A stretch of 64,000 bases of DNA, taken from the IMG/VR virus record IMGVR_UViG_3300046171_000155; one strand, 5' to 3'. The notes beneath the pieces were generated by a model, which was not told where the DNA came from, did not search any database, and saw nothing but the letters and a program-made list of their open reading frames with translations. The translations under genes and the position numbers were made by a program. This DNA is from a virus. Positions 1-64,000 of the stretch are shown piece after piece. How positions within the stretch are numbered: the first letter of the stretch is position 1; each line of letters opens with the position of its first letter.

Positions 1-1
1 C

Positions 2-871
2 GATTGCATCTGCACCTGTGGCGTCAGCGAGATATCCTATCGCAACTTCGCCAGAAGCATCTTGAGTCGTCGCCCCTTCGCCAAGTCGGATCGATTGTTG
101 ATTGTCAAAGACTGTCTGTACACCAGCAGAGTCCAGACCGCCGCCAGTACCAAGATTATCTATTTGAGACTGAATGTCATCCGTAACTGATTTGACCGCA
201 GCAGCAGAAGGCACTTCTGTAGAAGTTGCTCCGTCCAGATCTTGAACGAATGACTCCATACCAGGATTGACGCCATCAAAATCGTCTTGTAGACGAAGAG
301 GGTGTCCTGTCTTGATGTAAGTATCGCCGTCCAACTCAATATAATCGGATGTCTCTAAGTCGATCTTACCTTCTGCAGTGAGGTATATGTTATCTTCGGA
401 AATAATATCCATGTAATCAACGGAAGTGATATTGACATTTTCAGCAGCAGAGATATCAACATCATCACCAGCAGTTAGTCCGATATCGTCACCAACATCA
501 ACGATAAAGTCGTTTAGGGTGTTTATTTCAACATCCCACAAATCAACTCCGCCGGTTGAAAGAAGTTTTGGATTAGCCGGTGCGGCCGAATCACCATGCG
601 GATCAGCCACATCGAACTTGACGAAAGACTCGCCACTGACAAGTTCTGATTGCGGACCACCGCCACCAGAGATTCCAGTGAGTTGTGAACCATCACCAAT
701 GAATGATGTTGCAGTTACGGTGCCTGTTACATCAAGGTCACCCAGTATCTGTGTATCAGTTTCTATTGTGAATTTCTTTGTCATAGCTGGAATTCCGCTC
801 TGTTCAACTAAGAGTTCTTCGTTTGTTATTTCTCCATCTGCATTTACATTAGGAGCATCTACATTTGACAT
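2..871 (-). CDS. Virion structural/fibre-like protein, 3' end runs off the window (absent from the ORF track)
   Basis: Hand translation from ATG at 871: MSNVDAPNVNADGEITNEE...GDLDVTGTVTATSFIGDGSQLTGI...EVAIGYLADATGADAI; frame open to the window edge; late promoter upstream. Confidence 0.8.
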   Translation of the reverse strand, partial: MSNVDAPNVNADGEITNEELLVEQSGIPAMTKKFTIETDTQILGDLDVTGTVTATSFIGDGSQLTGISGGGGPQSELVSGESFVKFDVADPHGDSAAPANPKLLSTGGVDLWDVEINTLNDFIVDVGDDIGLTAGDDVDISAAENVNITSVDYMDIISEDNIYLTAEGKIDLETSDYIELDGDTYIKTGHPLRLQDDFDGVNPGMESFVQDLDGATSTEVPSAAAVKSVTDDIQSQIDNLGTGGGLDSAGVQTVFDNQQSIRLGEGATTQDASGEVAIGYLADATGADAI

Positions 872-913
872 TCTATTATACCTTTGATTTGTTCAATTGT
901 GTACATCAATTGT

Positions 914-921
914 TATTTATA
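914..921 (-). promoter_or_regulatory. T4-type late promoter TATAAATA
   Basis: Exact TATAAATA ~43 nt upstream of the ATG at 871. Confidence 0.75.
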
Positions 922-922
922 A

Positions 923-1261
923 CTAACCTTCGTTCTCTAGATCCCAAGCAACTCGACGCGCTGGTAGTGGGGGTGTCTTAGGGCGCTGTACCCACAAGTG
1001 ACCATTCTTCTCCGCGTCCCTGAATATAGCAACAGTGATAAAGAATGCACCAAGTACCATAAGATGACCGCCCACACTATAGATTCCATACATCCAAGTG
1101 TATCCAGCCCAGAAGGTGAATACTACTGACCACATCACCGACAAGTAGAACATGAGAATAAACTGCACAAGTTCGTTAGGAATGTGTCTCAATGGATTGA
1201 TCTTCAAATCAAAGAAATATCTGTAAAGGTCGTAAATTGCAAATCCAATACTCTTAAACAT
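923..1261 (-). CDS. Small membrane protein coupled to aceA
   Basis: Two hydrophobic segments; start overlaps the aceA stop (TAATG). Confidence 0.7.
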   Translation of the reverse strand: MFKSIGFAIYDLYRYFFDLKINPLRHIPNELVQFILMFYLSVMWSVVFTFWAGYTWMYGIYSVGGHLMVLGAFFITVAIFRDAEKNGHLWVQRPKTPPLPARRVAWDLENEG

Positions 1262-2502
1262 TAGAACTGGTCCTCTTCAGTTGATCCTGACATCGCGGCA
1301 GTTGAACTAGACCCCAATGTAGTGGTGATGGCATCGAAGTAACCGACACCCACTTCTCTCTGGTGCTTCGCACCTGTGTATCCACGTGACTCTGCGGCAA
1401 ACTCTGCTTCTTGTAACAACGAGTATGCGTACATACCTTCGTCTTTGTATCGGTTTGCGAAATCAAAGACAGAGTAGTTAGTCTGGTGGAATCCTGCAAG
1501 TGTGATAAACTGGAACTTGAATCCCATCTTACCCAACTCGCGTTGGAAGTCTTTCAGTTCTTGATCGCCTGGGATTGACTTGCGCCAGTTGAATGACGGT
1601 GAACAGTTGTATGCCAACATTGCGTCGGGTACTGCACCTTTGACTGCGTCAGCAAAACGTTTCGCATCCTTCAAGTCTGGTGTCGATGTCTCGCACCAAA
1701 CGAGGTCTGCGTATTCTGCGTATGCCTGACCGCGCACACAACCGAACTCTAGTCCTTTGCCCTCTTCGAGCATATAGAAACCTTCTTGTGTGCGACATTG
1801 AATAGATCCCGCAGTTCCCTGCGCGACTCTCTTGATGAATGGTTTGTCGATGTCTGAGATGTTGCTAGAGATTAGTTTAGCAGACTCAGCATCGGTACGA
1901 GCAATAACGACTGTATCAGTGCCAGCAACGTCACTAGCAAGGCGAGCGGCATTAAGGTTGCGTAGAGCTTGACTAGTCGGTATGAGAACCTTTCCTCCCA
2001 AGTGTCCGCACTTCTTCTCGGCAGCCACTTGGTCTTCAAAGTGAACAGCGGCAGCACCTGCCTCAATGAGGTTACGAGCAAGTTCATACGCATTTAGAAC
2101 TCCTCCGAATCCTGCCTCAGCGTCGGCAATAATAGGGGCAAATTCAAACCCGTTTCCATTTTCCAGATATTCGATCTGATCTTGTCGTCTAAACGCATTA
2201 TTGATACTGCGGACAACATTAGGGACGCTATCAACAGCATAGAGAGACTGATCTGGGTAAACCTCAGCATGAGAGTTGGCCGACGCAGCCACCTGCCATC
2301 CCGAAAGATATATCGCTTTGAGTCCTGCTTTGACGTGTTGTACTGCTTGTTGTCCATTATATGCTCCAAACGTGTTGATGTATTCGTTTTCTTCAAACAG
2401 TTGGCGTAACTTGGTCGCACCCATCTTTGCGAGGGTGTGATCAATCTGTACGGTGCCTTGAAGACGGCGAACGTCTTCGGGTGAGTAATCTCGTTTTTTC
2501 AT
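1261..2502 (-). CDS. aceA: Isocitrate lyase (glyoxylate shunt)
   Basis: Catalytic KKCGHLGGK, plus YLSGWQVAA, DAEAGFGG, AYNCSPSFNW, HQREVGVGYFD. Confidence 0.97.
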   Translation of the reverse strand: MKKRDYSPEDVRRLQGTVQIDHTLAKMGATKLRQLFEENEYINTFGAYNGQQAVQHVKAGLKAIYLSGWQVAASANSHAEVYPDQSLYAVDSVPNVVRSINNAFRRQDQIEYLENGNGFEFAPIIADAEAGFGGVLNAYELARNLIEAGAAAVHFEDQVAAEKKCGHLGGKVLIPTSQALRNLNAARLASDVAGTDTVVIARTDAESAKLISSNISDIDKPFIKRVAQGTAGSIQCRTQEGFYMLEEGKGLEFGCVRGQAYAEYADLVWCETSTPDLKDAKRFADAVKGAVPDAMLAYNCSPSFNWRKSIPGDQELKDFQRELGKMGFKFQFITLAGFHQTNYSVFDFANRYKDEGMYAYSLLQEAEFAAESRGYTGAKHQREVGVGYFDAITTTLGSSSTAAMSGSTEEDQF

Positions 2503-2521
2503 AACAAATCCTGTAATAATA

Positions 2522-2597
2522 TGGTATCCGGTAGGGGGTTCGAACCCCTGTTGCCGCCGTGAAAGGGCGGAGTCCTAGACCACTAGACGAACCGGAC
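2522..2597 (-). tRNA. tRNA-Glu(TTC)
   Basis: GTCCGGTTCGTCTAGTGGTCTAGGACTCCGCCCTTTCACGGCGGCAACAGGGGTTCGAACCCCCTACCGGATACCA; 76 nt cloverleaf with encoded CCA. Confidence 0.95.
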
Positions 2598-2623
2598 GTT
2601 TCACTGCATTATATAGTGTTGTA

Positions 2624-2881
2624 TTACCCTCGTATTTGCTCGATGAGTATTACAACCTTTCCCTTTTCCCCTTCAACGAAGATGGCAATATCAGATGCCT
2701 CGACATGCACACTATGATCTAAAAATCCACTGCGCACTTCAAGTATTGATTTTTCAATTGCCACTTCTGGACATTTGTATACTCCGATGATTGTTCCCAT
2801 CGGATCCATTGCAATGTATACATTACCAAGATCAACGGCACCATCACGAAAATATGTTGACGGATAGGTTAATCCTTCCAT
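2624..2881 (-). CDS. Hypothetical protein
   Basis: 85-aa ORF with GAGGT/AAGGA SD-like sequence, co-oriented with neighbours. Confidence 0.6.
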   Translation of the reverse strand: MEGLTYPSTYFRDGAVDLGNVYIAMDPMGTIIGVYKCPEVAIEKSILEVRSGFLDHSVHVEASDIAIFVEGEKGKVVILIEQIRG

Positions 2882-2918
2882 TGTCCTTACCTCTTATACC
2901 ACTGTGATTGTTATTATA

Positions 2919-3155
2919 TCATAAATCGAAGTAGTAGACAAGCGTAAAGAACTTTTTTCTTTTAAATCTCAGGACAAGATCTGTACGGTCCTCTATGGGA
3001 ACGATTACCTTTCTTGTTCTGAGAACCGATCGCCTTTCTTCGTATGACTTCTCAAATAACTCCCTTACGATTCTTTGTGTATCCGTCTCCAACGGTACAA
3101 AATCTTCGGGAGCAGTAGTATTTAGAGAAAACGCAATCGCAAGTTCAGGTAACAT
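2919..3155 (-). CDS. Hypothetical protein (probable start MLPELAIAF)
   Basis: ATG at 3155 directly follows the stop of the upstream hydrolase gene. Confidence 0.55.
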   Translation of the reverse strand: MLPELAIAFSLNTTAPEDFVPLETDTQRIVRELFEKSYEERRSVLRTRKVIVPIEDRTDLVLRFKRKKFFTLVYYFDL

Positions 3156-3156
3156 G

Positions 3157-3663
3157 TTACTTCTCGATGTAAAAAATATGGTCGCCAATACGACCGATGA
3201 GTTTCATTCGTTCATGAAAACTCCATTTAGGTGTAACATAGTTCGCGTGGTAGTGCGTGGCACCCTCTGTAATCCCTTTAAACTTTCGGAATGATCTGAG
3301 ATCACGAGCGACTTCTTTTGCTCGTAGCCAAGCGTACTGTTCGACTGGTGCGTCCGACTGACCATCACAGTACCAACTAAACTGGCACATGTTTTTCTTT
3401 GGTATAAAGAGACCCCTTTCTACGCCCCACTCAGACATCACTGCCTGTTTAACGACGCCACATATTGTGTTGGGATATCTTTTATGTGCAACTCTGTTCA
3501 TCACGACATCAGCGACAGCGAACTGTCCCGCGAGACTCTCACTTCGTGCTTCGTGGTAAACATTGAGTGCAAGACATTCAATCTCATCTGTTGCTTTAAT
3601 ACGAACATTATCAGCATAAACTGAAGATGAAATCAAAACAAGTGTGATTAAAACTCGTAACAT
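3157..3663 (-). CDS. SleB-like cell wall hydrolase (Hydrolase_2 family) with N-terminal signal peptide
   Basis: CLALNVYHEARSE, VMNRV, YPNTICGVVKQ, CQFSW, GATHYHA, IGDHIFY. Confidence 0.9.
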   Translation of the reverse strand: MLRVLITLVLISSSVYADNVRIKATDEIECLALNVYHEARSESLAGQFAVADVVMNRVAHKRYPNTICGVVKQAVMSEWGVERGLFIPKKNMCQFSWYCDGQSDAPVEQYAWLRAKEVARDLRSFRKFKGITEGATHYHANYVTPKWSFHERMKLIGRIGDHIFYIEK

Positions 3664-3671
3664 GAGAACCT

Positions 3672-3803
3672 CTAGATGGTTCGTTCCATGTACCTTTCTA
3701 GTTGCCTTAGTTTCCTAGCGCGTGATGGACGAGGGTTGTTACCGAACTTTTTTAACAATTGCATATATTCTTTCACTAAGTTGCCTTGATAAGGTCTATT
3801 CAT
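3672..3803 (-). CDS. Small basic hypothetical protein, 43 aa
   Basis: MNRPYQGNLVKEYMQLLKKFGNNPRPSRARKLRQLERYMERTI; TGATG coupling; fills the intergenic gap. Confidence 0.55.
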   Translation of the reverse strand: MNRPYQGNLVKEYMQLLKKFGNNPRPSRARKLRQLERYMERTI

Positions 3804-4606
3804 CATAATGTTCCATTCTCCATTTTAGTAAATGTTTCAAAAAGCAGGTTTGCATATGCTAAGTTGGTCTTTTCGCCAGGATGACCAAACTCCTTTATAT
3901 CGCCAAACTGTTGCCCTAGGGTGTAAAGATCTTTCATTGCTCCAGATTTACCCATGCCTACTCTGCTAGTAGTTTTTAATGATTTCAAACTTTCGGTTAA
4001 CCACTCTTTATATTCTGGCACTTTGTCTATCTGCATATCTGGATGTACAGGTATCCCTTCACCCACGTCAGCGTCCGTCAATGTCGCCATGATGTTAGAC
4101 CAGTTTCTTCTATGAAAAACACCTTGAATCAAATTGATTCCACGAGACTCGCACAACAACTCAACCATCTTCATTTTAGACAATGTGTGCATGACATCAG
4201 TTCGTGTATCATAACATCTTTCGTACCAGTCGTCAACTATTTCTCTGATTTTTTTTGTGTAAATATTTTGCGTTCTGAGACTTGAGAACTGAGTCACATT
4301 CAGTTCTCTGGCAATCTTTACATCTCTCTCAGAGGGTTGATACTCAACCCATTCTTTTCTCTGCCAAGCAGACCAAAGAACAACCATGTGTGTAATCTGT
4401 TGATCGGGATTGTCATGAAGGTAATCAGTGATCAAACGAAAAATCTGTTCGTTACCTGCTCCACATCTTCCTAGATTGACATAATCAATCCCCATCTTTT
4501 TTGCGAGTATGTCGGTGAAAGTATGTTCCCAATGTGTTGGGGGATTGTTATCATAACCATCAAGTTCGTCTCCCCAAACGAAACTGCATCCTGCGGTTAG
4601 TAGCAT
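3803..4606 (-). CDS. SGNH/GDSL hydrolase-like protein
   Basis: N-terminal AGCSFVWG block, NLGRCGAGN, C-terminal GHP motif. Confidence 0.65.
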   Translation of the reverse strand: MLLTAGCSFVWGDELDGYDNNPPTHWEHTFTDILAKKMGIDYVNLGRCGAGNEQIFRLITDYLHDNPDQQITHMVVLWSAWQRKEWVEYQPSERDVKIARELNVTQFSSLRTQNIYTKKIREIVDDWYERCYDTRTDVMHTLSKMKMVELLCESRGINLIQGVFHRRNWSNIMATLTDADVGEGIPVHPDMQIDKVPEYKEWLTESLKSLKTTSRVGMGKSGAMKDLYTLGQQFGDIKEFGHPGEKTNLAYANLLFETFTKMENGTL

Positions 4607-4977
4607 TAGTTTTTCTCTTTATAGTCTTTGATCGCAGCTTTAATCGCATCTTCTGCGAGAACACTGCAGTGGATTTTTACTGGTGGAAGTGCGAGTTCTT
4701 TAGCAATCTCGGTGTTCTTGATTGCGCCTGCCTCGTCTAAACTTTTGCCCTTGACCCACTCGGTGAGTAAAGAACTGGACGCGATTGCAGAACCGCACCC
4801 ATAGGTTTTAAACTTTGCGTCTTGAATGACGCCATCATCGACAAGAATCTGTAGTTGCATCACGTCACCACACGCCGGAGCGCCGACCATACCAGTTCCG
4901 ACGTTGTCGTCTTCTCTGTCCATCTTACCCACATTGCGTGGATTCTCATAGTGGTCTAAAACCTTATCTGAATACAT
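4606..4977 (-). CDS. iscU: Fe-S cluster scaffold IscU
   Basis: YSDKVLDHYENPRNVG, GAPACGDVM, KTYGCGSAIASSS, LPPVKIHC. Confidence 0.96.
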   Translation of the reverse strand: MYSDKVLDHYENPRNVGKMDREDDNVGTGMVGAPACGDVMQLQILVDDGVIQDAKFKTYGCGSAIASSSLLTEWVKGKSLDEAGAIKNTEIAKELALPPVKIHCSVLAEDAIKAAIKDYKEKN

Positions 4978-5657
4978 TACGGAGTCTCTATGTCCTCGAT
5001 CAACATATCACGCATAGCACGTGCCTGTGCGTCTTCAGGATTATCTACACTACCATTATTCACAAACTTGTAAGCAAGGGTGATACGTTGACACTCCGTG
5101 TATGCGGCGTGCCAACAGTGTAGGTCTTCTTCATGACCCGCACCAAAATAATAGTGTCGGCATTGCCAGCCAGGGACATCTGGTATTTTTACAATCTCAT
5201 CGTTCTTCTTGTCATAGTATTCAAAGAACCCGTCTCCGGTCTCTGACCACGTAAACAGAACCTGATATGCGTTGGCATCAAAGTTAGTGTGCCAACCCAC
5301 AAAACCGCCTGGCGGATAGTAAGATAGTAGGGCAGATGTATGCGCACCAAGTTCGGACGCGAAGTCGTACTTGACCTTTTGCATAAATCCACCCCACGTC
5401 TCTTTATCTTCACGCACCATCTTTGAAATCGGTTGTGCGAAGTATCTATCGGGCGGGCCAACTAGACCATCACGGCCGCGGGATAAACAGTCTAGGAGAT
5501 ACTCACGTGATGTGTAGTACGACCCTAGATCCACATCCTTGCGTTCATGATAGGTCCAATACTTTTCGTCGTTGTACGACGGTTTAGACAGCATCTCGTC
5601 CGAGAAACTGTTCAGAGTCTTCAACATGTCTTTGTTACGAATAACAACTTCTGTCAT
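4977..5657 (-). CDS. 2OG-Fe(II) oxygenase-like (DSBH) protein, paralogue 1
   Basis: YYPPGGFVGWHTN...WHAA...RITLAY pattern shared with 27374-28033 and 53156-53863. Confidence 0.6.
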   Translation of the reverse strand: MTEVVIRNKDMLKTLNSFSDEMLSKPSYNDEKYWTYHERKDVDLGSYYTSREYLLDCLSRGRDGLVGPPDRYFAQPISKMVREDKETWGGFMQKVKYDFASELGAHTSALLSYYPPGGFVGWHTNFDANAYQVLFTWSETGDGFFEYYDKKNDEIVKIPDVPGWQCRHYYFGAGHEEDLHCWHAAYTECQRITLAYKFVNNGSVDNPEDAQARAMRDMLIEDIETP

Positions 5658-5854
5658 TTTTTCTTACCATTACGATGAATGATCATGGAGTATCTATCTC
5701 CAATCTGTTGCTTGAAGGACACAGTATCTCCCTCTTGCAAGTCAAGTTGCTCAAATAGTTTATTTGGTATCTCAAAGGCAAGATCGCCTTCAAGGACCGT
5801 AGGAACTACTGGGCAGTTGAAAATTTGATTAGTCTTTTTCATCGAAACTGTCAT
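5654..5854 (-). CDS. AbrB/MazE/SpoVT-like small DNA-binding protein
   Basis: LAFEIPNKLFEQLDLQEGDTVSF matches the swapped-hairpin IP..L.L..GD.V pattern. Confidence 0.6.
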   Translation of the reverse strand: MTVSMKKTNQIFNCPVVPTVLEGDLAFEIPNKLFEQLDLQEGDTVSFKQQIGDRYSMIIHRNGKKK

Positions 5855-6008
5855 TTACTTTCTGAAGTTCTTCTGGAGTGCATACTCCGTTATTTATTAA
5901 AAATATAAGAGTAGACTCTATTCCCTGTTGCTTACCGAATACTTGTCCGACCCTGTAAAAAAAATACAAAAGCGAAACCGCAACTGCAGTATGTATCCAT
6001 GGATCCAT
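5829..6008 (-). CDS. Small membrane protein (start MDPWIHTAV)
   Basis: AGGGAGAG SD before ATG 6008; one hydrophobic helix. Confidence 0.55.
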   Translation of the reverse strand: MDPWIHTAVAVSLLYFFYRVGQVFGKQQGIESTLIFLINNGVCTPEELQKVNDSFDEKD

Positions 6009-6018
6009 GTTACTCTCC

Positions 6019-7413
6019 CTATAGAGTGAAGTCAGCGAATCTTTCTGTATTGACTCGCTGGCCAGTGTTAGAGTTATCAAATGCTGGTCCATTATCTACT
6101 TCTTTATTTAGGGGAGAGTCGTTTTGATCAACATCATATAAACGCATTTTGGCACGGTCAATACCTACGACAAATCTCTGATATGCATTCAAATCATTAT
6201 ATCGGTTTTTCAACTGTTTCACTAAGATCTGGTTGTTTGCCTTGAGTTCGTCGTTGGCGATAAGTGCGAACATGAAGTCGGCGGTTGCGGGTAGTCCAAA
6301 AGACTCGGACGTATCTTCAAGCCCCACGTCATCATTAGTGAAACCAGAACGAGTCGTCTGCGTTGCAGACACGATCGGCACGTCGAATTCCACGGCAAGA
6401 CCACGTAACTCTTCAGCAATAGACTTGATATACGAATACGAGTTAATAGCACCGCCCATTCCTTTCATACGCGCACTGGCGCAGATGTTGAGATAATCAA
6501 TATAGATGATATCGGGGACAAACTGTTTCTTCAGTTTGAGTTCATTAAACAACGCACGGAAGTGGTTCGCGTGTGCACTACCCGTGGGATATTCTTTGAT
6601 GATCAGTTTGCCAGTTGTCTTCTCTGCGATACTCTGAACACGGTTTGAAAACATGTCCTTACTCAGATGTTCCAGCTGGTCTATCGGTACGTTGAGTAGA
6701 TTCGCATCGATCCGTTCTGCGATACGCTCTTCAGCCATCTCCATAGTGATGTAAAGGACATTCTTCCCCTGTGATAAGGCAGCACCAGCACTATGACACA
6801 TGAAGAGAGATTTACCGACACCCGTACCTGCCAGTGCGATGTTGAGGGTTTTATTAGGTAATCCACCCTTAGTGATGCGGTTAAAGTAATCCAGATCGAA
6901 CGAAATGCGTTCTTCATCAAGATGATAAAACTCCCAACGATCGTCGATATTTTCGAGATAGTCGTGACCAATGTTCGTATCAAAAGAGACACCCAACGCT
7001 TTAGATAGAATATCTGGTATCGCATTCTTAGATAATTTTTGATGTTTGCCGTCAAGAATACTTATAGATTCCATGACCGCATTAAACACTGCACGATCTT
7101 GACACCACTTCTCAGTGCGATCAACTAACCAGTCCGAGTCTTCGGCGCTGTAGTTAAAGATGTCAGGTAGTATCTCCATGGCATGGCGATACTGTTCATC
7201 TGTCAAACGATCTTCAGAGTCAATCTCAATCTTGAATGCCTCTAGTGTAGGCAGTCTGTTGAACTTGGCAATGTAAGAGGTGAATTCTTTGAAGAGACCA
7301 TTGTAGGTCCCCTCAAAGTATTCAGGTGAGAGAAAGGCTGCAACCTTTCTCATGTATGAATCGTTAGTCAGTAGATTCCGTAGAATCGTCTGCTGTAGAT
7401 TGATTTCCGTCAT
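6019..7413 (-). CDS. gp41: Replicative DNA helicase, T4 gp41-like
   Basis: Walker A AGTGVGKS, YITMEMAEERIAERIDANL, IKEYPT, SESFGLPATAD, KQLKNRY. Confidence 0.95.
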   Translation of the reverse strand: MTEINLQQTILRNLLTNDSYMRKVAAFLSPEYFEGTYNGLFKEFTSYIAKFNRLPTLEAFKIEIDSEDRLTDEQYRHAMEILPDIFNYSAEDSDWLVDRTEKWCQDRAVFNAVMESISILDGKHQKLSKNAIPDILSKALGVSFDTNIGHDYLENIDDRWEFYHLDEERISFDLDYFNRITKGGLPNKTLNIALAGTGVGKSLFMCHSAGAALSQGKNVLYITMEMAEERIAERIDANLLNVPIDQLEHLSKDMFSNRVQSIAEKTTGKLIIKEYPTGSAHANHFRALFNELKLKKQFVPDIIYIDYLNICASARMKGMGGAINSYSYIKSIAEELRGLAVEFDVPIVSATQTTRSGFTNDDVGLEDTSESFGLPATADFMFALIANDELKANNQILVKQLKNRYNDLNAYQRFVVGIDRAKMRLYDVDQNDSPLNKEVDNGPAFDNSNTGQRVNTERFADFTL

Positions 7414-7711
7414 TTTCTTCCCGTGTAGTAATTGCAGCTTCTAGAATATCTTGCAACACATCTGCCGCAAACTTTTGCATTTCTAAATTCTCAAGCGTGT
7501 TCTCGGGATTCTCACTTTCGATGATATCAAAGTTGAATCGTAACGTTCCCTCTTTACCATCTAGTTGAACGTTATTATATCGAATCGTCACATCTTCAAA
7601 AGGATTTCTCAAGAAACTCACGTTCCAGAATTCATTACCTTGTGTATCATACGCTGAAATTAACTCGTAGTCAAGATGTTCGGATGGTTTATCTAAGTTT
7701 AGTTCTTTCAC
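7364..7711 (-). CDS. Hypothetical protein at the gp40 position
   Basis: Lies between uvsX and gp41, where T4 has gp40; no motif recognised. Confidence 0.5.
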   Translation of the reverse strand: MKELNLDKPSEHLDYELISAYDTQGNEFWNVSFLRNPFEDVTIRYNNVQLDGKEGTLRFNFDIIESENPENTLENLEMQKFAADVLQDILEAAITTREENDGNQSTADDSTESTD

Positions 7712-8760
7712 ACTGCCTCCTCAACAATGGTTTCTGCATTGATCACACTGTTGTGACCAATCTTGTAGGTCTTCTGAAGGAACCCAGCAAAGTCTGTTGC
7801 TTCAAAAATAGGTTCCCAGAACTCTGCATTAAGTGTGTCTTTGGTGCGCACCTTGTTACCGACGACTTCACCAGTAGAGGTATCGACACGTTGATACCAA
7901 CCATTAGATGGTTTCACAACGTATCCACCAACGAGTGCAACATCAAGAAGACCGGAGTACTTCTGCACTCCACCTTCCCACGAGACGCCAATCGGAATCT
8001 TTGACTTCTCTTTGACATATCGGGACTTCTCTACATTGATCACAAAGTCATAACCAACGATCTCAGTGCCCTGCTTCTCTTGACGACGACCGATAATCCA
8101 GATGTTGTCTGCAGAGTAATAGATGCCTGTGCCACCACTCACGATATCTTTCGGGAACAAACCGATCTCTTTGTATGTGTGATTGATCGCAATCATTGGG
8201 ATGTTCTTCATCGCAAGATAAGGTGTTGACATGCGGAACAGACCCTTCAGTGCCTTCGCACGAGACATGTCTGCAACACCCTTCTCGTTTAGTGCGTCCT
8301 CTAGTTCTTTCTTAGACGCTAGATTACCAATTGAGTCTATGACAATAATGACATCATCTTCGCGATCTAACTGTTCTAACTGGTTGATCATATCAAACTT
8401 CAGTTCTTCGACATTTGCAATCGGTGTGTGCAACACACGACTGGTATCGATACCGAACTGTTCAAAGTATGACTGCGGCGAACCAAACTCTGAATCATAG
8501 AACAACATAACTGCGTCTGGTTTAGCGTTGAGATATGCACCCGCCATGAGTAAGGCGAATGATGTCTTAAAATGTTTTGATGGTCCAGCGAGGACAGTCA
8601 GTCCAGGCGTCACACCACCATTGACAGATCCCGACAACGCGACATTCACCATCGGAACGTCGGTCGGAACCATGTCTTTCTCTGTGAAGAACTTACTCGT
8701 CGAGAGAGTCGCCGTCTCCTTTATCTTGCTGTTCTTCTTCAGTTTGTCCATTATCGACAT
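7708..8760 (-). CDS. uvsX: RecA-like recombinase UvsX
   Basis: AGPSKHFKTSF, FYDSEFG, IDSIGNLASKKE, GGTGIYYSAD; GGAGG SD favours start MSIMDK at 8760. Confidence 0.95.
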   Translation of the reverse strand: MSIMDKLKKNSKIKETATLSTSKFFTEKDMVPTDVPMVNVALSGSVNGGVTPGLTVLAGPSKHFKTSFALLMAGAYLNAKPDAVMLFYDSEFGSPQSYFEQFGIDTSRVLHTPIANVEELKFDMINQLEQLDREDDVIIVIDSIGNLASKKELEDALNEKGVADMSRAKALKGLFRMSTPYLAMKNIPMIAINHTYKEIGLFPKDIVSGGTGIYYSADNIWIIGRRQEKQGTEIVGYDFVINVEKSRYVKEKSKIPIGVSWEGGVQKYSGLLDVALVGGYVVKPSNGWYQRVDTSTGEVVGNKVRTKDTLNAEFWEPIFEATDFAGFLQKTYKIGHNSVINAETIVEEAV

Positions 8761-9682
8761 TCTTTTTGCCTCCAAAATCTACGAATGTAATATTGTTTAC
8801 TTTTTCACGATCATCAAGGTCATATTGTACCCTATAATCGCTATTGATGTCAAGTACTCTTTCAAGAAGATCAAAGGAATGTTCGTTGCCTTCTCGATCT
8901 TCAAATGTAGAAAATCGTAAGAATGCCTTTGTGTCTTTAGGCAGACACGCGCCGCCGAAACCACGCTTACCATCAAAACCTGGAACACGAGTATGGCCCA
9001 TGCCGACACGATCATCTTTACCAGCAGCTCGCACTACAGTGTTGTAGTTGCAACCATACATGTTGATCAGATCATACAACTGATTGAAGAATGTGATCTT
9101 GGTTGATAGGAATGAGTTGATCGTGTATTTTACAAACGATGCCTCGTATGCAGTCATACGGTGATAGTCATTTGACTCACACGCACTAAAGATTTCATAC
9201 ACATCGATGACTTCTGCAACTGACTGAGGAGTGCCACCGATGACATGAAACTTTGCAGAGACGAAATCTGCCTTTGCGTTTTTCTCTGTCAGAAACTCAG
9301 GATTATAGGCAAAACGATCTGCCTGTTCTTTCGTGATCTGTTGATAAATTCTATCAACCGCATCTGGTGTGATAGTTGACTTGATGATTACAAGAGCATC
9401 TGTTTCATGTAAACACTTCAGTGCAGACTCTTCAACAATAGAAGAATTGACAGAACCATCGTCATTCGAAGGTGTCGGTGCGCAGATGAAGAAACAAGTC
9501 GGAGTCTCATCAAGTGTTTTTGATGACAAGTCATCTAGACCTGTGTTATACTTTGGATCAAATAGTGCGAAGTCGACTATAGGATGCGTGAATGCATATT
9601 CTACAGCTTGTCCGACAAATCCATGCCCCACAATACCAATTAAAAACCTTGCGGGTGCGCCGTCCGGCATCATTCTAGACAT
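8693..9682 (-). CDS. UDP-glucose/GDP-mannose 6-dehydrogenase family (short form)
   Basis: GIVGHGFVG, IKSTITP, YNPEFL, KYTINSFLSTKITFFN, GFGGACLPKD. Confidence 0.9.
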   Translation of the reverse strand: MSRMMPDGAPARFLIGIVGHGFVGQAVEYAFTHPIVDFALFDPKYNTGLDDLSSKTLDETPTCFFICAPTPSNDDGSVNSSIVEESALKCLHETDALVIIKSTITPDAVDRIYQQITKEQADRFAYNPEFLTEKNAKADFVSAKFHVIGGTPQSVAEVIDVYEIFSACESNDYHRMTAYEASFVKYTINSFLSTKITFFNQLYDLINMYGCNYNTVVRAAGKDDRVGMGHTRVPGFDGKRGFGGACLPKDTKAFLRFSTFEDREGNEHSFDLLERVLDINSDYRVQYDLDDREKVNNITFVDFGGKKNVDNGQTEEEQQDKGDGDSLDE

Positions 9683-10623
9683 TAGTCTACCTCGTTATAT
9701 TCTTTGTACCACTCGTAAAATCTTTCAACACCTTCTGCGATACTCACTTTTGGTTGATAACCAAGTGCGCCAAGTTTAGATGTGTCTGACCATGTTTCCT
9801 TGGTGTCTGCCGGATGCTTAGGTGCAAGATTCTTAATTGCTGTCTTACCAGTGTTCTTTTCAATTTCACCAATAAAGTCCATCAACTCGACTTGTTCACC
9901 ACGACCAATGTTAAAGATCTCACCAGACTGGATATCGGTGTTATCTAAGACGACTTCAATACCGTCCAAAATGTCATCAATATAAGTGAAGTCGCGCTTC
10001 ATGTCACCATAATTATACACGGTTATTTCTTTTTCGTCAAGAATGTTCTTAGTGAAATCAAACAATGCCATATCCGGACGGCCCCAAGGACCATAGACTG
10101 TGAAGAAACGCAGACCGACAGTATTGAGACCAGACGACTGCATCTGACACTCGTTCGCCCACTTGGTGTATCCGTATGCGTTCAACTGCTTACCATGTTC
10201 GCGACCTTCCACCCATGGCACCGGAGCGCCAGCATAAATGCATGAAGTTGACGCATAGACGATACGCGTTTTTGGTAAATGCCTTTTACAAACATCAATC
10301 AGGTTCTGCGTCCCATCGATATTATTTGCGTGATAACTCTTCTCTTTACCTAGTGAGTCGCGCACACCTGCCATCGCACCTAAGTGCACGATAGTGTCTG
10401 GTTTAAAATCCCACAAGAGTGCTTCTAACTTGACCTCATCTGTTAGGTCGCATCCCCAAATATCAAGGTTAAAGTGGACCATGCGGTCGCGTTTCAACTT
10501 TGGAGTATATAAGTGGTTGTTAAAATTGTCAATTCCCTTGACCGAAAGACCACGATCCATCAGCCGTTTTGATAACTGAGATCCAATGAATCCAGCGGCA
10601 CCTGTAACTAAAACTCTTTTCAT
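9682..10623 (-). CDS. NAD-dependent epimerase, UDP-glucuronate 4-epimerase-like
   Basis: TGAAGFIG, YGYTK, GLRFFTVYGPWGRPDMA, RDFTYIDDI. Confidence 0.92.
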   Translation of the reverse strand: MKRVLVTGAAGFIGSQLSKRLMDRGLSVKGIDNFNNHLYTPKLKRDRMVHFNLDIWGCDLTDEVKLEALLWDFKPDTIVHLGAMAGVRDSLGKEKSYHANNIDGTQNLIDVCKRHLPKTRIVYASTSCIYAGAPVPWVEGREHGKQLNAYGYTKWANECQMQSSGLNTVGLRFFTVYGPWGRPDMALFDFTKNILDEKEITVYNYGDMKRDFTYIDDILDGIEVVLDNTDIQSGEIFNIGRGEQVELMDFIGEIEKNTGKTAIKNLAPKHPADTKETWSDTSKLGALGYQPKVSIAEGVERFYEWYKEYNEVD

Positions 10624-10624
10624 T

Positions 10625-11569
10625 TTATCCGTTCCTGTAAATATATTCTAATGCCCTGTCTGCTTCTGCAGTCAGTGGTCTATTTTCATACCAGTTGCCT
10701 GTCTCAAGATCAAACTCGCGACATAGATCTGCAATCTGGTTTGCGGTGATTGGGTATCCTTTAGAGTATGCATTACCCGCAATCGCAATCATTATCTTGT
10801 ACATTTTAAAATACCATCCGGAGTCTGTAATCTGCATATATTGCGCACCCAGCTTACGCGGCCAGAATGGGCAATCACGATAAGAAGACCATCGGTAGTC
10901 GGTGTTATTTAGACCATCTTTACGATACTGTATAACTGCTGCTCGCATCTCAGGTGATAGTCTATCAAGGAAGGTATTGTTCGTTTTCTCATGATAAGGA
11001 TGTTTTGCAATCAACTCAGACGCATTCATGGGGTTGCCACCAGAGTTGACCATAAAGAACGAATACGCGTTGGGATACTGTGCGGGCACGTAGTACATAC
11101 GCGCAAGATCTTTCGTCTGTGGATCACCGAGTTCACCTAGTTCTGTATTGAGTGCATGCCAGAACGCTTTGATACGATTGTTCTCGATCTGTTCGTCGAG
11201 ACGGAATATGATTCGAAATTTTAGATGCTCTTCTGTACTACTCGCTGTGTTGTAGACGACATAGTCATACTGACCATACTTGCGATGTAACCAAGTTCGC
11301 AAAGATTCTACATTAGTGCAACCGTCAATAGGATCATCCACATCAACGCAACACCAAGGAGACCAATATAGAACAGATCGATTACTACGCGTCGTACCCA
11401 CGTCGAACACAGCAGGAGTAAGAAGAGGAGAACTATTGGATCCACCTTTCTCTCCAGGTTTAGTGTAAGAATCACGAAGACACACCACGAAGTCCATCCA
11501 CGACATAAATGTGGTACGACGGTGTGTCTTGTTATCAAACTGGTTTTTGAATAGAGTTAGCTCATACAT
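10625..11569 (-). CDS. AEP-superfamily primase/polymerase-like protein
   Basis: CCVDVDD (DxD), YNTASS...KFRIIFRL, DPQTKDLARMYYVP; helical C-terminal domain. Confidence 0.6.
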   Translation of the reverse strand: MYELTLFKNQFDNKTHRRTTFMSWMDFVVCLRDSYTKPGEKGGSNSSPLLTPAVFDVGTTRSNRSVLYWSPWCCVDVDDPIDGCTNVESLRTWLHRKYGQYDYVVYNTASSTEEHLKFRIIFRLDEQIENNRIKAFWHALNTELGELGDPQTKDLARMYYVPAQYPNAYSFFMVNSGGNPMNASELIAKHPYHEKTNNTFLDRLSPEMRAAVIQYRKDGLNNTDYRWSSYRDCPFWPRKLGAQYMQITDSGWYFKMYKIMIAIAGNAYSKGYPITANQIADLCREFDLETGNWYENRPLTAEADRALEYIYRNG

Positions 11570-11575
11570 GCAGAC

Positions 11576-11604
11576 ATTATACCACTAACCAAAGAATACG
11601 TCAA
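11576..11604 (-). promoter_or_regulatory. sigma70 promoter, leaderless
   Basis: TTGACG-N17-TATAAT with TGn extension, then 6 nt to ATG 11569. Confidence 0.8.
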
Positions 11605-12463
11605 GGGTAGAGACGCCCTGCTCTTGATAGTTCCAGAGCAGTAGTTCTTTGCGGTTATGTTCGTCCTCACGGTACTTCTTACCGGAGTGCATGGTGTAGG
11701 TTAGATCCCACTCCAACTGATTCCATCCAGTGTATGCTTGCTTGAGTGTTTCGTTAGAGTTGTAGGTGATCATAACCATCGCATCGGTGTTGTCGAGTTC
11801 ATCGTGGAACCGCTTGTGACAAAACGAGTCGTGCATATCCCCGTTGTTACCATAGATGAACGACTTGATGTCGTAAGGTGGGTCCGCAAAGATAAATGTA
11901 TCTTTATCAGCACCTTCTAGAAAATACGAGTAGTCTTCGTTGGTGATCTCCCAGTTGCGCATCAACGCTGAGAACTTGGGCAACTTACCAATCAGTCGAT
12001 GGTTGAATTGCTGAAACACCGCATCTTTTGAAAACGAACCTGTAGACTCACCCAGACCACTAAATGAGCAACGATTCATAACATAGAACTGCCACGCGAT
12101 CTCGAAGGGATCCTCTGCGGTATTCAGACCCTCACGCATGATATGATAATAGTCAAGGTGAGCCTGTAAGGAATCCTCTGCGTCGGAGAGTTCATCTTTG
12201 ACTGCGTGTAGTTTATCCGCAAGGTCTTGGCCGCGACTCTGGAGAGACTTCCAGAAGCAGTACAGATTGTAGTATTTGTCGTTGACTTTGACGGGAATAT
12301 TGGGAAACTTTTTAGTAAACGCAATCGCGCAAGAACCGCCACCTAGAAACATCTCGCGATATTCACGAATATTATCGACGGGCATATTCTGTGACGAGAA
12401 TAAGAAATCAACAGCGCGTGACTTACCGCCTGGATATCGGAGGGGCGTTTTTAAGTTTTTCAT
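11585..12463 (-). CDS. dam: DNA adenine methyltransferase (Dam/D12 class)
   Basis: LRYPGGKS, EMFLGGGS, NRCSFSG, FADPPY. Confidence 0.9.
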   Translation of the reverse strand: MKNLKTPLRYPGGKSRAVDFLFSSQNMPVDNIREYREMFLGGGSCAIAFTKKFPNIPVKVNDKYYNLYCFWKSLQSRGQDLADKLHAVKDELSDAEDSLQAHLDYYHIMREGLNTAEDPFEIAWQFYVMNRCSFSGLGESTGSFSKDAVFQQFNHRLIGKLPKFSALMRNWEITNEDYSYFLEGADKDTFIFADPPYDIKSFIYGNNGDMHDSFCHKRFHDELDNTDAMVMITYNSNETLKQAYTGWNQLEWDLTYTMHSGKKYREDEHNRKELLLWNYQEQGVSTLDVFFG

Positions 12464-12469
12464 GCGTAT

Positions 12470-12498
12470 ATTATACCATAATGATACTTGTTCGTCAA
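12470..12498 (-). promoter_or_regulatory. sigma70 promoter, leaderless
   Basis: TTGACG-N17-TATAAT with TGn extension, then 6 nt to ATG 12463. Confidence 0.8.
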
Positions 12499-12731
12499 TC
12501 GAAAAGTTCTTCGAAAGAGGTTACGCCCATAAGTTCGAATATGGGTTCTAAGTCTATCACATCAGGGATTTCTTGAACGGCAGGTGGTGTGTACTTAGAC
12601 CAACAAGAAGGGCACCTCGGTTTACGTTCTGCTATAACGTCCTTTTGTTCTGACCAAGTCAACAGTGATAAACTTACCTTTCTACTGCAGTCGCAACATT
12701 TTTGTTTATAAGGTAACGTTTTTTGTCCCAT
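12495..12731 (-). CDS. Small zinc-finger-like protein, 78 aa (start MGQKTLPY)
   Basis: CCDC...CPSC; GAGG SD; own TTGACT-N17-TATGAT promoter; the longer ORF call overlaps gp43. Confidence 0.6.
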   Translation of the reverse strand: MGQKTLPYKQKCCDCSRKVSLSLLTWSEQKDVIAERKPRCPSCWSKYTPPAVQEIPDVIDLEPIFELMGVTSFEELFD

Positions 12732-12786
12732 ATCAAAATCCTCAATTATTTCGAATCGGGTATCATAGTACATTTTAAAAACAAAG

Positions 12787-15262
12787 TCAACCAAAAAAGT
12801 CCTCAAGAGTTGCTTTCGGCTCTGTTTGCCAACCAACAGCGTCGAGTATCGGCTCAAGCGGGTCGAGGAAAGTCTTGTCAAACATCGTATCATAGTCAAT
12901 GTATTTGTGCAGGTTCAGTTCTGGTGGGAGATTCAGTGGATAACTTACAACGTTCTGACCGAGACCGTTTGGAACTTTGAGATAACAAAACTTGATTTTC
13001 TCTCCCTGCTTCACGGTCTCCACGCGATTCTGAAGTCCGGCATCTTTGATTGCGGCATTGAAACATAGTGCACCACGAACATGGATAGGAGTACCTTTCT
13101 TGAAGATAGTCTTGCGGTCTTGCCACTTAGTCAACTCAGACACACCACGAGGGAAAGACACATCTTCAGGAGGCAGAGTCTTGAAGTAGGAACGGAAGTC
13201 ACGAATATATCCCTTGAGTGTCGGACTCAGTACCCTCCACAATGACGCGGAAGATCTCCTTAAACTTATCGCGGACGACCTGCGGAGTCGAAGACTTGAT
13301 CGCCTCGATGCCCATCATCTTGAGTTTGGGTTCTGCGTACTGGACGCCTTCGTTGTTGTGGACGTTCAGGATGTATCGTTTCTTCGCCATCCAGATCCCA
13401 CGGTCTGCGATCACCTCACGTCCCATCTCCATTCGGTTGACATACGCGCCTGTGACCTCTGCCATCTTTGCATATGATTTATCAAGTGATTTCTCGAAAT
13501 GTTCGCGGCAGATCTTATCTAAGAACTTGACAGGATTGTTGGGACTAAAACGGTCGATAAGATCACCCATTCGAATATAAACGGAGTCTGTGTCAATTGC
13601 CACAACGTAATCTTCATCTGTTTTGAGAATGTTTTGCATCTCATTGTTCACGCACCTCTCTGCCCATTTGATGGCTAACTGACCAGCCATGGTGATAGAC
13701 TCGGCAACACGCTGATCAAAGTACCGAAACCACTTATTACCAAGAGCGCCATAGAGTGAGTTCATTAAGATCTTAATCGCCATCTGTTGGTTGTTAAGTG
13801 ACGTGATCTTATATTGCAGGGACTTGCTTGGGTTCTTTTGATATTCCTGTTCTAACTCCAGCATCTTATTTTTAATGATGCGTCGGTCTGCATAGTATTG
13901 TTCAATGATTGTCGGAATCACACCTTTGCGGTCATGCGAGAATCTGACACCAGTCGGGGAGATCGAGTACTCAGAATCATTCACCGTTCTACCTTCCAAG
14001 AAACTCTCGACAGACACGTCGGGCACAATACCATCGACTACAGTCTCCGGCGACATATTGTACTGCACAATGATGTTAGGATACAGAGAGTTCAGGTCAA
14101 ATGAGGTCACCCAATCATGCGCACCAACTTGAGGTTCTTTAACATACCCGCCAGGATATGGAGTCTTGGGTTTCTCTGTCTTGGGGGGGATCACGATCTT
14201 CTGATTGTTCAACATGCGGTAAATGATCGAGTCCCAGATCGCAGTCGTACCGAGAGTGTCTGTATAGTTGACACCGCCACGATACGCCATAGTGAGTACC
14301 AGAGAGATTAGGTCAAGTTTCTCATCGATCTTGTGCACCAACTCCACGTCTTTGACGTTGTAGTCAATAAACTTCTGGTAGTCCTCTTTATAAAGGGTGT
14401 GTAGGTTTCCGTGTTCTTCATACGAGAGTTTGCTTTCGCCTAGGACGACGTGCGCAACAAAGTCTAACCGATAAGACTCTAATCTTCCGATCGTGTTGAG
14501 GGTAAACTTTTTAAAGACCTCAAGGTAATCAAGATGCTCAACGCCGTCAATAATATACTCTTGGTTTTCTTGTCCATTAATTTTCTGCTTTCTCTCGCGC
14601 ACGAGACCCCAAGGCGACAGACGTTTTACTAACGTGTCGTCACCAAAAAGATTGTAACATCGGTTGACGATGTAAGGGATATCAAAGAATCGTGTGTTCC
14701 ATCCTGTAATAATGTCGGGACTGTAACTCTGCCAGTGTTCCACAAATTTACGGATCAGGTCCATCTCGTTGTCACAACGGATAAACAGAACATCTTCACG
14801 AGAAGGAGTGTAGTCATTGAGTCCCCACACCCAGTAGTTTCCGTCGTTCTTACGAATGGCGATAGAGATGATAGGGTGTTTTGCAGATTCGGGTTCTGGG
14901 AACCCAGAGTCAGAAGCTACCTCGATATCAATATTAACAACGCGAACCTGATCGCGTTCGAATTTAATTTCGTTCGGCCAATATTCGGATATGAATTGAG
15001 CAGTGTAATTATTTTGACCGAAAACCTTGAAGTTAGAAACGTCACGATACTGCTTCGTGAACTCCGTTGCCTCTTTCATGGTCTCGAACTGCATCTCAAC
15101 CATAGACCGGCCATCTAGAGTTCTCCACTCTGAAGGTGAGTCGCCGGAGACATAAAGTTTTGGTTTGAAGGGAACGCGGGTTTTGATCTGTTGACCATTA
15201 TCATATCCGCGATAAAGAATGTTGTTCCCGATGCGGGAAACGTTGGTATAGAATCTAGTCAT
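12787..15262 (-). CDS. gp43: Family B DNA polymerase gp43, one apparent frameshift near 13212
   Basis: DIEV exonuclease, [32 protein letters not shown]; deleting one G of CAAGGGATAT joins the two ORFs and gives the C-terminus TLEDFFG. Confidence 0.95.
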
Positions 15263-15269
15263 GTAGGAG

Positions 15270-15298
15270 ATTATATAATAAAAAAAGTTTAATGTCAA
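15270..15298 (-). promoter_or_regulatory. sigma70 promoter of gp43, leaderless
   Basis: Perfect TTGACA-N17-TATAAT, then 7 nt to ATG 15262. Confidence 0.85.
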
Positions 15299-16104
15299 TC
15301 AATAACGTGAAAAAAATTGTGTCTAGTCCAAGGTTCCTTAATTTGTTTTTCTTTGTATCCATGATGATCCTGCGTCACGCACAAACGTTTTGAAATCAAC
15401 TGTGTGGTCGGTGTTGGAATGCCTGTCTTATCACGATCTTTGTAATTAAAGTAGACCCCAATATCACGACCAACACCTATAGTATCACAATCATGCCAAG
15501 GATGTAAAGCTGTATTTTTAATCCCATAGTGATCGACTTCTGGTCGTTCTAAATGTTGCGTAGTATATGTTCTGAAAAGACGTTGCAACACACAGTAAGG
15601 ACCGCAGTTAATTGGGAAGTTGTTGTTGGTCATCATGTGGTGACCCCAGTGCGCGAAGTTTCGGTCCATGCAATACATACCCATGAACAGTCCTATATTC
15701 GCGTAGAGGGTGTTCTCTGCGTACTCAACGAGCAGTTTGAATGCTTCGTACCGTTCCTCTATCAACCAAGTATCGTGTTCTAGTATCCAGAACTTTTCGT
15801 CGGACTGCCCTTGTTGCCGCATAAGTTCCCAATGAGAACACATCCCTGCTTTCTCTGTGGGTGAGTGGTCGTCTTTACTGTTACCAGAATTTAGATCTAG
15901 GGTCATAAGACTTTTAGACCAAACATACTTATCTACATGTTCTTGGAACATATCAGATTGTGGGGTGATTGCGTCGAAAGTTTCGATAGAGTCGATATAT
16001 CCTTCGTCGATGGCGCGTTGGAAAGACTGACGGGAGAGTGATGCGTACTCTTCAGACCGTTCGTCTCCTTTCATTACTATTTGTATTGCTTTCATATTAC
16101 TCAC
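15295..16104 (-). CDS. Glycosyltransferase, GT25-like
   Basis: FDAITP, SPTEKAGMCSHWELM, WILEHD. Confidence 0.65.
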   Translation of the reverse strand: MSNMKAIQIVMKGDERSEEYASLSRQSFQRAIDEGYIDSIETFDAITPQSDMFQEHVDKYVWSKSLMTLDLNSGNSKDDHSPTEKAGMCSHWELMRQQGQSDEKFWILEHDTWLIEERYEAFKLLVEYAENTLYANIGLFMGMYCMDRNFAHWGHHMMTNNNFPINCGPYCVLQRLFRTYTTQHLERPEVDHYGIKNTALHPWHDCDTIGVGRDIGVYFNYKDRDKTGIPTPTTQLISKRLCVTQDHHGYKEKQIKEPWTRHNFFHVID

Positions 16105-16130
16105 AAAAAAGGGGGATGTTACTCCCCCTT
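16105..16130 (-). terminator. Intrinsic terminator
   Basis: GGGGGA-GTAACA-TCCCCC followed by T6. Confidence 0.8.
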
Positions 16131-16135
16131 ATTTA

Positions 16136-16243
16136 TTACATTAGTTGTTGGACACAGACGGCTACCACGAATACACTTGATAGTCCTGCGAACATCCAAC
16201 CCATCTCTTCTAACCTAGAGTTGGCTCGGTTGCTCTTCTCCAT
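16136..16243 (-). CDS. 35-aa single-TM peptide downstream of hsp20
   Basis: MEKSNRANSRLEEMGWMFAGLSSVFVVAVCVQQLM; GAGGAG SD; ends just before the terminator. Confidence 0.55.
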   Translation of the reverse strand: MEKSNRANSRLEEMGWMFAGLSSVFVVAVCVQQLM

Positions 16244-16700
16244 TGTTGCTCTCCTCGTTTAAAAGTTGCGGGGTCGATTGATAAGTGACGCCCGAATTAA
16301 TCGCTACTTTACGAGGCTTCTGACTTTCAGGGATTATTACCTCCAATTGGATGGCAAGTAACCCGTTCCTGAAATCAGCTCCCATTACTTCAACATACTC
16401 CGACAGACGGAACTGACGTTCAAATCTCTTCGTCGAAATGCCTTTATGAATATACTCTCTAGTGTCTAGTACAGACCCTCGAATGCTAAGTGTTCGGTTC
16501 TTTACTTCGATCTCGAGTTCGTCTTCCGTAAATCCGGCGACTGCTAACTCGATTAGGTATTGATCCTCTCCCGTCTTTAGAATATTATGCGGGGGGAACG
16601 TATCACCCGAGTGTCGTGCGACTCTATCCAATTCGTCGATCATAGTATCAAATCCGACGAATGCTGAACGTGGGAACAGTTGTTTTGCTGTTAATGTCAT
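16215..16700 (-). CDS. Small heat shock protein (IbpA/Hsp20)
   Basis: FPPHNI, IELAVAGF, YIHKGISTKRFERQFRL, ADFRNGLLAI. Confidence 0.93.
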   Translation of the reverse strand: MTLTAKQLFPRSAFVGFDTMIDELDRVARHSGDTFPPHNILKTGEDQYLIELAVAGFTEDELEIEVKNRTLSIRGSVLDTREYIHKGISTKRFERQFRLSEYVEVMGADFRNGLLAIQLEVIIPESQKPRKVAINSGVTYQSTPQLLNEESNNGEEQPSQL

Positions 16701-16706
16701 GTTGCT

Positions 16707-16760
16707 AACTCCTTAGTTTTAAGCAAGTTTAAAATAACCCCCACTTATGTGGCAGGTCAC
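16707..16760 (-). promoter_or_regulatory. ROSE-like RNA thermometer in the hsp20 5' UTR
   Basis: Two hairpins; the second, AACUU-G-CUUA-AAAC-UAAGGAGUU, pairs UUGCU with the SD and has a bulged G. Confidence 0.7.
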
Positions 16761-16812
16761 TACTATATATACAACTTATACGTATATCAGTAATATTAAA
16801 TTCGTGAATAAT

Positions 16813-17031
16813 TCACTCATCTAAATCATAGTTGTCATCACCAATGTGTATGACTTCATCGTTTTCGATCATCTGGATGATTTCTAGAGTGACTTTCTTA
16901 TCCATTAGAAGGTAAGACAGTCTGCTCTCAATCACATCTAGATGTCTTCGGTACATATCCAATTCTTTTTGTTTATTCTCTTTTTGCTTGATGACTTCTG
17001 TTAGAGATACTATCTTCGTTTCTTCAGTCAT
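16813..17031 (-). CDS. Hypothetical coiled-coil protein
   Basis: AGGAG SD; 72 aa. Confidence 0.6.
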   Translation of the reverse strand: MTEETKIVSLTEVIKQKENKQKELDMYRRHLDVIESRLSYLLMDKKVTLEIIQMIENDEVIHIGDDNYDLDE

Positions 17032-17043
17032 GTGGGCGACTCC

Positions 17044-17595
17044 TTAGTAATACATAGAGGGGTCTGGGTCTCCTTCAATACCAAATGAGAATGATACTCG
17101 TGAGATTTTAGGAAACACTTGATGGTGTGTTCCTCTAGGCAAGTACACATACATCCCTGGTTTAAAATCAAATGGTTCTTCGTTATTGATGCCCTCTACT
17201 TTGAGACCGACAGTCGAAATAACTTGTACTAAAAACACATCCATGGAGTCTTTGTGCCATGGATAAGAACCACTTTCTCGACCAAATCCGCTAAATGCAA
17301 TATTCGTTATATTTCTTTTATCTGAGTGCAGAGAGAAGACATCTTCTAACTCACTATAGATTACCTTTGCGAACTCCGGAGAACTTCCGCGAGAATGAAA
17401 ACTGTTAAGACCTATACGCATCTTATCAGAGTTACGATCATAAAGATCATCGGGGTGAGAATCCATCATTTCCATGAACTGATCCCACCCGTAAGTCTCT
17501 CCCATATCAAATGGCAAGTTACCTACGAATGGGGTCTTAGTCCCAATATTCTCATCGCGACCGTCAAAAATACCATAATGTTCTATAGTCATCAA
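17044..17595 (-). CDS. JmjC/cupin-type 2OG-Fe(II) oxygenase
   Basis: WHKDSMDVFLVQV (HxD), PGMYVYLPRGTHHQV, RVSFSF. Confidence 0.75.
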   Translation of the reverse strand: MMTIEHYGIFDGRDENIGTKTPFVGNLPFDMGETYGWDQFMEMMDSHPDDLYDRNSDKMRIGLNSFHSRGSSPEFAKVIYSELEDVFSLHSDKRNITNIAFSGFGRESGSYPWHKDSMDVFLVQVISTVGLKVEGINNEEPFDFKPGMYVYLPRGTHHQVFPKISRVSFSFGIEGDPDPSMYY

Positions 17596-18002
17596 TTATT
17601 TCCGATGTTATATTTTGGTTTCAATGTCCAGTTGGACTTATCTTTGTATGAGATGATCTTGATCTGTCTCATTGGCGCACAGTCAAGTGCAACATCTTTA
17701 TTGACGATTGCAACTAAACCCCAATCTTGTAGAAGGGTTGCGATCGTGTTGCGTCGTTCCATATCTGAAACTTCTAAGTTTGATTTCTTACCGTCCAGTA
17801 GAAACAACTCCTTGAAATGGACAATAAAATACCTACCCTGCTTGTGCAAGATATGGCATGATTGGAATAGGGTGTTGTCTCTACGAGAAGCCACACCTAT
17901 TCTTGTTAGGGTTTCTCTGACTTTTAAAAAGTCATCTGGTTCTGCTAACGTGATCTCTAACATCATGTCAGCGTTCCATTGAACTAGATTATTCTCTTCC
18001 AC
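17592..18002 (-). CDS. regA: Translational repressor RegA
   Basis: PDDFLKVRETLTRIGVASR, QSCHILHKQGRYFIVHFKELF, KYNIG. Confidence 0.96.
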   Translation of the reverse strand: MEENNLVQWNADMMLEITLAEPDDFLKVRETLTRIGVASRRDNTLFQSCHILHKQGRYFIVHFKELFLLDGKKSNLEVSDMERRNTIATLLQDWGLVAIVNKDVALDCAPMRQIKIISYKDKSNWTLKPKYNIGNN

Positions 18003-18369
18003 CTATGGATACCTTACTTTTAATTGTTGTTATTTGTGATTCTGACAAAAGACCTACCACCTGTTTTGCTTTGCTTTCACTATAACCGAAATACTGCTTC
18101 ACACATTCTATGTCGGTACGTTCTTCAGGTTTATCCCACTTAGAGAATCGTTTCTTCTTACGTACAATATTTATAAGAAAGTCGTATTGTAATTTAGAAT
18201 CCAAGTGGTGCAGACGATTCATTTCATTAGACATAATTACAGTTTCTGGAAAATAAGATAGTGACCTATTTACTAGAAATGAGTTATATTTAGTCTCAGT
18301 ATCCGCATCTTTATCCATGAGATTGACTTTAGTACTGTTTATACTATTTACAAACTCAAACGGGTTCAT
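17989..18369 (-). CDS. gp62: Clamp loader small subunit gp62
   Basis: YNSFLVNRSLSYF, NEMN, QYDFL; lies between gp44 and regA. Confidence 0.9.
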   Translation of the reverse strand: MNPFEFVNSINSTKVNLMDKDADTETKYNSFLVNRSLSYFPETVIMSNEMNRLHHLDSKLQYDFLINIVRKKKRFSKWDKPEERTDIECVKQYFGYSESKAKQVVGLLSESQITTIKSKVSIGGRE

Positions 18370-19310
18370 GCTTTGATCTCTACATTTGCCATCGTTTCAG
18401 TGAGACAAGCGACCAGATTCAATTCATGATCCGCAACGAAGGCATTCTTGTACTGATAATCAGCAAGAATAAGAACAAGTTGTGGAATACTGTTGGGCGC
18501 GACATGATCATACATGCGATCATATATGCCGCGAAAAATAGAAGCGGGTTCAACATCAATATTGTTGACGACCCACGACCGCATTTTCTTGAAGTTTTTA
18601 TCTCGTATAGCTGTGAACAACTGGGTGTATGGGTCTGTTACGTCTTGTCCCATTGCTGGAGCAACGCTAAGTGTTCCCGAGATAGACCCCTTCTGCAACT
18701 CATTCAGTACACGCCGCCAGTCTGGTGCGTGTTTCATTATGACTTGCGCTAACACGTCTTTGTGATATTCGACACCTTCGTCTCGAAGGATGTCCATCGC
18801 ACGAGACATAAAGTCTGCCGATAAAGACTGTAGACCTTTCTTGGTCGTGTTGAACGCAATCTTAGTACAACGAGAATGCAGTGGTTCGATAATACGGTTC
18901 TCGAAATTACATGTCATAATAAAACGACAGTTGTTCGAGAACTCTTCAATAAATCCACGCAACGCAGGTTGTGTGGACTGTGGGTTGAGGTAATCCGCCT
19001 CATCCAGAATTACTACTTTATAACCACCGGACAACGAAACGGAAGAGGCGAACTGCTTGATCTTGCCGCGCAGTGTGTCAATGTTACCTTCTTCTGATCC
19101 ATTGATGACGATATAGTCGAGATCTAGTTCTTCACAGATCGCTCGTGCGACTGTGGTCTTACCAGTACCAGCGGTGCCTGCAAACATCATGTTGGGAATT
19201 TCTTCGCCATCTACGATGTTTTGAAAAGTAGTCTTTAGTTCTTTCTGTAGAATCGTCTCCGAGACTTTGCGTGGACGATACTTTTCAACCCATAAAAATT
19301 CATTGCTCAT
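18366..19310 (-). CDS. gp44: Clamp loader AAA+ subunit gp44
   Basis: LWVEKYRP, GTAGTGKTT, ILDEAD, PLHSRC. Confidence 0.95.
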   Translation of the reverse strand: MSNEFLWVEKYRPRKVSETILQKELKTTFQNIVDGEEIPNMMFAGTAGTGKTTVARAICEELDLDYIVINGSEEGNIDTLRGKIKQFASSVSLSGGYKVVILDEADYLNPQSTQPALRGFIEEFSNNCRFIMTCNFENRIIEPLHSRCTKIAFNTTKKGLQSLSADFMSRAMDILRDEGVEYHKDVLAQVIMKHAPDWRRVLNELQKGSISGTLSVAPAMGQDVTDPYTQLFTAIRDKNFKKMRSWVVNNIDVEPASIFRGIYDRMYDHVAPNSIPQLVLILADYQYKNAFVADHELNLVACLTETMANVEIKA

Positions 19311-19345
19311 TTAAACCTCATAATATAAGTAGTAATCAATCGGAT

Positions 19346-19374
19346 ATTATACAACATTATTACATGTTCGTAAA
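19346..19374 (-). promoter_or_regulatory. sigma70 promoter of gp44
   Basis: TTTACG-N17-TATAAT. Confidence 0.65.
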
Positions 19375-19452
19375 TACATCCGCAATAGTATTTATCTAAT
19401 AAAAACCTCTTCTGCAATCGTTTTTATAGATAAATGTTATGAATATTTGCTA

Positions 19453-20043
19453 TCAATATTCGTCTGCGTAGGCGTGATTGATTTTAGCATGGTGCATTTC
19501 ATCACGACGGACACAAACAATCATATCAGAGAGCATTGCACCCTCTTCAAGATCTACGTAATAGTCAATGGCAATTTGTGGGGCAGGGACATCTTCAATC
19601 TCTCCTGCATTTATTAGTGCCAAGTAACTGGTGTAACTATTTACAGCCTCTTCTTCAAAGTACCCAGTCATGCGGTGCGCAGTACGGGGAAACAACATAT
19701 ACATTATAAGATAGTAATGCCAGAAGATAAACTGAACAAGAATGATAAGAACCCTCTCTAGGGAAGAGGGGTGGACGATCTCCATGAAAAACATTAGATG
19801 CTTGCGTTCATTAGTCGCTTCGTCTAATAGTTCTTGGATCTTAGTACCATTGCCCTTCTGCAGTCTGCGTAGACTATACAAGTGCGTGAGCATACCGCCC
19901 ACCATTCCAGGGACACCAGCAACTGTCTCTAGAATAAGAGCGCGTTTGCCGTAGTTACGTCCAAAGAAAGTGTCTGCGAAGAATCTAAAAAACGAAGTCA
20001 TAGATCTTGCAAAGGTGTCTGATACTTTTGTAGTGATATTCAC
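19453..20043 (-). CDS. aox: Alternative oxidase (di-iron quinol oxidase)
   Basis: LETVAGVPGMV, EATNERKHL, GYFEEEAVNSY, VRRDEMHH; GTG start with GGAG SD; AOX-type rather than PTOX-type motif. Confidence 0.93.
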   Translation of the reverse strand: MNITTKVSDTFARSMTSFFRFFADTFFGRNYGKRALILETVAGVPGMVGGMLTHLYSLRRLQKGNGTKIQELLDEATNERKHLMFFMEIVHPSSLERVLIILVQFIFWHYYLIMYMLFPRTAHRMTGYFEEEAVNSYTSYLALINAGEIEDVPAPQIAIDYYVDLEEGAMLSDMIVCVRRDEMHHAKINHAYADEY

Positions 20044-20057
20044 GACTTCTCCGAAAG

Positions 20058-20123
<66 letters not shown>

Positions 20124-20133
<10 letters not shown>

Positions 20134-20381
20134 AAATTATCGATGTATTTTTGTCTCTCAGATTTACGCTTTTCTGTGAGACTACGTACTATGTATATGC
20201 GCGTGAACGCTACAAATGAAATTCCTACCGTTAAAATAGTAGACAAAACTAACGGGTCTGTTATTCCCCACTTAACAACTGCCAACCATGTGTAAAAAAT
20301 ATTTAACGGGTAGTTAATGACTGTCCCTAATGCGACATGAATAGATGTTTCTTTCGCGATTAGGGGATCGTAAAACTTCAT
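20124..20381 (-). CDS. Small two-TM membrane protein (start MKFYDPLIAKE)
   Basis: AAGGAG SD; two hydrophobic helices; stop codon lies inside tRNA-Thr. Confidence 0.6.
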
Positions 20382-20469
20382 ATAAAAAAATGACTCCTTG
20401 AATATAAAATAATAATATAAATCAATAAAACTGTATTCTTGAGCGCAAACACTCAAGGAGTCAAAAGGG

Positions 20470-20700
20470 TTACTCTGAGTCTGACTCAGAAGCAGATTCT
20501 GCGTGTGCCTTAGCAACTTGCTCGTAAAGCGCTACGACTTGGATTGCTTGATCGCGCAGTTGACCGATAGTGGTGAGTTCCTCACCTTTGAACCCGCCGC
20601 GTGTGACGACAGTATCAACTACTGCGACACAAGATCGCGCTACACGGTTTGCGAGATCGTTTAGTGATGCTTGTTCTTGTGACATAATTTCGTCTGACAT
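20470..20700 (-). CDS. Hypothetical protein downstream of gp45
   Basis: 76-aa helical ORF with TRGGFKGEEL; GGAG SD; follows the gp45 stop. Confidence 0.7.
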   Translation of the reverse strand: MSDEIMSQEQASLNDLANRVARSCVAVVDTVVTRGGFKGEELTTIGQLRDQAIQVVALYEQVAKAHAESASESDSE

Positions 20701-20701
20701 T

Positions 20702-21382
20702 TTATGCTCCGTATGTTGAAGATTTTTCTAGTGCAATAAAGTATTGCGTATCTGAAGTAAGTGATCGGAAATGAGAGATCAACTTTGTTGAGACCGAGAC
20801 ATCATAATCTTCACCAAGAAGTTTCATGTTAGCAACACCCATGATAAAGTTGAAGTCTGTATCCGCAGGGAAGTTACCCTCGACCAAAACTGAGAATGAG
20901 TTAGATGTAGAGTTATCAACATCAATCACTCGAATCTCAACGCTGCCGTTACCAGAAGGTCGAATAGAGATAGTGTCATAACCGAGAGCGGCAGATGCTT
21001 TCTTGATCTTTGCCAGCGTCTCGTTAGTCAATACAAACTTGACTTCACACTCAGGCATGATGATGTCTTTCTTAGGTGCGGCTAACATCTCAGGGTCAGA
21101 GTAAAAATACTTAACCGACGACAGACCACTGCCATCTGAGACAGTACAGTAACTCTCATCAAACTCAATTGATGGATTGTCTACGAGAGACAAGACCGAC
21201 AAAAACTCTGACAGATCATAGATACCGAATGTGCTGGGGAAGTTCTCATCAACTTCTGCACGAGATACGATATTCTTTGCGATTGACATAGTCTTCAGGA
21301 CGTTACCGCCATTGACTACAATGTTTGGGTTGATAGTCGAGAAGTTACGCAAGATCTCGACCGTGCGACTAGATAATTCCAT
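20702..21382 (-). CDS. gp45: Sliding clamp gp45
   Basis: LSSRTVEILRNFSTINPNI, FGIYDLSEFLS, YFIALE. Confidence 0.95.
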   Translation of the reverse strand: MELSSRTVEILRNFSTINPNIVVNGGNVLKTMSIAKNIVSRAEVDENFPSTFGIYDLSEFLSVLSLVDNPSIEFDESYCTVSDGSGLSSVKYFYSDPEMLAAPKKDIIMPECEVKFVLTNETLAKIKKASAALGYDTISIRPSGNGSVEIRVIDVDNSTSNSFSVLVEGNFPADTDFNFIMGVANMKLLGEDYDVSVSTKLISHFRSLTSDTQYFIALEKSSTYGA

Positions 21383-21411
21383 TGATTGATTCCTCAGTTA
21401 GTATGTTGCAC

Positions 21412-21440
21412 ATTATATAATATTTGATCACTTCTGTCAA
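21412..21440 (-). promoter_or_regulatory. sigma70 promoter of gp45
   Basis: Perfect TTGACA-N17-TATAAT. Confidence 0.85.
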
Positions 21441-23161
21441 GTGATTTCTCGCATACGGCTGAAATTTTTATCTTTAATAAACGCCAACTTACGTTCGAAG
21501 TGTGCGTCTTCAAGTTCAGTCTTATGTGAGATCACGAATACATTAGTGTCCTCTTTCAATGTGTCGATAATCTTCATAAGGTTATCAACACCCTCACCGT
21601 CCAACGAAGAGTCGAACGTCTCATCTAGTATCAACAGGTTGGTCGATACCGAATTCTTCATCTTGGCAATATGTCGCCAAGTAAATAATAACGATAGGTC
21701 GATACGTTGTTTCTCACCCTCAGAGAATGAGTCATACGAGAACGTGTCGCGATACCGTGATCGAATCGTTTCTTTGAAACTTTCATCTAGCTCAAAATGG
21801 ACAAAGAAGTCTAGCGTCTGCAGGTACTTATTGGTCAACTCATTGATCACGGGTATATATTGTTTGATTATCTTCGTTTTTATGCCAGAGTCTTTCAGTA
21901 ACTCAGACGCGACACGGTTGTATGAAGACAACTCATTAAAAGAATATTTTCTATCGTTTAGTCCATGCAGTTCTTCGTCCAAGGCGTTTAGTTCTTCATT
22001 CGCTTGCGCCATGTCACCAGTGTTCTCGGACATCTCTAGTAGGTCTGATTGAATTTTCTGAATGTTCTGAGTCAACCTAGAGACCATTTGCATGTTGTTG
22101 TTCATGAGGTTCTGCTTGTGCATAAGGTCAGACATTTCAGACTCTAGTTTTTCGAGCATTTCGTTATACTCTTGTAACTGCTCGTCCGCCTTCACCATAA
22201 GTTTCTGAAGTTCACGCGCACGTTCATTCGCAGCAGACTTTTTACTATTGCGCAGTTCATCACCGATGTCTTGATCGCACGTAGGGCACACCTCGTTATC
22301 ATCAAAGAACTTTGCTTCTTTGACGACAGACTTTACTTGAGTATCAAACTGTGTGCGATATTTTTCTAACTTCTGTTTGTTTGCACGGATCTTACCTAAC
22401 TCAGTCTGTACTGCAGGCAACGAGTTATTGACTTCTTCAGAGAGTTCTACGTTCACTTCATTGAAGGTTGCGATGTCAGAATTTAGAGACTCGATCTCCG
22501 CTTCCTTCTCTTTACGGTGCGCAGTGTTGATGGCACTCAGGTCACGGATATACTTCTTTTGAGAAGATATTCTTGTCTTGACCATCTCGATGGAATGGTT
22601 GTTGTTCTCTAGCTCGCCTTTGAGGAGAGAGATTTTCTCCTTGAGTATCACATTCATCTTAGAAAATATGTTAATATCAAGAAGGTCTTCTATCACGTCA
22701 CGCCGAGAGGTTGAGTTGAGTTGCATGAACGGGATAAAAGAGGACGAACCGAGAACAACAATTTGGTGAAAACTCTTGTGAGACATCTGTAGGACGTTCT
22801 TCTCAAGAATCTCTTGGTACTCACGTGCGTGTGAACTCTGGTTGATCATACTGCCATCTTTCCAGATCTCAAACTTCGCGGGTTTCAGACCACGCACGAT
22901 TTTATAACGGACACCATTGACAGTAAAGTACACCTCGCAGAGGCAGTCTTTGTTATTGATGGTGTTGACTAGTTGTGGTTTATTAATGTTGCGGTGTGCT
23001 TTACCGAACAAAGAGAAAGACAGTGCGTCCAACATCGTAGACTTACCTGCACCGTTCTCACCCACGACTAGGTTAGTGGGCGTTTCTAAGAAATCTATTT
23101 CGTTAAAGTAATTGCCCGTCGAAAGAAAGTTCTTCCAACGGAGTTTTTCAAATCTAATCAT
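21437..23161 (-). CDS. gp46: Recombination endonuclease ATPase subunit gp46 (Rad50-like)
   Basis: GENGAGKST, CPTC zinc hook, FSEGEKQRIDL, LILDETFDSSLD. Confidence 0.96.
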   Translation of the reverse strand: MIRFEKLRWKNFLSTGNYFNEIDFLETPTNLVVGENGAGKSTMLDALSFSLFGKAHRNINKPQLVNTINNKDCLCEVYFTVNGVRYKIVRGLKPAKFEIWKDGSMINQSSHAREYQEILEKNVLQMSHKSFHQIVVLGSSSFIPFMQLNSTSRRDVIEDLLDINIFSKMNVILKEKISLLKGELENNNHSIEMVKTRISSQKKYIRDLSAINTAHRKEKEAEIESLNSDIATFNEVNVELSEEVNNSLPAVQTELGKIRANKQKLEKYRTQFDTQVKSVVKEAKFFDDNEVCPTCDQDIGDELRNSKKSAANERARELQKLMVKADEQLQEYNEMLEKLESEMSDLMHKQNLMNNNMQMVSRLTQNIQKIQSDLLEMSENTGDMAQANEELNALDEELHGLNDRKYSFNELSSYNRVASELLKDSGIKTKIIKQYIPVINELTNKYLQTLDFFVHFELDESFKETIRSRYRDTFSYDSFSEGEKQRIDLSLLFTWRHIAKMKNSVSTNLLILDETFDSSLDGEGVDNLMKIIDTLKEDTNVFVISHKTELEDAHFERKLAFIKDKNFSRMREIT

Positions 23162-24216
23162 GCAATCTCTACACTCTGTGCTTCGACCATAAGTTCAGAC
23201 ACTAGACCTTTGATACGATCTTTGTCTAAATCGGTCTCCACTTCTTGGATATAGTTGTAAATCAAAGTCTGCGTATCTTCAACACTTACCTGAGCATCGT
23301 CAACATTCTCACCACGAAACTCTTTGAAGTCTTCTGCGATCTTCAGTTCGTAGATCTTCTGTCGTTGAATACGCTCAACGTACCGCTCAAACTTTTTAAT
23401 GTCAGAACGGTTTACCACAATCAATTTGATGAACTTGTTATCAAGATAAGTCAGATCTTCGAAATGGTTTATCTCATTTTCATCGTAATAAATCTTGTGG
23501 AATATTGTAACGCAATTTTGAACTGGCGTCAACTCGCGAGTCTCTGTGTCGTAGATATGAAAGTACTTAGGGTCGTGCGCGTCGTTCCAGAAGAACTCCA
23601 TCTGTGCACCGAGATAGTGGATGTTACCTTGAGTAGATTTCGTGTGGAAGTGGCCAGACAAGACTGTCTCAAATCTCTGAAGAGGCGCGGTATCCATACC
23701 ATCTTTACAAACGATACCTTTATCCATCTCAAACCCAGCAAGTTCAAAGTGTCCAGCAAGAACATCTGCTCCGCAGTTATCTAAGAATGTCATTACTTCT
23801 GACTCATTCTCAGGGCAGATCCAAGGTACCAGACCAAACTTGACAGAACCATACTCACGCACAATAGGGTCCATGAGAATATCTACTTCGTTGATATAGT
23901 GACCCATCAACTCTTTGAGGGAGTTCAACTCGATAGTATTCTTGAAGTAAACGTCGTGATTGCCTGGAATGATATCCATGTGAATATTGTATTCACGGAG
24001 TTTATCCAAGAATATCTGACGATTATGGTTCAACGCTTTGAGGTTGATCGTCTTACGGTTATCGTAGTAGTCACCAAGGTGCAATATCTGTGTGATGTTG
24101 TTTTCTAACAAGTAGGGAAAGAACACCTCACCATAGAAGCGTTCTTGATACTGCATAAAAATGTCAGACGAATTACGACACCCGCAGTGGGTGTCATTTA
24201 GAATTGCGATTTTCAT
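23158..24216 (-). CDS. gp47: Recombination endonuclease subunit gp47 (Mre11-like)
   Basis: DTHCG, HLGDYYDNR, GNHD, SGHFH. Confidence 0.95.
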   Translation of the reverse strand: MKIAILNDTHCGCRNSSDIFMQYQERFYGEVFFPYLLENNITQILHLGDYYDNRKTINLKALNHNRQIFLDKLREYNIHMDIIPGNHDVYFKNTIELNSLKELMGHYINEVDILMDPIVREYGSVKFGLVPWICPENESEVMTFLDNCGADVLAGHFELAGFEMDKGIVCKDGMDTAPLQRFETVLSGHFHTKSTQGNIHYLGAQMEFFWNDAHDPKYFHIYDTETRELTPVQNCVTIFHKIYYDENEINHFEDLTYLDNKFIKLIVVNRSDIKKFERYVERIQRQKIYELKIAEDFKEFRGENVDDAQVSVEDTQTLIYNYIQEVETDLDKDRIKGLVSELMVEAQSVEIA

Positions 24217-24245
24217 ACGTGCTCAACTCAATTTATACAACGATA

Positions 24246-24274
24246 ATTATACTACTATTATATTGGTTGGTCAA
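24246..24274 (-). promoter_or_regulatory. sigma70 promoter of gp47
   Basis: TTGACC-N17-TATAAT. Confidence 0.8.
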
Positions 24275-24275
24275 G

Positions 24276-24863
24276 CTATTCTAAGTAATCTGATAGGTCA
24301 GAGTCAACGTGTACCGCTCTACGTTTTCTGGTTTTCTCTTCTTTCGCATACTCTTTGAATTCGTCATCTGCAGACTTTACTGCGTCGATGCGCATACGGA
24401 GAGTATCAACGAATGGTGATGTTTGATTATGAAAAGAACCTGCTTCGTCGTCATCTAAGAATTCGCTCACATCCGCTTCAGAAATAAACTTCATCTTGAT
24501 GTCTTGTTGTTTCTTTTCTTTCTGAATTCGCCGCAAGAATGCATACCACGAAATCTGTGTGAAGTATGCAAACGCGTTTGGTTTACCCGATCGAGTGGCG
24601 GCTTCTATATTATAATTCTCAATCGCTTTGAGGCAGTTCTCTACTGCGTCCATGACCATCTCTTCACGATAGGTATAACGAACAAAGTTTGCCTTGTGGG
24701 AGAGTCCCTCTGCGATCTTTAGAAAACAGGAAGCGATGTAATCAGGCACAACAGGAACTTTTACACCTTCCGACTTAGATTTTTGAGCTTGTGTACAGTA
24801 TTCTACTACTGCTTCGGAGAACTCTCTGTTATTGACGTAGTGTGGTTTTTCTTTAGGTTTCAT
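24276..24863 (-). CDS. gp55: Late sigma factor gp55
   Basis: HYVNNREF, IAEGLSHKANF, YTYREEMVMDAVENCL, NAFAYFTQI, AFLRRIQKEKKQ. Confidence 0.95.
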   Translation of the reverse strand: MKPKEKPHYVNNREFSEAVVEYCTQAQKSKSEGVKVPVVPDYIASCFLKIAEGLSHKANFVRYTYREEMVMDAVENCLKAIENYNIEAATRSGKPNAFAYFTQISWYAFLRRIQKEKKQQDIKMKFISEADVSEFLDDDEAGSFHNQTSPFVDTLRMRIDAVKSADDEFKEYAKEEKTRKRRAVHVDSDLSDYLE

Positions 24864-24891
24864 AATATACAACTCGATTAATTAAGGTCAC

Positions 24892-24920
24892 ATTATACTA
24901 TAATTTACATATTTCGTCAA
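24892..24920 (-). promoter_or_regulatory. sigma70 promoter of gp55
   Basis: TTGACG-N17-TATAAT. Confidence 0.8.
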
Positions 24921-24925
24921 CGGGG

Positions 24926-24954
24926 TTGACGGATCGTGTTTTATGGTATATAAT
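24926..24954 (+). promoter_or_regulatory. Antisense sigma70 promoter back-to-back with the gp55 promoter
   Basis: TTGACG (24926-31)-N17-TATAAT (24949-54) on the plus strand. Confidence 0.65.
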
Positions 24955-24984
24955 CACTTTTGTCTAAAGGGGAGAATAGTATAC

Positions 24985-25395
24985 CTAGTGAACGGACATA
25001 CCAGATGTATCAGAATCAAACTCATCTTGTTCCATTTCATTAAGGTACTCTTCTAACGAAAGTTCTTCTTGCATACTTTCCTCTAACTCAGATTTACTAG
25101 TAAACATTTCCATTTCTCTGACGGCATTACCATACTGATTGATCATATCATGAGTAGGTAAAGCAAGAGAAACAATTTTATCAGTAAAAACCATGATCAC
25201 ATTTTGTGGAGTATCTTGATACACCATATATGTTTTGAATGCATAAAACTTAGTGCCATCGTCTAATGTCTTTTCCATCAAACTCAATGCATTATTTACA
25301 ACTAAATGATCTGCAGACTCTTCTAAAAGATTACAGATCAATTCTTCACCTGTTATTAGTTTTAGGTGTTTAATCGAAGAACTCAGATTCGTCAT
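24985..25395 (-). CDS. Hypothetical protein downstream of uvsW (possible Sm-like fold)
   Basis: IKHLKLITGEELIC N-terminus; acidic tail. Confidence 0.65.
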   Translation of the reverse strand: MTNLSSSIKHLKLITGEELICNLLEESADHLVVNNALSLMEKTLDDGTKFYAFKTYMVYQDTPQNVIMVFTDKIVSLALPTHDMINQYGNAVREMEMFTSKSELEESMQEELSLEEYLNEMEQDEFDSDTSGMSVH

Positions 25396-26890
25396 TCTCT
25401 ACCCTTACCGGCTTTAGATTTATGGGATAGACTTTATATCTAAACCCTTCTTTAGTATATATCTTTATTCTTTCACCACTATGTTTCAGTGTAAAGTTCT
25501 TGTGAGACTTAACGTGAAGATCATCAGCAATATCAAAGAGTCGAGTAGTCCGACCATCATCAGACTGACGAAGACCACGACCAATCGATTGGAGTACTTT
25601 GACTTGAGATTTGGATGGAGTCGCAAATACAATATTATGCAAATTGCGGATGTTGATACCAGTGCTAAAAGTGCCAAGAGAGGCAACAATAATTGCGTCA
25701 TTTTCTTTTTCTACTATACCTCGTATTTGTTCTCGATCGTGGGCATCTACTTCACCAGATACATAGAAAACTTTTCTGTTTTCTTCTGCCATACCCTTAA
25801 TCATCTCATGCAACACCTTACCATGCTTCTCTACAAACTGAAACATAACTAGAGTATTACCCTTTTGATCTAAAGCGAGTTTACTGATAAATTTATTACG
25901 AGGTTCATAGGTGACAATAAAGTCAAGTTCGTCTTGATACTTTCTGTCTTTCATCATGTTGCAAATATCACTATGGTATCTAAGTAGTAATACAGAGATA
26001 TCCAAATCAGCTAGTTGCTTAGACTCTTGAAGTTCTACTGTTCGTGTGACAGTAAATGTTGGACCAAACAAACCCTCCAAGACCAGTTTGTTAGTTTCTG
26101 TGCCGTCAAGCGTACCAGTCAGACCAAATCGATATTTGGCATTGATACACTTGTCCATCATAGTAGTGAGTGACTTTGCTTTGAACAGATGCACTTCGTC
26201 ACCAAACACAGTGTCGAACTGTTCAAACCACTCTTTGCCGAATTTGTAAATAGACTGCCAAGTCGAGATAATGACACGCTTGTCTGTGACCTTTTCTTTG
26301 CCCGAGTAGATGCGATGACAAAACTCATTCACATCATATCCGTAGTCTTCAAAGTCTTTGTACATCTGTTCGACCAGAGAAGTGGTCGGTACAATAACAA
26401 GTATCTTCCCGCTGGTTACTTCGTAGCAGTACCTGAGTAGATTATAGATAATAAATGACTTGCCGCTACCAGTGGGACTAAGGAGTATACATCTGAGGTT
26501 CTCCACCCCATGAGCAATTGCTTTGTACTGATAGTCTCGTGGCTTATAAGGAGCATCAAGCAGAGATAGAAACTCGACCAAAGCAGGATGGTCAATGTCG
26601 TCTTTAAACGAAGGAATGCCATAATTCTCATGTTCGAGTATTTCTAAAGGGTAAAATCTGTCTGCGCAGAAACGACGTAGATGTGTATAGAGACCTACAT
26701 TCATCTGCTTACTTACGGTATTGTAAAGTTTTACCCTACCGTCCCATACCTTTCTTTTGTATGCCGGCATGAACTTATACCCAGGAACAAAGAATGAGAA
26801 ATATTCTCTCAGTTCATTCTCTTGGGCAGGATGCGCTTCCACCATAAAGTGGGAGTGATCCTTCATGCGTATGCGTATCTTATTATCCAC
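25370..26890 (-). CDS. uvsW: SF2 DNA helicase UvsW
   Basis: PRDYQ, SPTGSGKS, DEVH, GLTGT, LQSIGRGLR; probable GTG start at 26890. Confidence 0.95.
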   Translation of the reverse strand: MDNKIRIRMKDHSHFMVEAHPAQENELREYFSFFVPGYKFMPAYKRKVWDGRVKLYNTVSKQMNVGLYTHLRRFCADRFYPLEILEHENYGIPSFKDDIDHPALVEFLSLLDAPYKPRDYQYKAIAHGVENLRCILLSPTGSGKSFIIYNLLRYCYEVTSGKILVIVPTTSLVEQMYKDFEDYGYDVNEFCHRIYSGKEKVTDKRVIISTWQSIYKFGKEWFEQFDTVFGDEVHLFKAKSLTTMMDKCINAKYRFGLTGTLDGTETNKLVLEGLFGPTFTVTRTVELQESKQLADLDISVLLLRYHSDICNMMKDRKYQDELDFIVTYEPRNKFISKLALDQKGNTLVMFQFVEKHGKVLHEMIKGMAEENRKVFYVSGEVDAHDREQIRGIVEKENDAIIVASLGTFSTGINIRNLHNIVFATPSKSQVKVLQSIGRGLRQSDDGRTTRLFDIADDLHVKSHKNFTLKHSGERIKIYTKEGFRYKVYPINLKPVRVENDESEFFD

Positions 26891-27332
26891 CGGACTCAAA
26901 CTTTCTGTAATCAATCATGTTCTTTATGGTCGAATGTCTCCAACGAAGAACGTTTAGTATATCTTCTAGAGTATCTATCTGAGTTTTAAGTGCGACTATT
27001 CGGTCTTCAGATTTTTGAATCTCTGGGTCGGATTCGTAGTAGTAGTCCATCTCACCCTTGAGGATCTTGAGACCGTTGAACGGGTCGGGTTCCCAACCTT
27101 TCTCCATGATCTCTTGTTGATCCATCTTACCGTTGTAGTATAACCACTTTTCTTTCAGTAAGATCTTCTGCGCGTTCTCTGCTCGTCGTAGTGACTGTTT
27201 CGTCACGTCTAAATACTCGCGATACTTAGAATGCAAAAGAGGAGTATGTCGTGATGTCTCATCAAGTTGATGCACAGGGATGTTAGAGTCTTCGCGCCAT
27301 TCTTTATGAATGCCTTCTAAATTCAATGTCAT
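26883..27332 (-). CDS. uvsY: Recombination mediator UvsY
   Basis: TPLLHSKY, KWLYYNGK, IKNMIDYRKFESG; adjacent to uvsW. Confidence 0.88.
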   Translation of the reverse strand: MTLNLEGIHKEWREDSNIPVHQLDETSRHTPLLHSKYREYLDVTKQSLRRAENAQKILLKEKWLYYNGKMDQQEIMEKGWEPDPFNGLKILKGEMDYYYESDPEIQKSEDRIVALKTQIDTLEDILNVLRWRHSTIKNMIDYRKFESGG

Positions 27333-27373
27333 TATGTAATCCTAGGGGTCCTATTAGCAACTAATGTATTATA

Positions 27374-28033
27374 CTACTCCGAAGTGATGTAGTCAACACA
27401 ATCTTGCCAATAATCTTCGTTATGCCCTAGGACGTAACTTAACGTCATACGATAACAATTAGTTCGCGCTGCGTGATACACGACATCGCCAGAACCATAT
27501 GCGCCGAAGTGACCTGCCTTTAGTTGCCACCCCTTTTTATCTGGGACTGTAATTACTTCTCTAGTAGTTGAGAGAGTATTTGGATCAACATACTTGAACC
27601 ACCCATCGCCGTTTTCTGACCAAGTAAAAATTAAATTGAAAGCAGACGCATTCGCGTTATTGTGCCATCCAATAAATCCGTTAGGTGGGTATAGAGTAGA
27701 CAGCGCACTTGTTTCTAAACCAAGTTCTGTTTTCATTTCACTATCAAGATAGGACCATGTCTTTGCATATTCTTCGGGGTGTGTTCCTCGATAGAACTCT
27801 TTCTTGATTGGATGACATACTGAATTCTCGGCGGACCCATGATGATCTTCTCCCATACGAATTATGCGAAGCATCTCACCTTCACCCGTATAGTGGTCTG
27901 CCATTCCTACCTGAGATTCAACGAGTATTTGATTCGTTTTCTCTGGTTGATAGAGTTCGCGGTATGTGTACCTGAAATCTTCAAGTAAATCAAGAACCTT
28001 TCGATTCTTAATCTCATAACTAGTGAGGCTCAT
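27374..28033 (-). CDS. 2OG-Fe(II) oxygenase-like (DSBH) protein, paralogue 2
   Basis: LYPPNGFIGWHNNANA...YHAA...RMTLSY. Confidence 0.6.
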   Translation of the reverse strand: MSLTSYEIKNRKVLDLLEDFRYTYRELYQPEKTNQILVESQVGMADHYTGEGEMLRIIRMGEDHHGSAENSVCHPIKKEFYRGTHPEEYAKTWSYLDSEMKTELGLETSALSTLYPPNGFIGWHNNANASAFNLIFTWSENGDGWFKYVDPNTLSTTREVITVPDKKGWQLKAGHFGAYGSGDVVYHAARTNCYRMTLSYVLGHNEDYWQDCVDYITSE

Positions 28034-28034
28034 G

Positions 28035-28820
28035 TTACTCGTTGTCTACCAAAATAATATCAAATGTTGCTGACACTTGAGTATGTTGACCCGCCACGAC
28101 ATCCACTTTGATGTCAGTCATTTCTGGAACGACTAATGGTACTGGGTATTCAATATCCAGACTTTGACCGCCCGCAGCATTTAAGTTTGCTTTGATTCGG
28201 AATACACCGCCGTCAGTAACTTCACGACAAAACAAACGATATGTCATACGCGAGTTAGTGGATGCTTTGTCGGAACCCAAGTGAAGTCCCAGAATGTAAC
28301 CAGTCTTTCCCGCCGGTACTGTGTATGTTGCCATCAAAGTCTGACCTAGACCAGCGAGAATCTTAGCCGCGAGATCACCGCCTTGATTAATTGTAACATC
28401 GCTTGCGTTGGTAGTAGTAGACATCTTGCATCGGAATACACGAGAGAATGTTAGAGTACCTGTCGCGCCGATAGCAATCGTCTCACTCTGTAGATTATAG
28501 TCTGCGTCTAGACCGTCAACGATCACATCTTCACCAACCTGTGTTAGAGAAGATATGGAAACTAGACCAGCGTCTGGGTATGGGTATGCAACATCGTCAT
28601 CATTACCATCCCAAACAGTTCCTTCTGTCACATCTCCGTCGGTCGCACCAAATTTGTTAATATGTGCGTAACCAGATACATCACCGGCTGCGATTGGGAT
28701 GTTACTTGCCGCGCCAGAGGTGTTTAGGATGTTGCCATCTTTGTCGGCAATCATTACGACTTCGTGAATGTCATTGCGTTTGTTTAGGTGTCTTCCCCTA
28801 CCTACACTATATTGTGCCAT
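28035..28820 (-). CDS. Hypothetical, probably virion-associated protein
   Basis: Beta-rich 261-aa ORF (IAAGDVSGYAHINKFG, YTVPAGKTGY) in a late transcription unit. Confidence 0.55.
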   Translation of the reverse strand: MAQYSVGRGRHLNKRNDIHEVVMIADKDGNILNTSGAASNIPIAAGDVSGYAHINKFGATDGDVTEGTVWDGNDDDVAYPYPDAGLVSISSLTQVGEDVIVDGLDADYNLQSETIAIGATGTLTFSRVFRCKMSTTTNASDVTINQGGDLAAKILAGLGQTLMATYTVPAGKTGYILGLHLGSDKASTNSRMTYRLFCREVTDGGVFRIKANLNAAGGQSLDIEYPVPLVVPEMTDIKVDVVAGQHTQVSATFDIILVDNE

Positions 28821-28830
28821 AATATGATCC

Positions 28831-29295
28831 TTAGATTAGTTCGTATTCAGTAAATCTGAATGTAGCGTCAAAGTTAAGATATGTGACATCGCCTGCAGTA
28901 GACGTTAGTTCGATGTTCCCTACTTGCGTAGGAATACAGTCTTTGTATTTGATAGTCACATTAGAGTTATTGTGACTTGTGAGGATAATCACTTGAATAT
29001 CGTGATGTGTCGTTTCTTTTGTGCCGTAAGTAATACCTTCCAACCACTCAAGAACTTCCTTGTAACACTCAAGATCTTCGTCTAGGATGAGACTAATAGT
29101 GAGTTCGCCATAGTTGATAGTGTCTGGTGGCAAAGGCAATCTTTGAACACGAGGCACTGCCATCTCAGCAGAAGTACCAGTAGCGCCAGGATGTGATACT
29201 GTATGCGCAAAAAACTTTAGATTGCCGAACGCACGTTCTATGATAACACAGAATCCCGTAGGTTGCAAAAAGTTTTTGTTAGGTGTTAGGTCCAT
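28831..29295 (-). CDS. gp3: Tail completion/tube terminator, gp3-like
   Basis: NFLQPTGF, LILDEDLECYKEVLEWL, DCIPTQVGNIEL; between gp23 and uvsY. Confidence 0.75.
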   Translation of the reverse strand: MDLTPNKNFLQPTGFCVIIERAFGNLKFFAHTVSHPGATGTSAEMAVPRVQRLPLPPDTINYGELTISLILDEDLECYKEVLEWLEGITYGTKETTHHDIQVIILTSHNNSNVTIKYKDCIPTQVGNIELTSTAGDVTYLNFDATFRFTEYELI

Positions 29296-29316
29296 AATAT
29301 ATCCTCTTAGTCACTT

Positions 29317-29324
29317 TATTTATA
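29317..29324 (-). promoter_or_regulatory. Late promoter TATAAATA
   Basis: Exact match upstream of gp3. Confidence 0.8.
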
Positions 29325-29329
29325 CGCAT

Positions 29330-29355
29330 AAAAAAAGGGAGTCCGAAGACTCCCC
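29330..29355 (-). terminator. Intrinsic terminator after gp23 with cUUCGg tetraloop
   Basis: GGGAGTC-TTCG-GACTCCC followed by T7. Confidence 0.9.
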
Positions 29356-29383
29356 AAAATGACTAGTAGACTAGTTCTTTTTA

Positions 29384-30706
29384 TTATGCCTTGTCTAGGA
29401 TGTTGTCTACACGGAAGATACGGTAGTACTGGTTTACACCCTTAGTTGCATCGATGTCGCTAGTTGGGTTGTCTGTGACGAATGGGTTTGCTGCCATGCC
29501 GTAACGAGTCTTGAAACCAATCTTAGGCTGGAACGTGTTCTCAGCGACTGCTTTCATCATCTGTAGTGGGACGTATGGGCAGTAGAACATACCTGCGTCA
29601 TATGCGTTTGTTCCCTTATAACCTACAGTTACGTAATCAACGTCTGCGTATGGGTCGATAAAGACACGGATACGACCGTTGATTGTACCAGCGAATGTGT
29701 TACCTGTTGTATCAACAGTTAGACCAGCGCCTGGCTGATAGTCTAGTGAACCAGCAGCTGCAAGTGCAGTTGCAACATCAGCAGAACAAACTACGATGTT
29801 ACCCTTACCGCGACGTGTGTCCTTCGCAATTGCGTTTGCTTCACGTTCGATCTGCATTGCAAGAGCCTTGAACTTCTCTGCTGACCAACGACCGTCTGCG
29901 TCTGTAGAGATATCAAAGATACCGCCACCAGATGTCGCAGAAGCGACGTTAGATGTTTGTGCACCTAGTACCGCCTGACCGTTGATTGTACGAATGATTT
30001 CGCGGTTGATTTCAGCAAGAATCTCTGTAGACAGAATGTTTGCTAGTTCTGTCTCAGCGTCAAGACCGTGGATTGCTTTCAAGTCTTGCGCTAGTTCTAG
30101 AGAGTACTCTGCCTTCAATGCGCGTGACTTAGCAGTAACAGTCGCCTTGTCGATCGAGAAACCCATCTCTTGGAACGCTTGATCCGTTGGACCACCACGA
30201 CCTAGAGTCTCAGCTTCTTGTGTTGACATTGGACGACCAGCAAGATCTAGTTCACGTGGAGTTACAGCATCGAATCCAGACATGCCTGAACCGTCTTCTG
30301 GTTGATCTAGAGTTCCACCTAGACCTGAGAAACGAGTTTCAACTTCGTCGAAGAATGTTTCTGGACCAGACATTCCGTTGTAACGTGACTTCATCGCGAA
30401 GATTAGACCAGTTGGTCCTGCCATTGGCTGGACACCACATAGGTCATATGCCATTAGGTTTGGCATTGCGCGACGTACTAGTGAGATTAGAACTGGATCC
30501 CAGTTCGCGATCTGACCGCCAGTTGCGTTAGTTGGTGCTTCTGTTAGAAAACCTTGCATTGAAGCGCGCTCTTCCATTAGAGCTTTTTCTTGGTTTTCTA
30601 GGACGGCAGCAGTTACTGCCTTACGTAGTGGATCAGTGATCTTGCCAGCAGATTCTTCGTTAAGTACTGGTGACCACTTCTCAATCAATGTATCGAATGA
30701 TTGCAT
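29384..30706 (-). CDS. gp23: Major capsid protein gp23
   Basis: LISLVRRAMPNL, GVQPMAGPTGLIFAM, KSRALKAEYSLELAQDLKAIHGLDAE, FQPKIGFKTRYG. Confidence 0.98.
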   Translation of the reverse strand: MQSFDTLIEKWSPVLNEESAGKITDPLRKAVTAAVLENQEKALMEERASMQGFLTEAPTNATGGQIANWDPVLISLVRRAMPNLMAYDLCGVQPMAGPTGLIFAMKSRYNGMSGPETFFDEVETRFSGLGGTLDQPEDGSGMSGFDAVTPRELDLAGRPMSTQEAETLGRGGPTDQAFQEMGFSIDKATVTAKSRALKAEYSLELAQDLKAIHGLDAETELANILSTEILAEINREIIRTINGQAVLGAQTSNVASATSGGGIFDISTDADGRWSAEKFKALAMQIEREANAIAKDTRRGKGNIVVCSADVATALAAAGSLDYQPGAGLTVDTTGNTFAGTINGRIRVFIDPYADVDYVTVGYKGTNAYDAGMFYCPYVPLQMMKAVAENTFQPKIGFKTRYGMAANPFVTDNPTSDIDATKGVNQYYRIFRVDNILDKA

Positions 30707-30717
30707 TTTACTATTCC

Positions 30718-31735
30718 TTATTGCTTAGTGGTTTTACGAAGAGCGTGTAGGTAATTCTCCATTACAGATGAAACCTCTACTTCTTCCTCTGTCGTTTCTT
30801 CGACAGATTCTTCAAGTTGCTCTGGGATTTCTTTTGAGAAGTATGATTCCTTGACAGTGTTAACTTTCGCAACGAAAGATTCTTCGTTCTCGAAGTCAAC
30901 GCTTTCTAGGAGACCCTTTAGCTTCTCCGCTTGTGTATCTGCTAAATCACGTGATGCCTCAGCGATGATAGTGTTACGCTTGTAAGTCTCTAGTTCCTCA
31001 GCAAGTGAAATTGCATCACCAGTAGTTGCGTTTAGCTTTTCTTCTAATTCGCTTACTTGTTCTGCTAGTTCATCAACTAGGTCGACCTTAGTCTCTGGAA
31101 CTTCAACATATGACTCAACGAATAGATCACGCATACCGTTCATGAAACCTTCAGCGATTTCGGTACGTAGACCAGCTTCGATTGCCACCTTGTTTTCTTC
31201 CATCCAAGTTTCAACCACGTAGTTTAGGTATGAATCAACCTTACCGACTAGATCGGTCTTGATTGTTTCGACTTCTTCAGCAAGCTCTTCTGCGTACTGT
31301 TCCTCTAAACGAGTAACTTCTTCAGATAACTTAGTCTTGACCGCAGTCTCAAAAATGATTGCAGTCTTCTCCTTGAACTCTTCAGATAGAGTCGCTTCAC
31401 CTTCAACGATTGCAGATAGTTCTGCGCCTGTGTCTAGTTCTGCAACATCTTCTAGGTCAACGCCTTCGCATCTTGTCATAAGCAGCTTGAACATCTGCCT
31501 TAGTAGATGTCATTAGCTTATTATGCATTGCGTTGATCATTCCCGCCTTGGTTTTTGGTGGGGTAGCCTTTGGAGCAGCTTTCGCAGCCTTGTCTACCGA
31601 AGCAATTGCTTCTGGCTCAGTGACTGCATCTTTGTTTTCTGGAGCTGCTTCTTCGAGAGTTTCCTCCACGATTTCGTTAGTTTCAATCTCGGTATCGCGG
31701 ATTTCACTTTCTACTGCTTGATTTAAATCAGTCAT
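30718..31735 (-). CDS. gp22: Prohead core scaffold gp22, apparent frameshift near 31470
   Basis: LSEEFKEKTAIIFETAV, KVDSYLNYVVETWMEEN; the N-terminal part (31457-31735) is in another frame. Confidence 0.85.
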
Positions 31736-31745
31736 AGTGACTCCT

Positions 31746-32409
31746 TTATAGTTTAGATTTGATTAACGAGAGGAAATTCTTGAATTCACGAATCTGCACT
31801 TCAGGACGATGTGTGATAGGTGCTTGCTTAATTTCAGTCTCTATATCTTCAATAGCTTGAGGTTCTAAGATTCCATTATTCCAGACCCAATCTACACCTT
31901 CCATAATCCCATTAACAAATGCTTCAGGTGCTGATGGATCTTGCACGATATCTACCGTATTAAGAATAAAATCATCTTTGACGTACATTACGCCGTTTCT
32001 GCTCTCAAGACTTCCCATTCCACGAGTTGACACACCTAGTTGAACACCACCTTCTAAGAGACCTTTCACTATCTTGCCCATTGGGGTATCCAATATTTGT
32101 GCCTTTCCAACCACATCATTGCCTTCAAATCGAAGATCAGTAATAAGGTGAGAAACTTTATCCAAGTTAACAGTCGGACCTTCAGGGTGATTGAGTTCCC
32201 CGACAGCACGCTTTTTGCTAACTTGATCTTTCAACGTACGTGTCTACTGCCTTCTCCATAATTGGTTTAGGGTAGAACACGACCGTTACGATTCTTTTTG
32301 TCTGCCTGAGCGAATACACCTTCAATGACGAAAGTTCTTATCACCATTCTCTTTGGCTTCAACGATGCATTGTAAAGTCGTTTTCTACGAATTCGCTAAT
32401 CAGTTTCAT
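31746..32409 (-). CDS. gp21: Prohead protease gp21, with four apparent single-base insertions in the 5' part
   Basis: GELNHP, GVSTRGMGSL, DIVQDPSAP; N-terminus MKLISEFVEN...IEGVFAQAD.KNRNGR.YP recoverable by removing the extra Ts. Confidence 0.9.
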
Positions 32410-32606
32410 TTTATTTTCCTAAGTCCTTGAGGACTTGCTTTCGCGGTTGACTCCGCTTCTTTTTGTGATTTGAAAGTATCGACCTTGTCACCATCTATCG
32501 TCAACTCGAACCCTTTTGAGGTCTTTGTGATAACGACAGGGTATCCACCCATCTTCTTTTTGAAGACTGGTTTAGATGATTCTCTTAATTGTCGAAAAGT
32601 TTTCAT
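32406..32606 (-). CDS. Small hypothetical head-cluster protein
   Basis: MKTFRQLRES...; GAGGTG SD and late promoter; the C-terminus probably has a 1-nt insertion. Confidence 0.6.
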   Translation of the reverse strand: MKTFRQLRESSKPVFKKKMGGYPVVITKTSKGFELTIDGDKVDTFKSQKEAESTAKASPQGLRKIK

Positions 32607-32624
32607 ACCACCTCTCTTTTGTAG

Positions 32625-32632
32625 TATTTATA
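32625..32632 (-). promoter_or_regulatory. Late promoter TATAAATA
   Basis: Exact match upstream of the gp21-22-23 unit. Confidence 0.8.
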
Positions 32633-32659
32633 CAAAAAAATTTTTTAACTGACATTTAG

Positions 32660-33313
32660 CTATAACTTTATCTTTTTATAGCGTCTTTTTGTGCTTCCCC
32701 ACATCTGTTCAGCATATATTTTATCATCACCTTTGTATGGTGTTGATCGAATCGAGTAATGTTTTGGTATCAAATAATGCGACGGCCAAATAATTAATTT
32801 ATGTTGTTCTTTGTTCGGTACAAACTTAGACAACCAAGCATTACCTGTACTTTTCCAAGGAGCTGGTTGCAGTTGATTTGCAGGCAGTTTATGTAAAGTA
32901 TCTATCAATAGTTTAACAAAAGTGTTTCCTGCATTACATGCCATAATTGGAGAGATATAGTTAGGTGCAAGGTGTTTGTCACGATCATTTTCATATACAC
33001 TGTATGCATGATCTGGCGGACTCGTAAATAACTCATCCGTATTGTGTAAACACACTGCATCTGCTGGGGGTAAAAACCCTCCTCCTTCATATAGCAGTTC
33101 GTATCGAATCAGATCAGCAACGCCTGCCCAAGTACCTCTTCTATAATATTCGTCAATTAGATGTTGATTATGCCACTTGCGCGACTTTAACATCTCATCT
33201 GTGAATACCATATACTCCCAATCTGGATGTTTCTCCTTCCAAGTATTCATCCAATCTAAAGGTGGTTCATAAGGTCCTATCCAAATATGAACCATTCTTT
33301 TAGTGAGGTTCAT
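32660..33313 (-). CDS. Glycosyltransferase, GT32/OCH1-like
   Basis: HIWIG, WKEKHPDWEY, ADLIRYELLYEGGG, STG. Confidence 0.75.
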   Translation of the reverse strand: MNLTKRMVHIWIGPYEPPLDWMNTWKEKHPDWEYMVFTDEMLKSRKWHNQHLIDEYYRRGTWAGVADLIRYELLYEGGGFLPPADAVCLHNTDELFTSPPDHAYSVYENDRDKHLAPNYISPIMACNAGNTFVKLLIDTLHKLPANQLQPAPWKSTGNAWLSKFVPNKEQHKLIIWPSHYLIPKHYSIRSTPYKGDDKIYAEQMWGSTKRRYKKIKL

Positions 33314-33314
33314 A

Positions 33315-33689
33315 TTACTCTACTTCGATAAAATCGTCTATCTCATCGAGATTTATGTCCTCGATTTCTTCTAATTCAGAAGTAACCTCAGAGTCGTCTT
33401 CACCGAACTCTTCTGCTTCTGAACCGTATTCTACATCCTCAACGCCGTCTTCTTCATATTCTTCAGCGTCATATGGTTCTTCACCGTTGAAGATTTGACC
33501 TGCGACTGCGACTTTCTCTGCGTCAAGTGTGTCTTGTACTTTAGCGCCTAGTGTGTCTTGGAACAATTGGTCTGCCGCATTGAAGTCCCCTCGTTGTAAC
33601 GCATTGATAAGATCAAGCGCAGGGTTAGACTCTGCTTCGACTTCTGTTTCTAGTTCTAGTTCTAGGTCTAGGTTTTCTGCTTCACTCAT
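33315..33689 (-). CDS. Acidic prohead core protein (gp67-like by position)
   Basis: Very acidic, immediately downstream of the portal gene. Confidence 0.55.
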   Translation of the reverse strand: MSEAENLDLELELETEVEAESNPALDLINALQRGDFNAADQLFQDTLGAKVQDTLDAEKVAVAGQIFNGEEPYDAEEYEEDGVEDVEYGSEAEEFGEDDSEVTSELEEIEDINLDEIDDFIEVE

Positions 33690-33697
33690 AATTTTTC

Positions 33698-35218
33698 TCA
33701 CTGTTCATTGTCATTTTCATTTTCACCACCGCCAGACGCTTCTGTCTCGACGTTGATTTGTTTGATCATTTCTTCGATGTCTTTCTCATCGAACATCATT
33801 ACATTCTTCATAATCCATGTACGAGAGAAGTACTCGCCCACATATTGTGAAATCTGATCCATTGTTTGTAGACGTTCACGTAATAGTTCTGCGTCTTTCA
33901 GTTCTGAGAAGTGGTTGTCGCGATTATAGTCGACCTGTATCTCATTCTTCCAAGACTCCCAGTCTTGTTCGGTACAGATACCTTTTAGTAGGCATTGCTT
34001 CTTTAGAATGCCAAGGAATAGGTTTGCAAACTTCTGACGAAGACGATCGATAAACTTCTGGAACTTCACTTCGTCTCGTGTAATCTCGGTTGAACGTCCT
34101 AGGGAGAACTGCGCTTCTTGCTCTAGCCTGTTGATCGGTACGTTCAGTGAACGATATAACTTCTTTTGAAAATAAATGATGTCATCGATCTGACCAAGGT
34201 TTTCACCGCCTGGTAGAGTACTGATCTCTGTTCCTCGACCGCCTTCGCGACGTGGTAACCAGAAGTCTTCTAGCATAGACATATGCTTGCGATCGTCTTT
34301 TATTTCGCCAGTGTTTGCATCATAGACAACCTTGTTGCGATAACGCGCCATGATGTCTTTGATATGTTGCTCTGATTTACCTTTTGGTAAGTTACCGACA
34401 TCGATATAGAAGATGCGGCGTTCAGGTGCACGTGCCATACGATAGATGACCAAAGAGTCTTCCATCATACGTAATTGATTCATTGGTTTGATTGCTTTTT
34501 GCAAGTAAGAAAGGACTCTCTTCTTGCTAGGGTCAAGCAGACCCGAAGTGACATACGAAATAGATTCCGGTGTCAATTTGATACCATTACTTGTACCAGC
34601 CTTTTCTTGATATAGGTAAAACTCATTTACTTTATCTACAAGTTTTGCGCCAGTTTTAGGATCTTTTTTGTGTGTAACTTCTTTGACTTTGCGGATCTTA
34701 GTTGCGTCAACAGGACGAATCTCTAAGATACCCGACTTTAGATTAGATTCATTGACGACCAAATGGTGATACATTCTGCCATCTACATACCACGACCTAA
34801 AAATATCATGACCGTGTTCTTCAAAGTTTAGCATTCCAAGAATGCCTTCAAACTCTTCTGTCAATACTTTTTTGATTTTGTCGCTGGTTTCAACTTTGTC
34901 TAGGTTTAGAGAAACTGCAGATTCTAGTTCTCCAGAGACAACAGACTCATTGATGATATCTTCAATAGCAGCGTCACACTCTGGGTGTTCTGCCATCGCA
35001 CGATATTTTCGGATGAGTTCTGAAGTGTCTTTGGCTGCAGTGCCTTCCATATCGACATACTGACCAAAGTAAGAACCTGAGGCAGTCACATATCCCGCAC
35101 CATCCTCATCTACGCGAGGTACAATAGAAGGTGCTTTTGGATTCTCTTCTTGTTGTCTTGATACTCGTTTCAGTTCAAAACCGAATGCCGATAGAATACT
35201 GTTATTTGGTTCTGCCAT
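33698..35218 (-). CDS. gp20: Portal protein gp20
   Basis: FRSWYVDGR, YRMARAPERRIFYIDVGNLPK, EDFWLPRREGGRGTEI, EITRDEVKF. Confidence 0.97.
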   Translation of the reverse strand: MAEPNNSILSAFGFELKRVSRQQEENPKAPSIVPRVDEDGAGYVTASGSYFGQYVDMEGTAAKDTSELIRKYRAMAEHPECDAAIEDIINESVVSGELESAVSLNLDKVETSDKIKKVLTEEFEGILGMLNFEEHGHDIFRSWYVDGRMYHHLVVNESNLKSGILEIRPVDATKIRKVKEVTHKKDPKTGAKLVDKVNEFYLYQEKAGTSNGIKLTPESISYVTSGLLDPSKKRVLSYLQKAIKPMNQLRMMEDSLVIYRMARAPERRIFYIDVGNLPKGKSEQHIKDIMARYRNKVVYDANTGEIKDDRKHMSMLEDFWLPRREGGRGTEISTLPGGENLGQIDDIIYFQKKLYRSLNVPINRLEQEAQFSLGRSTEITRDEVKFQKFIDRLRQKFANLFLGILKKQCLLKGICTEQDWESWKNEIQVDYNRDNHFSELKDAELLRERLQTMDQISQYVGEYFSRTWIMKNVMMFDEKDIEEMIKQINVETEASGGGENENDNEQ

Positions 35219-35232
35219 ATAATCCTCTAAAA

Positions 35233-35263
35233 CAAAAATGGGGGTGGTGTTACCCACCCCATC
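35233..35263 (-). terminator. Intrinsic terminator after gp19
   Basis: GGGGTGG-GTAACA-CCACCCC stem followed by T-rich tail. Confidence 0.7.
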
Positions 35264-35281
35264 ACATTACTTATTATACCA

Positions 35282-35806
35282 TTAACTTGTGGTATTTGAC
35301 TCCCAATATTGAACTTGGAATTCTACTGTGAACTCTTCGATAGCGTCGTTAGTCTCATAACTTAGGTCAATTGCAGAGATGTTAGTCGGGAAACAACCAC
35401 GGAAGTTGTATGTCTTAACTACATCACCATCTTTATCTAGTTGATCTACAATTAGGTCTGCCTGATATGCAACTGGGTTAGTGATACCTACGTTCGCGCT
35501 GTGCGAGTTGATACCGTTCATCCAACGTTCCATTGCGTTACGAACTTCGAAACCTACATCATTGATGACTGTTACAGTCCATGGTTCGAAAGTACGATCT
35601 CCTGCGATCTTCAACTGACGTCCACGGAAAGGGACTTCGATAACATTCATTACAGATGCAGGCAACTGTGCGCCTTTGCACATGAATGAAGTTAGTTCGG
35701 CATCACCACCAGCGTATGCTGGAAAGTTGACTGTTGCACGGAACAGATTAGGACGAGCGCCACCACCACGGATTTTTGCTTTGAAATCATCTACTCTTAG
35801 TGACAT
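35282..35806 (-). CDS. gp19: Tail tube protein gp19
   Basis: GGARPNLF, FRGRQLKIAGDRTFEPWTVTVIND, IEEFTVEF. Confidence 0.96.
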   Translation of the reverse strand: MSLRVDDFKAKIRGGGARPNLFRATVNFPAYAGGDAELTSFMCKGAQLPASVMNVIEVPFRGRQLKIAGDRTFEPWTVTVINDVGFEVRNAMERWMNGINSHSANVGITNPVAYQADLIVDQLDKDGDVVKTYNFRGCFPTNISAIDLSYETNDAIEEFTVEFQVQYWESNTTS

Positions 35807-35808
35807 GA

Positions 35809-37461
35809 TTATACTCCCGATGTTCCGACGACTTCTTCAAAGTCAACACCAGATCGAACCGCTACGAAGTTTAGAGTTACGTAGTTGATAGATCGTGCTG
35901 GTTTGATGAAGCAAGATGCGACGAATTCGTTACGGTCAATAACTTCTGTCGTGTTGTTTGTTGTGTCACAAACAAGACGGAAGTCAGTGATACCGCGACG
36001 ACCCTGAATTTCACGTAGGAATGGTTCTACGATGTTAACGAACTCTGCACGAGTAAAGTCATCGTTGAACTCAAACATAACGTTTTGTGCTGCTTCTGCG
36101 ATCGCACGTTCAATGACTAGGAATAGACGACGAACGTTGATGCGGTCAAATGCAGATGGACGTGATAGGTGAGTCTTGTCACCGTAAAGCATAATACCTT
36201 GGCCTGGGAAGCTAACGATTGGGTTAACACCTGCCTTGTATAGTGCATCACGCTGAGACTTAGATGGGTTGATTGCAATATCAGTAACGCCAATGTATTG
36301 ACCGCGACGTGAACCTGCTGGCGAGAACCAAGGCGCGGATGCCGCGTCGGTTGCAGCCATGATACCTGCAGTTGAAGATGCTGCTGGAATTGTTATGTAC
36401 TTATCGTTATACTTGTCATAAATCTTCAACCAGTTACCATCGACAACTAGGTACGATGAATTCTGATTTAGTGCTGTAACATGATCAAGTACATCTTGTG
36501 CCGTTGAAGGAGCAGTGCCTGATGAAACGACCGCAACACAGTCTTTACGTTGTTCTGCGATACTAACCAATTCTACTTGAACAGCAGTGTCTGTCATCTT
36601 TTGGCCTGGCGGAATCAAGAAGTCGATCTGAATCGTATCTTTGTCAGCAAATAGACCGTATGCCGCAACAAAGTTTGGTGAAGTTCCGTTAGATCCGCTG
36701 ATTAGAGTGTAGTCTGTTTTTGCAGGTAGACCGTCAATCTCAATCCATGAAGATGATGTATTGATAACATCTACGATGTAGTTAGTAGAACCGTTAGCCA
36801 GTTTTGCTGTCGGACTTGTCGATACGTACTCATACGTTTCGAGTACAGATTCTTCGTCAGTGCCCTTCTTGAAAATAACAACGACATGTCTCTCAGAACC
36901 TTCTGGTGCTGAAGAGAAAAGGTCTTGATATTCCCACGAATCAGTACTTGCATCTACCATCACAGGAACTTCCTGTGTCACAGGCGCACCGTCTGAATCA
37001 AGTACAGGCGCGCCGTCTGAGTCAAGTACAGGAACAGTTTCAAAAACAAGTTCACCGTCTGAGTCTCTATCTTGGACTAGAGTGTCTGAAGTATCTGCCC
37101 AATGATCGGCATCACAAACGTGAACTGAAACTGAGTTACCTAGTTCGCCTGGATATTTTGCAGAAAATACACCGTCAGTTGCCGTAGTAGATCCATTGCC
37201 TACACGAACAACAAACGCGCTTGAAGAATATTTTAGGAATTGCGCGACTGATAAAAAGTCTGCCGCATCACTTCCTGATAAAGGAGTCCCGAAAGTGGAC
37301 GCGAGTTCTGATTCGTTACCGACAAGAACTGGCGTGTTTACAGGGCCCCAACCGAAGTCACCTACAAAGGCACCCGTTGAAGATGTGACCGCAGGGACAA
37401 TCCCTGACAAGTCGATCTCACGGATACGTACTGCTGGTGACTCTGAAAATTTAAGAGCCAT
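35809..37461 (-). CDS. gp18: Tail sheath protein gp18
   Basis: SPAVRIREIDL, PWFSPAGSRRG, SAFDRINVRRLFL, IKPARSINYVTLNFVA. Confidence 0.96.
   Translation of the reverse strand: MALKFSESPAVRIREIDLSGIVPAVTSSTGAFVGDFGWGPVNTPVLVGNESELASTFGTPLSGSDAADFLSVAQFLKYSSSAFVVRVGNGSTTATDGVFSAKYPGELGNSVSVHVCDADHWADTSDTLVQDRDSDGELVFETVPVLDSDGAPVLDSDGAPVTQEVPVMVDASTDSWEYQDLFSSAPEGSERHVVVIFKKGTDEESVLETYEYVSTSPTAKLANGSTNYIVDVINTSSSWIEIDGLPAKTDYTLISGSNGTSPNFVAAYGLFADKDTIQIDFLIPPGQKMTDTAVQVELVSIAEQRKDCVAVVSSGTAPSTAQDVLDHVTALNQNSSYLVVDGNWLKIYDKYNDKYITIPAASSTAGIMAATDAASAPWFSPAGSRRGQYIGVTDIAINPSKSQRDALYKAGVNPIVSFPGQGIMLYGDKTHLSRPSAFDRINVRRLFLVIERAIAEAAQNVMFEFNDDFTRAEFVNIVEPFLREIQGRRGITDFRLVCDTTNNTTEVIDRNEFVASCFIKPARSINYVTLNFVAVRSGVDFEEVVGTSGV
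36980..37032. repeat. 24-bp tandem repeat inside gp18 (PVLDSDGA x2)
   Basis: acaggcgcaccgtctgaatcaagt / acaggcgcgccgtctgagtcaagt. Confidence 0.8.
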
Positions 37462-37525
37462 AATAGTTTCCTTTTGTTAAGGTATAATAAGAAGTCATAA
37501 TACGAGATAATTCTATCAATGTATC

Positions 37526-37533
37526 TATTTATA
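37526..37533 (-). promoter_or_regulatory. Late promoter TATAAATA
   Basis: Exact match upstream of gp18. Confidence 0.8.
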
Positions 37534-37545
37534 ATAACGCGATTT

Positions 37546-39162
37546 TTACCAAAAATCGTCTTCTGCAGTGCGATCTGGCAGCTGCCACCCAAATCCAGGA
37601 TGCAGTACTTCTGCTTCTGGAACGAAGTCCCGACCGTCATCTATTATACCAAATGGTAGTATATCGTCTTCTATTTCTTTCATTCGTTGTTCAAACAACA
37701 TAGACTTCAGGTCTACGTCATATAGGTCACCGAAAGACTGTGTGCTCAAGTAGTAACCAAACATCACTAGGTTCATCATCAAGTCGTCGTGGTTACCATC
37801 ACTCGCTTCATACGACTGTCCTTTAGAAACAAACGTTGAGATTTCCATAATCGTGTTTTCATCGACGATCTCTAGTTTACCTGTTTCTAAAATGTCTTTG
37901 ATCCCAGAGCACCCTATGCGTTTGGTCTTTCTGTTCATCGTGACACCGATAGCGTCTGATTTGACCGCAGACTCTAGGTGTATGTTTTCATATTCTAGGT
38001 CTTGATATAGACCTTGACACACAAGTATCCCTGCATCATTATTTTCGATAATTACATATGCTTCGTTATAAAGAGTGCCATACTTATAAATAATGTTCGG
38101 GTAGAGTATTGGAGAAATAGAATTGTTTCGATATACACAAACTTGTTTGAATGGCCTTTGTGAAACGTCGATTACCGTAAATGTCGAGTAGTCCTGTCCT
38201 CTACCCTTACTAACATCCACAGTCATGATGTACATGTGATCTTCTACAGGTTCTTCGTATATCAGCAGACTACCACCCTCGTGGTGTGATAGAGGTGCGC
38301 GTGACCTCAAGTCTAACAACACCTGTCCTTCGATCAGTGTATTACCTGTCCCGAAGAATGTATTTCCGAATTCTTGATCAAACTGTAGACTAGATGTGTT
38401 TGCAATCGTTTGTTCTTTCCACTTCTCATCACGTCCTGGAACGTCCCACCAATCCACACGAAATGGTTTGTATTCGTTCACACCTTGTACGGCACCTTCC
38501 CAGATCTTATGATAAGTATTACCGATACCATTCGCGGTACTTGTTATTATAACTTTTGTGTCCTTACCCGATGAGATTACCGGATAGGTCGACGTGTAGA
38601 ACTCAGCAGCGTTTTCGACAAACGCAAACTCATCTAGGAATAGAAGGTTGACTGACATACCACGAATAGACGAACCGGATGTTGCCGCAGCGATGATACG
38701 AGAGTTGTTGGACAGTTCTATAGAACCTTTGTTGAGCGCCTTACATCCTGGCTGAAGAAAGAACGGCAGATTCTCTAACATAAGCGTGACACGCGCCAGC
38801 ATTTCTCTTGCAGTCATACCTTTGTTCGCGAGGATCGCGATGGTCTTCTCTGGGTGAAAGAGTGCGTACCACAACAAGTAACCAACCGAACTGATAGACT
38901 TACCGGACTGACGACATGCCAATACGATATTGAATCGGTTGTTGTTGAAGTGTTCGAACATCTTTTCCTGATACGGATAGAGTTTGAACGGCACGAGACC
39001 TTTGTCTAGGTGAATGACCTTGACATACTTCTTACAGAAATATGATGGGTCCTTCATGCATTTCTTATACTCACGCAGCTTCTTGGCGTCCCATTCTTCT
39101 GCGACACCATCTCTTTTTACGTTAGGATTTCCGAGGTAAGATTCTTTTGTATAACTACTCAT
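37546..39162 (-). CDS. gp17: Terminase large subunit gp17
   Basis: YLGNPNVK, CRQSGKS, LFLDEFAFV, TSTANG, DVSKGRGQDYS, HDDLMM. Confidence 0.97.
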   Translation of the reverse strand: MSSYTKESYLGNPNVKRDGVAEEWDAKKLREYKKCMKDPSYFCKKYVKVIHLDKGLVPFKLYPYQEKMFEHFNNNRFNIVLACRQSGKSISSVGYLLWYALFHPEKTIAILANKGMTAREMLARVTLMLENLPFFLQPGCKALNKGSIELSNNSRIIAAATSGSSIRGMSVNLLFLDEFAFVENAAEFYTSTYPVISSGKDTKVIITSTANGIGNTYHKIWEGAVQGVNEYKPFRVDWWDVPGRDEKWKEQTIANTSSLQFDQEFGNTFFGTGNTLIEGQVLLDLRSRAPLSHHEGGSLLIYEEPVEDHMYIMTVDVSKGRGQDYSTFTVIDVSQRPFKQVCVYRNNSISPILYPNIIYKYGTLYNEAYVIIENNDAGILVCQGLYQDLEYENIHLESAVKSDAIGVTMNRKTKRIGCSGIKDILETGKLEIVDENTIMEISTFVSKGQSYEASDGNHDDLMMNLVMFGYYLSTQSFGDLYDVDLKSMLFEQRMKEIEDDILPFGIIDDGRDFVPEAEVLHPGFGWQLPDRTAEDDFW

Positions 39163-39541
39163 CTTCGTCTTGGTCTATAACTTTCTCATCACCCAACAGC
39201 ATACGCTGCAATTCTGTAGTAGACCCGACAAATAGATTATTATTAGTAGTTTTTGCTTCGGCAGGTTTGTCTTCTTTCTGAAGTTCTTTTTGTTTCTTGT
39301 TGAGGTCCATCAACTTGTCATTGACATCTGCGATGCCCTTGATCATGCCAGACAGAACCTCAAACGCACGAGGGTGTTCACTCTCCCGCGCGACTTCAAT
39401 CATGAGTTCTAGGGACTCGCGACCTTTCTCAATTAAGTCATAGTAAGTATCGCGAGAGTACTCATAGTCCTGTTCATGGACAAAGTTCTTTTTCTGGTCT
39501 TCGTCAAAAAGTCCAGGTGGTTTACGATTGTCTCTCATCAC
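39155..39541 (-). CDS. gp16: Terminase small subunit gp16
   Basis: DYEYSR, ESEHPRAFEV, NNLFVGSTTELQRML. Confidence 0.92.
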   Translation of the reverse strand: MMRDNRKPPGLFDEDQKKNFVHEQDYEYSRDTYYDLIEKGRESLELMIEVARESEHPRAFEVLSGMIKGIADVNDKLMDLNKKQKELQKEDKPAEAKTTNNNLFVGSTTELQRMLLGDEKVIDQDEDE

Positions 39542-40280
39542 TTATCACCAAGTTAAAACCATAATCACTGTCTGGGGTCACATCAATCGGATCTGGAGTC
39601 ACCGTTATTAATTCCGCAAACTCGTTGTCATTAGTATTTAGATCGACATTAACCTCGCGAATAACTGGTCCAGACTGTACAGGACCGTAGAAGTTCATCT
39701 TCATATCAAACGATAGAGTGTATATAATAGTTCGTCTCTGTTCAATCGCGCCTTCGAAGTCGTCTGATAAATTGACACCAACAAGTGATACAGGGACGTC
39801 TTCTTTGATATCAGGTTCGTCTGTAAATGGTTTGACTGTCAACGTATATTGCGGCGCAAAGTATGGTATGACTTGTTCTACGACTTGCAGCGCATCATCT
39901 TGTGACTTTGCATAAATGTGAAGTTCAAAACTAATTGTATAAGGTACGCCCACATATCTGCGAAATTGAGAGTCGTCGTTAGATGTAACATAACTATTAA
40001 TCTTAGGAAGTTGTCGAGTAGGGTCATATATGATGGAGACGATCTCGAAAGACATCCTAGGAAGTTTAAGTGCGACCCTGCGTTCTGCTTCTTCGCCGTT
40101 TGTCATCTCCTCTAGACGCTCTATGAACGATCTGGCGGGTGCATATGACAGAGGCACCTTTACTTGAGATAATACCTTTCCGCTTGATGCGGTGCGCAGT
40201 ATATTGATGTTATCAAACATAGAACCAAACAGCGCAACACAAGTGCGCACACGTTTGTGATAGAAGTGTCCGCCCATCAT
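39522..40280 (-). CDS. gp15: Tail sheath stabiliser gp15
   Basis: FYHKRVR, FGSMFDNI, KVPLSYAP, LPRMSFE, QVVEQVIPYF. Confidence 0.92.
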   Translation of the reverse strand: MMGGHFYHKRVRTCVALFGSMFDNINILRTASSGKVLSQVKVPLSYAPARSFIERLEEMTNGEEAERRVALKLPRMSFEIVSIIYDPTRQLPKINSYVTSNDDSQFRRYVGVPYTISFELHIYAKSQDDALQVVEQVIPYFAPQYTLTVKPFTDEPDIKEDVPVSLVGVNLSDDFEGAIEQRRTIIYTLSFDMKMNFYGPVQSGPVIREVNVDLNTNDNEFAELITVTPDPIDVTPDSDYGFNLVISDERQS

Positions 40281-41161
40281 GGTGTTAGATCTCCAAACGG
40301 ATTAGACTCTGTGAAGTCTAGGAAGTCTTCTGCAAAGTCATCAAAGGTGCGTTTCTGCGCTAAGCGATCAATCTCGTTGATCCCCTCTTCTTCAGAAATA
40401 GGTGTGAGTGACGCATACTCACCAATAACAGGTCTGTCTGTTGCCCACTCGTGATACTTACCATCTGTACCGCCAGTATGTGCAATCTTGAGAATACGCG
40501 TGTCGTGATTCCAAGAAGTGACTTCGCCCTCAAGACGGAAGTCATCGAACTCTTGATAAACATCTTCGCCGACAAGGTAATAGATCTCACGACCCATGCC
40601 TTCGTCTGGCATCTTGAGTTCGTATTGGAATGCGCCTTCGACTTCAACATTATCAATTCCAGGAATACCAGTGTCGAAGTCTTCGTCTGAGAACTCGAAC
40701 AACTCGCATTGCATACGGAACAGAGGTAGTTGAGATAGCTGATAGAAAGGAGACTCGGTCTCTACTTTCATAACTTGGAATAATGATTCGGATAACGGCA
40801 AGTATATAACATCACCTTCACGTGGACGGAATTGTGCATCTGAAAGACGATCACCAATCAAGTGTTTCCATCTACGACGTGCGATAACAAATGTCGCCTG
40901 ATCACGCAACTCAATACCGAACTTAGTGAACAGATCGCCCTCTCCTTCGAAACCTTCTGTGTTCTCGATGTACACTTCTACTTTGTAGGCGTCAGAGAAC
41001 TGAGACTGGATGCTGTCAAGGAAGATATCCTCTGACGCCACAATCTCGCGAGGCAGATAATATACATCCTGACCATACATCTTGATCGACTCAATGATCA
41101 GATCTTCATACAAGTCTTGTTCTGGACGATACTTCTGTGAAAAATATGGGTTAGTAGCCAT
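40277..41161 (-). CDS. gp14: Neck protein gp14
   Basis: ESIKMYGQDVYYLPR, FTKFGIELRD, RPREGDVIY, DFTESNPFG. Confidence 0.93.
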   Translation of the reverse strand: MATNPYFSQKYRPEQDLYEDLIIESIKMYGQDVYYLPREIVASEDIFLDSIQSQFSDAYKVEVYIENTEGFEGEGDLFTKFGIELRDQATFVIARRRWKHLIGDRLSDAQFRPREGDVIYLPLSESLFQVMKVETESPFYQLSQLPLFRMQCELFEFSDEDFDTGIPGIDNVEVEGAFQYELKMPDEGMGREIYYLVGEDVYQEFDDFRLEGEVTSWNHDTRILKIAHTGGTDGKYHEWATDRPVIGEYASLTPISEEEGINEIDRLAQKRTFDDFAEDFLDFTESNPFGDLTP

Positions 41162-41164
41162 AAC

Positions 41165-41935
41165 TTACCCCATGAAGAAAATTGGACCTTCGTCCTCTTC
41201 TTCTCTAAATTTAGTCATAATGCGTTCGATGTCTTGCAATGCATCTTCATAGATCTGCCTTGCATTGACCGTGGTGCCGCCTGGTAATACCATACCGTCA
41301 AACTTGATCAGATTGAGACCCCACTGTCTTTTGATAAGCGCAGTAGCGTATTCTTTTACAAACTTGTGGTTCCAGAGAGAGTTGTATTCGTTTACTGAGT
41401 CGTCTGGGTTTCGAATGCCATAAACCTCAAAAACGACATAATCACCTTCTGTCATATTGTGTTTCGAAATATGCAGATTGACACGGTTGTATTGTCTGTC
41501 GAATGTAATCTGTGGTGTGCCCACTAGTTTCATATCAAGTAATGACAGATGTTGTTGCATAGATTCGTAGTGCGCAAGGTCTGCCATATAACCACCACCA
41601 CTTGTAAAGTCGGTGACAGTAAACTTGACTAGTTGCCATGCATCACTAAACCAACCTGACTGGGTTGCAGTCCAAGACATAGGCAACATTCGAACTACCG
41701 CAGACAAGTCTAAATCATCAGCAAAGTCAATATACTTATTTTCAATATCTTGTGCGGTTAGTTGGTGCTTTAGATAGTAACGGCGAGAACCGTCTGGATG
41801 ATGTTCACGAAACCACTGTAACGCTTCATCTATGCGATCGTCTAATTGCTCTTCGTCAATGTTTATCTCAACGACAGGGTGACCTAACGCCCTCAAGCAA
41901 TAATCTATCAATTCGTCTCGGTCAGTAGAATACAT
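41165..41935 (-). CDS. gp13: Neck protein gp13
   Basis: LIDYCLRALGHPVVEIN, YATALIKRQWGLNLIKF, LPGG. Confidence 0.93.
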   Translation of the reverse strand: MYSTDRDELIDYCLRALGHPVVEINIDEEQLDDRIDEALQWFREHHPDGSRRYYLKHQLTAQDIENKYIDFADDLDLSAVVRMLPMSWTATQSGWFSDAWQLVKFTVTDFTSGGGYMADLAHYESMQQHLSLLDMKLVGTPQITFDRQYNRVNLHISKHNMTEGDYVVFEVYGIRNPDDSVNEYNSLWNHKFVKEYATALIKRQWGLNLIKFDGMVLPGGTTVNARQIYEDALQDIERIMTKFREEEDEGPIFFMG

Positions 41936-41960
41936 GTTAGTGTCCAATAAAGATTATTTC

Positions 41961-41981
41961 TATTTATACCTTCTATTTATA
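41961..41981 (-). promoter_or_regulatory. Two tandem late promoters TATAAATA (41961-68 and 41974-81)
   Basis: Two exact matches 13 nt apart upstream of gp13. Confidence 0.75.
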
Positions 41982-41988
41982 CAAATAT

Positions 41989-42011
41989 AAAAAAAGGGGA
42001 CCGAAGTCCCC
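41989..42011 (-). terminator. Intrinsic terminator with cUUCGg tetraloop
   Basis: GGGGAC-TTCG-GTCCCC followed by T7. Confidence 0.88.
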
Positions 42012-42033
42012 TTTCTTATTCACTAATCTGAGA

Positions 42034-45000
42034 TTAGTTAACTAGAGTACCAGCAACATTATAAACGTTGATACGGTAGTAAGTACCTTCCTGACCATCT
42101 AGCTTGTCAGCGTCATCTGAAGCAACAGACTCGGCAACACGTAGTGAAGACTCAGCTTCTGTTTCGTCAACTGAAATTTCACCAGTTGTTGAGTTGTACG
42201 TGATACATAGACCACCAGATAGGCAATCTTTAGTGCGTTGCTCTGTCCAGTACTTGTTGACTGAACCTTCTGATACATTATCAGTGTTCCATGCTTCGAT
42301 TCCTGTTACAGAACCTTCTAGTGCAGAGATGCGTGTGGTGTTAGAAGTAACAACACCTGTAATACTATCGTCTGCCGACTGGAATGCTGCAACGATCTCT
42401 GTTAGAGAATCTAGAGCAGCTGGATCAGTGTTAGAAGTGATGAAATCGATTTGAGCTTGAAGCGCACTATCGCCAGACTGACGATCACCGATCTCTGTGT
42501 TTAGAGCTGCAGTGATTGCGTTATCGCCTGCGATACGAGCATCTGCTTCGTCACTGATATCGCCAGCCAGAGCAAGATCTGCAGAGGCGCGAACTGCCGC
42601 TTCTGCGTCAATGTTATTCTGTAGGACACCGTCTGCCGCGATACGCGCAGCTTCTTCTGCATCGATTGCGTCTTGTAGGTCACTTACATCACCGCTTGTA
42701 GAACCGCTTAGTGCAGTGATTTGAGACTGCAAATTAGCGTCTGCAGCGGTACGTGCCGTACTTTCAACTGCAAGTGCCGCAGCCGCAACCGCTGTTACAT
42801 CCGAGTCACCACCATCAACATATGACTTGTTTGCAGCAAGATTTGCTGAAGTTGGTTCGTCAACGATTACTTGTGAACCACCGAAGTGTACTAGACCATC
42901 TTGCCAATCAATAGTTGATCCTGGCTGTTCTACCTTTAGTGTTCCTTCAACTACGATTTGGTTAGAAGCAATACGACCTTGAATGTAATCAGTGAACTCG
43001 TAGTCTGTTCCGTTCCACTTCAAGAAATCACCAGAATCCGCAGCAGAAACATTCAAGTGTTGGTCGATCTCTGCCTTAGTAGCAGTACCGAAACCACCAC
43101 CAGTGATTGTTGATGAACCGAAGTTTATTATAGAACCTTCGAAATCAACAGTTCCTGTTTGAACTTTTAGGTCATTCGATTCAATTGTGTCAATGAATCC
43201 ACGGTTAGCGTAAACATCATTAGCGTTCTTGATGTTGTTACTATCCATGTCAACTTCAGCAGTCATCTGAATATCAGTTGAACCTGAAGATGTGCTGATA
43301 CCCGCAGTACGTGCGTTCGTTGCAGCAATTGCCGAAGCGTTTACGCCTTCAGCAGCAGTTGCGCGAGCAACTTCTGCGTCATGGTCTACTTGACTTGCCT
43401 TAGTAGCAATCGAAGCAGTAACAGTTGATGCGAAGTTCGCGTCGTCGCCAAGTGCCGCAGCTAGTTCGTTCAATGTGTCTAGTGCCGCAGGAGCAGCATC
43501 TACTGTAGCAGCAACAACCTGATCAGCATATGCCTTGGCATCTGCTTCAGCAGCGTCTGCTTTCGCGGTTGCGTCAGCGGATGCAGTTGAGATTGCTTCT
43601 GACTTAGCAGTAGCGATTGCAGTAGTTAGAGATGAAGTATCTCCAGACTGAGTTGCAGCCAATGCGTCTAGTTCTGAGTGTACTTCGTTGATCGCTGGAA
43701 CAACTTGAGTTGCAGTTGTGTCTAGTGAAACAGTTGGTGGTTCAGTAGTCTTTAAACTCAGACCAGAAAATCGCAAAGCTTTATCGGAACCCGCCTGATT
43801 AACAATGAATACTACATCCATACTTGTCTGTGTAGCAGTAAATGTTTCACTATACTCTGTAGCTACACCGTTGGTGATAGGTATATATTCGACAGTATTG
43901 CTAGGATGAGATCCGGAAGTGATTACATCTCCGTCAGTAACTTGAATAGAACCACTACCAGTAGTAGATTGAGTAGTTGTTGATAATGTATATTCTTCCC
44001 CAACTGTCAATCCTGTGATTCTCTGGTGTGCAACATATGCCTGACCGCCTCTAGTAAAAGTTCCGATACCGCTTACCGAATTAGTAGCATTAGGGCCCCA
44101 ATCATTGACATAATATGCAGAAGCACTGTTGCTATAGAGTTCTGCATGTACTGGTGGTGCGCCCTTAACATACGTGTCAAGTGTAGCAACCGTAGTCTTG
44201 TCTTCTTTCAGCGCAAGAGCAGCAGTAGTTGCGGCATCGTCTGCCTTAGTGGCAATCGAAGCAGTAACAGTTGATGCAAAGTTTGCGTCGTCACCAAGTG
44301 CAGCTGCCAACTCGTTAAGAGTATCCAGTGCAGCAGGAGCGGCGTCAACAGTTGCAGCGACAACTTGATCGGCATATGCTTTAGCGTCTGATTCTGCCTG
44401 ATCTGCCTTAGTAGTTGCATCTGCAGCAGCAGTTGAGATTGCTTCTGACTTAGCAGTTGCAACAGCAACGGTCAGTGCATCGACTTCAGTGTGTAGTTCG
44501 TTGACCGCTGGAACAACTTGAGTTGCAGTTGTATCTAACGCAAGAGGACTAGTGACACTAGGTGATGATACTGTTATGTCAGAGAAACGCATCTGGTCCC
44601 CGTGACCATTAACAATGAACACTATGTCCATAGTTGATTCGGTAACAGTAAACTGCTGTTCTAGTGTTGTACCTGCATCGTCTCCAGTAACTAATAATGT
44701 AGCGCTAACAGTTCCTGGCGTTGGGAAGTTAGAGCTCTCAGGGAACGTCGCTGCACCATTAACCATGTAGATGTAACCAGTCTCAGTGGTTGTGTGTACA
44801 GATGCACTTAATGTATATGTCGCACCAACTTCTAAGTTAGTTAGTCTCTTGTATGCAACATATGCATAACCACCATTGTATCTTTGGAAAGATACGTGGT
44901 CGCCATTGTTGTAGAAACTACCTTCATGTACTGCACCTGCGTGGTACATGCCAGAAACAGTCGTAATATCACCGTATGCATCAAGAGGTTCACCATGACC

Positions 45001-45366
45001 TTTAACAAACGTGTCAAGTGCATCAACATCAGCAGGAGTCGCAACACCACTTGTTAAAGTAGCATTAATTGTAGCAATGTCGGATGAGTTAGACGCAACA
45101 CTTGCCACTAGGTTTGTATCTGCATCTTGGAATGCAGTTACGATTTCTTGTAATGTATCCAGAGTTTCTGGAGACGTACCTAGAATCGCGGTAACTTGCG
45201 CTTGCAGGTCTGCGATGTCAGCAGCAGTTAACTCTGCTACTGCTTCTTGGATGGCACCTGCGACAACTTTGCCGTCAGCACCAATAACAATAACGTCGTC
45301 GATGGAAAGTCCACCACCGTGGATATCGGCTCCGTTCTGTATTCTAAATTTTTTATTTGTAGACAT
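42034..45366 (-). CDS. Fibre/whisker protein with coiled-coil segments and two CBM-like beta domains
   Basis: APAALDTLNELAAALGDDANFA x2, LDSLTEIV nodes, duplicated beta-rich module; fibritin (wac) position upstream of gp13. Confidence 0.7.
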   Translation of the reverse strand: MSTNKKFRIQNGADIHGGGLSIDDVIVIGADGKVVAGAIQEAVAELTAADIADLQAQVTAILGTSPETLDTLQEIVTAFQDADTNLVASVASNSSDIATINATLTSGVATPADVDALDTFVKGHGEPLDAYGDITTVSGMYHAGAVHEGSFYNNGDHVSFQRYNGGYAYVAYKRLTNLEVGATYTLSASVHTTTETGYIYMVNGAATFPESSNFPTPGTVSATLLVTGDDAGTTLEQQFTVTESTMDIVFIVNGHGDQMRFSDITVSSPSVTSPLALDTTATQVVPAVNELHTEVDALTVAVATAKSEAISTAAADATTKADQAESDAKAYADQVVAATVDAAPAALDTLNELAAALGDDANFASTVTASIATKADDAATTAALALKEDKTTVATLDTYVKGAPPVHAELYSNSASAYYVNDWGPNATNSVSGIGTFTRGGQAYVAHQRITGLTVGEEYTLSTTTQSTTGSGSIQVTDGDVITSGSHPSNTVEYIPITNGVATEYSETFTATQTSMDVVFIVNQAGSDKALRFSGLSLKTTEPPTVSLDTTATQVVPAINEVHSELDALAATQSGDTSSLTTAIATAKSEAISTASADATAKADAAEADAKAYADQVVAATVDAAPAALDTLNELAAALGDDANFASTVTASIATKASQVDHDAEVARATAAEGVNASAIAATNARTAGISTSSGSTDIQMTAEVDMDSNNIKNANDVYANRGFIDTIESNDLKVQTGTVDFEGSIINFGSSTITGGGFGTATKAEIDQHLNVSAADSGDFLKWNGTDYEFTDYIQGRIASNQIVVEGTLKVEQPGSTIDWQDGLVHFGGSQVIVDEPTSANLAANKSYVDGGDSDVTAVAAAALAVESTARTAADANLQSQITALSGSTSGDVSDLQDAIDAEEAARIAADGVLQNNIDAEAAVRASADLALAGDISDEADARIAGDNAITAALNTEIGDRQSGDSALQAQIDFITSNTDPAALDSLTEIVAAFQSADDSITGVVTSNTTRISALEGSVTGIEAWNTDNVSEGSVNKYWTEQRTKDCLSGGLCITYNSTTGEISVDETEAESSLRVAESVASDDADKLDGQEGTYYRINVYNVAGTLVN

Positions 45367-45394
45367 TTTGTTTACCTTTTAGAATTTTGATTGA

Positions 45395-45417
45395 GGGGGA
45401 GAGCTGATCTCTCCCCC
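45395..45417 (-). other. GC-rich intergenic hairpin without U-tract
   Basis: GGGGGAGAG-ATCAG-CTCTCCCCC. Confidence 0.55.
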
Positions 45418-45436
45418 GACTATTGTAAAGTTGTTA

Positions 45437-48400
45437 TTATGCGTCAACGTAAGTTACTGAGACAGAAACTACAGCACCAGCAGATTCAGCAGTGTACAAT
45501 AGTTCAACACTTGAACCGTTAACTTGTACATCTGTATCACCTAGCAATGAAGATCCAGTAAATACGATACCGTATTCTACGATTGATGCGTTAGTTCCGT
45601 CGTGGACAACTAGACATTCGCGAGTCTCAAACTCACCACCATTCTCTACAGTAACGATGTACTTAGCAGAACGATATGTGCCTTTGTTGAATGCCGAAAC
45701 GACTGTTGCAGATGTTCCTGCAATGATGTCGTTACCCTGCTCGAACACCTTGATGTTGTCTGCAAGAGTTTCTAGACCAACCGACTTAGGATCTAGTACA
45801 CCAACTGAGTTAGTAGACTGAGCAATTACTACTGCCTGTGTACCAACTGGGATCGCACTGTTAAATGTGATCTGCTGGTTAACCGCATCGATAGAGTAGT
45901 GAGTACCTGGATCCTGAATAACACCACCAACGAATACAATCGCGTTTTGATCTTGCGTGTAGAAGTTCAATGCGAATGTAGTCTGCGCACCGTCACCAGC
46001 CATTGTCTGACGCTGTGCGTTGTTGAATGCCAACTGAGTTGGATCTTGTAGAGACATTCCGTCTAGAGTGTTATTTACACGTAGGACGTAACCATTCTTA
46101 CCGTCGTATTCTGAATCAGTAACATCTGCAAGTTCTAGTAGAGTCTTAGCAGTGTCGATTGAGATTACACCAGTTGATGCGTTGTAAGATGCCTTACCTG
46201 CACCTTCAACATCTGTTAGAGATACTGAAGCACGAGCACGTTCTGTTGTGAAGTATTGGTTATCACCTTCTGCAACGTCATCTGTAGTGAACTGAGAGAT
46301 ATGTTGTGCCGCAAGACCTGCGTCCAACTGACCCTTGTTTACTGCGTCTGTCGCTACTGTTCCGTTCGCAACACCCTCAACCTTGTTGCCAGACATGTCC
46401 AAGTTACCAGACATTGAATCGCCTGACTTCTTGACACGAGCATCAATTTGAGTTTGTAGGTTTGCGTCCGCAGTAGCAAACTCACCACGAATCGCCGCAC
46501 CCTGTGCCGCACGATCAATGATCTCTTGTGCAAGTCCAGAAGCGTTAGTAGCGATATCTGTTTGGTTAGTTTGGATTAGTGATAGTAGATCACCGTCTCC
46601 AGACTGTAGTGCAGCAACGATCTCTGTTAGAGAATCAAGTGCCGCAGAGTCTGTGTTAGATACGACAAAGTCGATCTGAGACTGTAGTGATGCTTCAACA
46701 CCCTGTGCACGTGTAGACTCATCTACGATTGACTGTGCGTTAGTTGTGATTAGTACACCGTTGGCAACTTCTGCCGCTGTTGCACGAGCAACTTCAGCAG
46801 CTAGTGAAGCACGGATGTCCGAATCTTCTGAAGCACGGAATGCAACTTCTGCGTCAATCTGTGACTGTAGGTTACCCTTGTTTCCGTTGTGAGAGTTATC
46901 AACCGCCTTGATTGCCGCGTCTAGTTTCGCAGCAGCATCTGCCAATGAAGTAGATGCATTCAGGTAGTTAGTTGTTGTTGGAGTGACATAAGTTCCGTCA
47001 GTTGCAAGACCTGCACCCAACTGTGTAGCAGACATCTCTGTTTCTAGTACAGTAGTACGAGAATCTAGAGCATTGTCGGCAGCAGCACGAGCGTTTGCTT
47101 CTGCTGTGATCTTACCATCTAGAACATCATCTGCGTTTTCGCGTAGAGTTGCTTCGTTAGCAACGATTCCGTCTGCGTAAGTCTTAGCAGCAACTTCTGC
47201 GTCATCCGCTTCGTTTTCTGCGTAAGTCTGTGCAGAAGCAAGAACGACTGCGTCACGTGCGATGTAGTCTGTTTGATCGGTTGTACGATCAGCAGCTAGA
47301 TCAATACGGATCTGTGTATCTGCAGCAGTACGATCAGCGATCTCTTGTACTAGAGCGTCACTGTCAGCGTCTGCGCGAGACTCAGCAGCAGTCATACGAG
47401 CTTCTACTGCGTCTACTTCACCGTGAACTTCGTTTACTGCACCAGTGATTGTCTGTGCAGTTGTTTGGAATACACCAGTACCCAACTTAGTTTCTAGAGC
47501 GTCGATGTCACCTTCGTTGACAGTCAAACGACCATCTTGTGCGGTGTTCTTAGTCTCAACCGCGTCCATGCGAGATTCTAGAGAATCGCCACGACCTTCG
47601 ATTGAATCCATCTCTGTTTCTAGAGTTGAGATACGACCAGTATTAGAGTCTGCTTGAGTGTGTAACTCGTTTACAGCAGCAGTTACATTTGTCGCAACAG
47701 TTGCTAGAGTAGAAGTACCCATCTGAGACTGTAGAGTGTCAACATGACCTTCTTCAGTAGTCATACGACCTTCTAGTGAAGTTGCACGACCTTCTACTGC
47801 GTCCATTTCAGACTGTAGAGTATCGATTTCACCTTCAGCAGTTGTTACGCGACCTTCTAGAGCAGTTAGGTCACCAACTTCTATGTCTAGTTCAGCGTGC
47901 AGTTCGTTAACAGCAGCAGATAGATCAGTTGCAACAGTTGCTAGAGTAGCAGTTCCGACCTTAGTTTCTAGGTCGTCGATGTCACCTTCGTTTACAGTTG
48001 CGCGACCTTCTAGAGCAGTAGCACGTGCTTCAACAGCATCCATGTCTGCCTGTAGTTCGTCAACATGACCTTCTTCTGTAGTTACACGATTCTCTAGTGC
48101 AGTAAGATCAGCAGCTTCGCCGTCTAGTTCCGCATGTAGTTCGTTAATCGCGTCAGAAACATTTGTTGCAGTTGTGTGTAGAAGTGCAGAACCCTGCTTA
48201 GTTTCTAGGGCAGTTGCACGACCTTCAACACCACTCAAACGACCGTTCTGAACTAGTTGATCAGAATCTAGACCGTTTAGACGGTTTGTGTGAGCAACAT
48301 CTTTCGCTTCTAGGTCAGTAGCACGAACTTCAACAGCGTCCATTTCTGATTCTAGAGTAGTTAGACGACCACCGTTAGCATCGATAACACCTTGTAGATC

Positions 48401-51349
48401 TGAATCTGCGTCTTGGAATGCAGTAACGATCTCTGTTAGTGAATCTAGTGCAGCACCATCTTCGTTAGAAACGATGAAGTCAACACGACCTTCTAGAGTT
48501 GTTAGGTCTGTACGGATACCAGTTTCGACACCAGTAGCACGTAAAACTTCTGCGTCTAACTGGTTCTGTAGGTCTGTAACATCACCTGCTTGTAGGCTTT
48601 GTAGAGCAAGGATATCAGAATCGTTTGCAGTAACCTGCGCCTGTACACTATCTACATCTGTGCGTAGACCAGATTCGATACCTTCAGCACGTGTCTTTTC
48701 TGCATCGATGTTAGACTGTAGGACGCCTTCAGCGGCAGTCGCACGGTTAACTTCAGCAGTGATCTGTGCTTGGTTATCATTGTGATCAGATGCCTGTAGG
48801 ATCTGAAGTGCAAGGATGTCTGAATCGTTTGCAGTGATCTGTGATTGGTTCGCATCAATATCGGTACGTAGACCAGCTTCAACACCTGTCGCACGAGTAG
48901 TTTCAGCCGCAATCGCGTCTGCGTTAACTACTTCAGCAGCAGTAGCACGAATAACTTCTGCGTCCAACTGAGCTTGTAGATCATCAACATCGTTACCTAC
49001 TAAGTTTTGTAGAGCAGCGATATCTGAATCGTTTGCAGTAATTTGTGCTTGGTTAGAATCAACGTCTGTACGTAGACCCGCTTCAACACCAGATGCACGA
49101 ACAACTTCTGCAAGAATTGCAGCGTTTAGATCGGAATCTGCTTCGTTGAAGTCTGCTTCTACTGTATCTAAACGGTTGCTTAGACCTAGTTCAGCAGCAA
49201 GTGCACGAGTGCGTTCGATTGTGATATCACCAGCATTAATCGAGATGTTTGAGATGTTAGTGTTGACTTGAGTCTGTAGACCTTGTTCAACACTTGTTGC
49301 GCGATTACGCTCTGTAACAACTGCGTCAGCGTTAACGCCCTCTGCAGTTGATGCACGGTTAACTTCCGCAGTGATCTGTGCTTGTAGATCATCAACATCG
49401 ATTGTAGTGTTTGCATTCAATGCATCCAACTGACCCTGTAGGTCCGAATCTTTAGTAGCACGAGCAACTTCTTCTGCGCGTAGATCGATTTCGTTTTGAG
49501 CAGCAAGTGCTTCAACATCATCCATCTCGTCTTCTAGTACAGTAGTACGTAGAGACAGTGCAGTGTCAGCAGCGATACGAGCAGCTTCTTCAGCAGAAAC
49601 GATTGTGTTAGCGTGAGCGATTGATTGTGACTTAGCAGTTGCGATACGGTCAGTGACAGTATTACCACCAGTTCCGTTTACAGTTGCGTCACCGATTAGA
49701 GCAGCGTCTTGTGCATCAGCGTGTGCGATTGCAACAGCTTGATGTGCATCTGCTTCTTGATCTGTGTATGCCTTTGCTTCAGCAAGTACATCTTCTGTAG
49801 AAACATCAAGATCTAGTTCTAGTTGATCAATCTGAGACTGTAGACTTGCGTCGGCAGCTGAACGAGTTGACGCTTCTGTATCGATATTGCTCTGTAGAGT
49901 AGTATCTGCAGACGAACGAGCGTTTGCTTCGTTTGTAATCGCAGTCGTGTTAGATGCGATAAGAGCAGACATATCTGAGTCAGCAGACTGGAACGCACCA
50001 ACGATTTCTGTTAGTGAATCAAGAGCGGCTGGATCAGTGTTTGATGTGATGAAGTCAACTTGTGATTGTAGACCTGCTTCAACGCCTTCAGCACGTGCTT
50101 TCTCAGTAGCAACTTCTGCTGAGTTTGCAACATCACCAGCAAGACGATCAATGATTTCTTGATCAACGCGAGCGTTTAGATCTGAGTCAGCTGCAATACG
50201 AGCAGCGTTCTCGATAGCAACATTATTACTTGATTCAGTGATTGCTTCTGCTTTTGCAGTTGCGATACGATCTGTGACAGTGTTGTTTGTCGAACCGTCA
50301 ACAGTTGCATCACCGATCATTAGTGCGTCTTGTGCTTCAGCGTGTGCCTTAGCAGCATTTTCTGCAGTAACGATATCTGCGCCTAGGTCAGTACGGACTT
50401 GGTTGTCAGCAACTGCACGAGCAGCGATTTCGTCTTGGATGCTCTGTGCGTTTGCTTGTTCTGCAAGACCTGCACGAGTAACTTCGTCAGTGATCTGAGT
50501 TTGTAGAGATGACTCAACACCAGTTGCACGAGAGATCTCAGCAGCAAGGTCTGATTGTAGTTGATCTACATTACCTTCTTCTGTTGTCATTCGTGCTGCT
50601 AGTGCGTTGTCAGCAGCGATACGAGCAGTTTCTTCTACGCCGATTAGACCAGCAAGTGAAGATTCTGCAGATTGTGCGCGAGAGATCTCTGTAGTTACAC
50701 GATCATCGATTGCTTGTTCAGCATTAGTTGCACGAGTAACTTCGTTAGAGATTGCAGTACTGTTTGCAATGATTGAACCAGAAAGTACATCATCTGCGTC
50801 TTCGAATGCTTCGATGATTTCTGCGAACGAATCAAGCGAGTCTGAATCAGTGTTGTTTAGTACTAGATCGATACGAGCAGATAGTGCCGCGTCTGCTGAT
50901 TGATATGCAGCTTCGATTGCGTTTTCACGTAGAACCGCACGTGTATTCTCTGCGTCGATATTTGATTGTAGTATAATATCAGCAGCAGAACGAGTAGATG
51001 CTTCTGTGTCGATATTAGACTGTAGTAGTGATTCTGCAGCTAGTGCACGATTTGTCTCTACTAATACATCAGCATCAATCTGTGCCGCAACGTCTGCGTT
51101 CGCACGAGATGGTGTGTAGTAAAGGTTATCGCCTTCTGCTAGATCATCTGTTGAGAATGAAGAGAAGAATGCGTCTGCACCAATCTTTTTCAGTGAGTCT
51201 GTACCTACGTCATATAGTAGGGTGAAACACTGAGACGGGTCTAACATACCCGTTAGGGTTGATTGTCCCTGTACCGCACTTTCGTCAAGTTTGGTATTGA
51301 TTACCGCCTTGTCCGCTAATGCTGGGGATTTAATCTGCCTAAATGCCAT
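45437..51349 (-). CDS. 1970-aa long coiled-coil fibre protein
   Basis: Ala/Glu/Arg-rich helical repeats (E..RA..AE..L), four LDS(L/F)xEI nodes, TDD(L/V)AEGDNxY motifs at both ends, beta-rich C-terminus. Confidence 0.75.
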   Translation of the reverse strand: MAFRQIKSPALADKAVINTKLDESAVQGQSTLTGMLDPSQCFTLLYDVGTDSLKKIGADAFFSSFSTDDLAEGDNLYYTPSRANADVAAQIDADVLVETNRALAAESLLQSNIDTEASTRSAADIILQSNIDAENTRAVLRENAIEAAYQSADAALSARIDLVLNNTDSDSLDSFAEIIEAFEDADDVLSGSIIANSTAISNEVTRATNAEQAIDDRVTTEISRAQSAESSLAGLIGVEETARIAADNALAARMTTEEGNVDQLQSDLAAEISRATGVESSLQTQITDEVTRAGLAEQANAQSIQDEIAARAVADNQVRTDLGADIVTAENAAKAHAEAQDALMIGDATVDGSTNNTVTDRIATAKAEAITESSNNVAIENAARIAADSDLNARVDQEIIDRLAGDVANSAEVATEKARAEGVEAGLQSQVDFITSNTDPAALDSLTEIVGAFQSADSDMSALIASNTTAITNEANARSSADTTLQSNIDTEASTRSAADASLQSQIDQLELDLDVSTEDVLAEAKAYTDQEADAHQAVAIAHADAQDAALIGDATVNGTGGNTVTDRIATAKSQSIAHANTIVSAEEAARIAADTALSLRTTVLEDEMDDVEALAAQNEIDLRAEEVARATKDSDLQGQLDALNANTTIDVDDLQAQITAEVNRASTAEGVNADAVVTERNRATSVEQGLQTQVNTNISNISINAGDITIERTRALAAELGLSNRLDTVEADFNEADSDLNAAILAEVVRASGVEAGLRTDVDSNQAQITANDSDIAALQNLVGNDVDDLQAQLDAEVIRATAAEVVNADAIAAETTRATGVEAGLRTDIDANQSQITANDSDILALQILQASDHNDNQAQITAEVNRATAAEGVLQSNIDAEKTRAEGIESGLRTDVDSVQAQVTANDSDILALQSLQAGDVTDLQNQLDAEVLRATGVETGIRTDLTTLEGRVDFIVSNEDGAALDSLTEIVTAFQDADSDLQGVIDANGGRLTTLESEMDAVEVRATDLEAKDVAHTNRLNGLDSDQLVQNGRLSGVEGRATALETKQGSALLHTTATNVSDAINELHAELDGEAADLTALENRVTTEEGHVDELQADMDAVEARATALEGRATVNEGDIDDLETKVGTATLATVATDLSAAVNELHAELDIEVGDLTALEGRVTTAEGEIDTLQSEMDAVEGRATSLEGRMTTEEGHVDTLQSQMGTSTLATVATNVTAAVNELHTQADSNTGRISTLETEMDSIEGRGDSLESRMDAVETKNTAQDGRLTVNEGDIDALETKLGTGVFQTTAQTITGAVNEVHGEVDAVEARMTAAESRADADSDALVQEIADRTAADTQIRIDLAADRTTDQTDYIARDAVVLASAQTYAENEADDAEVAAKTYADGIVANEATLRENADDVLDGKITAEANARAAADNALDSRTTVLETEMSATQLGAGLATDGTYVTPTTTNYLNASTSLADAAAKLDAAIKAVDNSHNGNKGNLQSQIDAEVAFRASEDSDIRASLAAEVARATAAEVANGVLITTNAQSIVDESTRAQGVEASLQSQIDFVVSNTDSAALDSLTEIVAALQSGDGDLLSLIQTNQTDIATNASGLAQEIIDRAAQGAAIRGEFATADANLQTQIDARVKKSGDSMSGNLDMSGNKVEGVANGTVATDAVNKGQLDAGLAAQHISQFTTDDVAEGDNQYFTTERARASVSLTDVEGAGKASYNASTGVISIDTAKTLLELADVTDSEYDGKNGYVLRVNNTLDGMSLQDPTQLAFNNAQRQTMAGDGAQTTFALNFYTQDQNAIVFVGGVIQDPGTHYSIDAVNQQITFNSAIPVGTQAVVIAQSTNSVGVLDPKSVGLETLADNIKVFEQGNDIIAGTSATVVSAFNKGTYRSAKYIVTVENGGEFETRECLVVHDGTNASIVEYGIVFTGSSLLGDTDVQVNGSSVELLYTAESAGAVVSVSVTYVDA

Positions 51350-51411
51350 TAGGTTATCTCCTAAGTTAGTGTTATTGGATTTGAGGATATAATTAAACGT
51401 TTAATAATATA

Positions 51412-51773
51412 CTAACGAAATTTGATATAGATGTCCGTTCCTTGCGGAGGGATCTCAAAAAACTGTATAGTATTACCGATGGTTTCATAGACTTCTTCAG
51501 GATGCTGAAGAACATCATTCACCCACACATCAATTAAGTCATCACGAACTGGGGTACCATTCAGAGTAAAGAGTGCTGTATCTCCTGGAGCGATAAACGC
51601 TTGTGCTTCAGGAATAATAGTATCTTTATTAGTTGATGAAGAGGTGCCTTCGATAAGATCAAATATCTGGGTTTCTTGACCTGGAGTTGCAGAGACTTCG
51701 ATCCTTGCTTTTGTTTGGCCAAGTTAAAAAGACTTTCGGCAAGTACCCTATTGAAGGACTTATTATTGATCAT
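51412..51773 (-). CDS. Small virion-type beta protein, frameshifted near 51700
   Basis: MINNKSFNR... continues in another frame as ...DVWVNDVLQHPEEVY...PPQGTDIYIKFR. Confidence 0.6.
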
Positions 51774-51809
51774 ATCTCGGAATACTAAGAGTGGTTAATA
51801 TACTGTTTT

Positions 51810-51817
51810 TATTTATA
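51810..51817 (-). promoter_or_regulatory. Late promoter TATAAATA
   Basis: Exact match. Confidence 0.75.
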
Positions 51818-51852
51818 TCAAAAACAAGTTTAACCAATAAGTTATTTTTTTA

Positions 51853-52732
51853 TTACTGCCTGAACTGTAGTAGTTCCTGCAATAACTCCGTAACTTCTTG
51901 TAGGTCACTATCTAGATTATTAATTCTAGTATGTAATGCATCTACTTCAATTTGTGTGGCGACACTTTGTCCATTCAATGTATAGTTACCTAGAAGCTGT
52001 ACTCCCGCGTCATCCATGATAAGTTTGTCATCATTCTGGTGTTGTATCTTGAACTGACTATCATTGAAACCTAAATGTTTAATAATAGTGTCAGTACCAT
52101 TATGATAAAAACGAGTTTCTTCGTTGGTGCCTACAATAAAGGCAAAGTGGTCATCTATGATGAGGTCGTTTCCAAAAGAAACGCCAGTAGAATTGTAGGC
52201 GGCAACTTGTACAACTTGTTCTGCGTCTACAATGTGTGTTAAGGGAGATAGTACTCCCGTCATTCGCAACGTAATCTATTCCTTGATGGAGTAAGACACC
52301 GTTCAAATATACTTGAATTCTTGACGGACTGTTTGGGTCTGGGTCATACTGCAATACGTTCCCAGCGTCGTCTGATCCCGCTATAACCTCTAATGTTCCG
52401 TCAGAGGTATAAATGTATGCGTTAAATGTAGTTGTCGCAGAGAGACTCTCTTCTCCTACAGCGCCAATCTCTACAATCGTTTGAATACCGCCGTCATACT
52501 CTCGTTTAATATAGAGTTTGCCGTCCTGAGTATTTATACCAATCTCGCCCAGTTTTAACTCTTCAATACTGGGTATATCACCAAGACCGTCAAATGTTTT
52601 AATATTTGCCCCAATATTCTGAACTACATTACTAATAGGACGACCGACAGTAACTCGCTTGACTTTAGTTCCAGACCCGAATCCACTGATAGAGGATACA
52701 CCTGTAACTCCACCGATTCTACGTATAGGCAT
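51853..52732 (-). CDS. Virion/fibre-associated protein, one apparent insertion near 52240
   Basis: LKLGEIGINTQDGKLY, VYLNGVLLHQGIDY; joins ...ISL-THIVDAEQVVQV if one base is removed. Confidence 0.65.
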
Positions 52733-52736
52733 GTCG

Positions 52737-53087
52737 TTACCTCGTTACAGAAGGGTTGACTTTTATCTTACCTTCTAGTATTCTTTCTATGATAGTATGT
52801 CCGTCTTCATCAACGAAACTGATTTCAACATCATAGACATATCTACCACGAGTGGATAGTGTATCGGTTTGTAGGTTTGTTAGGGATATTGTGACGATTC
52901 CCTCTAAAGAGGGAGTGGGTATTACAGCAGTAAAGTCAACTGACTCTGCACTTCTGTAGGTCTTTTTCATTTTAGCTGCAGCAGAGTAACCAGTGAGATC
53001 TTTCTTTGATCCATCTGGGTTCACTAACTCTATCTGTAGAGCTAGGTCCGCACCCTGATCAATTGTGAAATCTTCGTAAGTTGCCAT
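52737..53087 (-). CDS. Small structural protein (IDQGAD...YVYDVEI...ERILEG type)
   Basis: Beta-rich ORF under a late promoter. Confidence 0.65.
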   Translation of the reverse strand: MATYEDFTIDQGADLALQIELVNPDGSKKDLTGYSAAAKMKKTYRSAESVDFTAVIPTPSLEGIVTISLTNLQTDTLSTRGRYVYDVEISFVDEDGHTIIERILEGKIKVNPSVTR

Positions 53088-53099
53088 TCTGCTCAAACC

Positions 53100-53139
53100 C
53101 TGAGTGTTATAAACTTCTGTTTCTATTTATAACACTCAG
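53100..53139 (-). promoter_or_regulatory. Late promoter (53124-31) inside a perfect 14-bp inverted repeat
   Basis: CTGAGTGTTATAAA-N12-TTTATAACACTCAG. Confidence 0.75.
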
Positions 53140-53155
53140 ATACTTGAGAATATAA

Positions 53156-53863
53156 TTATTCTGCAGAGATATCTTCTAGAACCATCTCACGGAAAGAATC
53201 AGACGCATCTGACCAATCGAAGATGTAAGATACTGTTACACGCCATGAGTCTTCAGAAGAAGCTGCGTGGTAAAGTACTTTATCTGGTTCGCCATACGGA
53301 CCAAAGTAAGCAGCTTTACAAGTCCACTTACCTACTTCGTCTTGACAACGAACAACTTCTTTTGTCTCTGGGTGAACATACTCGAAGTAACCGTCACCAC
53401 CTTCTGAATAAGAGAAGATTAGGTTATATCCTGGCGCATTAGCGTTGTTGTGCCATGAGATAAATCCGCCTGGAGGGTAGATTGCGCACAGTGCATTATG
53501 CTTAGTGGATAAAAAATTCATCATACGGTCGTTTAGGTCACCTAGCTGGTGTGTTAGGTCTCTTTTGAAGATTGGATCTGCGCCCTCAGAGAAGATTTTG
53601 TGGTTCTTATCTGCAGTCTTTAAATTGTATCCTACCATCTCATCTGGAAATCCTTCGTGATTGATACCTTCACGTACGATTTCATCTTTATAACCATGAC
53701 CAACGTAGTAAGGACGTTGACGCATAGCTTGAGCAGATGTCAAATGGCAGTTTTCTTCAAAGCCCTGCAATGTATGCACTTTGGCATATTCGTTTAGAAT
53801 CTCAAGCAGTTCTGGGTTATTAACTGGAACATGCTTAAGATATTGGTCATTTACCTGTGTCAT
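53156..53863 (-). CDS. 2OG-Fe(II) oxygenase-like (DSBH) protein, paralogue 3
   Basis: IYPPGGFISWHNNANA...YHAA...RVTVSY. Confidence 0.6.
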   Translation of the reverse strand: MTQVNDQYLKHVPVNNPELLEILNEYAKVHTLQGFEENCHLTSAQAMRQRPYYVGHGYKDEIVREGINHEGFPDEMVGYNLKTADKNHKIFSEGADPIFKRDLTHQLGDLNDRMMNFLSTKHNALCAIYPPGGFISWHNNANAPGYNLIFSYSEGGDGYFEYVHPETKEVVRCQDEVGKWTCKAAYFGPYGEPDKVLYHAASSEDSWRVTVSYIFDWSDASDSFREMVLEDISAE

Positions 53864-54597
53864 AAGATTGGTGTATCCTTATTTAAACCTGCAGAGAAGT
53901 GACGAATAATCACTGGTCCTGTTTCAGGTTTTGTGATCGCCCAGTTAAGAGCGTTATAATAGTTCCATCTCAAGTCGTCATCAAAGATACCGACTTTGAG
54001 ATCCTTATACTTTTCTTCTTTCTCGGTCAACCACCAGAGTGAGAACTGATCCCAAGATTTGAGACTGTCTGCATACCCTTCTGGCCACCAAGAGTCATTC
54101 ATTTGTCTGAATGTCAAGTCCCACCAATCATCCATGAACTCACGTACAATCGGTTTGGACATATCATATAAACATACTGCTCCACACAATACAAACTTTG
54201 ATACACCTTCCGGAGTGTCAAAGTCACGTTCTGCATATATGTAGTCACGGTCATCTGTCAAAGCAGTAAAGACCACATCATGGTCCTTCATTTCATCCCA
54301 TACTTTGACGATGTCTTCATGCTCTACTTCCATATCAGCATCAATATACATCGTTAGGTCATACGGCGATTTCGCCATACCCCATAACTTAGCGCGGTAG
54401 TGATCGTCACATAAGAGAATATCGTCTGCGACATCTCGACCACGGTCATCAAGGAATCGTTCCTCAGTCACCAAACAGATCTTGCATTCCTCTTCTGGTT
54501 CATAGTAGTCCCGAAGAGACTCTGCAAGATTGATTGCGTACAAATAAAAGTTGCGTTTCTTAGACGCAACAATAATAAAACCTTTACTCTTTTCCAT
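53860..54597 (-). CDS. GT-A fold glycosyltransferase-like protein
   Basis: RAKLWGMAKSPYDLTMYIDAD (DxD), CGAVCLY, WDQFSLW, IIRH. Confidence 0.7.
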   Translation of the reverse strand: MEKSKGFIIVASKKRNFYLYAINLAESLRDYYEPEEECKICLVTEERFLDDRGRDVADDILLCDDHYRAKLWGMAKSPYDLTMYIDADMEVEHEDIVKVWDEMKDHDVVFTALTDDRDYIYAERDFDTPEGVSKFVLCGAVCLYDMSKPIVREFMDDWWDLTFRQMNDSWWPEGYADSLKSWDQFSLWWLTEKEEKYKDLKVGIFDDDLRWNYYNALNWAITKPETGPVIIRHFSAGLNKDTPIL

Positions 54598-55045
54598 CTG
54601 TCTCGGCCTCTAGTTGTTCTTGCAGAATCATAATTGAGTACATATCTACTTCAATCTTTGACTTTGCCCGACGCAGTTTAGCCTTCAACTTGCGGTTCTT
54701 AGAGTTCTTAATCTCTTCAACCTCAAACGCTTCTAGTTTGTAGTTGAACAGTTTTTCTAGTTTACGTGCCTTTTGGTGTTCTAAGTCACGTTGTTTTTCT
54801 TCTTCAGCTTCTGCCTTCTTACGAACAACACGATCTTCAGTTTCTTTATTAATCGATTCTTCGCCTAGAGCATCAACTACTTCATTAAACAGTTCGTTCT
54901 CACTACCATCTTTGTTGTGACGTAATAAAAACATTTGCTGTCGTGTAACACGACCCACATCATCTTCAAGTTCTAAAATACAGTTGAGTTCTTTTTTCTC
55001 TTCTGTTTCCCAGAACGCATTATCCATCCATTGCTTACGACTCAT
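54584..55045 (-). CDS. Hypothetical protein with charged coiled coil
   Basis: GGAG SD; first gene after the 1513-aa repeat gene. Confidence 0.7.
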   Translation of the reverse strand: MSRKQWMDNAFWETEEKKELNCILELEDDVGRVTRQQMFLLRHNKDGSENELFNEVVDALGEESINKETEDRVVRKKAEAEEEKQRDLEHQKARKLEKLFNYKLEAFEVEEIKNSKNRKLKAKLRRAKSKIEVDMYSIMILQEQLEAETDGKE

Positions 55046-55088
55046 TCATATCTCCAAAGAGTTCATTAAATTATAATCTATATATGTC

Positions 55089-55116
55089 AAAAATAGTGGG
55101 GCATTTCTGCCCCACT
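55089..55116 (-). terminator. Intrinsic terminator after the 1513-aa gene
   Basis: AGTGGGGCA-GAAA-TGCCCCACT then ATTTTT. Confidence 0.8.
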
Positions 55117-55135
55117 TTCATTTCTATTCGCGTTA

Positions 55136-58100
55136 TTATGCAACCCTTGCGTATAGAGTATACGTCTCGACCACATTAGTTAGTGAGTCAGAGATTGTTG
55201 CACCTACGTAGTTACCTAGGAACGATCGTGCGTAGTTACCTACGAAGTCACGGTTATAGTTTCCTTCGAATCCACGAGTATAGTTACCAGTGAAGTCACC
55301 TACGTATGTTGAAACACGATTACGTGAGTAAGCACCTGAGTAAGCAGATGTTCTGATACGTGCGTATGCAGATACGCGGACACGAGAGTAGTTACCTACA
55401 AAGTCACGAGAGTAAGTACCAGTGTACTCACCTACGAAACCACGGTTGTAGTTACCTACATAGTTCCCTGCGAAGTCACGCGAGTAAGCACCTGTGTATT
55501 CACCAACGAATCCACGAGCATAGTTACCTACATAATCACCAGCAAATCCGCGAGTGTATGCACCAGTGTATTCACCAGCGAATCCACGTGAGTAAGCACC
55601 TGTGTACTCACCTACGAAACCACGGTTATAGTTTCCTACGAAGTCTCCGACAAAGTCACGAGCATATGCACCAGTGTACTCACCTGCAAACGTTCTTGCG
55701 TAGTTACCTACGAAGTCGCCGGCAAATTGACGTGTGTACTGACCTGAGAAAGTACGCGCATAGTTACCAGTGAATGTTGTGTTATACGTACCAGCATATT
55801 CACCAACGAAACCTCTTGCGTAGTTACCAGTATAGTCACCAGCGAAGTTACGGTTGTAAGTGCCAGAGTAAGCACCAGTGTACTCACCTACGAATCCACG
55901 AGAGTAAGCACCAGTGTACTGACCAGAGAATCCACGAGAGTAGTTACCCACATAGTTTCCACCGAAGTTACGTGCATAGTTACCTACATAGTTACCAGCG
56001 AAGTCCCCAACGAAATCACCGACGAAGTTGCCAGCGAAGTTGCGTGAGTAGTTGCCAGTAAATGTGCGAGAATAGTTACCAGTAAAGTCACCTGCAAAGT
56101 TAGTCACACGATCACGAGTGTATGCAGAAGAACGGTTGCGGACATATGCAGATACACGAGTTCGTGCGTATGCAGAGTAACGAGTGCGTGTTGATGTGCG
56201 AGTGTACTCACCAGTAAAGTTACCAGCAAAGTCACCTGCGAATCCACGCGCGTAGTTACCAACAAAGTCACCGACAAAGTCGCGAGCATAGTTGCCGCTG
56301 AAGTTACCTTCGAAGTTAGTTACACGATCACGAGTAAAGTCACCAACATAGTTGGTTACACGAGTACGAGCATATGCTATTAGCATAGGTTGCGGTGAAA
56401 AGACCTGAGTCCTGTTACGAGTGTATTCGCCTACGAAGTCGCCTGCATAGGACCCAGTACGTGTGTAGTTACCAGTATTCGTGTATACTGCAGTGCGGTC
56501 ACGAGTGAATGCACGAGCGTAGTTACCAGTGTAGTACAATGTACGAGTGTAGTAACCAGTGTTTGTAGAAGTACGTGTAGAAGTACGCGCATAGTTACCT
56601 GTATAAGATGCAGCGCGTGTACGAGAGTAGTTACCCACAAAGTTACCAGCGTAGTTAGTTACACGAGTACGACCGTAGTTACCAGTATAGTTACCTGCGC
56701 GAGTACGACCGTAGTTACCTACGAAGTTTCCAGTATAACCAGTTGCACGAGTTCGTGTGTATGCAGATGCACGATTACGCGTAAAGTTACGCGAGTAAGC
56801 GCCTGAGAAGTACTGGGTTCTCGTATATGCAGATGCACGATTACGCGTAAAGTTACGCGAGTAAGCGCCTGAGTAGTACTGGTTTCTCGTATAGTTACCT
56901 GTATAGTTGCCAGCGTAAGAAAAATTATTGTTATAAGAGAACGCATTTTGGGTAATTGAATAAAACACCTGTTGTCCAAGAGCGCTCTGATATGTACCAC
57001 GCGACCAACTCATTCCGTTACTATTCGATAGTGTTGATGCACCTGCGGTACCGATTGCTCTACTAAATCCGTTCCAATAAGCAAAAGCCATATAAGATTC
57101 ATAATCAATTTCCCAATAAGTGCTATATGCAACATATGTTGGTCCCTGTGCAGCCACACTTACTGTTGAGGTTCTAGTAGATGTTCGAGTGGAAGTTCTC
57201 GTAAAGGTTCCTACGCGACTATAATCTCCACCGTATGCACGTGAGTAGTTACCAGCAAAGTTGCGTGAATAAGATGCTGTGCGACTATAATCTCCACCGT
57301 ATGCGCGTGAATAGTTGCCTGTAAAGTTACGTGAATAGTTACCTGCGAAGTTTCCAGTATAACCAGTTGCACGAGTTCGAGAATAGTTACCTGCATATGA
57401 GAATGCGCGGTTACGTGAGTAGTTACCAGCGAAGTTGCCTTCAAAGTTAGTAACGCGATCACGAGAGTAGTTACCTACATATGATGCAGCACGGTTACGA
57501 GTATAGTTACCTACGAAGTCACCTGCGTAGTATAGAGTACGAGTATATGATGGCGTAGTTGCATATGCGGCAGAATAGTTACGAGCATAGTTGCCTACGA
57601 AGTTACCAGTGTAGTACAATGTACGCGTATAGTTCAATGTACGAGTTGAAGTACGTGTTGAAGTACGCGCATAGTTACCAGTAAAGTCACCAGTGTAGTT
57701 GCCAGCATAGTTACGAGCATAGTTTCCTACGAAATCGCCAGTAAATGTAGTTGCATAGTTACCTACAAAGTTTCCGGCATAGTTAGTAACACGTAGTCGG
57801 GTAAAGTTGCCGACATAGTTAGTAACGCGTGTACGAGCATAAGCACTGTAACGAGTACGAGTAGATGTACGAGTTGAAACACGAGCATAGTTACCGACAT
57901 AGTTGCCAGCAAAACCACGTGAGTAGTTACCTACAAAGTTACGTGCATAGTTGCCTTGGAAAGAACGCGAGTAGTTTCCTACGAAGTTACCAGCAAAGTT
58001 GGTTACACGGTTACGAGTATATGTTGATACACGTGCACGAGAATAAACACCAGCAAAGTTGGTTACACGATCACGAGTGTAGTTAGTTACACGGGTGCGT

Positions 58101-59677
58101 GTGTAATCTGCAGAGTATGCAGAGACGCGTGTACGAGTTGAGGTACGAGCATACGCAGAAACACGGTTACGCGAGTAAGTTCCCGCATAAGCAGAAACAC
58201 GGTTACGTGAGTAAGTGCCTGAGTAAGTACCTGTGTATGATGAAACGCGTGTGCGAGTATAGTTTGCAGAGTATGAAGAACTGCGTGTACGCGAGTAAGT
58301 ACCTGCGTATGAAGAGACACGACCACGAGTGTACGAAGATGCACGACTACGTGAGAATGTTCCGGTGAAGTTAGTCACACGGTTACGAGTGTATGTTGAT
58401 ACACGTGCACGGTTATAAGTTCCTGCGAAGTAACCAGTAAATGCGGTCAATCGGTTACGAGTATATGATGAAACTCTTGTGCGAGCATATGTGCCCGAGT
58501 ACGCAGAAGTACGAGTTCGCGAATAAGTTCCTGAGTAAGCAGAAACGCGAGTACGACCGTAGTTGTCTGAGTAAGACGAATTACGAGTACGCGAGTAAGT
58601 ACCAGTGTATGAAGATACGCGAGTACGACCATAGTCAGCAGCATATGCTGAACTGCGGTTACGTGAGTAAGTACCGTCATAAGTTGAAGTACGCGTACGA
58701 GCATAATTACCTTCAAATCCACGAGTATAGTTACCAGTGAAGTCACGCGTATATGCACCAGTGTAATCCCCCACGAAAGTTCGTGAGAAAGTGTTGACAC
58801 TGTTGCGAGTATATGATGAAATGCGGTCACGACTATATGCAGAAATACGAGTACGAGCATACGAAGAAACACGGTTACGAGTGTAATCGGTATCTATGAT
58901 TGTGCGTCGTGAGTTCTCTGCACTACCACGAGCATGCCATGTTCCTGGCAAGATAGGTGCACCCTGAGCAGAAGATCTTAACTGATAAGATCCAATTGCG
59001 CCTGGGACCGATCGTAATGTCTTAGCTCGTTGACCTAGAGTAAAAGACATTTGACCGTTGGTCATCTCTTTGAAACCATCAAAGGATGAACCATCATAAC
59101 AGATGGCGACCGGACGTTCTTCATCAGGTGCTATGTATGAACCGTCTTTTTGATAAATGTGGTAAGCTGTTGTTGTGCCGTCACCAAGTGTATCGGTGAA
59201 GACATTAGAAATAGCAACCTTATAATCAGGACTTGGTGGAATAGAAGATAGTCTATAAATTCCATTCCATTGGTTTGTTTCCATTGTGCTTAATGCACGA
59301 GTTACAAGGAGGTCTAGATCACCATCCGTCATTTCATAGAAACCCGGATTGTCACCTAGCTCGTAATAACCAACAGGACGTACAAAATTTTCTCCAGACT
59401 CATCAGCAGTACCGCCTACTTGCTTTAGCGTAGTAGTTACGGTGGTACTAGTGATGTTAGATGCAGGGTGTGTTCCTGCCACTTCATTGTAGTATGTATC
59501 TACAAATGAACCAATATTAACACCATCAGTAAGACTGAGGTTGCCTGTGTCACTAGCAGCGGCCGCTGTTAGTGCTTCAGATACGGCATACGCAAGATAT
59601 TCTTCTTGCGAAGGCGTAAATTCCTGTAAGTCACCATTAGCATTTTGAATTTTTAGTGGAATACTAGATGTTGACAC
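55136..59677 (-). CDS. Giant Tyr/Arg/Gly repeat protein 1, predicted self-complementary beta-hairpin fibre
   Basis: ~264-aa N-domain, arm 1 (58885-57164), ~82-aa tip, arm 2 (56917-55202), short C-terminal strand; late promoter upstream. Confidence 0.85.
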   Translation of the reverse strand: MSTSSIPLKIQNANGDLQEFTPSQEEYLAYAVSEALTAAAASDTGNLSLTDGVNIGSFVDTYYNEVAGTHPASNITSTTVTTTLKQVGGTADESGENFVRPVGYYELGDNPGFYEMTDGDLDLLVTRALSTMETNQWNGIYRLSSIPPSPDYKVAISNVFTDTLGDGTTTAYHIYQKDGSYIAPDEERPVAICYDGSSFDGFKEMTNGQMSFTLGQRAKTLRSVPGAIGSYQLRSSAQGAPILPGTWHARGSAENSRRTIIDTDYTRNRVSSYARTRISAYSRDRISSYTRNSVNTFSRTFVGDYTGAYTRDFTGNYTRGFEGNYARTRTSTYDGTYSRNRSSAYAADYGRTRVSSYTGTYSRTRNSSYSDNYGRTRVSAYSGTYSRTRTSAYSGTYARTRVSSYTRNRLTAFTGYFAGTYNRARVSTYTRNRVTNFTGTFSRSRASSYTRGRVSSYAGTYSRTRSSSYSANYTRTRVSSYTGTYSGTYSRNRVSAYAGTYSRNRVSAYARTSTRTRVSAYSADYTRTRVTNYTRDRVTNFAGVYSRARVSTYTRNRVTNFAGNFVGNYSRSFQGNYARNFVGNYSRGFAGNYVGNYARVSTRTSTRTRYSAYARTRVTNYVGNFTRLRVTNYAGNFVGNYATTFTGDFVGNYARNYAGNYTGDFTGNYARTSTRTSTRTLNYTRTLYYTGNFVGNYARNYSAAYATTPSYTRTLYYAGDFVGNYTRNRAASYVGNYSRDRVTNFEGNFAGNYSRNRAFSYAGNYSRTRATGYTGNFAGNYSRNFTGNYSRAYGGDYSRTASYSRNFAGNYSRAYGGDYSRVGTFTRTSTRTSTRTSTVSVAAQGPTYVAYSTYWEIDYESYMAFAYWNGFSRAIGTAGASTLSNSNGMSWSRGTYQSALGQQVFYSITQNAFSYNNNFSYAGNYTGNYTRNQYYSGAYSRNFTRNRASAYTRTQYFSGAYSRNFTRNRASAYTRTRATGYTGNFVGNYGRTRAGNYTGNYGRTRVTNYAGNFVGNYSRTRAASYTGNYARTSTRTSTNTGYYTRTLYYTGNYARAFTRDRTAVYTNTGNYTRTGSYAGDFVGEYTRNRTQVFSPQPMLIAYARTRVTNYVGDFTRDRVTNFEGNFSGNYARDFVGDFVGNYARGFAGDFAGNFTGEYTRTSTRTRYSAYARTRVSAYVRNRSSAYTRDRVTNFAGDFTGNYSRTFTGNYSRNFAGNFVGDFVGDFAGNYVGNYARNFGGNYVGNYSRGFSGQYTGAYSRGFVGEYTGAYSGTYNRNFAGDYTGNYARGFVGEYAGTYNTTFTGNYARTFSGQYTRQFAGDFVGNYARTFAGEYTGAYARDFVGDFVGNYNRGFVGEYTGAYSRGFAGEYTGAYTRGFAGDYVGNYARGFVGEYTGAYSRDFAGNYVGNYNRGFVGEYTGTYSRDFVGNYSRVRVSAYARIRTSAYSGAYSRNRVSTYVGDFTGNYTRGFEGNYNRDFVGNYARSFLGNYVGATISDSLTNVVETYTLYARVA

Positions 59678-59736
59678 GATATCGCTCTCTTTAAGTTAAA
59701 GTTAGTTTTGCCATCACTGCAGTAATGACATAGGTA

Positions 59737-59744
59737 TATTTATA
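59737..59744 (-). promoter_or_regulatory. Late promoter TATAAATA
   Basis: Exact match upstream of repeat protein 1. Confidence 0.8.
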
Positions 59745-59746
59745 AT

Positions 59747-59770
59747 AAAAAATCCCCTAAGAGTTAGGGG
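59747..59770 (-). terminator. Intrinsic terminator
   Basis: CCCCTAA-CTC-TTAGGGG then ATTTTTT. Confidence 0.65.
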
Positions 59771-60242
59771 TTGTAGGCCAATTTACTTCCGCGACGGAAA
59801 GTATCGCTCCTAAATTATCTGTAACATCTCTTAACGATTGACGGTAATTTTTCCATCCTATTCGTTGTTCTTCAGTCAAAGGACTGTCCGCCACTTGAGT
59901 CCAATCTGTTAATGACAATTTTCTATTTCTTTCTACCCTGATATCGTTCAGTAAATCTTCTCGGTTAAACTCCCATCCACCCAGTTCATTGCTCCAAGTG
60001 GCATGCCTATTAGGCGGACTACCAATAAAAATAAATTCTCCATCCGATGGAACATACCAATAATAACTCATAAAGTGACGAAGATCTTCGCACCCTGCAG
60101 GGACTCTATCTTCTGTTATGTGAAGTATTAACTCTTTTCCATCTTCAGAGACACCGGCTGGATCTATTTTAAAAGTAGGGTATGAAATCCTATTTATTTT
60201 ACCAGACACTTTATCTACGTAGACGATGTATTTCAATTCCAT
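59757..60242 (-). CDS. Tail fibre assembly chaperone-like protein
   Basis: C-terminal IRVERNRKLSLTDWTQVADSPL...WKNYRQSLRDVT...VNWP motif. Confidence 0.85.
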   Translation of the reverse strand: MELKYIVYVDKVSGKINRISYPTFKIDPAGVSEDGKELILHITEDRVPAGCEDLRHFMSYYWYVPSDGEFIFIGSPPNRHATWSNELGGWEFNREDLLNDIRVERNRKLSLTDWTQVADSPLTEEQRIGWKNYRQSLRDVTDNLGAILSVAEVNWPTTPNS

Positions 60243-60270
60243 GATGAATTTACCTTTGATATCTGCCTTT

Positions 60271-60278
60271 TATTTATA
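60271..60278 (-). promoter_or_regulatory. Late promoter TATAAATA
   Basis: Exact match upstream of the chaperone gene. Confidence 0.75.
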
Positions 60279-60288
60279 TACTTTAAAT

Positions 60289-63200
60289 TCACTCAAGTCC
60301 AACATTTTCAGAAGTAAATGTTGTAGTAAATGTTGGGGTGTATGTTGGGGTGAATGTTGGAGTATATGTTGGGGTATATGTTGGTGTTGTAGAATCTGTT
60401 GATGTGCTTGACACCTTAGTGACTGTGTACTCTCCTGAGTTCAACCATTGACTTCCATTGTAGAAACCAATAGTGTATTGTTTTGTTTGTCCTTCTGCAG
60501 GTACATCTGAAACAGTAACGGTTTGAGCACCATTAGCGTTCTGTATAGAGAATGATTGAAGGAGAGTTAAGTTGTTATTATAAATTCGACCTTGAACTGA
60601 CTGACCCCCTTGCGTATTAAAATCAAACTCTACCGTATGTGTCGTCGCGCTATGGTGTACAACATTTTGAGTCGTTGATAAAATAGTGCCGATGTCATTA
60701 TCATACAAAGTAAATGACTTTGAGTCAAGTACTCGCACATTAGATGATCCTCTAGGTTCAGACATTAAAGATGCGGTATTGCCTGTTCTCAATTCAGCAA
60801 CGAATGTTTCTCCTTGCCAACCAATTTCAGAATCTTCTTGACTTCCTGTTCCAGTGCGTGTATAATTGCCTATGTAGTTTCCTGTATAGCCTCCTACAAA
60901 TGTTCTCTCGTAAGCACCACCAAATGTATTTGCATAGGAGCTAGATCTAGCGCGAGTACTGGTTCTATTATAAGTGCCTTCGTAAGCGCCAGTATATTCA
61001 CCAACAAACCCTCTACTATAATTTTCTTCAAAAGGTCTTGTATAATCACGAGAATAATTTCCAGTATATTCACCGGCGTAGTTTCCAGAATAATTACCAG
61101 TGTAGTTAGAACCTATTGATCTAGCGAACTCAACAGTATAGTTTCCGATGAATGGTGTTAAAAAATCACCTGTATAGTTACCAGCGAAGTTGCCTACATA
61201 CTCTCCAACATACCCACGTGCATAGTTTCCAGTGTAATTGCCTACAAGGAAGTCTCTAGTAAAATATCCAGCCCCTTGTGTAACTCTTGTGCGAGTAAAT
61301 TCTCTGCTATAATTTCCGCCGAAGTTGCGTGAATAGTTCCCTACGAAGTTTGCAGTATAGTTTCCAAAATAGTTTCTGCTATAATTACCAACAAAGGTGC
61401 CAGCAAAATCACCGACATAATCTCCAACATACCCACGCGCATATTCACCTACAAACCCAGTACTATAGGACCTAGTATATGCCGAATCACGACTTCTAGA
61501 GTAATCTGTTATTCTTGTTCTGTTATAATTGCCCGCAAAGTTGCCCACAGAAGTGCGTGAATAGTTCCCCTCAAAAGTAGAAGTTCTTATGAGAATGAAG
61601 TTTCTACTATAGTATAACGTTCTAGTGAAGTTGCGTGAATAGTTGATAGCATAATCTATGGATCTTGTATAATTACCTGTAAAGTTTCCAGCAAACCCTC
61701 TTGAATAATTACCTACATAATAAAGGGTTCTACTATAACTAGAGGACCTTACTCTAGCATACCCATCATGCGGAACCTCATATTCTATAGGATCACCATT
61801 TATATCAGTCTCAGGTAATGTAGATATTCTGGTAGATGCATAGTATCCAGTTCCAGTTCTTGTGCGAGTGTATCCACGAATAAAGTCCCTCGCATAGTTA
61901 AAGTCTCGCGAGTAAGTGCCTGTAAACGGAGCAGTAAATTCACTGGAATATGTCGCGCCGTTGGTAAATGATTGAGTACGATCCCTAGTAAAATTACGCG
62001 TATATTCAGTAGTTGTTCCAGTAGGGGCCGCGGTAGAACTTGTGGTTCCTTGACCAACTTCATAATACTTGGTGCCACCTATTGTAGCGATTAAATCACC
62101 TCTCCAGTAATAAATGTTATCGTTACCTTTTAACTTAGTTGGGCCGTTGCCATAATCCCGCGTGTCATTAAGTACTTTCGTTGTTCCGTTCCATTTAATA
62201 TTGGTGACATGTACTGTGATCGAAAACCCTTCGGAATTACTAGTATTAGTATCAACTGAGAAGAAAGTGTTGTTTGCAGTGTAAAAATATCCATCGCCAA
62301 TGGTACGTGTATATCCACGAGAATAGTTACCAGTAAAAGTACTAATTCTTCCTGCTGCAGCGAAGTCGCCAACATAGTTGCCTGTGTAAGTGCCTTCGTA
62401 ACCAACAGTTCTCGTAAAGTTGCGTGTGAATCCACGAGAATAGTTTCCTATATAATATAAGGTTCTTGTAGAGTCGGCTGGGAAATAAACTCCAGTAAAT
62501 TCTCCGACATAAGAACCGACTGTTGTTCTGGTGCGACTATAGGCAGAATATCGCGTACGGGTAGATGTGCGAGTAAATTCTACTGCTGGGTTTACATAAT
62601 TCCCAAGATAATTTCTAGCGTATGACCCCACCCTAGTATAGTCACCAGCATAGTTACCAGTGTAACTTGCGCTAGTCGTTCTCGCATAATCACCTACAAA
62701 ATTCGTAACTCTGGTTCGCCCGTAGTTGCCAACAAAGTTCCCAGTAAAAGTTGCAGTATATGTACTAGAGTAATACTCGTTACGAGTCACGCCTCTAGTG
62801 CGACTATATGTAGAGTAACGTGTGCGACTATATGTTACCGTACTTGGCATTCTAAAATAATACGCAACATCACCAGTGGGAAAGTCTCTAGAGTACTCTT
62901 GTGGTCCAGTTAATATAGCATTTCTTGTAAACTCTCTAGCGTAATATGCTGTATAGGATACAGTACGATCTCTGGTATACGCAGAAACTCTCGACCTTGT
63001 ATAGTTTCTACTGTAGTAGCCAATATATGATGCACCATAACTACGAGCATACGATGAAGTTCGGGTAGCTTGTCTGCTTCGGTTGTAGGTAGAGTAACGT
63101 GTACGACTATATGTCACCGTACTTGGCATTCTAAAATAATACGCAACATCACCATTGGGAAGGTTTCTAGAGTACTCTTGTATTTCAGTTAATGTAGAAT

Positions 63201-63999
63201 TTCTTGTGAAGTTTCCTGTGTAGGTCCCCAAGAACTCTCTAGAGTAATTCGTAGTATCTGTTCTGCTGTATCCCGCTACAAATGCAGAGGTTCTGGTTCT
63301 TGAATATGTCGCAGAAAAAGATCGCGCGTACCCTTCAACTCTTGTTCTATCATAAGTACTTGTTCTTGTTCGAGCGTATGCTCCAGAATACTCTCCGGTA
63401 TATTCTCCAACATAATTACGAGCAAAATCTCTTGAGAACGACCCTGCTACACTTCGAGAGTATGAAGATATTCTATTTCTTGAATATGTGCCTATGTAAT
63501 CAGCAACATTGGTATATGAGACTGATCTCGATGAGGTGGGAGAAGTTGTTGTGAAGGTTGCGCTTTTAGTATCACCAAAGAAAGCTACTCTGTCCGACCC
63601 TAAGTCGTTCCCAGAACCAGAAGTTTGAAACACTCGAACATGATATGCACCTTCTTCAGAAGTATTCGCATTGAATGTAATAGAACTTCCTTCTGTAATT
63701 GCAGATCCTGATTGATATGTCAGAGATCCAGTAGCGTTTTGATCTCCGGAACCGTCACCATCTGAGTCAACATCACCGCCACCACCAGGAGGTTCATAGG
63801 TACCAGACCCACCAGTTCTCAAGGTTGCGCCTAGAAGACTGCCTGTAGGATAAACTTTGAGTCTCTGGTCGCCATTTTGTAAATCCACAATAGCATCATA
63901 AGCTGAAGCTAATGTGCTACCAACCCTTAGACCAAAAAAGTCCGATCCGTGTGAGTTTTGAGCAGACCATTCAATATTTACATATTCGTTCGTATCTTT
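60289..63999 (-). CDS. Giant Tyr/Arg/Gly repeat protein 2, 5'-truncated by the window edge
   Basis: Frame stays open for 37 codons beyond the called GTG at 63888; same repeat units; Calx-beta-like halves flank the repeats; C-terminal TPT(Y/F) repeats. Confidence 0.85.
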   Translation of the reverse strand, partial: KDTNEYVNIEWSAQNSHGSDFFGLRVGSTLASAYDAIVDLQNGDQRLKVYPTGSLLGATLRTGGSGTYEPPGGGGDVDSDGDGSGDQNATGSLTYQSGSAITEGSSITFNANTSEEGAYHVRVFQTSGSGNDLGSDRVAFFGDTKSATFTTTSPTSSRSVSYTNVADYIGTYSRNRISSYSRSVAGSFSRDFARNYVGEYTGEYSGAYARTRTSTYDRTRVEGYARSFSATYSRTRTSAFVAGYSRTDTTNYSREFLGTYTGNFTRNSTLTEIQEYSRNLPNGDVAYYFRMPSTVTYSRTRYSTYNRSRQATRTSSYARSYGASYIGYYSRNYTRSRVSAYTRDRTVSYTAYYAREFTRNAILTGPQEYSRDFPTGDVAYYFRMPSTVTYSRTRYSTYSRTRGVTRNEYYSSTYTATFTGNFVGNYGRTRVTNFVGDYARTTSASYTGNYAGDYTRVGSYARNYLGNYVNPAVEFTRTSTRTRYSAYSRTRTTVGSYVGEFTGVYFPADSTRTLYYIGNYSRGFTRNFTRTVGYEGTYTGNYVGDFAAAGRISTFTGNYSRGYTRTIGDGYFYTANNTFFSVDTNTSNSEGFSITVHVTNIKWNGTTKVLNDTRDYGNGPTKLKGNDNIYYWRGDLIATIGGTKYYEVGQGTTSSTAAPTGTTTEYTRNFTRDRTQSFTNGATYSSEFTAPFTGTYSRDFNYARDFIRGYTRTRTGTGYYASTRISTLPETDINGDPIEYEVPHDGYARVRSSSYSRTLYYVGNYSRGFAGNFTGNYTRSIDYAINYSRNFTRTLYYSRNFILIRTSTFEGNYSRTSVGNFAGNYNRTRITDYSRSRDSAYTRSYSTGFVGEYARGYVGDYVGDFAGTFVGNYSRNYFGNYTANFVGNYSRNFGGNYSREFTRTRVTQGAGYFTRDFLVGNYTGNYARGYVGEYVGNFAGNYTGDFLTPFIGNYTVEFARSIGSNYTGNYSGNYAGEYTGNYSRDYTRPFEENYSRGFVGEYTGAYEGTYNRTSTRARSSSYANTFGGAYERTFVGGYTGNYIGNYTRTGTGSQEDSEIGWQGETFVAELRTGNTASLMSEPRGSSNVRVLDSKSFTLYDNDIGTILSTTQNVVHHSATTHTVEFDFNTQGGQSVQGRIYNNNLTLLQSFSIQNANGAQTVTVSDVPAEGQTKQYTIGFYNGSQWLNSGEYTVTKVSSTSTDSTTPTYTPTYTPTFTPTYTPTFTTTFTSENVGLE

Positions 64000-64000
64000 G

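Follow-up and report, generated by a model that had tools for sequence, protein, structure and literature searches.

Antiparallel pairing code between the two arms of a giant putative tail fibre protein from an uncultured T4-like myovirus

Here we describe a 1513-aa protein whose two long repeat arms are related to each other in reversed order, as if the second arm were read backwards against the first one. The protein is encoded in a viral DNA stretch of 64,000 nucleotides (IMG/VR record IMGVR_UViG_3300046171_000155), referred to as the window in the following text. Our results support a single antiparallel register that covers both arms over their whole length, and the signal is specific to this register. 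We propose that the protein probably has a structural role in a fibre, that the phage is an uncultured T4-like myovirus, and that the protein is built as a fold-back zipper, an interpretation drawn from its sequence and from those of its relatives.

Layout of the gene and its mirror register

The gene occupies positions 55136..59677 of the minus strand and begins with a GTG start codon; the resulting N-terminus, VSTSSIPLK, agrees with the starts of homologous proteins. The N-terminal domain (aa 1-264; 58886..59677, minus strand, like all features below) is conserved, with 36-60% identity in family members, and presumably forms the proximal or attachment end. It is followed by arm 1 (aa 265-840; 57158..58885), which is composed of 141 four-residue units and six 2-residue kinks, by a tip island of 76 aa located at the symmetry centre (aa 841-916; 56930..57157), and, as its mirror partner, by arm 2 (aa 917-1492; 55202..56929). 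Positions 55136..55201 code for a conserved tail at the C-terminus (aa 1493-1513, ending in ETYTLYARVA) and for the stop codon. Each arm is 576 aa long. Lys, Cys, Trp and His are absent from both, as the initial annotation of this DNA had noted. Arg-type units are abundant at the base of arm 1 and Gly-type units at the base of arm 2. The arms carry net charges of about +72 and +36, which is unusual in a self-associating beta structure.

Both arms can be parsed into four-residue units, and three unit classes were distinguished: A ([YF]xRx), G ([YF]xGx) and R ([RS]xxx). The kinks of arm 1 (LN, LY, PS, LY, AS, GT) stand opposite those of arm 2 (QY, QY, GY, LY, GN, GS, listed in chain order), as had been noticed before, and their spacings in units mirror each other exactly: 1, 5, 1, 21, 5 in arm 1 and 5, 21, 1, 5, 1 in arm 2. 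By our own arithmetic, such a mirror would arise by chance about once in 1.9e7 cases, even with no more than four elements taken as independent. In the antiparallel register anchored on the six kinks, mutual information (MI) between unit classes reaches 0.878 bit, compared with at most 0.346 in about 120 other antiparallel registers and at most 0.379 in parallel ones. R-G pairs number 59 in the kink-anchored register and at most 34 in the others, and 59 of the 61 Arg-type units (RxSx/STRT) lie opposite (F/Y)xGx. Full and local shuffles give z values of 17-26 for MI and of 8-10 for R-G pairs. The initial annotation had described the reversed-order pairing of four-residue units and had proposed a comparison of its mutual information with shuffled orders and with other registers; the pairing holds, and the anti-diagonal signal rises far above both controls. 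Its statement that the unit order is aperiodic is likewise confirmed over most of the arms, where turn spacing is not fixed and the signal is found in one register only.

The code itself is simple. On its Arg side, RxSx, RVTN or STRT is placed opposite a Gly-type unit, mostly FxG(N/D/E); on its Tyr side, YxRx is placed opposite YxRx or YxG(T/N/A). Arg opposite Arg is nearly absent. The outermost pairs read YTRN/YVGA, RVSS/FLGN and YART/YARS, and all 41 of the 41 R-G pairs of the outer register are retained. The list of first pairs given earlier (YTRN/FLGN, RVSS/YARS and so on) is off by one unit and retains 15 of 41; because of this shift, two rules deduced from it are artefacts, namely "YxRx with FxGx" and also "RxSx with YxRx". 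Nearly all pairing information appears to reside in unit positions 1 and 3; small or polar residues occupy positions 2 and 4. At the level of single residues the data agree about as well with one register, 1 with 1 and 3 with 3' (Tyr-Tyr, Arg-Phe, Arg-Gly/Ser), as with another, 1 with 3 (Tyr-Arg, Arg-Gly, Ser-Phe). The placing of all Arg and aromatic side chains on one face, proposed by the initial annotation, is ambiguous as well. DNA inverted repeats were looked for in the gene and none were found. Watson-Crick complementarity in the protein register amounts to 21-29%, without any excess over the background (25 +/- 3%).

Two tandem duplications of 66 bp are present, one in each arm. The first (aa 781-802 and 803-824; 57206..57337) has 55 of 66 bases the same in both copies, the second (aa 933-954 and 955-976; 56750..56881) 61-64 of 66; TRF describes the latter as period 66, 2.0 copies and 97% matches. 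The two duplications are located at exactly paired positions (aa sum 1757), and their sequences are unrelated to each other. TRF also reports long stretches with super-periods of 8 and 12 residues (periods 24, 36, 72 and 108 bp). The four-residue rhythm is disrupted at one place of arm 2 by an irregular 9-aa element, FSPQPMLIA (56375..56401), by which the arm gains one residue. Counted with the unit before it, the element spans 13 aa, where the near-identical relative L002 has three regular units (12 aa). Compared with L002, the DNA of the element is scrambled locally and has no clean shift, so the compensated frameshift originally suggested at about 56375-56405 is better described as an irregular patch.

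Homologues and gene neighbourhood

A profile of the N-terminal domain recovered 508 clusters at 50% identity among 1.84 billion representatives, with protein lengths from about 400 to 4046 aa. Features of the family, all present in our protein, are the conserved N-domain of about 260 aa, a C-terminal tail of the TYTLYVRVA type and a repetitive middle part; the tail was found in all of about 40 complete homologues (525-2282 aa). In 35 unique complete homologues of the same length range the pairing is almost gapless and the non-repeat island is central. R-G pairs make up 90-100% of R pairs in most long homologues. Family-wide, R units lie opposite G in 1106 of 1176 cases and opposite A in a single one, and Arg meets Arg at positions 3 and 3' in 13 of 2383 pairs, where by our own estimate about 240 would be expected by chance. 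In the homologue from phage C48C1, 261 arm-1 and 260 arm-2 tokens remain after removal of five globular inserts; they form 114 R-G pairs and no R-A pair, with a score of 375 against 240 +/- 13 in local shuffles. Homologue P0005 has a Gly-rich arm 1 and an Arg-rich arm 2 and keeps the rule nevertheless (z 7-9). The unit test was not significant for P0006, and small or distant family members, for which this test has low power, gave z of 0-3.6. A residue-level scoring matrix produced spurious "hairpins" inside one arm of a truncated homologue.

Arm lengths in homologues change only in a mirrored fashion, which answers the question of symmetric indels raised by the initial annotation. Relatives of 80-91% identity differ by same-length indels of 60+60, 28+28, 26+26 and 12+12 aa, and indels of 112+112 and 16+16 aa are seen at 63% identity, all of them at mirrored distances. 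Arm length thus changes by paired duplications or deletions at mirror positions. The repeated mirror indels of equal length in close relatives call for joint selection on both arms. The centre of the protein varies in other ways: L002 has its tip-proximal region swapped, and in some relatives the centre is reduced to a short turn-like stretch.

The gene lies in a tail-fibre module, and the phage is T4-like. As in most related loci, an upstream gene encodes a protein of 161 aa similar to tail-fibre assembly chaperones (59757..60242; Pfam Phage_tail_APC, E 5e-18; PHROG tail fiber assembly). Downstream, a conserved cassette of four genes (153, 245, 235 and 119 aa; 52737..55045) follows, and about 45 related loci have these genes in the same order after their fibre gene. 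Its 245-aa protein is 64-96% identical across most of these loci, and identity falls to 52-53% in the two remotest; the 119-aa protein is the only cassette member with named relatives (phrog_1084 and phrog_3304, "L-shaped tail fiber protein assembly"). A further neighbour of 1199 aa (60289..63888) has a weaker form of the same mirror code, with a hairpin alignment score of 94.5 against 57.8 +/- 6.4 in local shuffles, and its mirror arms are flanked by two non-repeat ends.

Structure prediction and alternative explanations

AlphaFold2 (AF2), run on the arms with or without an alignment, stayed at pLDDT of about 30 in both cases, and neither a confident model nor any helices were predicted for them. 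With an alignment of 22 sequences it was confident only in the tip core (aa about 850-913, pLDDT 85-92), which is predicted to be a small all-beta domain of six strands; no known fold was matched by it (best Z 3.5, best BFVD E-value 0.06). The reading of the protein as a folded-back ribbon, offered by the initial annotation, is partly supported, by the single antiparallel register and by the tip island at the symmetry centre; that it is one monomeric ribbon of two strands may hold. Against the reading stand the low pLDDT of both arms, their high net charge and the fact that neither solved nor predicted folds were found to resemble the protein. No Pfam family matched the fibre protein and no NCBIfam entry its N-domain. 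The sole match in PHROGs was phrog_15773 (function unknown; E 3.8e-6), lying inside the repeats. Searches of all PDB chains by phmmer, with the whole protein and with the N-domain, gave no match at E <= 1 or at E <= 10, and the N-domain profile had only chance matches in PDB (E >= 0.3). Beta-helix and solenoid shaft families gave no profile match in Pfam or PHROG. Collagen-like GXY triplets are absent; the period is 4 and Gly takes unit position 3 of some units only. Literature searches found no description of such a fibre design.

The mirror relationship could be imagined without any physical pairing, as a by-product of events in the DNA, such as an ancient inverted duplication or a mutation bias symmetric between the strands, or of gradients in the composition of a disordered low-complexity stretch. 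The low complexity of the arms, their opposite composition gradients and the spurious hairpins mentioned above speak for such an origin. Inverted repeats and a Watson-Crick excess are nevertheless missing, local shuffles that preserve the gradients score far lower (z 8-17), mirror indels of the same length recur in close relatives, and the rule stays intact in P0005 with its polarity reversed. We regard an origin of this kind as extremely improbable.

Physical pairing between the arms might take other forms than a long ribbon. Folded-back chains might build a cross-beta or beta-helical shaft, similar to a solenoid or a triple beta-helix, with interleaved layers whose stacking would be reflected in the register; it would be several-fold shorter than 190 nm. 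Super-periods of 8 and 12 residues over long stretches are in line with this arrangement, regular Gly could represent corners as in known beta-helical fibres, and a single two-stranded ribbon of 190 nm would be mechanically unusual. We still consider a layered shaft unlikely, given that the unit order is mostly aperiodic with unfixed turn spacing, that one-to-one mirrored 2-residue kinks are most simply explained by strand-to-strand pairing, and that the beta-helix families remained without a match in our searches. Pairing might also take place between chains, so that two or more fully extended molecules lie head to tail and arm 1 of one is bound to arm 2 of another. Such a rod would be about twice as long, with the N-domain and C-tail, which would still meet, at both its ends and islands in its middle. 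All sequence statistics constrain only the relation of i to c-i, so pairing in cis and in trans are not separable by them. On the other hand, phage fibres are known to attach by one end, the centre of some relatives is no more than a short turn-like stretch, near-identical relatives differ by exchange of the central island together with its flanks, as receptor-binding tips do, and the 1199-aa neighbour bears its mirror arms between two non-repeat ends. Pairing between chains is, in our opinion, very unlikely.

Proposed fold-back fibre and its meaning

According to the fold-back zipper that we favour, the N-domain (aa 1-264) and the C-terminal tail (aa 1493-1513) would be found side by side at the proximal end. 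From there the chain would run outward as arm 1, form at its distal tip a small beta domain that can be exchanged, or just a tight turn in some relatives, and return as arm 2, the arms being zipped in one antiparallel register along about 140 four-residue units. Concentration of information in positions 1 and 3, with small or polar positions 2 and 4, is in line with extended beta strands in which the side chains of odd positions would meet at the interface of the arms. Large Arg, Tyr and Phe would be packed there against small Gly and Ser, with additional contacts between Arg and aromatic residues. The tip may serve as a receptor-binding module, and the oligomeric state may be a trimer, by analogy with other fibres. 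The fibre may be about 190 nm long if the strands are axial at about 0.33 nm per residue, and much shorter if they run across.

Known shafts built of repeats, such as the gp5/gp12-type triple beta-helix, the adenovirus triple beta-spiral and collagen-like fibres, are made of chains going one way from base to tip, with repeats related by translation. They resemble our protein in being long, thin, beta or extended and in having a distal binding domain, but its mirror halves, its lack of GXY triplets and of a match to these families set it apart; to our knowledge, none of them has mirror complementarity between halves of one chain. SMC and Rad50 proteins are ATPases with intramolecular antiparallel arms of alpha-helical heptad coiled coil. 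As an analogy only, they share a head made of N- and C-terminal parts, arms of matched length with a small domain at the fold, and co-variation of arm lengths and irregularities, whereas our protein has a beta-type period of 2/4 residues, no ATPase and a place in a virion module. A close comparison is offered by the needle or tip region of gp37, the long tail fibre protein of phage T4 (PDB 2XGF): its chain, in work by Bartual et al. from 2010, is said to run out to the receptor-binding head and back, with antiparallel outgoing and returning strands and the C-terminus near the start of the needle. Both proteins belong to T4-like tail-fibre modules with a chaperone gene nearby, and both may share the out-and-back course with antiparallel strands, which is deduced here from sequence covariation. 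The gp37 needle holds seven iron atoms (PMC6957217). Arms of gp37 comprise tens of residues with iron-binding HxH, in contrast to our histidine-free arms of 576 residues with their four-residue Arg/Tyr/Phe/Gly code and no similarity to any PDB chain. The earlier opinion that no phage fibre of this build has been described agrees with our profile, PDB and literature searches, and the gp37 needle is a small-scale precedent for the out-and-back topology.

On balance we lean towards a new fibre principle: a chain zipped to itself along hundreds of residues, following a pairing code of amino acids that is small and can be read, with a length evolving by paired duplications like an RNA stem. The principle would be common to many uncharacterised proteins, a large family found in T4-like phages of marine and other environments, and is possibly programmable. 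If the arms pair as the statistics imply, the protein would be a counterpart of a nucleic-acid stem, with a register code readable from sequence, with compensatory indels and with fibres that could be tuned in length between about 20 and more than 240 units per arm. One more shaft architecture would join the known types of phage fibres, and simple rules would be provided for the design of long beta fibres of defined length; the protein would also serve as a clean test case that present structure predictors do not master. For the phages themselves, it would account for several hundred unannotated, often giant proteins of environmental T4-like phages. It would also supply a candidate for a long fibre whose tip is exchangeable, in phages about whose apparatus of host recognition little is known.

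The fibre gene and its genome setting

The window comes from a T4-like myovirus. Among its gene products are gp23 major capsid protein, gp20 portal, gp18 sheath and the large terminase, together with UvsW, a family-B DNA polymerase and a neck protein. The fibre gene is located within the tail-fibre module and forms one open reading frame with a GTG start (55136-59677, minus strand), coding for a protein of 1513 aa. A non-repeat N-domain (aa 1-264) is followed by arm 1 (aa 265-840), a non-repeat island called the tip (aa 841-916), arm 2 (aa 917-1492) and a C-terminal tail (aa 1493-1513). The arms, 576 aa each, can be parsed into 4-residue units, and residue counts agree with the initial annotation that both contain no lysine, cysteine, tryptophan or histidine. 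The arms (window 55202-58885, minus strand) are extremely basic, containing 155 Arg and no Lys compared with 47 Asp+Glu; residue counts give a net charge of about +72 and about +36 for the two arms. The resulting charge of about +108 per chain would be unusual in a self-associating fibre. Open frames of 137, 95, 89 and 99 aa on the opposite (plus) strand within the gene (55360-56061 and 58099-58740) look like by-products of repeat codon usage rather than genes.

On its upstream side the fibre gene is flanked by the genes for a 1199-aa repeat protein and for a chaperone-like protein of the Phage_tail_APC type. Downstream lie four small genes coding for 153, 245, 235 and 119 aa (52737-55045, minus strand), followed by two giant, fibre-like tail-region proteins of 1970 aa (45437-51349, minus strand; only weak PHROG matches) and 1110 aa (42034-45366, minus strand; clear tail-fibre PHROG matches). 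The order of the four genes after the fibre gene is kept in about 45 related loci, and the 245-aa protein is conserved far above the fibre itself (64-96% identity in most loci). The 153-, 245- and 235-aa proteins have no significant match in Pfam, PHROG or NCBIfam, the 245-aa one having a sub-threshold match to ExbD (Pfam), and the last of the four resembles an L-shaped-tail-fibre assembly protein. A reading of the downstream genes as glycosyltransferase and 2OG oxygenase found no support from Pfam, PHROGs or NCBIfam. Elsewhere in this T4-like phage genome, a 413-aa protein of the isocitrate lyase family is encoded (1261-2502, minus strand; Pfam ICL, E 2e-92), possibly an auxiliary metabolic gene.

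Mirror register of the two arms

Units were divided into three classes, A ([YF]xRx), G ([YF]xGx) and R ([RS]xxx). Between them, 2-residue insertions (kinks) occur six times in each arm, spaced by 1, 5, 1, 21 and 5 units in arm 1 and by 5, 21, 1, 5 and 1 units in arm 2, so that the mirrored kinks described in the initial annotation are borne out. Once the kinks fix the antiparallel register, mutual information reaches 0.878 bit; about 120 other antiparallel registers do not exceed 0.346, and parallel ones stay at or below 0.379. In the kink-fixed register, R units stand opposite G in 59 of 61 cases and never opposite A. Shuffles within blocks of 6 or 12 units, which preserve local composition, score far lower (z 17-22 for mutual information, 8-9 for R-G pairs), and the mirror signal therefore does not stem from periodicity or composition gradients. 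The mirror pattern between the arms, claimed earlier as an anti-diagonal signal, is confirmed as real. Its origin at the DNA level is ruled out, since no inverted repeats were found in the fibre gene DNA and Watson-Crick matches between bases that face each other in the protein register (21-29%) show no excess over the background of 25 +/- 3%.

Several details of the earlier description have to be revised. In the earlier list the outermost pairs were shifted by one unit; the correct ones are YTRN/YVGA, RVSS/FLGN and YART/YARS, and R-G pairs in the outer segment rise from 15/41 to 41/41 in the corrected register. A pairing code does exist, with rules that differ in part from those first given: RxSx, RVTN and STRT pair with FxG(N/D/E), and YxRx pairs with YxRx or YxG(T/N/A). 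The supposed compensated frameshift is actually a 9-aa irregular patch (56375-56401) whose DNA is scrambled, with no clean shift. Together with its preceding unit the patch comprises 13 aa where a near-identical relative, locus L002, has 12 regular residues, and arm 2 gains one residue here.

A residue-level log-odds matrix combined with Smith-Waterman alignment recovered the window's own hairpin; it also reported false hairpins inside one arm of a truncated homologue, passed through globular inserts, and was replaced by unit-level alignment. A whole-protein scan of residue-class mutual information over registers missed even the positive control, phase effects being dominant and the signal split by a +1 shift.

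A looser form of the mirror code is present in the upstream 1199-aa protein (60289-63888, minus strand), arranged around a central non-repeat island, with a hairpin score of 94.5 against 57.8 +/- 6.4 in local shuffles. Both ends of this protein are non-repeat, and its C-terminus carries a TPTYTPT-type linker.

Pairing rules and length changes across the family

The 1513-aa protein has no match in Pfam, NCBIfam or PDB sequences, and an ESM-atlas feature search with it returned nothing usable. The large family defined by its N-domain and C-tail is unannotated; at 50% identity it falls into 508 clusters, with proteins as short as about 400 aa and as long as 4046 aa. Among 50,697 GenBank phage records, the N-domain was found in Phage C48C1 only. 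The homologue there (OQ984149, 5138-15181, minus strand) has 3347 aa and five globular inserts, all in arm 2; with inserts removed, the arms consist of 261 (arm 1) and 260 (arm 2) tokens, whose antiparallel alignment contains 114 R-G and no R-A pairs and scores 375 against 240 +/- 13 in local shuffles. The inserted domains are 128-258 aa long and most are preceded by an xxGP motif, and a tandem duplication of about 75 aa (aa ~2052-2126) extends from the end of a domain into the first repeat units. Such features would be knobs on one shaft strand, or partly an assembly artefact.

A set of 80 IMG/VR loci yielded 35 complete homologues, each unique, with lengths of 525-2282 aa. Their alignment, anchored at the base, runs to the centre almost gap-free, and in most of them nothing but a short turn or a non-repeat island is left over there. 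R-G pairs represent 90-100% of R pairs in most long homologues; family-wide, R stands opposite G in 1106/1176 cases and opposite A in 1/1176. G units opposite R have Phe first in 71% and N/D/E last in 93%, those opposite A have Tyr first in 90%. The rule is kept even in family member P0005, where polarity is swapped (Gly-rich arm 1, Arg-rich arm 2). The unit test, which has low power in small distant family members, was not significant in P0006. Five members (P0004 and P0007-P0010) carry the same N-domain and C-tail around repeats of a very different chemistry, which are of the FAGVRYFSGPR type, of the strongly acidic ILYEGDFILD / QDETNPT type, or Tyr-rich and irregular. At the level of sequence, extension of the mirror observation across the family is confirmed.

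The strongest evidence comes from compensatory indels. Mirrored length changes, which the initial annotation proposed to look for in homologues, do occur as same-length indels at mirrored distances. Between two loci that are 91% identical (L039 and L040), each arm shows a difference of 60 aa, located 330 aa from the tip in arm 1 and 328 aa from it in arm 2; further pairs of loci differ by 28+28, 26+26 and 26+26 aa (L043 and L045), by 28+28 aa (L013 and L016) and by 112+112 and 16+16 aa (L031 and L035), all at mirrored distances. Indels between P0007 and P0008 lie at mirrored positions and are unequal in length (+4/+2). The window's own gene contains two 66-bp tandem duplications, one in arm 1 (57206-57337, aa 781-824) and one in arm 2 (56750-56881, aa 933-976); their sequences are unrelated, and the encoded segments are exactly paired.

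Proposed fold-back structure

Judged from these sequences, the two arms are selected to remain matched unit for unit in antiparallel orientation, and the simplest physical cause would be that they lie side by side. Unit positions 1 and 3 account for almost all of the pairing information, as would fit extended strands whose alternate side chains make the arm-arm interface. Two residue registers fit about equally, one with Tyr-Tyr, Arg-Phe and Arg-Gly/Ser contacts, the other with Tyr-Arg, Arg-Gly and Ser-Phe; Arg is opposite Arg in 13/2383 pairs in one candidate register and in 0-1 in the other.

Covariation strongly supports the proposed fold-back of the 1513-aa chain, whereas the geometry first suggested for it finds no such backing in structure prediction. 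AF2 gave a mean pLDDT of 34 for the tip-centred fragment aa 741-1016 as a single sequence; with a tip-centred alignment of 22 sequences, the tip core reached 85-92 and was modelled as a six-strand all-beta domain, the arms staying at about 30. Fold searches with this tip model found no match (PDB, best Z 3.5; BFVD, E at least 0.06). The arms may pair within one chain (cis) or between chains (trans), and the strands may run along the fibre axis or across it; the length of 190 nm estimated earlier would hinge on the latter choice.

A mirror-coded beta fibre is not described in the searched literature, profile libraries or solved structures, in agreement with the initial annotation. The closest analogy in logic is the SMC-type antiparallel coiled-coil arm, which is helical, unlike the proposed beta arms. 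In the T4 gp37 needle, each chain goes out to the head and then returns, which makes it the nearest topological precedent. It differs from the fibre protein by an order of magnitude in scale, shares no sequence similarity with it, and is defined by an HxH iron motif that the fibre protein lacks. The needle and its iron sites have been described (PMC6957217).

L002 is otherwise almost identical to the fibre protein, and the differences are concentrated tip-proximally, where aa ~790-975 are replaced; in some relatives the centre is turn-like only. In the fold-back structure, the conserved N-domain and C-tail together would form the proximal end of the fibre, and the central island would be a distal, exchangeable binding module.

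Follow-up and report, generated by a model that had tools for sequence, protein, structure and literature searches.

How can the chain of a phage protein leave one loop of a small domain and re-enter it 898 residues later? This question is raised by an ORF located on the minus strand at positions 60289–63999 of the window, a 64,000-nt stretch of viral DNA. The ORF is present, and its 5' end is cut by the window edge. Its full-length counterpart, a protein of 1437 aa (P0003) that is 99.6% identical to the window protein (P0001), supplies 201 further N-terminal residues. In the window, residues 1–87 (63739–63999) form the end of an N-terminal anchor domain followed by a Gly/Asp-rich linker. The N-terminal half of a split Ig-like beta-sandwich, containing the strands that precede the insertion point, occupies residues 88–158 (63526–63738, coordinates checked). 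The entire 898-aa insert follows (residues 159–1056; 60832–63525) and is missing from the syntenic proteins P0137 and P0127. It consists of an Arg-rich arm 1 made of [YF]-x-[RG]-x tetrads (residues 161–575; 62275–63519), a non-repeat tip domain modelled with six beta-strands (residues 576–662; 62014–62274), and a Gly-rich arm 2, made of the same tetrads and predicted to run antiparallel to arm 1 (residues 663–1056; 60832–62013). The C-terminal half of the sandwich, with its last two strands, corresponds to residues 1057–1105 (60685–60831; SEIGWQGETFVAEL...FTLYDNDIG). A C-terminal Ig-like domain (residues 1106–1197; 60409–60684) gave VIA-align matches to model residues 1015–1117, the best one being GbpA (8gul_A, Z 7.0, 94 aa, rmsd 2.7). 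The ORF ends with a Thr/Pro/Tyr-rich tail of TPTY/TPTF units with a 12-nt period and the stop codon (60289–60408).

All the features described here are on the minus strand, including the gene located directly downstream (59757–60242), which encodes a tail-fibre assembly chaperone (Pfam PF16778 Phage_tail_APC, E 5e-18, above cut-off; PHROG 4912, E 1e-16). The next gene, at 55136–59677, encodes a paralogue of 1513 aa, paralogue A, with similar arms in another host context and CGT codons. The order 100-aa gene, fibre gene, Phage_tail_APC gene, A-type gene, and 153-aa gene is found with either an armed or an arm-less allele, and the association of the fibre gene with a downstream Phage_tail_APC gene is kept in loci L003, L004, and L005-7. 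In the nearest record (G001, 24 kb), the fibre gene is absent. No Pfam or PHROG family was assigned to the fibre protein or to any of its parts; the genes around it match tail-fibre PHROGs. Because of the chaperone gene downstream and of the surrounding tail-fibre genes, the product is probably a tail fibre component of a marine myovirus of the T4-like type, which would be incorporated into the virion and take part in adsorption.

The original prediction, made from the window alone, held that about 890 residues exit and re-enter one loop. Arm-less homologues, abutting BLASTP HSPs, and the AlphaFold2 sandwich agree on this point. Comparison of P0003 with P0137 by BLASTP yields two HSPs, 1–359/1–361 (E 1e-27) and 1258–1396/360–496 (E 6e-12). 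They abut in P0137, yet they lie 898 aa apart in P0003; these 898 residues are therefore an insertion into one loop. The unsplit homologues were retrieved by an exhaustive profile search, whereas a word search for shorter proteins gave C-terminal fragments only. In P0137 (519 aa) and P0127 (638 aa), two uncharacterised metagenomic phage proteins, the sandwich is uninterrupted, with about six residues (…VNDSA…) at the site of the insert. They have in common with the window protein the N-terminal anchor, at 30% identity across 360 aa, as well as the sandwich and the C-terminal Ig-like domain, and their genes are accompanied by the downstream Phage_tail_APC chaperone and the same neighbouring genes. 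The N-terminal 290 aa or so are common to armed and arm-less proteins. When the two flanks are joined, they align over their whole length with an unbroken stretch of about 110 aa in 12 arm-less proteins (z 5.6–16.9), and in the unsplit homologues the C-terminal half is contiguous with the N-terminal half. The flank motifs lie where they had been claimed (ITEGSSITF... at residues 101–151 of P0001; ...SEIGWQGETFVAEL...FTLYDND at 1057–1102) and are the best-conserved parts of the family. The N-terminal half conserves the motif TEG...YH.RVF...D...F.G and the C-terminal half nine invariant residues; invariant in the flanks are the E of TEG, H, D, the E of SE, GE, L, G, F, DxD, and G. The 898-residue insert occupies the loop that precedes the final two strands of the first sandwich. 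The proposed portability of this module is borne out by the armed and arm-less alleles, which share one syntenic slot, and by the similar arms found in a second host context, that of the paralogue class.

AlphaFold2 was run on 1149 and 1018 residues. In both models the two flanks form one Ig-like sandwich, as had been anticipated, with pLDDT values of 69–94 (64–93 for the C-terminal half). The 50 best VIA-align matches of the reunited flanks are all single Ig-like domains spanning model residues 1 to about 1016. The top match is 7lr3_D (Z 9.7, 97 aa, rmsd 2.6, model range 4–1016), and 5jpm_A gave a Z of 8.1 over 89 aa (rmsd 2.8). The best fold matches correspond to HAP2 domain 3 and to the macroglobulin MG2 domain (C3/C4/C5/alpha-2-macroglobulin), a likeness of fold only, with 8–12% identity, which reflects a common arrangement and implies no shared function. 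The split domain indeed resembles many Ig-like sandwiches (Z 6.6–9.7 among the best 50 matches). Against PDB sequences, profiles built for either flank or for the unsplit domain produced nothing but noise at E > 0.1, and ESM Atlas feature searches with each flank returned no usable match.

The split domain had been labelled Calx-beta (PF03160; NCX1 CBD1/CBD2). Both are beta-sandwiches of about 110 aa, and the order of motifs looks Calx-beta-like: TEG near the first loop, F.G..x.T.T, acidic residues with GE.F..EL, and a last strand ending in DxD. By motif alignment, we take the insert position to be that of the Calx-beta acidic loop, before the last two strands. The invariant acidic residues E (TEG), D, E (SE), E (GE), and D.D might be equivalent, by motif order only, to the acidic Ca2+ sites of Calx-beta, which lie in the loops at one pole and past the last strand. 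The label itself is not supported. PF03160 matches neither P0001 (E≤1), nor either half of the domain in 20 homologues each (E≤10), nor 10 natural unsplit homologues (E≤1), and there is no Calx-beta domain among the 50 best fold matches of the split domain. Weak Foldseek matches to NCX1 (E about 1e-2) disappeared once the C-terminal domain was removed.

Comparison of homologous sequences shows that the arms co-evolve in length and sequence as antiparallel partners. Among 28 homologues, arm lengths range from 220 to 448 aa and are correlated (r 0.87), with the tip domain central between arms of equal length. Between close homologues we identified paired indels of equal length, one per arm, mirrored about the tip. 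Seven independent events were found, all of even length (22/22, 52/52, 16/16, 36/36, 38/38, 18/18, and 18/18), and the 36/36 and 16/16 pairs are nested in the order 36,16|16,36. Complementarity was evaluated by global alignment of arm 1 (161–575) with the reversed arm 2 (663–1057), scoring aromatic:aromatic and R:G pairs. The anti-diagonal score is 100, versus 57.5 for the parallel orientation and 56.9 ± 9.1 (maximum 81) for 60 repeat-unit shuffles (z 4.8), and the alignment contains 39 R:G, 4 R:R, and 1 G:G pairs. The anti-diagonal complementarity put forward in the original prediction is therefore present, and it extends to eight other family members (z 2.2–9.0), in which the parallel orientation scores like shuffles. 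Local alignment of residue classes with harsh penalties showed no signal (z 1.8, forward equal to reverse). In the aligned sequences, aromatic faces aromatic at every fourth position, and at the intervening position an Arg of one arm lies opposite a Gly of the other. With so strict a four-residue pattern, a ribbon would present a single aromatic/Arg/Gly face.

In the register scan, the best register is i+j=1218, with 13 R:G, 1 R:R, and 0 G:G pairs over residues 164–280, and the arms keep a register of 1218–1223 across residues 161–426. The outer pairs that had been listed imply i+j of about 1210, two tetrads away, where we counted 7 R:G, 2 R:R, and 4 G:G pairs, no better than in other in-phase registers; the pairs listed near the tip (i+j about 1228) scored at chance, and neither they nor the kink described there were confirmed, as no register is prominent in that region. 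The best register sits at a similar offset from the flank motifs across different subfamilies: 56–57 in P0001/6/7/10, 60–61 in P0030/31/40/41, and 52 in P0027. In P0022, offset 53 ranks second (net 6 versus 7 at offset 11). The phenomenon described in the original prediction is real and its support is stronger than its author could show; as to two details, the register was wrong and the Calx-beta label is not supported.

These data are likely explained by a fibre that folds back on itself, with the 898-residue arm-tip-arm insert in the sandwich loop, antiparallel arms, and a distal tip. The chain runs from the N-terminal anchor through a flexible Gly/Asp linker into the Ig-like sandwich, and after it into the second Ig-like domain and the Thr/Pro/Tyr tail. 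Within the insert, two arms of about 400 residues, presumably beta-strands, would zip into a long ribbon leading out from the sandwich and back, on both sides of the 87-residue tip domain. Three chains probably bundle into a six-stranded shaft, like the T4 gp37 needle, and the downstream chaperone probably helps folding. Length would change through paired even-numbered indels, so that the arms stay matched. The tip, modelled with a pLDDT of about 80 in both AlphaFold2 models, would lie about 130 nm from the virion-proximal end and is presumed to act as the distal receptor-binding element. As the fold-back stalk is inside one loop, the likely host-binding tip would therefore sit mid-chain.

The closest precedent for the insert is the needle of T4 gp37, at the distal tip of which the needle domain D11 is inserted into the collar domain D10 (PMC6957217). 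The fibre described here extends this needle-in-collar principle to a different chemistry and to an about sevenfold larger scale. In both cases, a long thin element exits and re-enters a small proximal domain, as indicated here by homologues and models. Both would have an out-and-back chain bearing a small distal head, which is suggested here by evolutionary evidence (indels, complementarity, and a central compact domain), and both belong to myovirus long tail fibres with a dedicated chaperone. We detected no sequence similarity between the fibre protein and gp37 or a gp12-type collar. The insert comprises 128 residues in T4 gp37 (882–1009) and 898 here, about seven times more. In T4, His-x-His iron sites hold the needle; the arms described here instead use aromatic/Arg/Gly tetrads and contain one His in 810 residues and no HxH motif. 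The host domain is a gp12-type collar in T4 gp37 and an Ig-like sandwich here. Finally, the T4 gp37 trimer is proven, whereas the present fibre is known from sequence and single-chain models.

Single-chain hairpins could also exist outside a trimeric six-stranded bundle, either in a monomer or as three ribbons splayed from a trimeric base. Our analysis yielded no trimerisation evidence, the insert is in a loop of an Ig-like domain, which need not sit on a three-fold axis, and the arm-less alleles work without a shaft. However, a ribbon made of just two strands, about 400 residue pairs long, would probably not be stable by itself, and its single aromatic/Arg/Gly face is expected to pack against something. 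To our knowledge, myovirus tail fibres with Tfa-type chaperones are trimers. We thus consider unbundled hairpins unlikely. Alternatively, the antiparallel arms might pair between chains in a head-to-tail or domain-swapped oligomer devoid of intrachain hairpin, a neighbouring subunit completing the sandwich. Paired indels and anti-diagonal complementarity identify the two arms as partners but do not tell whether both come from one chain, and each arm of a trimeric six-stranded shaft would be in contact with arm 2 of both its own and the neighbouring chain. Conversely, the arm-less homologues build the sandwich from one contiguous chain, and the simplest closure is therefore intrachain. AlphaFold2 likewise closes the sandwich within one chain at high pLDDT, the compact six-strand modelled tip would place its two ends on the same side, and a rod assembled head to tail would lack a distinct distal end. 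Pairing between chains appears improbable to us. As to a conventional linear fibre running in a single pass from base to tip, with arms that make no contact and a 'tip domain' reduced to a mid-shaft nodule, this is the layout of most known tail fibres, in which the receptor-binding domain is C-terminal, and C-terminal Ig-like domains and an adjacent chaperone gene are present here, but this scheme leaves unexplained the seven mirrored equal-length indel pairs, the sharp register-specific R:G complementarity, and the flanks, which arm-less alleles encode as one contiguous domain and which the models join into one sandwich. It is close to refuted and very improbable.

Within the fold-back fibre, a stronger proposal is that the arms are a sequence-programmed self-complementary zipper that evolves in length by paired indels, the arm-tip-arm cassette being gained or lost as a unit; we judge it as probable as its negation. 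Aromatic opposite aromatic and Arg opposite Gly with a period of four would set the register over hundreds of residues. Paired even-numbered indels would be akin to changes of stem length in a nucleic-acid hairpin, and the cassette would occupy a loop of a fibre protein that is otherwise functional. Several observations count against the fold-back fibre. AlphaFold2 gives no atomic support for a ribbon or a register, as the arms have a low pLDDT (23–50) in both models. The local arm hairpins of these models superimpose on pore-forming toxin hairpins with an rmsd of 12–19 Å only, which is meaningless. Some subfamilies show a weak R:G signal (z 2.2–2.4 for P0013/14/16), no register stands out near the tip in the register scan, and only 13 of 20 proteins have a negative correlation of mirrored R-G density. 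Arm 1 holds two copies of a 93-aa unit with a LPNGDVAYYFRMPSTVT 'knob', and this tandem duplication has no obvious duplicated partner in arm 2. The phase-slip positions of the two arms also do not mirror each other cleanly. Relative to P0010-12, the difference amounts to about 52 aa in arm 1 and about 35 aa in arm 2, and therefore some residues must loop out.

Arms of this type are not restricted to the fibre gene. Paralogue A and a 3347-aa protein of phage C48C1 (OQ984149) have similar tetrad arms, Arg-rich for the first and Gly-rich for the second, on either side of a central non-repeat domain, and their arms show anti-diagonal complementarity (z 9.0 for paralogue A). They differ by an unrelated N-terminal domain and by the absence of the split sandwich and C-terminal domains. 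In this paralogue class, the chain stops 19 aa past arm 2 (…ETYTLYARVA). The tip domains of the fibre protein and of paralogue A align by BLASTP with an E of 2.6 only, and a common origin of the tips is therefore not supported. The difference in composition noticed earlier was confirmed: of 107 Arg codons in the fibre gene, 58 are AGA (54%) and 18 CGT, versus 11 (6.5%) and 113 of 168 in paralogue A, and the GC content is 40.6% versus 45.1%. Codon bias by itself makes separate histories of the two genes plausible. By word search, in which the 8000 candidates sharing most words were scored, we identified at least 233 relatives, none with a Pfam assignment for the arms. A weak repeat match concerns an S-RIM2 protein annotated 'structural protein', the sole pointer to virion presence. 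Arm lengths in the family vary from about 220 to more than 1200 residues. We found no description of such arms in the literature searched, which does not prove its absence.

If the fold-back architecture is correct, the receptor-binding element of these marine phage fibres is located mid-polypeptide instead of at the C-terminus, and the host-range determinants of a large unannotated family would have to be sought and annotated differently. If the arms do act as a zipper, phages could tune the reach of their fibres and swap receptor-binding tips, leaving the attachment end untouched. The natural series of stalk lengths, the paired indels, and the arm-less allele at the same locus provide an experimental system for relating reach to adsorption. 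Protein designers would also benefit from a pairing rule able to fix the register in a two-arm beta structure of such length.

The conserved flanks of the zipper-fibre protein P0001 (window 60289–63999, minus strand) are the two halves of one domain, and an arm–tip–arm insert of 898 residues leaves and re-enters this domain through a single loop. The ORF is truncated at its 5′ end by the window and encodes 1236 residues: the end of an N-terminal domain with a Gly/Asp linker (residues 1–87), the two flanks (88–158 and 1057–1105), two arms of [YF]-x-[RG]-x tetrads (161–575 and 663–1056) around a non-repeat tip (576–662), an Ig-like domain (1106–1197), and a TPTY-like tail (last 39 residues). This tail, behind the last Ig-like domain, is made of TPTY/TPTF units, six in tandem, repeating every 12 nt (window 60292–60408). 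Very few residue types make up the arms: T, Y, R, S, G, A, N, V, and F account for approximately 90% of residues, with no Cys, Lys, or Trp and one His. Arm 1 is rich in Arg and arm 2 in Gly, a contrast strongest in the outer halves. P0003, a metagenomic protein of 1437 residues with 99.6% identity to P0001, provides the absent 201 residues.

Two AlphaFold2 runs predicted the flanks with pLDDT of 69–94 and the tip at approximately 80; the arms were not modelled confidently. For the second model, computed without the C-terminal domain, each of the 50 best VIA-align matches was a single Ig-like sandwich aligned over model residues 1 to approximately 1016 (80–113 residues aligned at 2.5–4.2 Å), led by HAP2 domain 3 (7lr3_D, Z 9.7) and MG2-type domains (Z 7.6–8.1). 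As these matches all span both flanks, the predicted structure joins them into one domain. Independent support comes from unsplit homologues, proteins of 330–970 aa in which an N-flank-like half runs straight into a C-flank-like half, retrieved by searching exhaustively with a profile of the C-flank plus C-terminal domain. Joining the flanks of P0001 yields a sequence that aligns over its full length with 12 of these arm-less proteins (z 5.6–16.9 against shuffles). The split-domain proposal is supported, and the limits first proposed for the insert (60853–63516) lie near those measured (window 60832–63525). P0129 (969 aa) has several sandwich-like domains in tandem, related to the unsplit domain, and its C-terminus resembles a Hint/intein module (below-cut-off Pfam match to Hom_end_hint, E 1e-6).

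BLASTP of P0003 against the arm-less P0137 gave two HSPs (1–359/1–361, E 1e-27; 1258–1396/360–496, E 6e-12) that are adjacent in P0137 and 898 residues apart in P0003. P0137 and P0127, also arm-less, occupy the same syntenic slot as the armed gene, followed by the same chaperone and A-type genes. The insert thus represents a presence/absence polymorphism of a single locus.

The motif order of the split sandwich is similar to that of Calx-beta, and several acidic residues of the flanks are invariant. The Calx-beta label was nevertheless not sustained: PF03160 had no match in the whole protein, its halves, or the unsplit homologues, profiles found none among PDB sequences, and Calx-beta is absent from the 50 best fold matches. 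Foldseek matches of the first model to NCX1 were weak and disappeared after removal of the C-terminal domain. An unassigned Ig-like sandwich bearing a Calx-beta-like motif is the most fitting description of the domain.

The two arms co-vary as antiparallel partners. Their lengths are correlated among 28 homologues (r 0.87; range 220–448 aa). Large indels in alignments of close homologues occur only in pairs, one per arm, of equal length and direction and mirrored about the tip. P0003–5 and P0006–12 differ by a 22/22 pair after residues 195 and 1015; other pairs are 52/52, 16/16, 36/36, 38/38, and, adjoining the tip, 18/18 twice. Between P0019 and P0026 the indels are nested in the order 36,16|16,36. 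All seven paired-indel lengths are even, as would be expected were strand facing to be preserved.

Global alignment of arm 1 with reversed arm 2 scored 100, whereas the parallel orientation reached 57.5 and unit shuffles averaged 56.9 ± 9.1 (z 4.8). Eight other family members gave anti-diagonal z of 2.2–9.0, the parallel orientation always remaining at shuffle level; the predicted anti-diagonal complementarity is thus borne out. A specific pairing rule applies to the outer 266 residues, the alignment register, expressed as the sum i+j of paired residue numbers, holding at 1218–1223 across residues 161–426. In a scan of the outer arms (residues 164–280), i+j=1218 was the sole standout among in-phase registers (13 R:G, one R:R, and no G:G), the remainder ranging from net −9 to +6; the register implied by the pairs originally listed, 1210, reached +1. 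The near-tip part gave no standout. The top register has the identical offset from the flank motifs in P0006, P0007, and P0010, despite their additional 22-aa pair, and nearly that offset in three other subfamilies; in P0022 it ranks a close second.

Arm 1 also contains a tandem duplication of 279 nt (93 aa; window 62794–62943 and 63073–63222, 85% identity over 150 nt) bearing the LPNGDVAYYFRMPSTVT "knob"; one copy is absent from the orthologues P0010–12. Since no partner duplication was seen at the DNA level in arm 2, part of this unit probably loops out.

Every long ORF of the window lies on the minus strand, and phage C48C1 (Kyanoviridae) is the nearest named relative. Pfam and PHROG searches assigned P0001 to no family; the large genes adjoining it match tail-fibre PHROGs. 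The P0003 contig encodes, in order, a 1296-aa protein, a Phage_tail_APC chaperone, a 103-aa product, the zipper fibre, a second Phage_tail_APC chaperone, the A-type paralogue, and a 153-aa product. In the window, the chaperone gene is at 59757–60242 (PF16778, E 5e-18; PHROG 4912). Locus L003 has two such chaperone genes (5285–5680 and 10361–10846) in one fibre block, each behind a different large fibre gene; a single one was seen in the arm-less loci L005–7. The 153-aa gene (window 54584–55045), of no family, is always 3′ of the A-type gene (also in L001, L003, and L005), where a chaperone would be expected, and its product is a candidate assembly factor for paralogue A.

As anticipated, the zipper-fibre gene is richer in AGA (54% of Arg codons; TAT 71% of Tyr; GC 40.6%) than its CGT-rich paralogue (CGT 67%; TAT 49%; GC 45.1%). 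This bias is uniform along both arms, which fits acquisition of the gene from another background. Taken with the existence of armed and arm-less alleles, it supports modular exchange, with no date or direction implied for any transfer. The window's fibre genes (42034–63999) have a third-position GC of 28–33%, far below the 44% of nine other long genes there.

The period-four pattern with its alternate-residue logic and the even indels suggest that the arms are beta-strands. They would form a ribbon of approximately 400 residue pairs, hence roughly 130 nm at approximately 3.3 Å per residue, with the tip domain as putative receptor binder. Fold-back within one chain is very probable. Three chains may bundle on the model of T4 gp37, in which the needle D11 is an insertion into the collar D10 (PMC6957217), likewise an elongated element inserted in another domain; the chances of such a trimeric, six-stranded shaft appear about even. 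In class A homologues, the chain stops 19 aa past arm 2; its conserved final strand, ...ETYTLYV(R/K)TA, would fit docking back onto the N-terminal domain. Phage C48C1 (OQ984149; L001 7143–17186) encodes a 3347-aa A-type protein, Arg-rich in its first half and Gly-rich in its second, with a central non-repeat block near residues 1834–2052 and many more non-repeat inserts. If this protein folds back, its stalk would be several hundred nanometres long.
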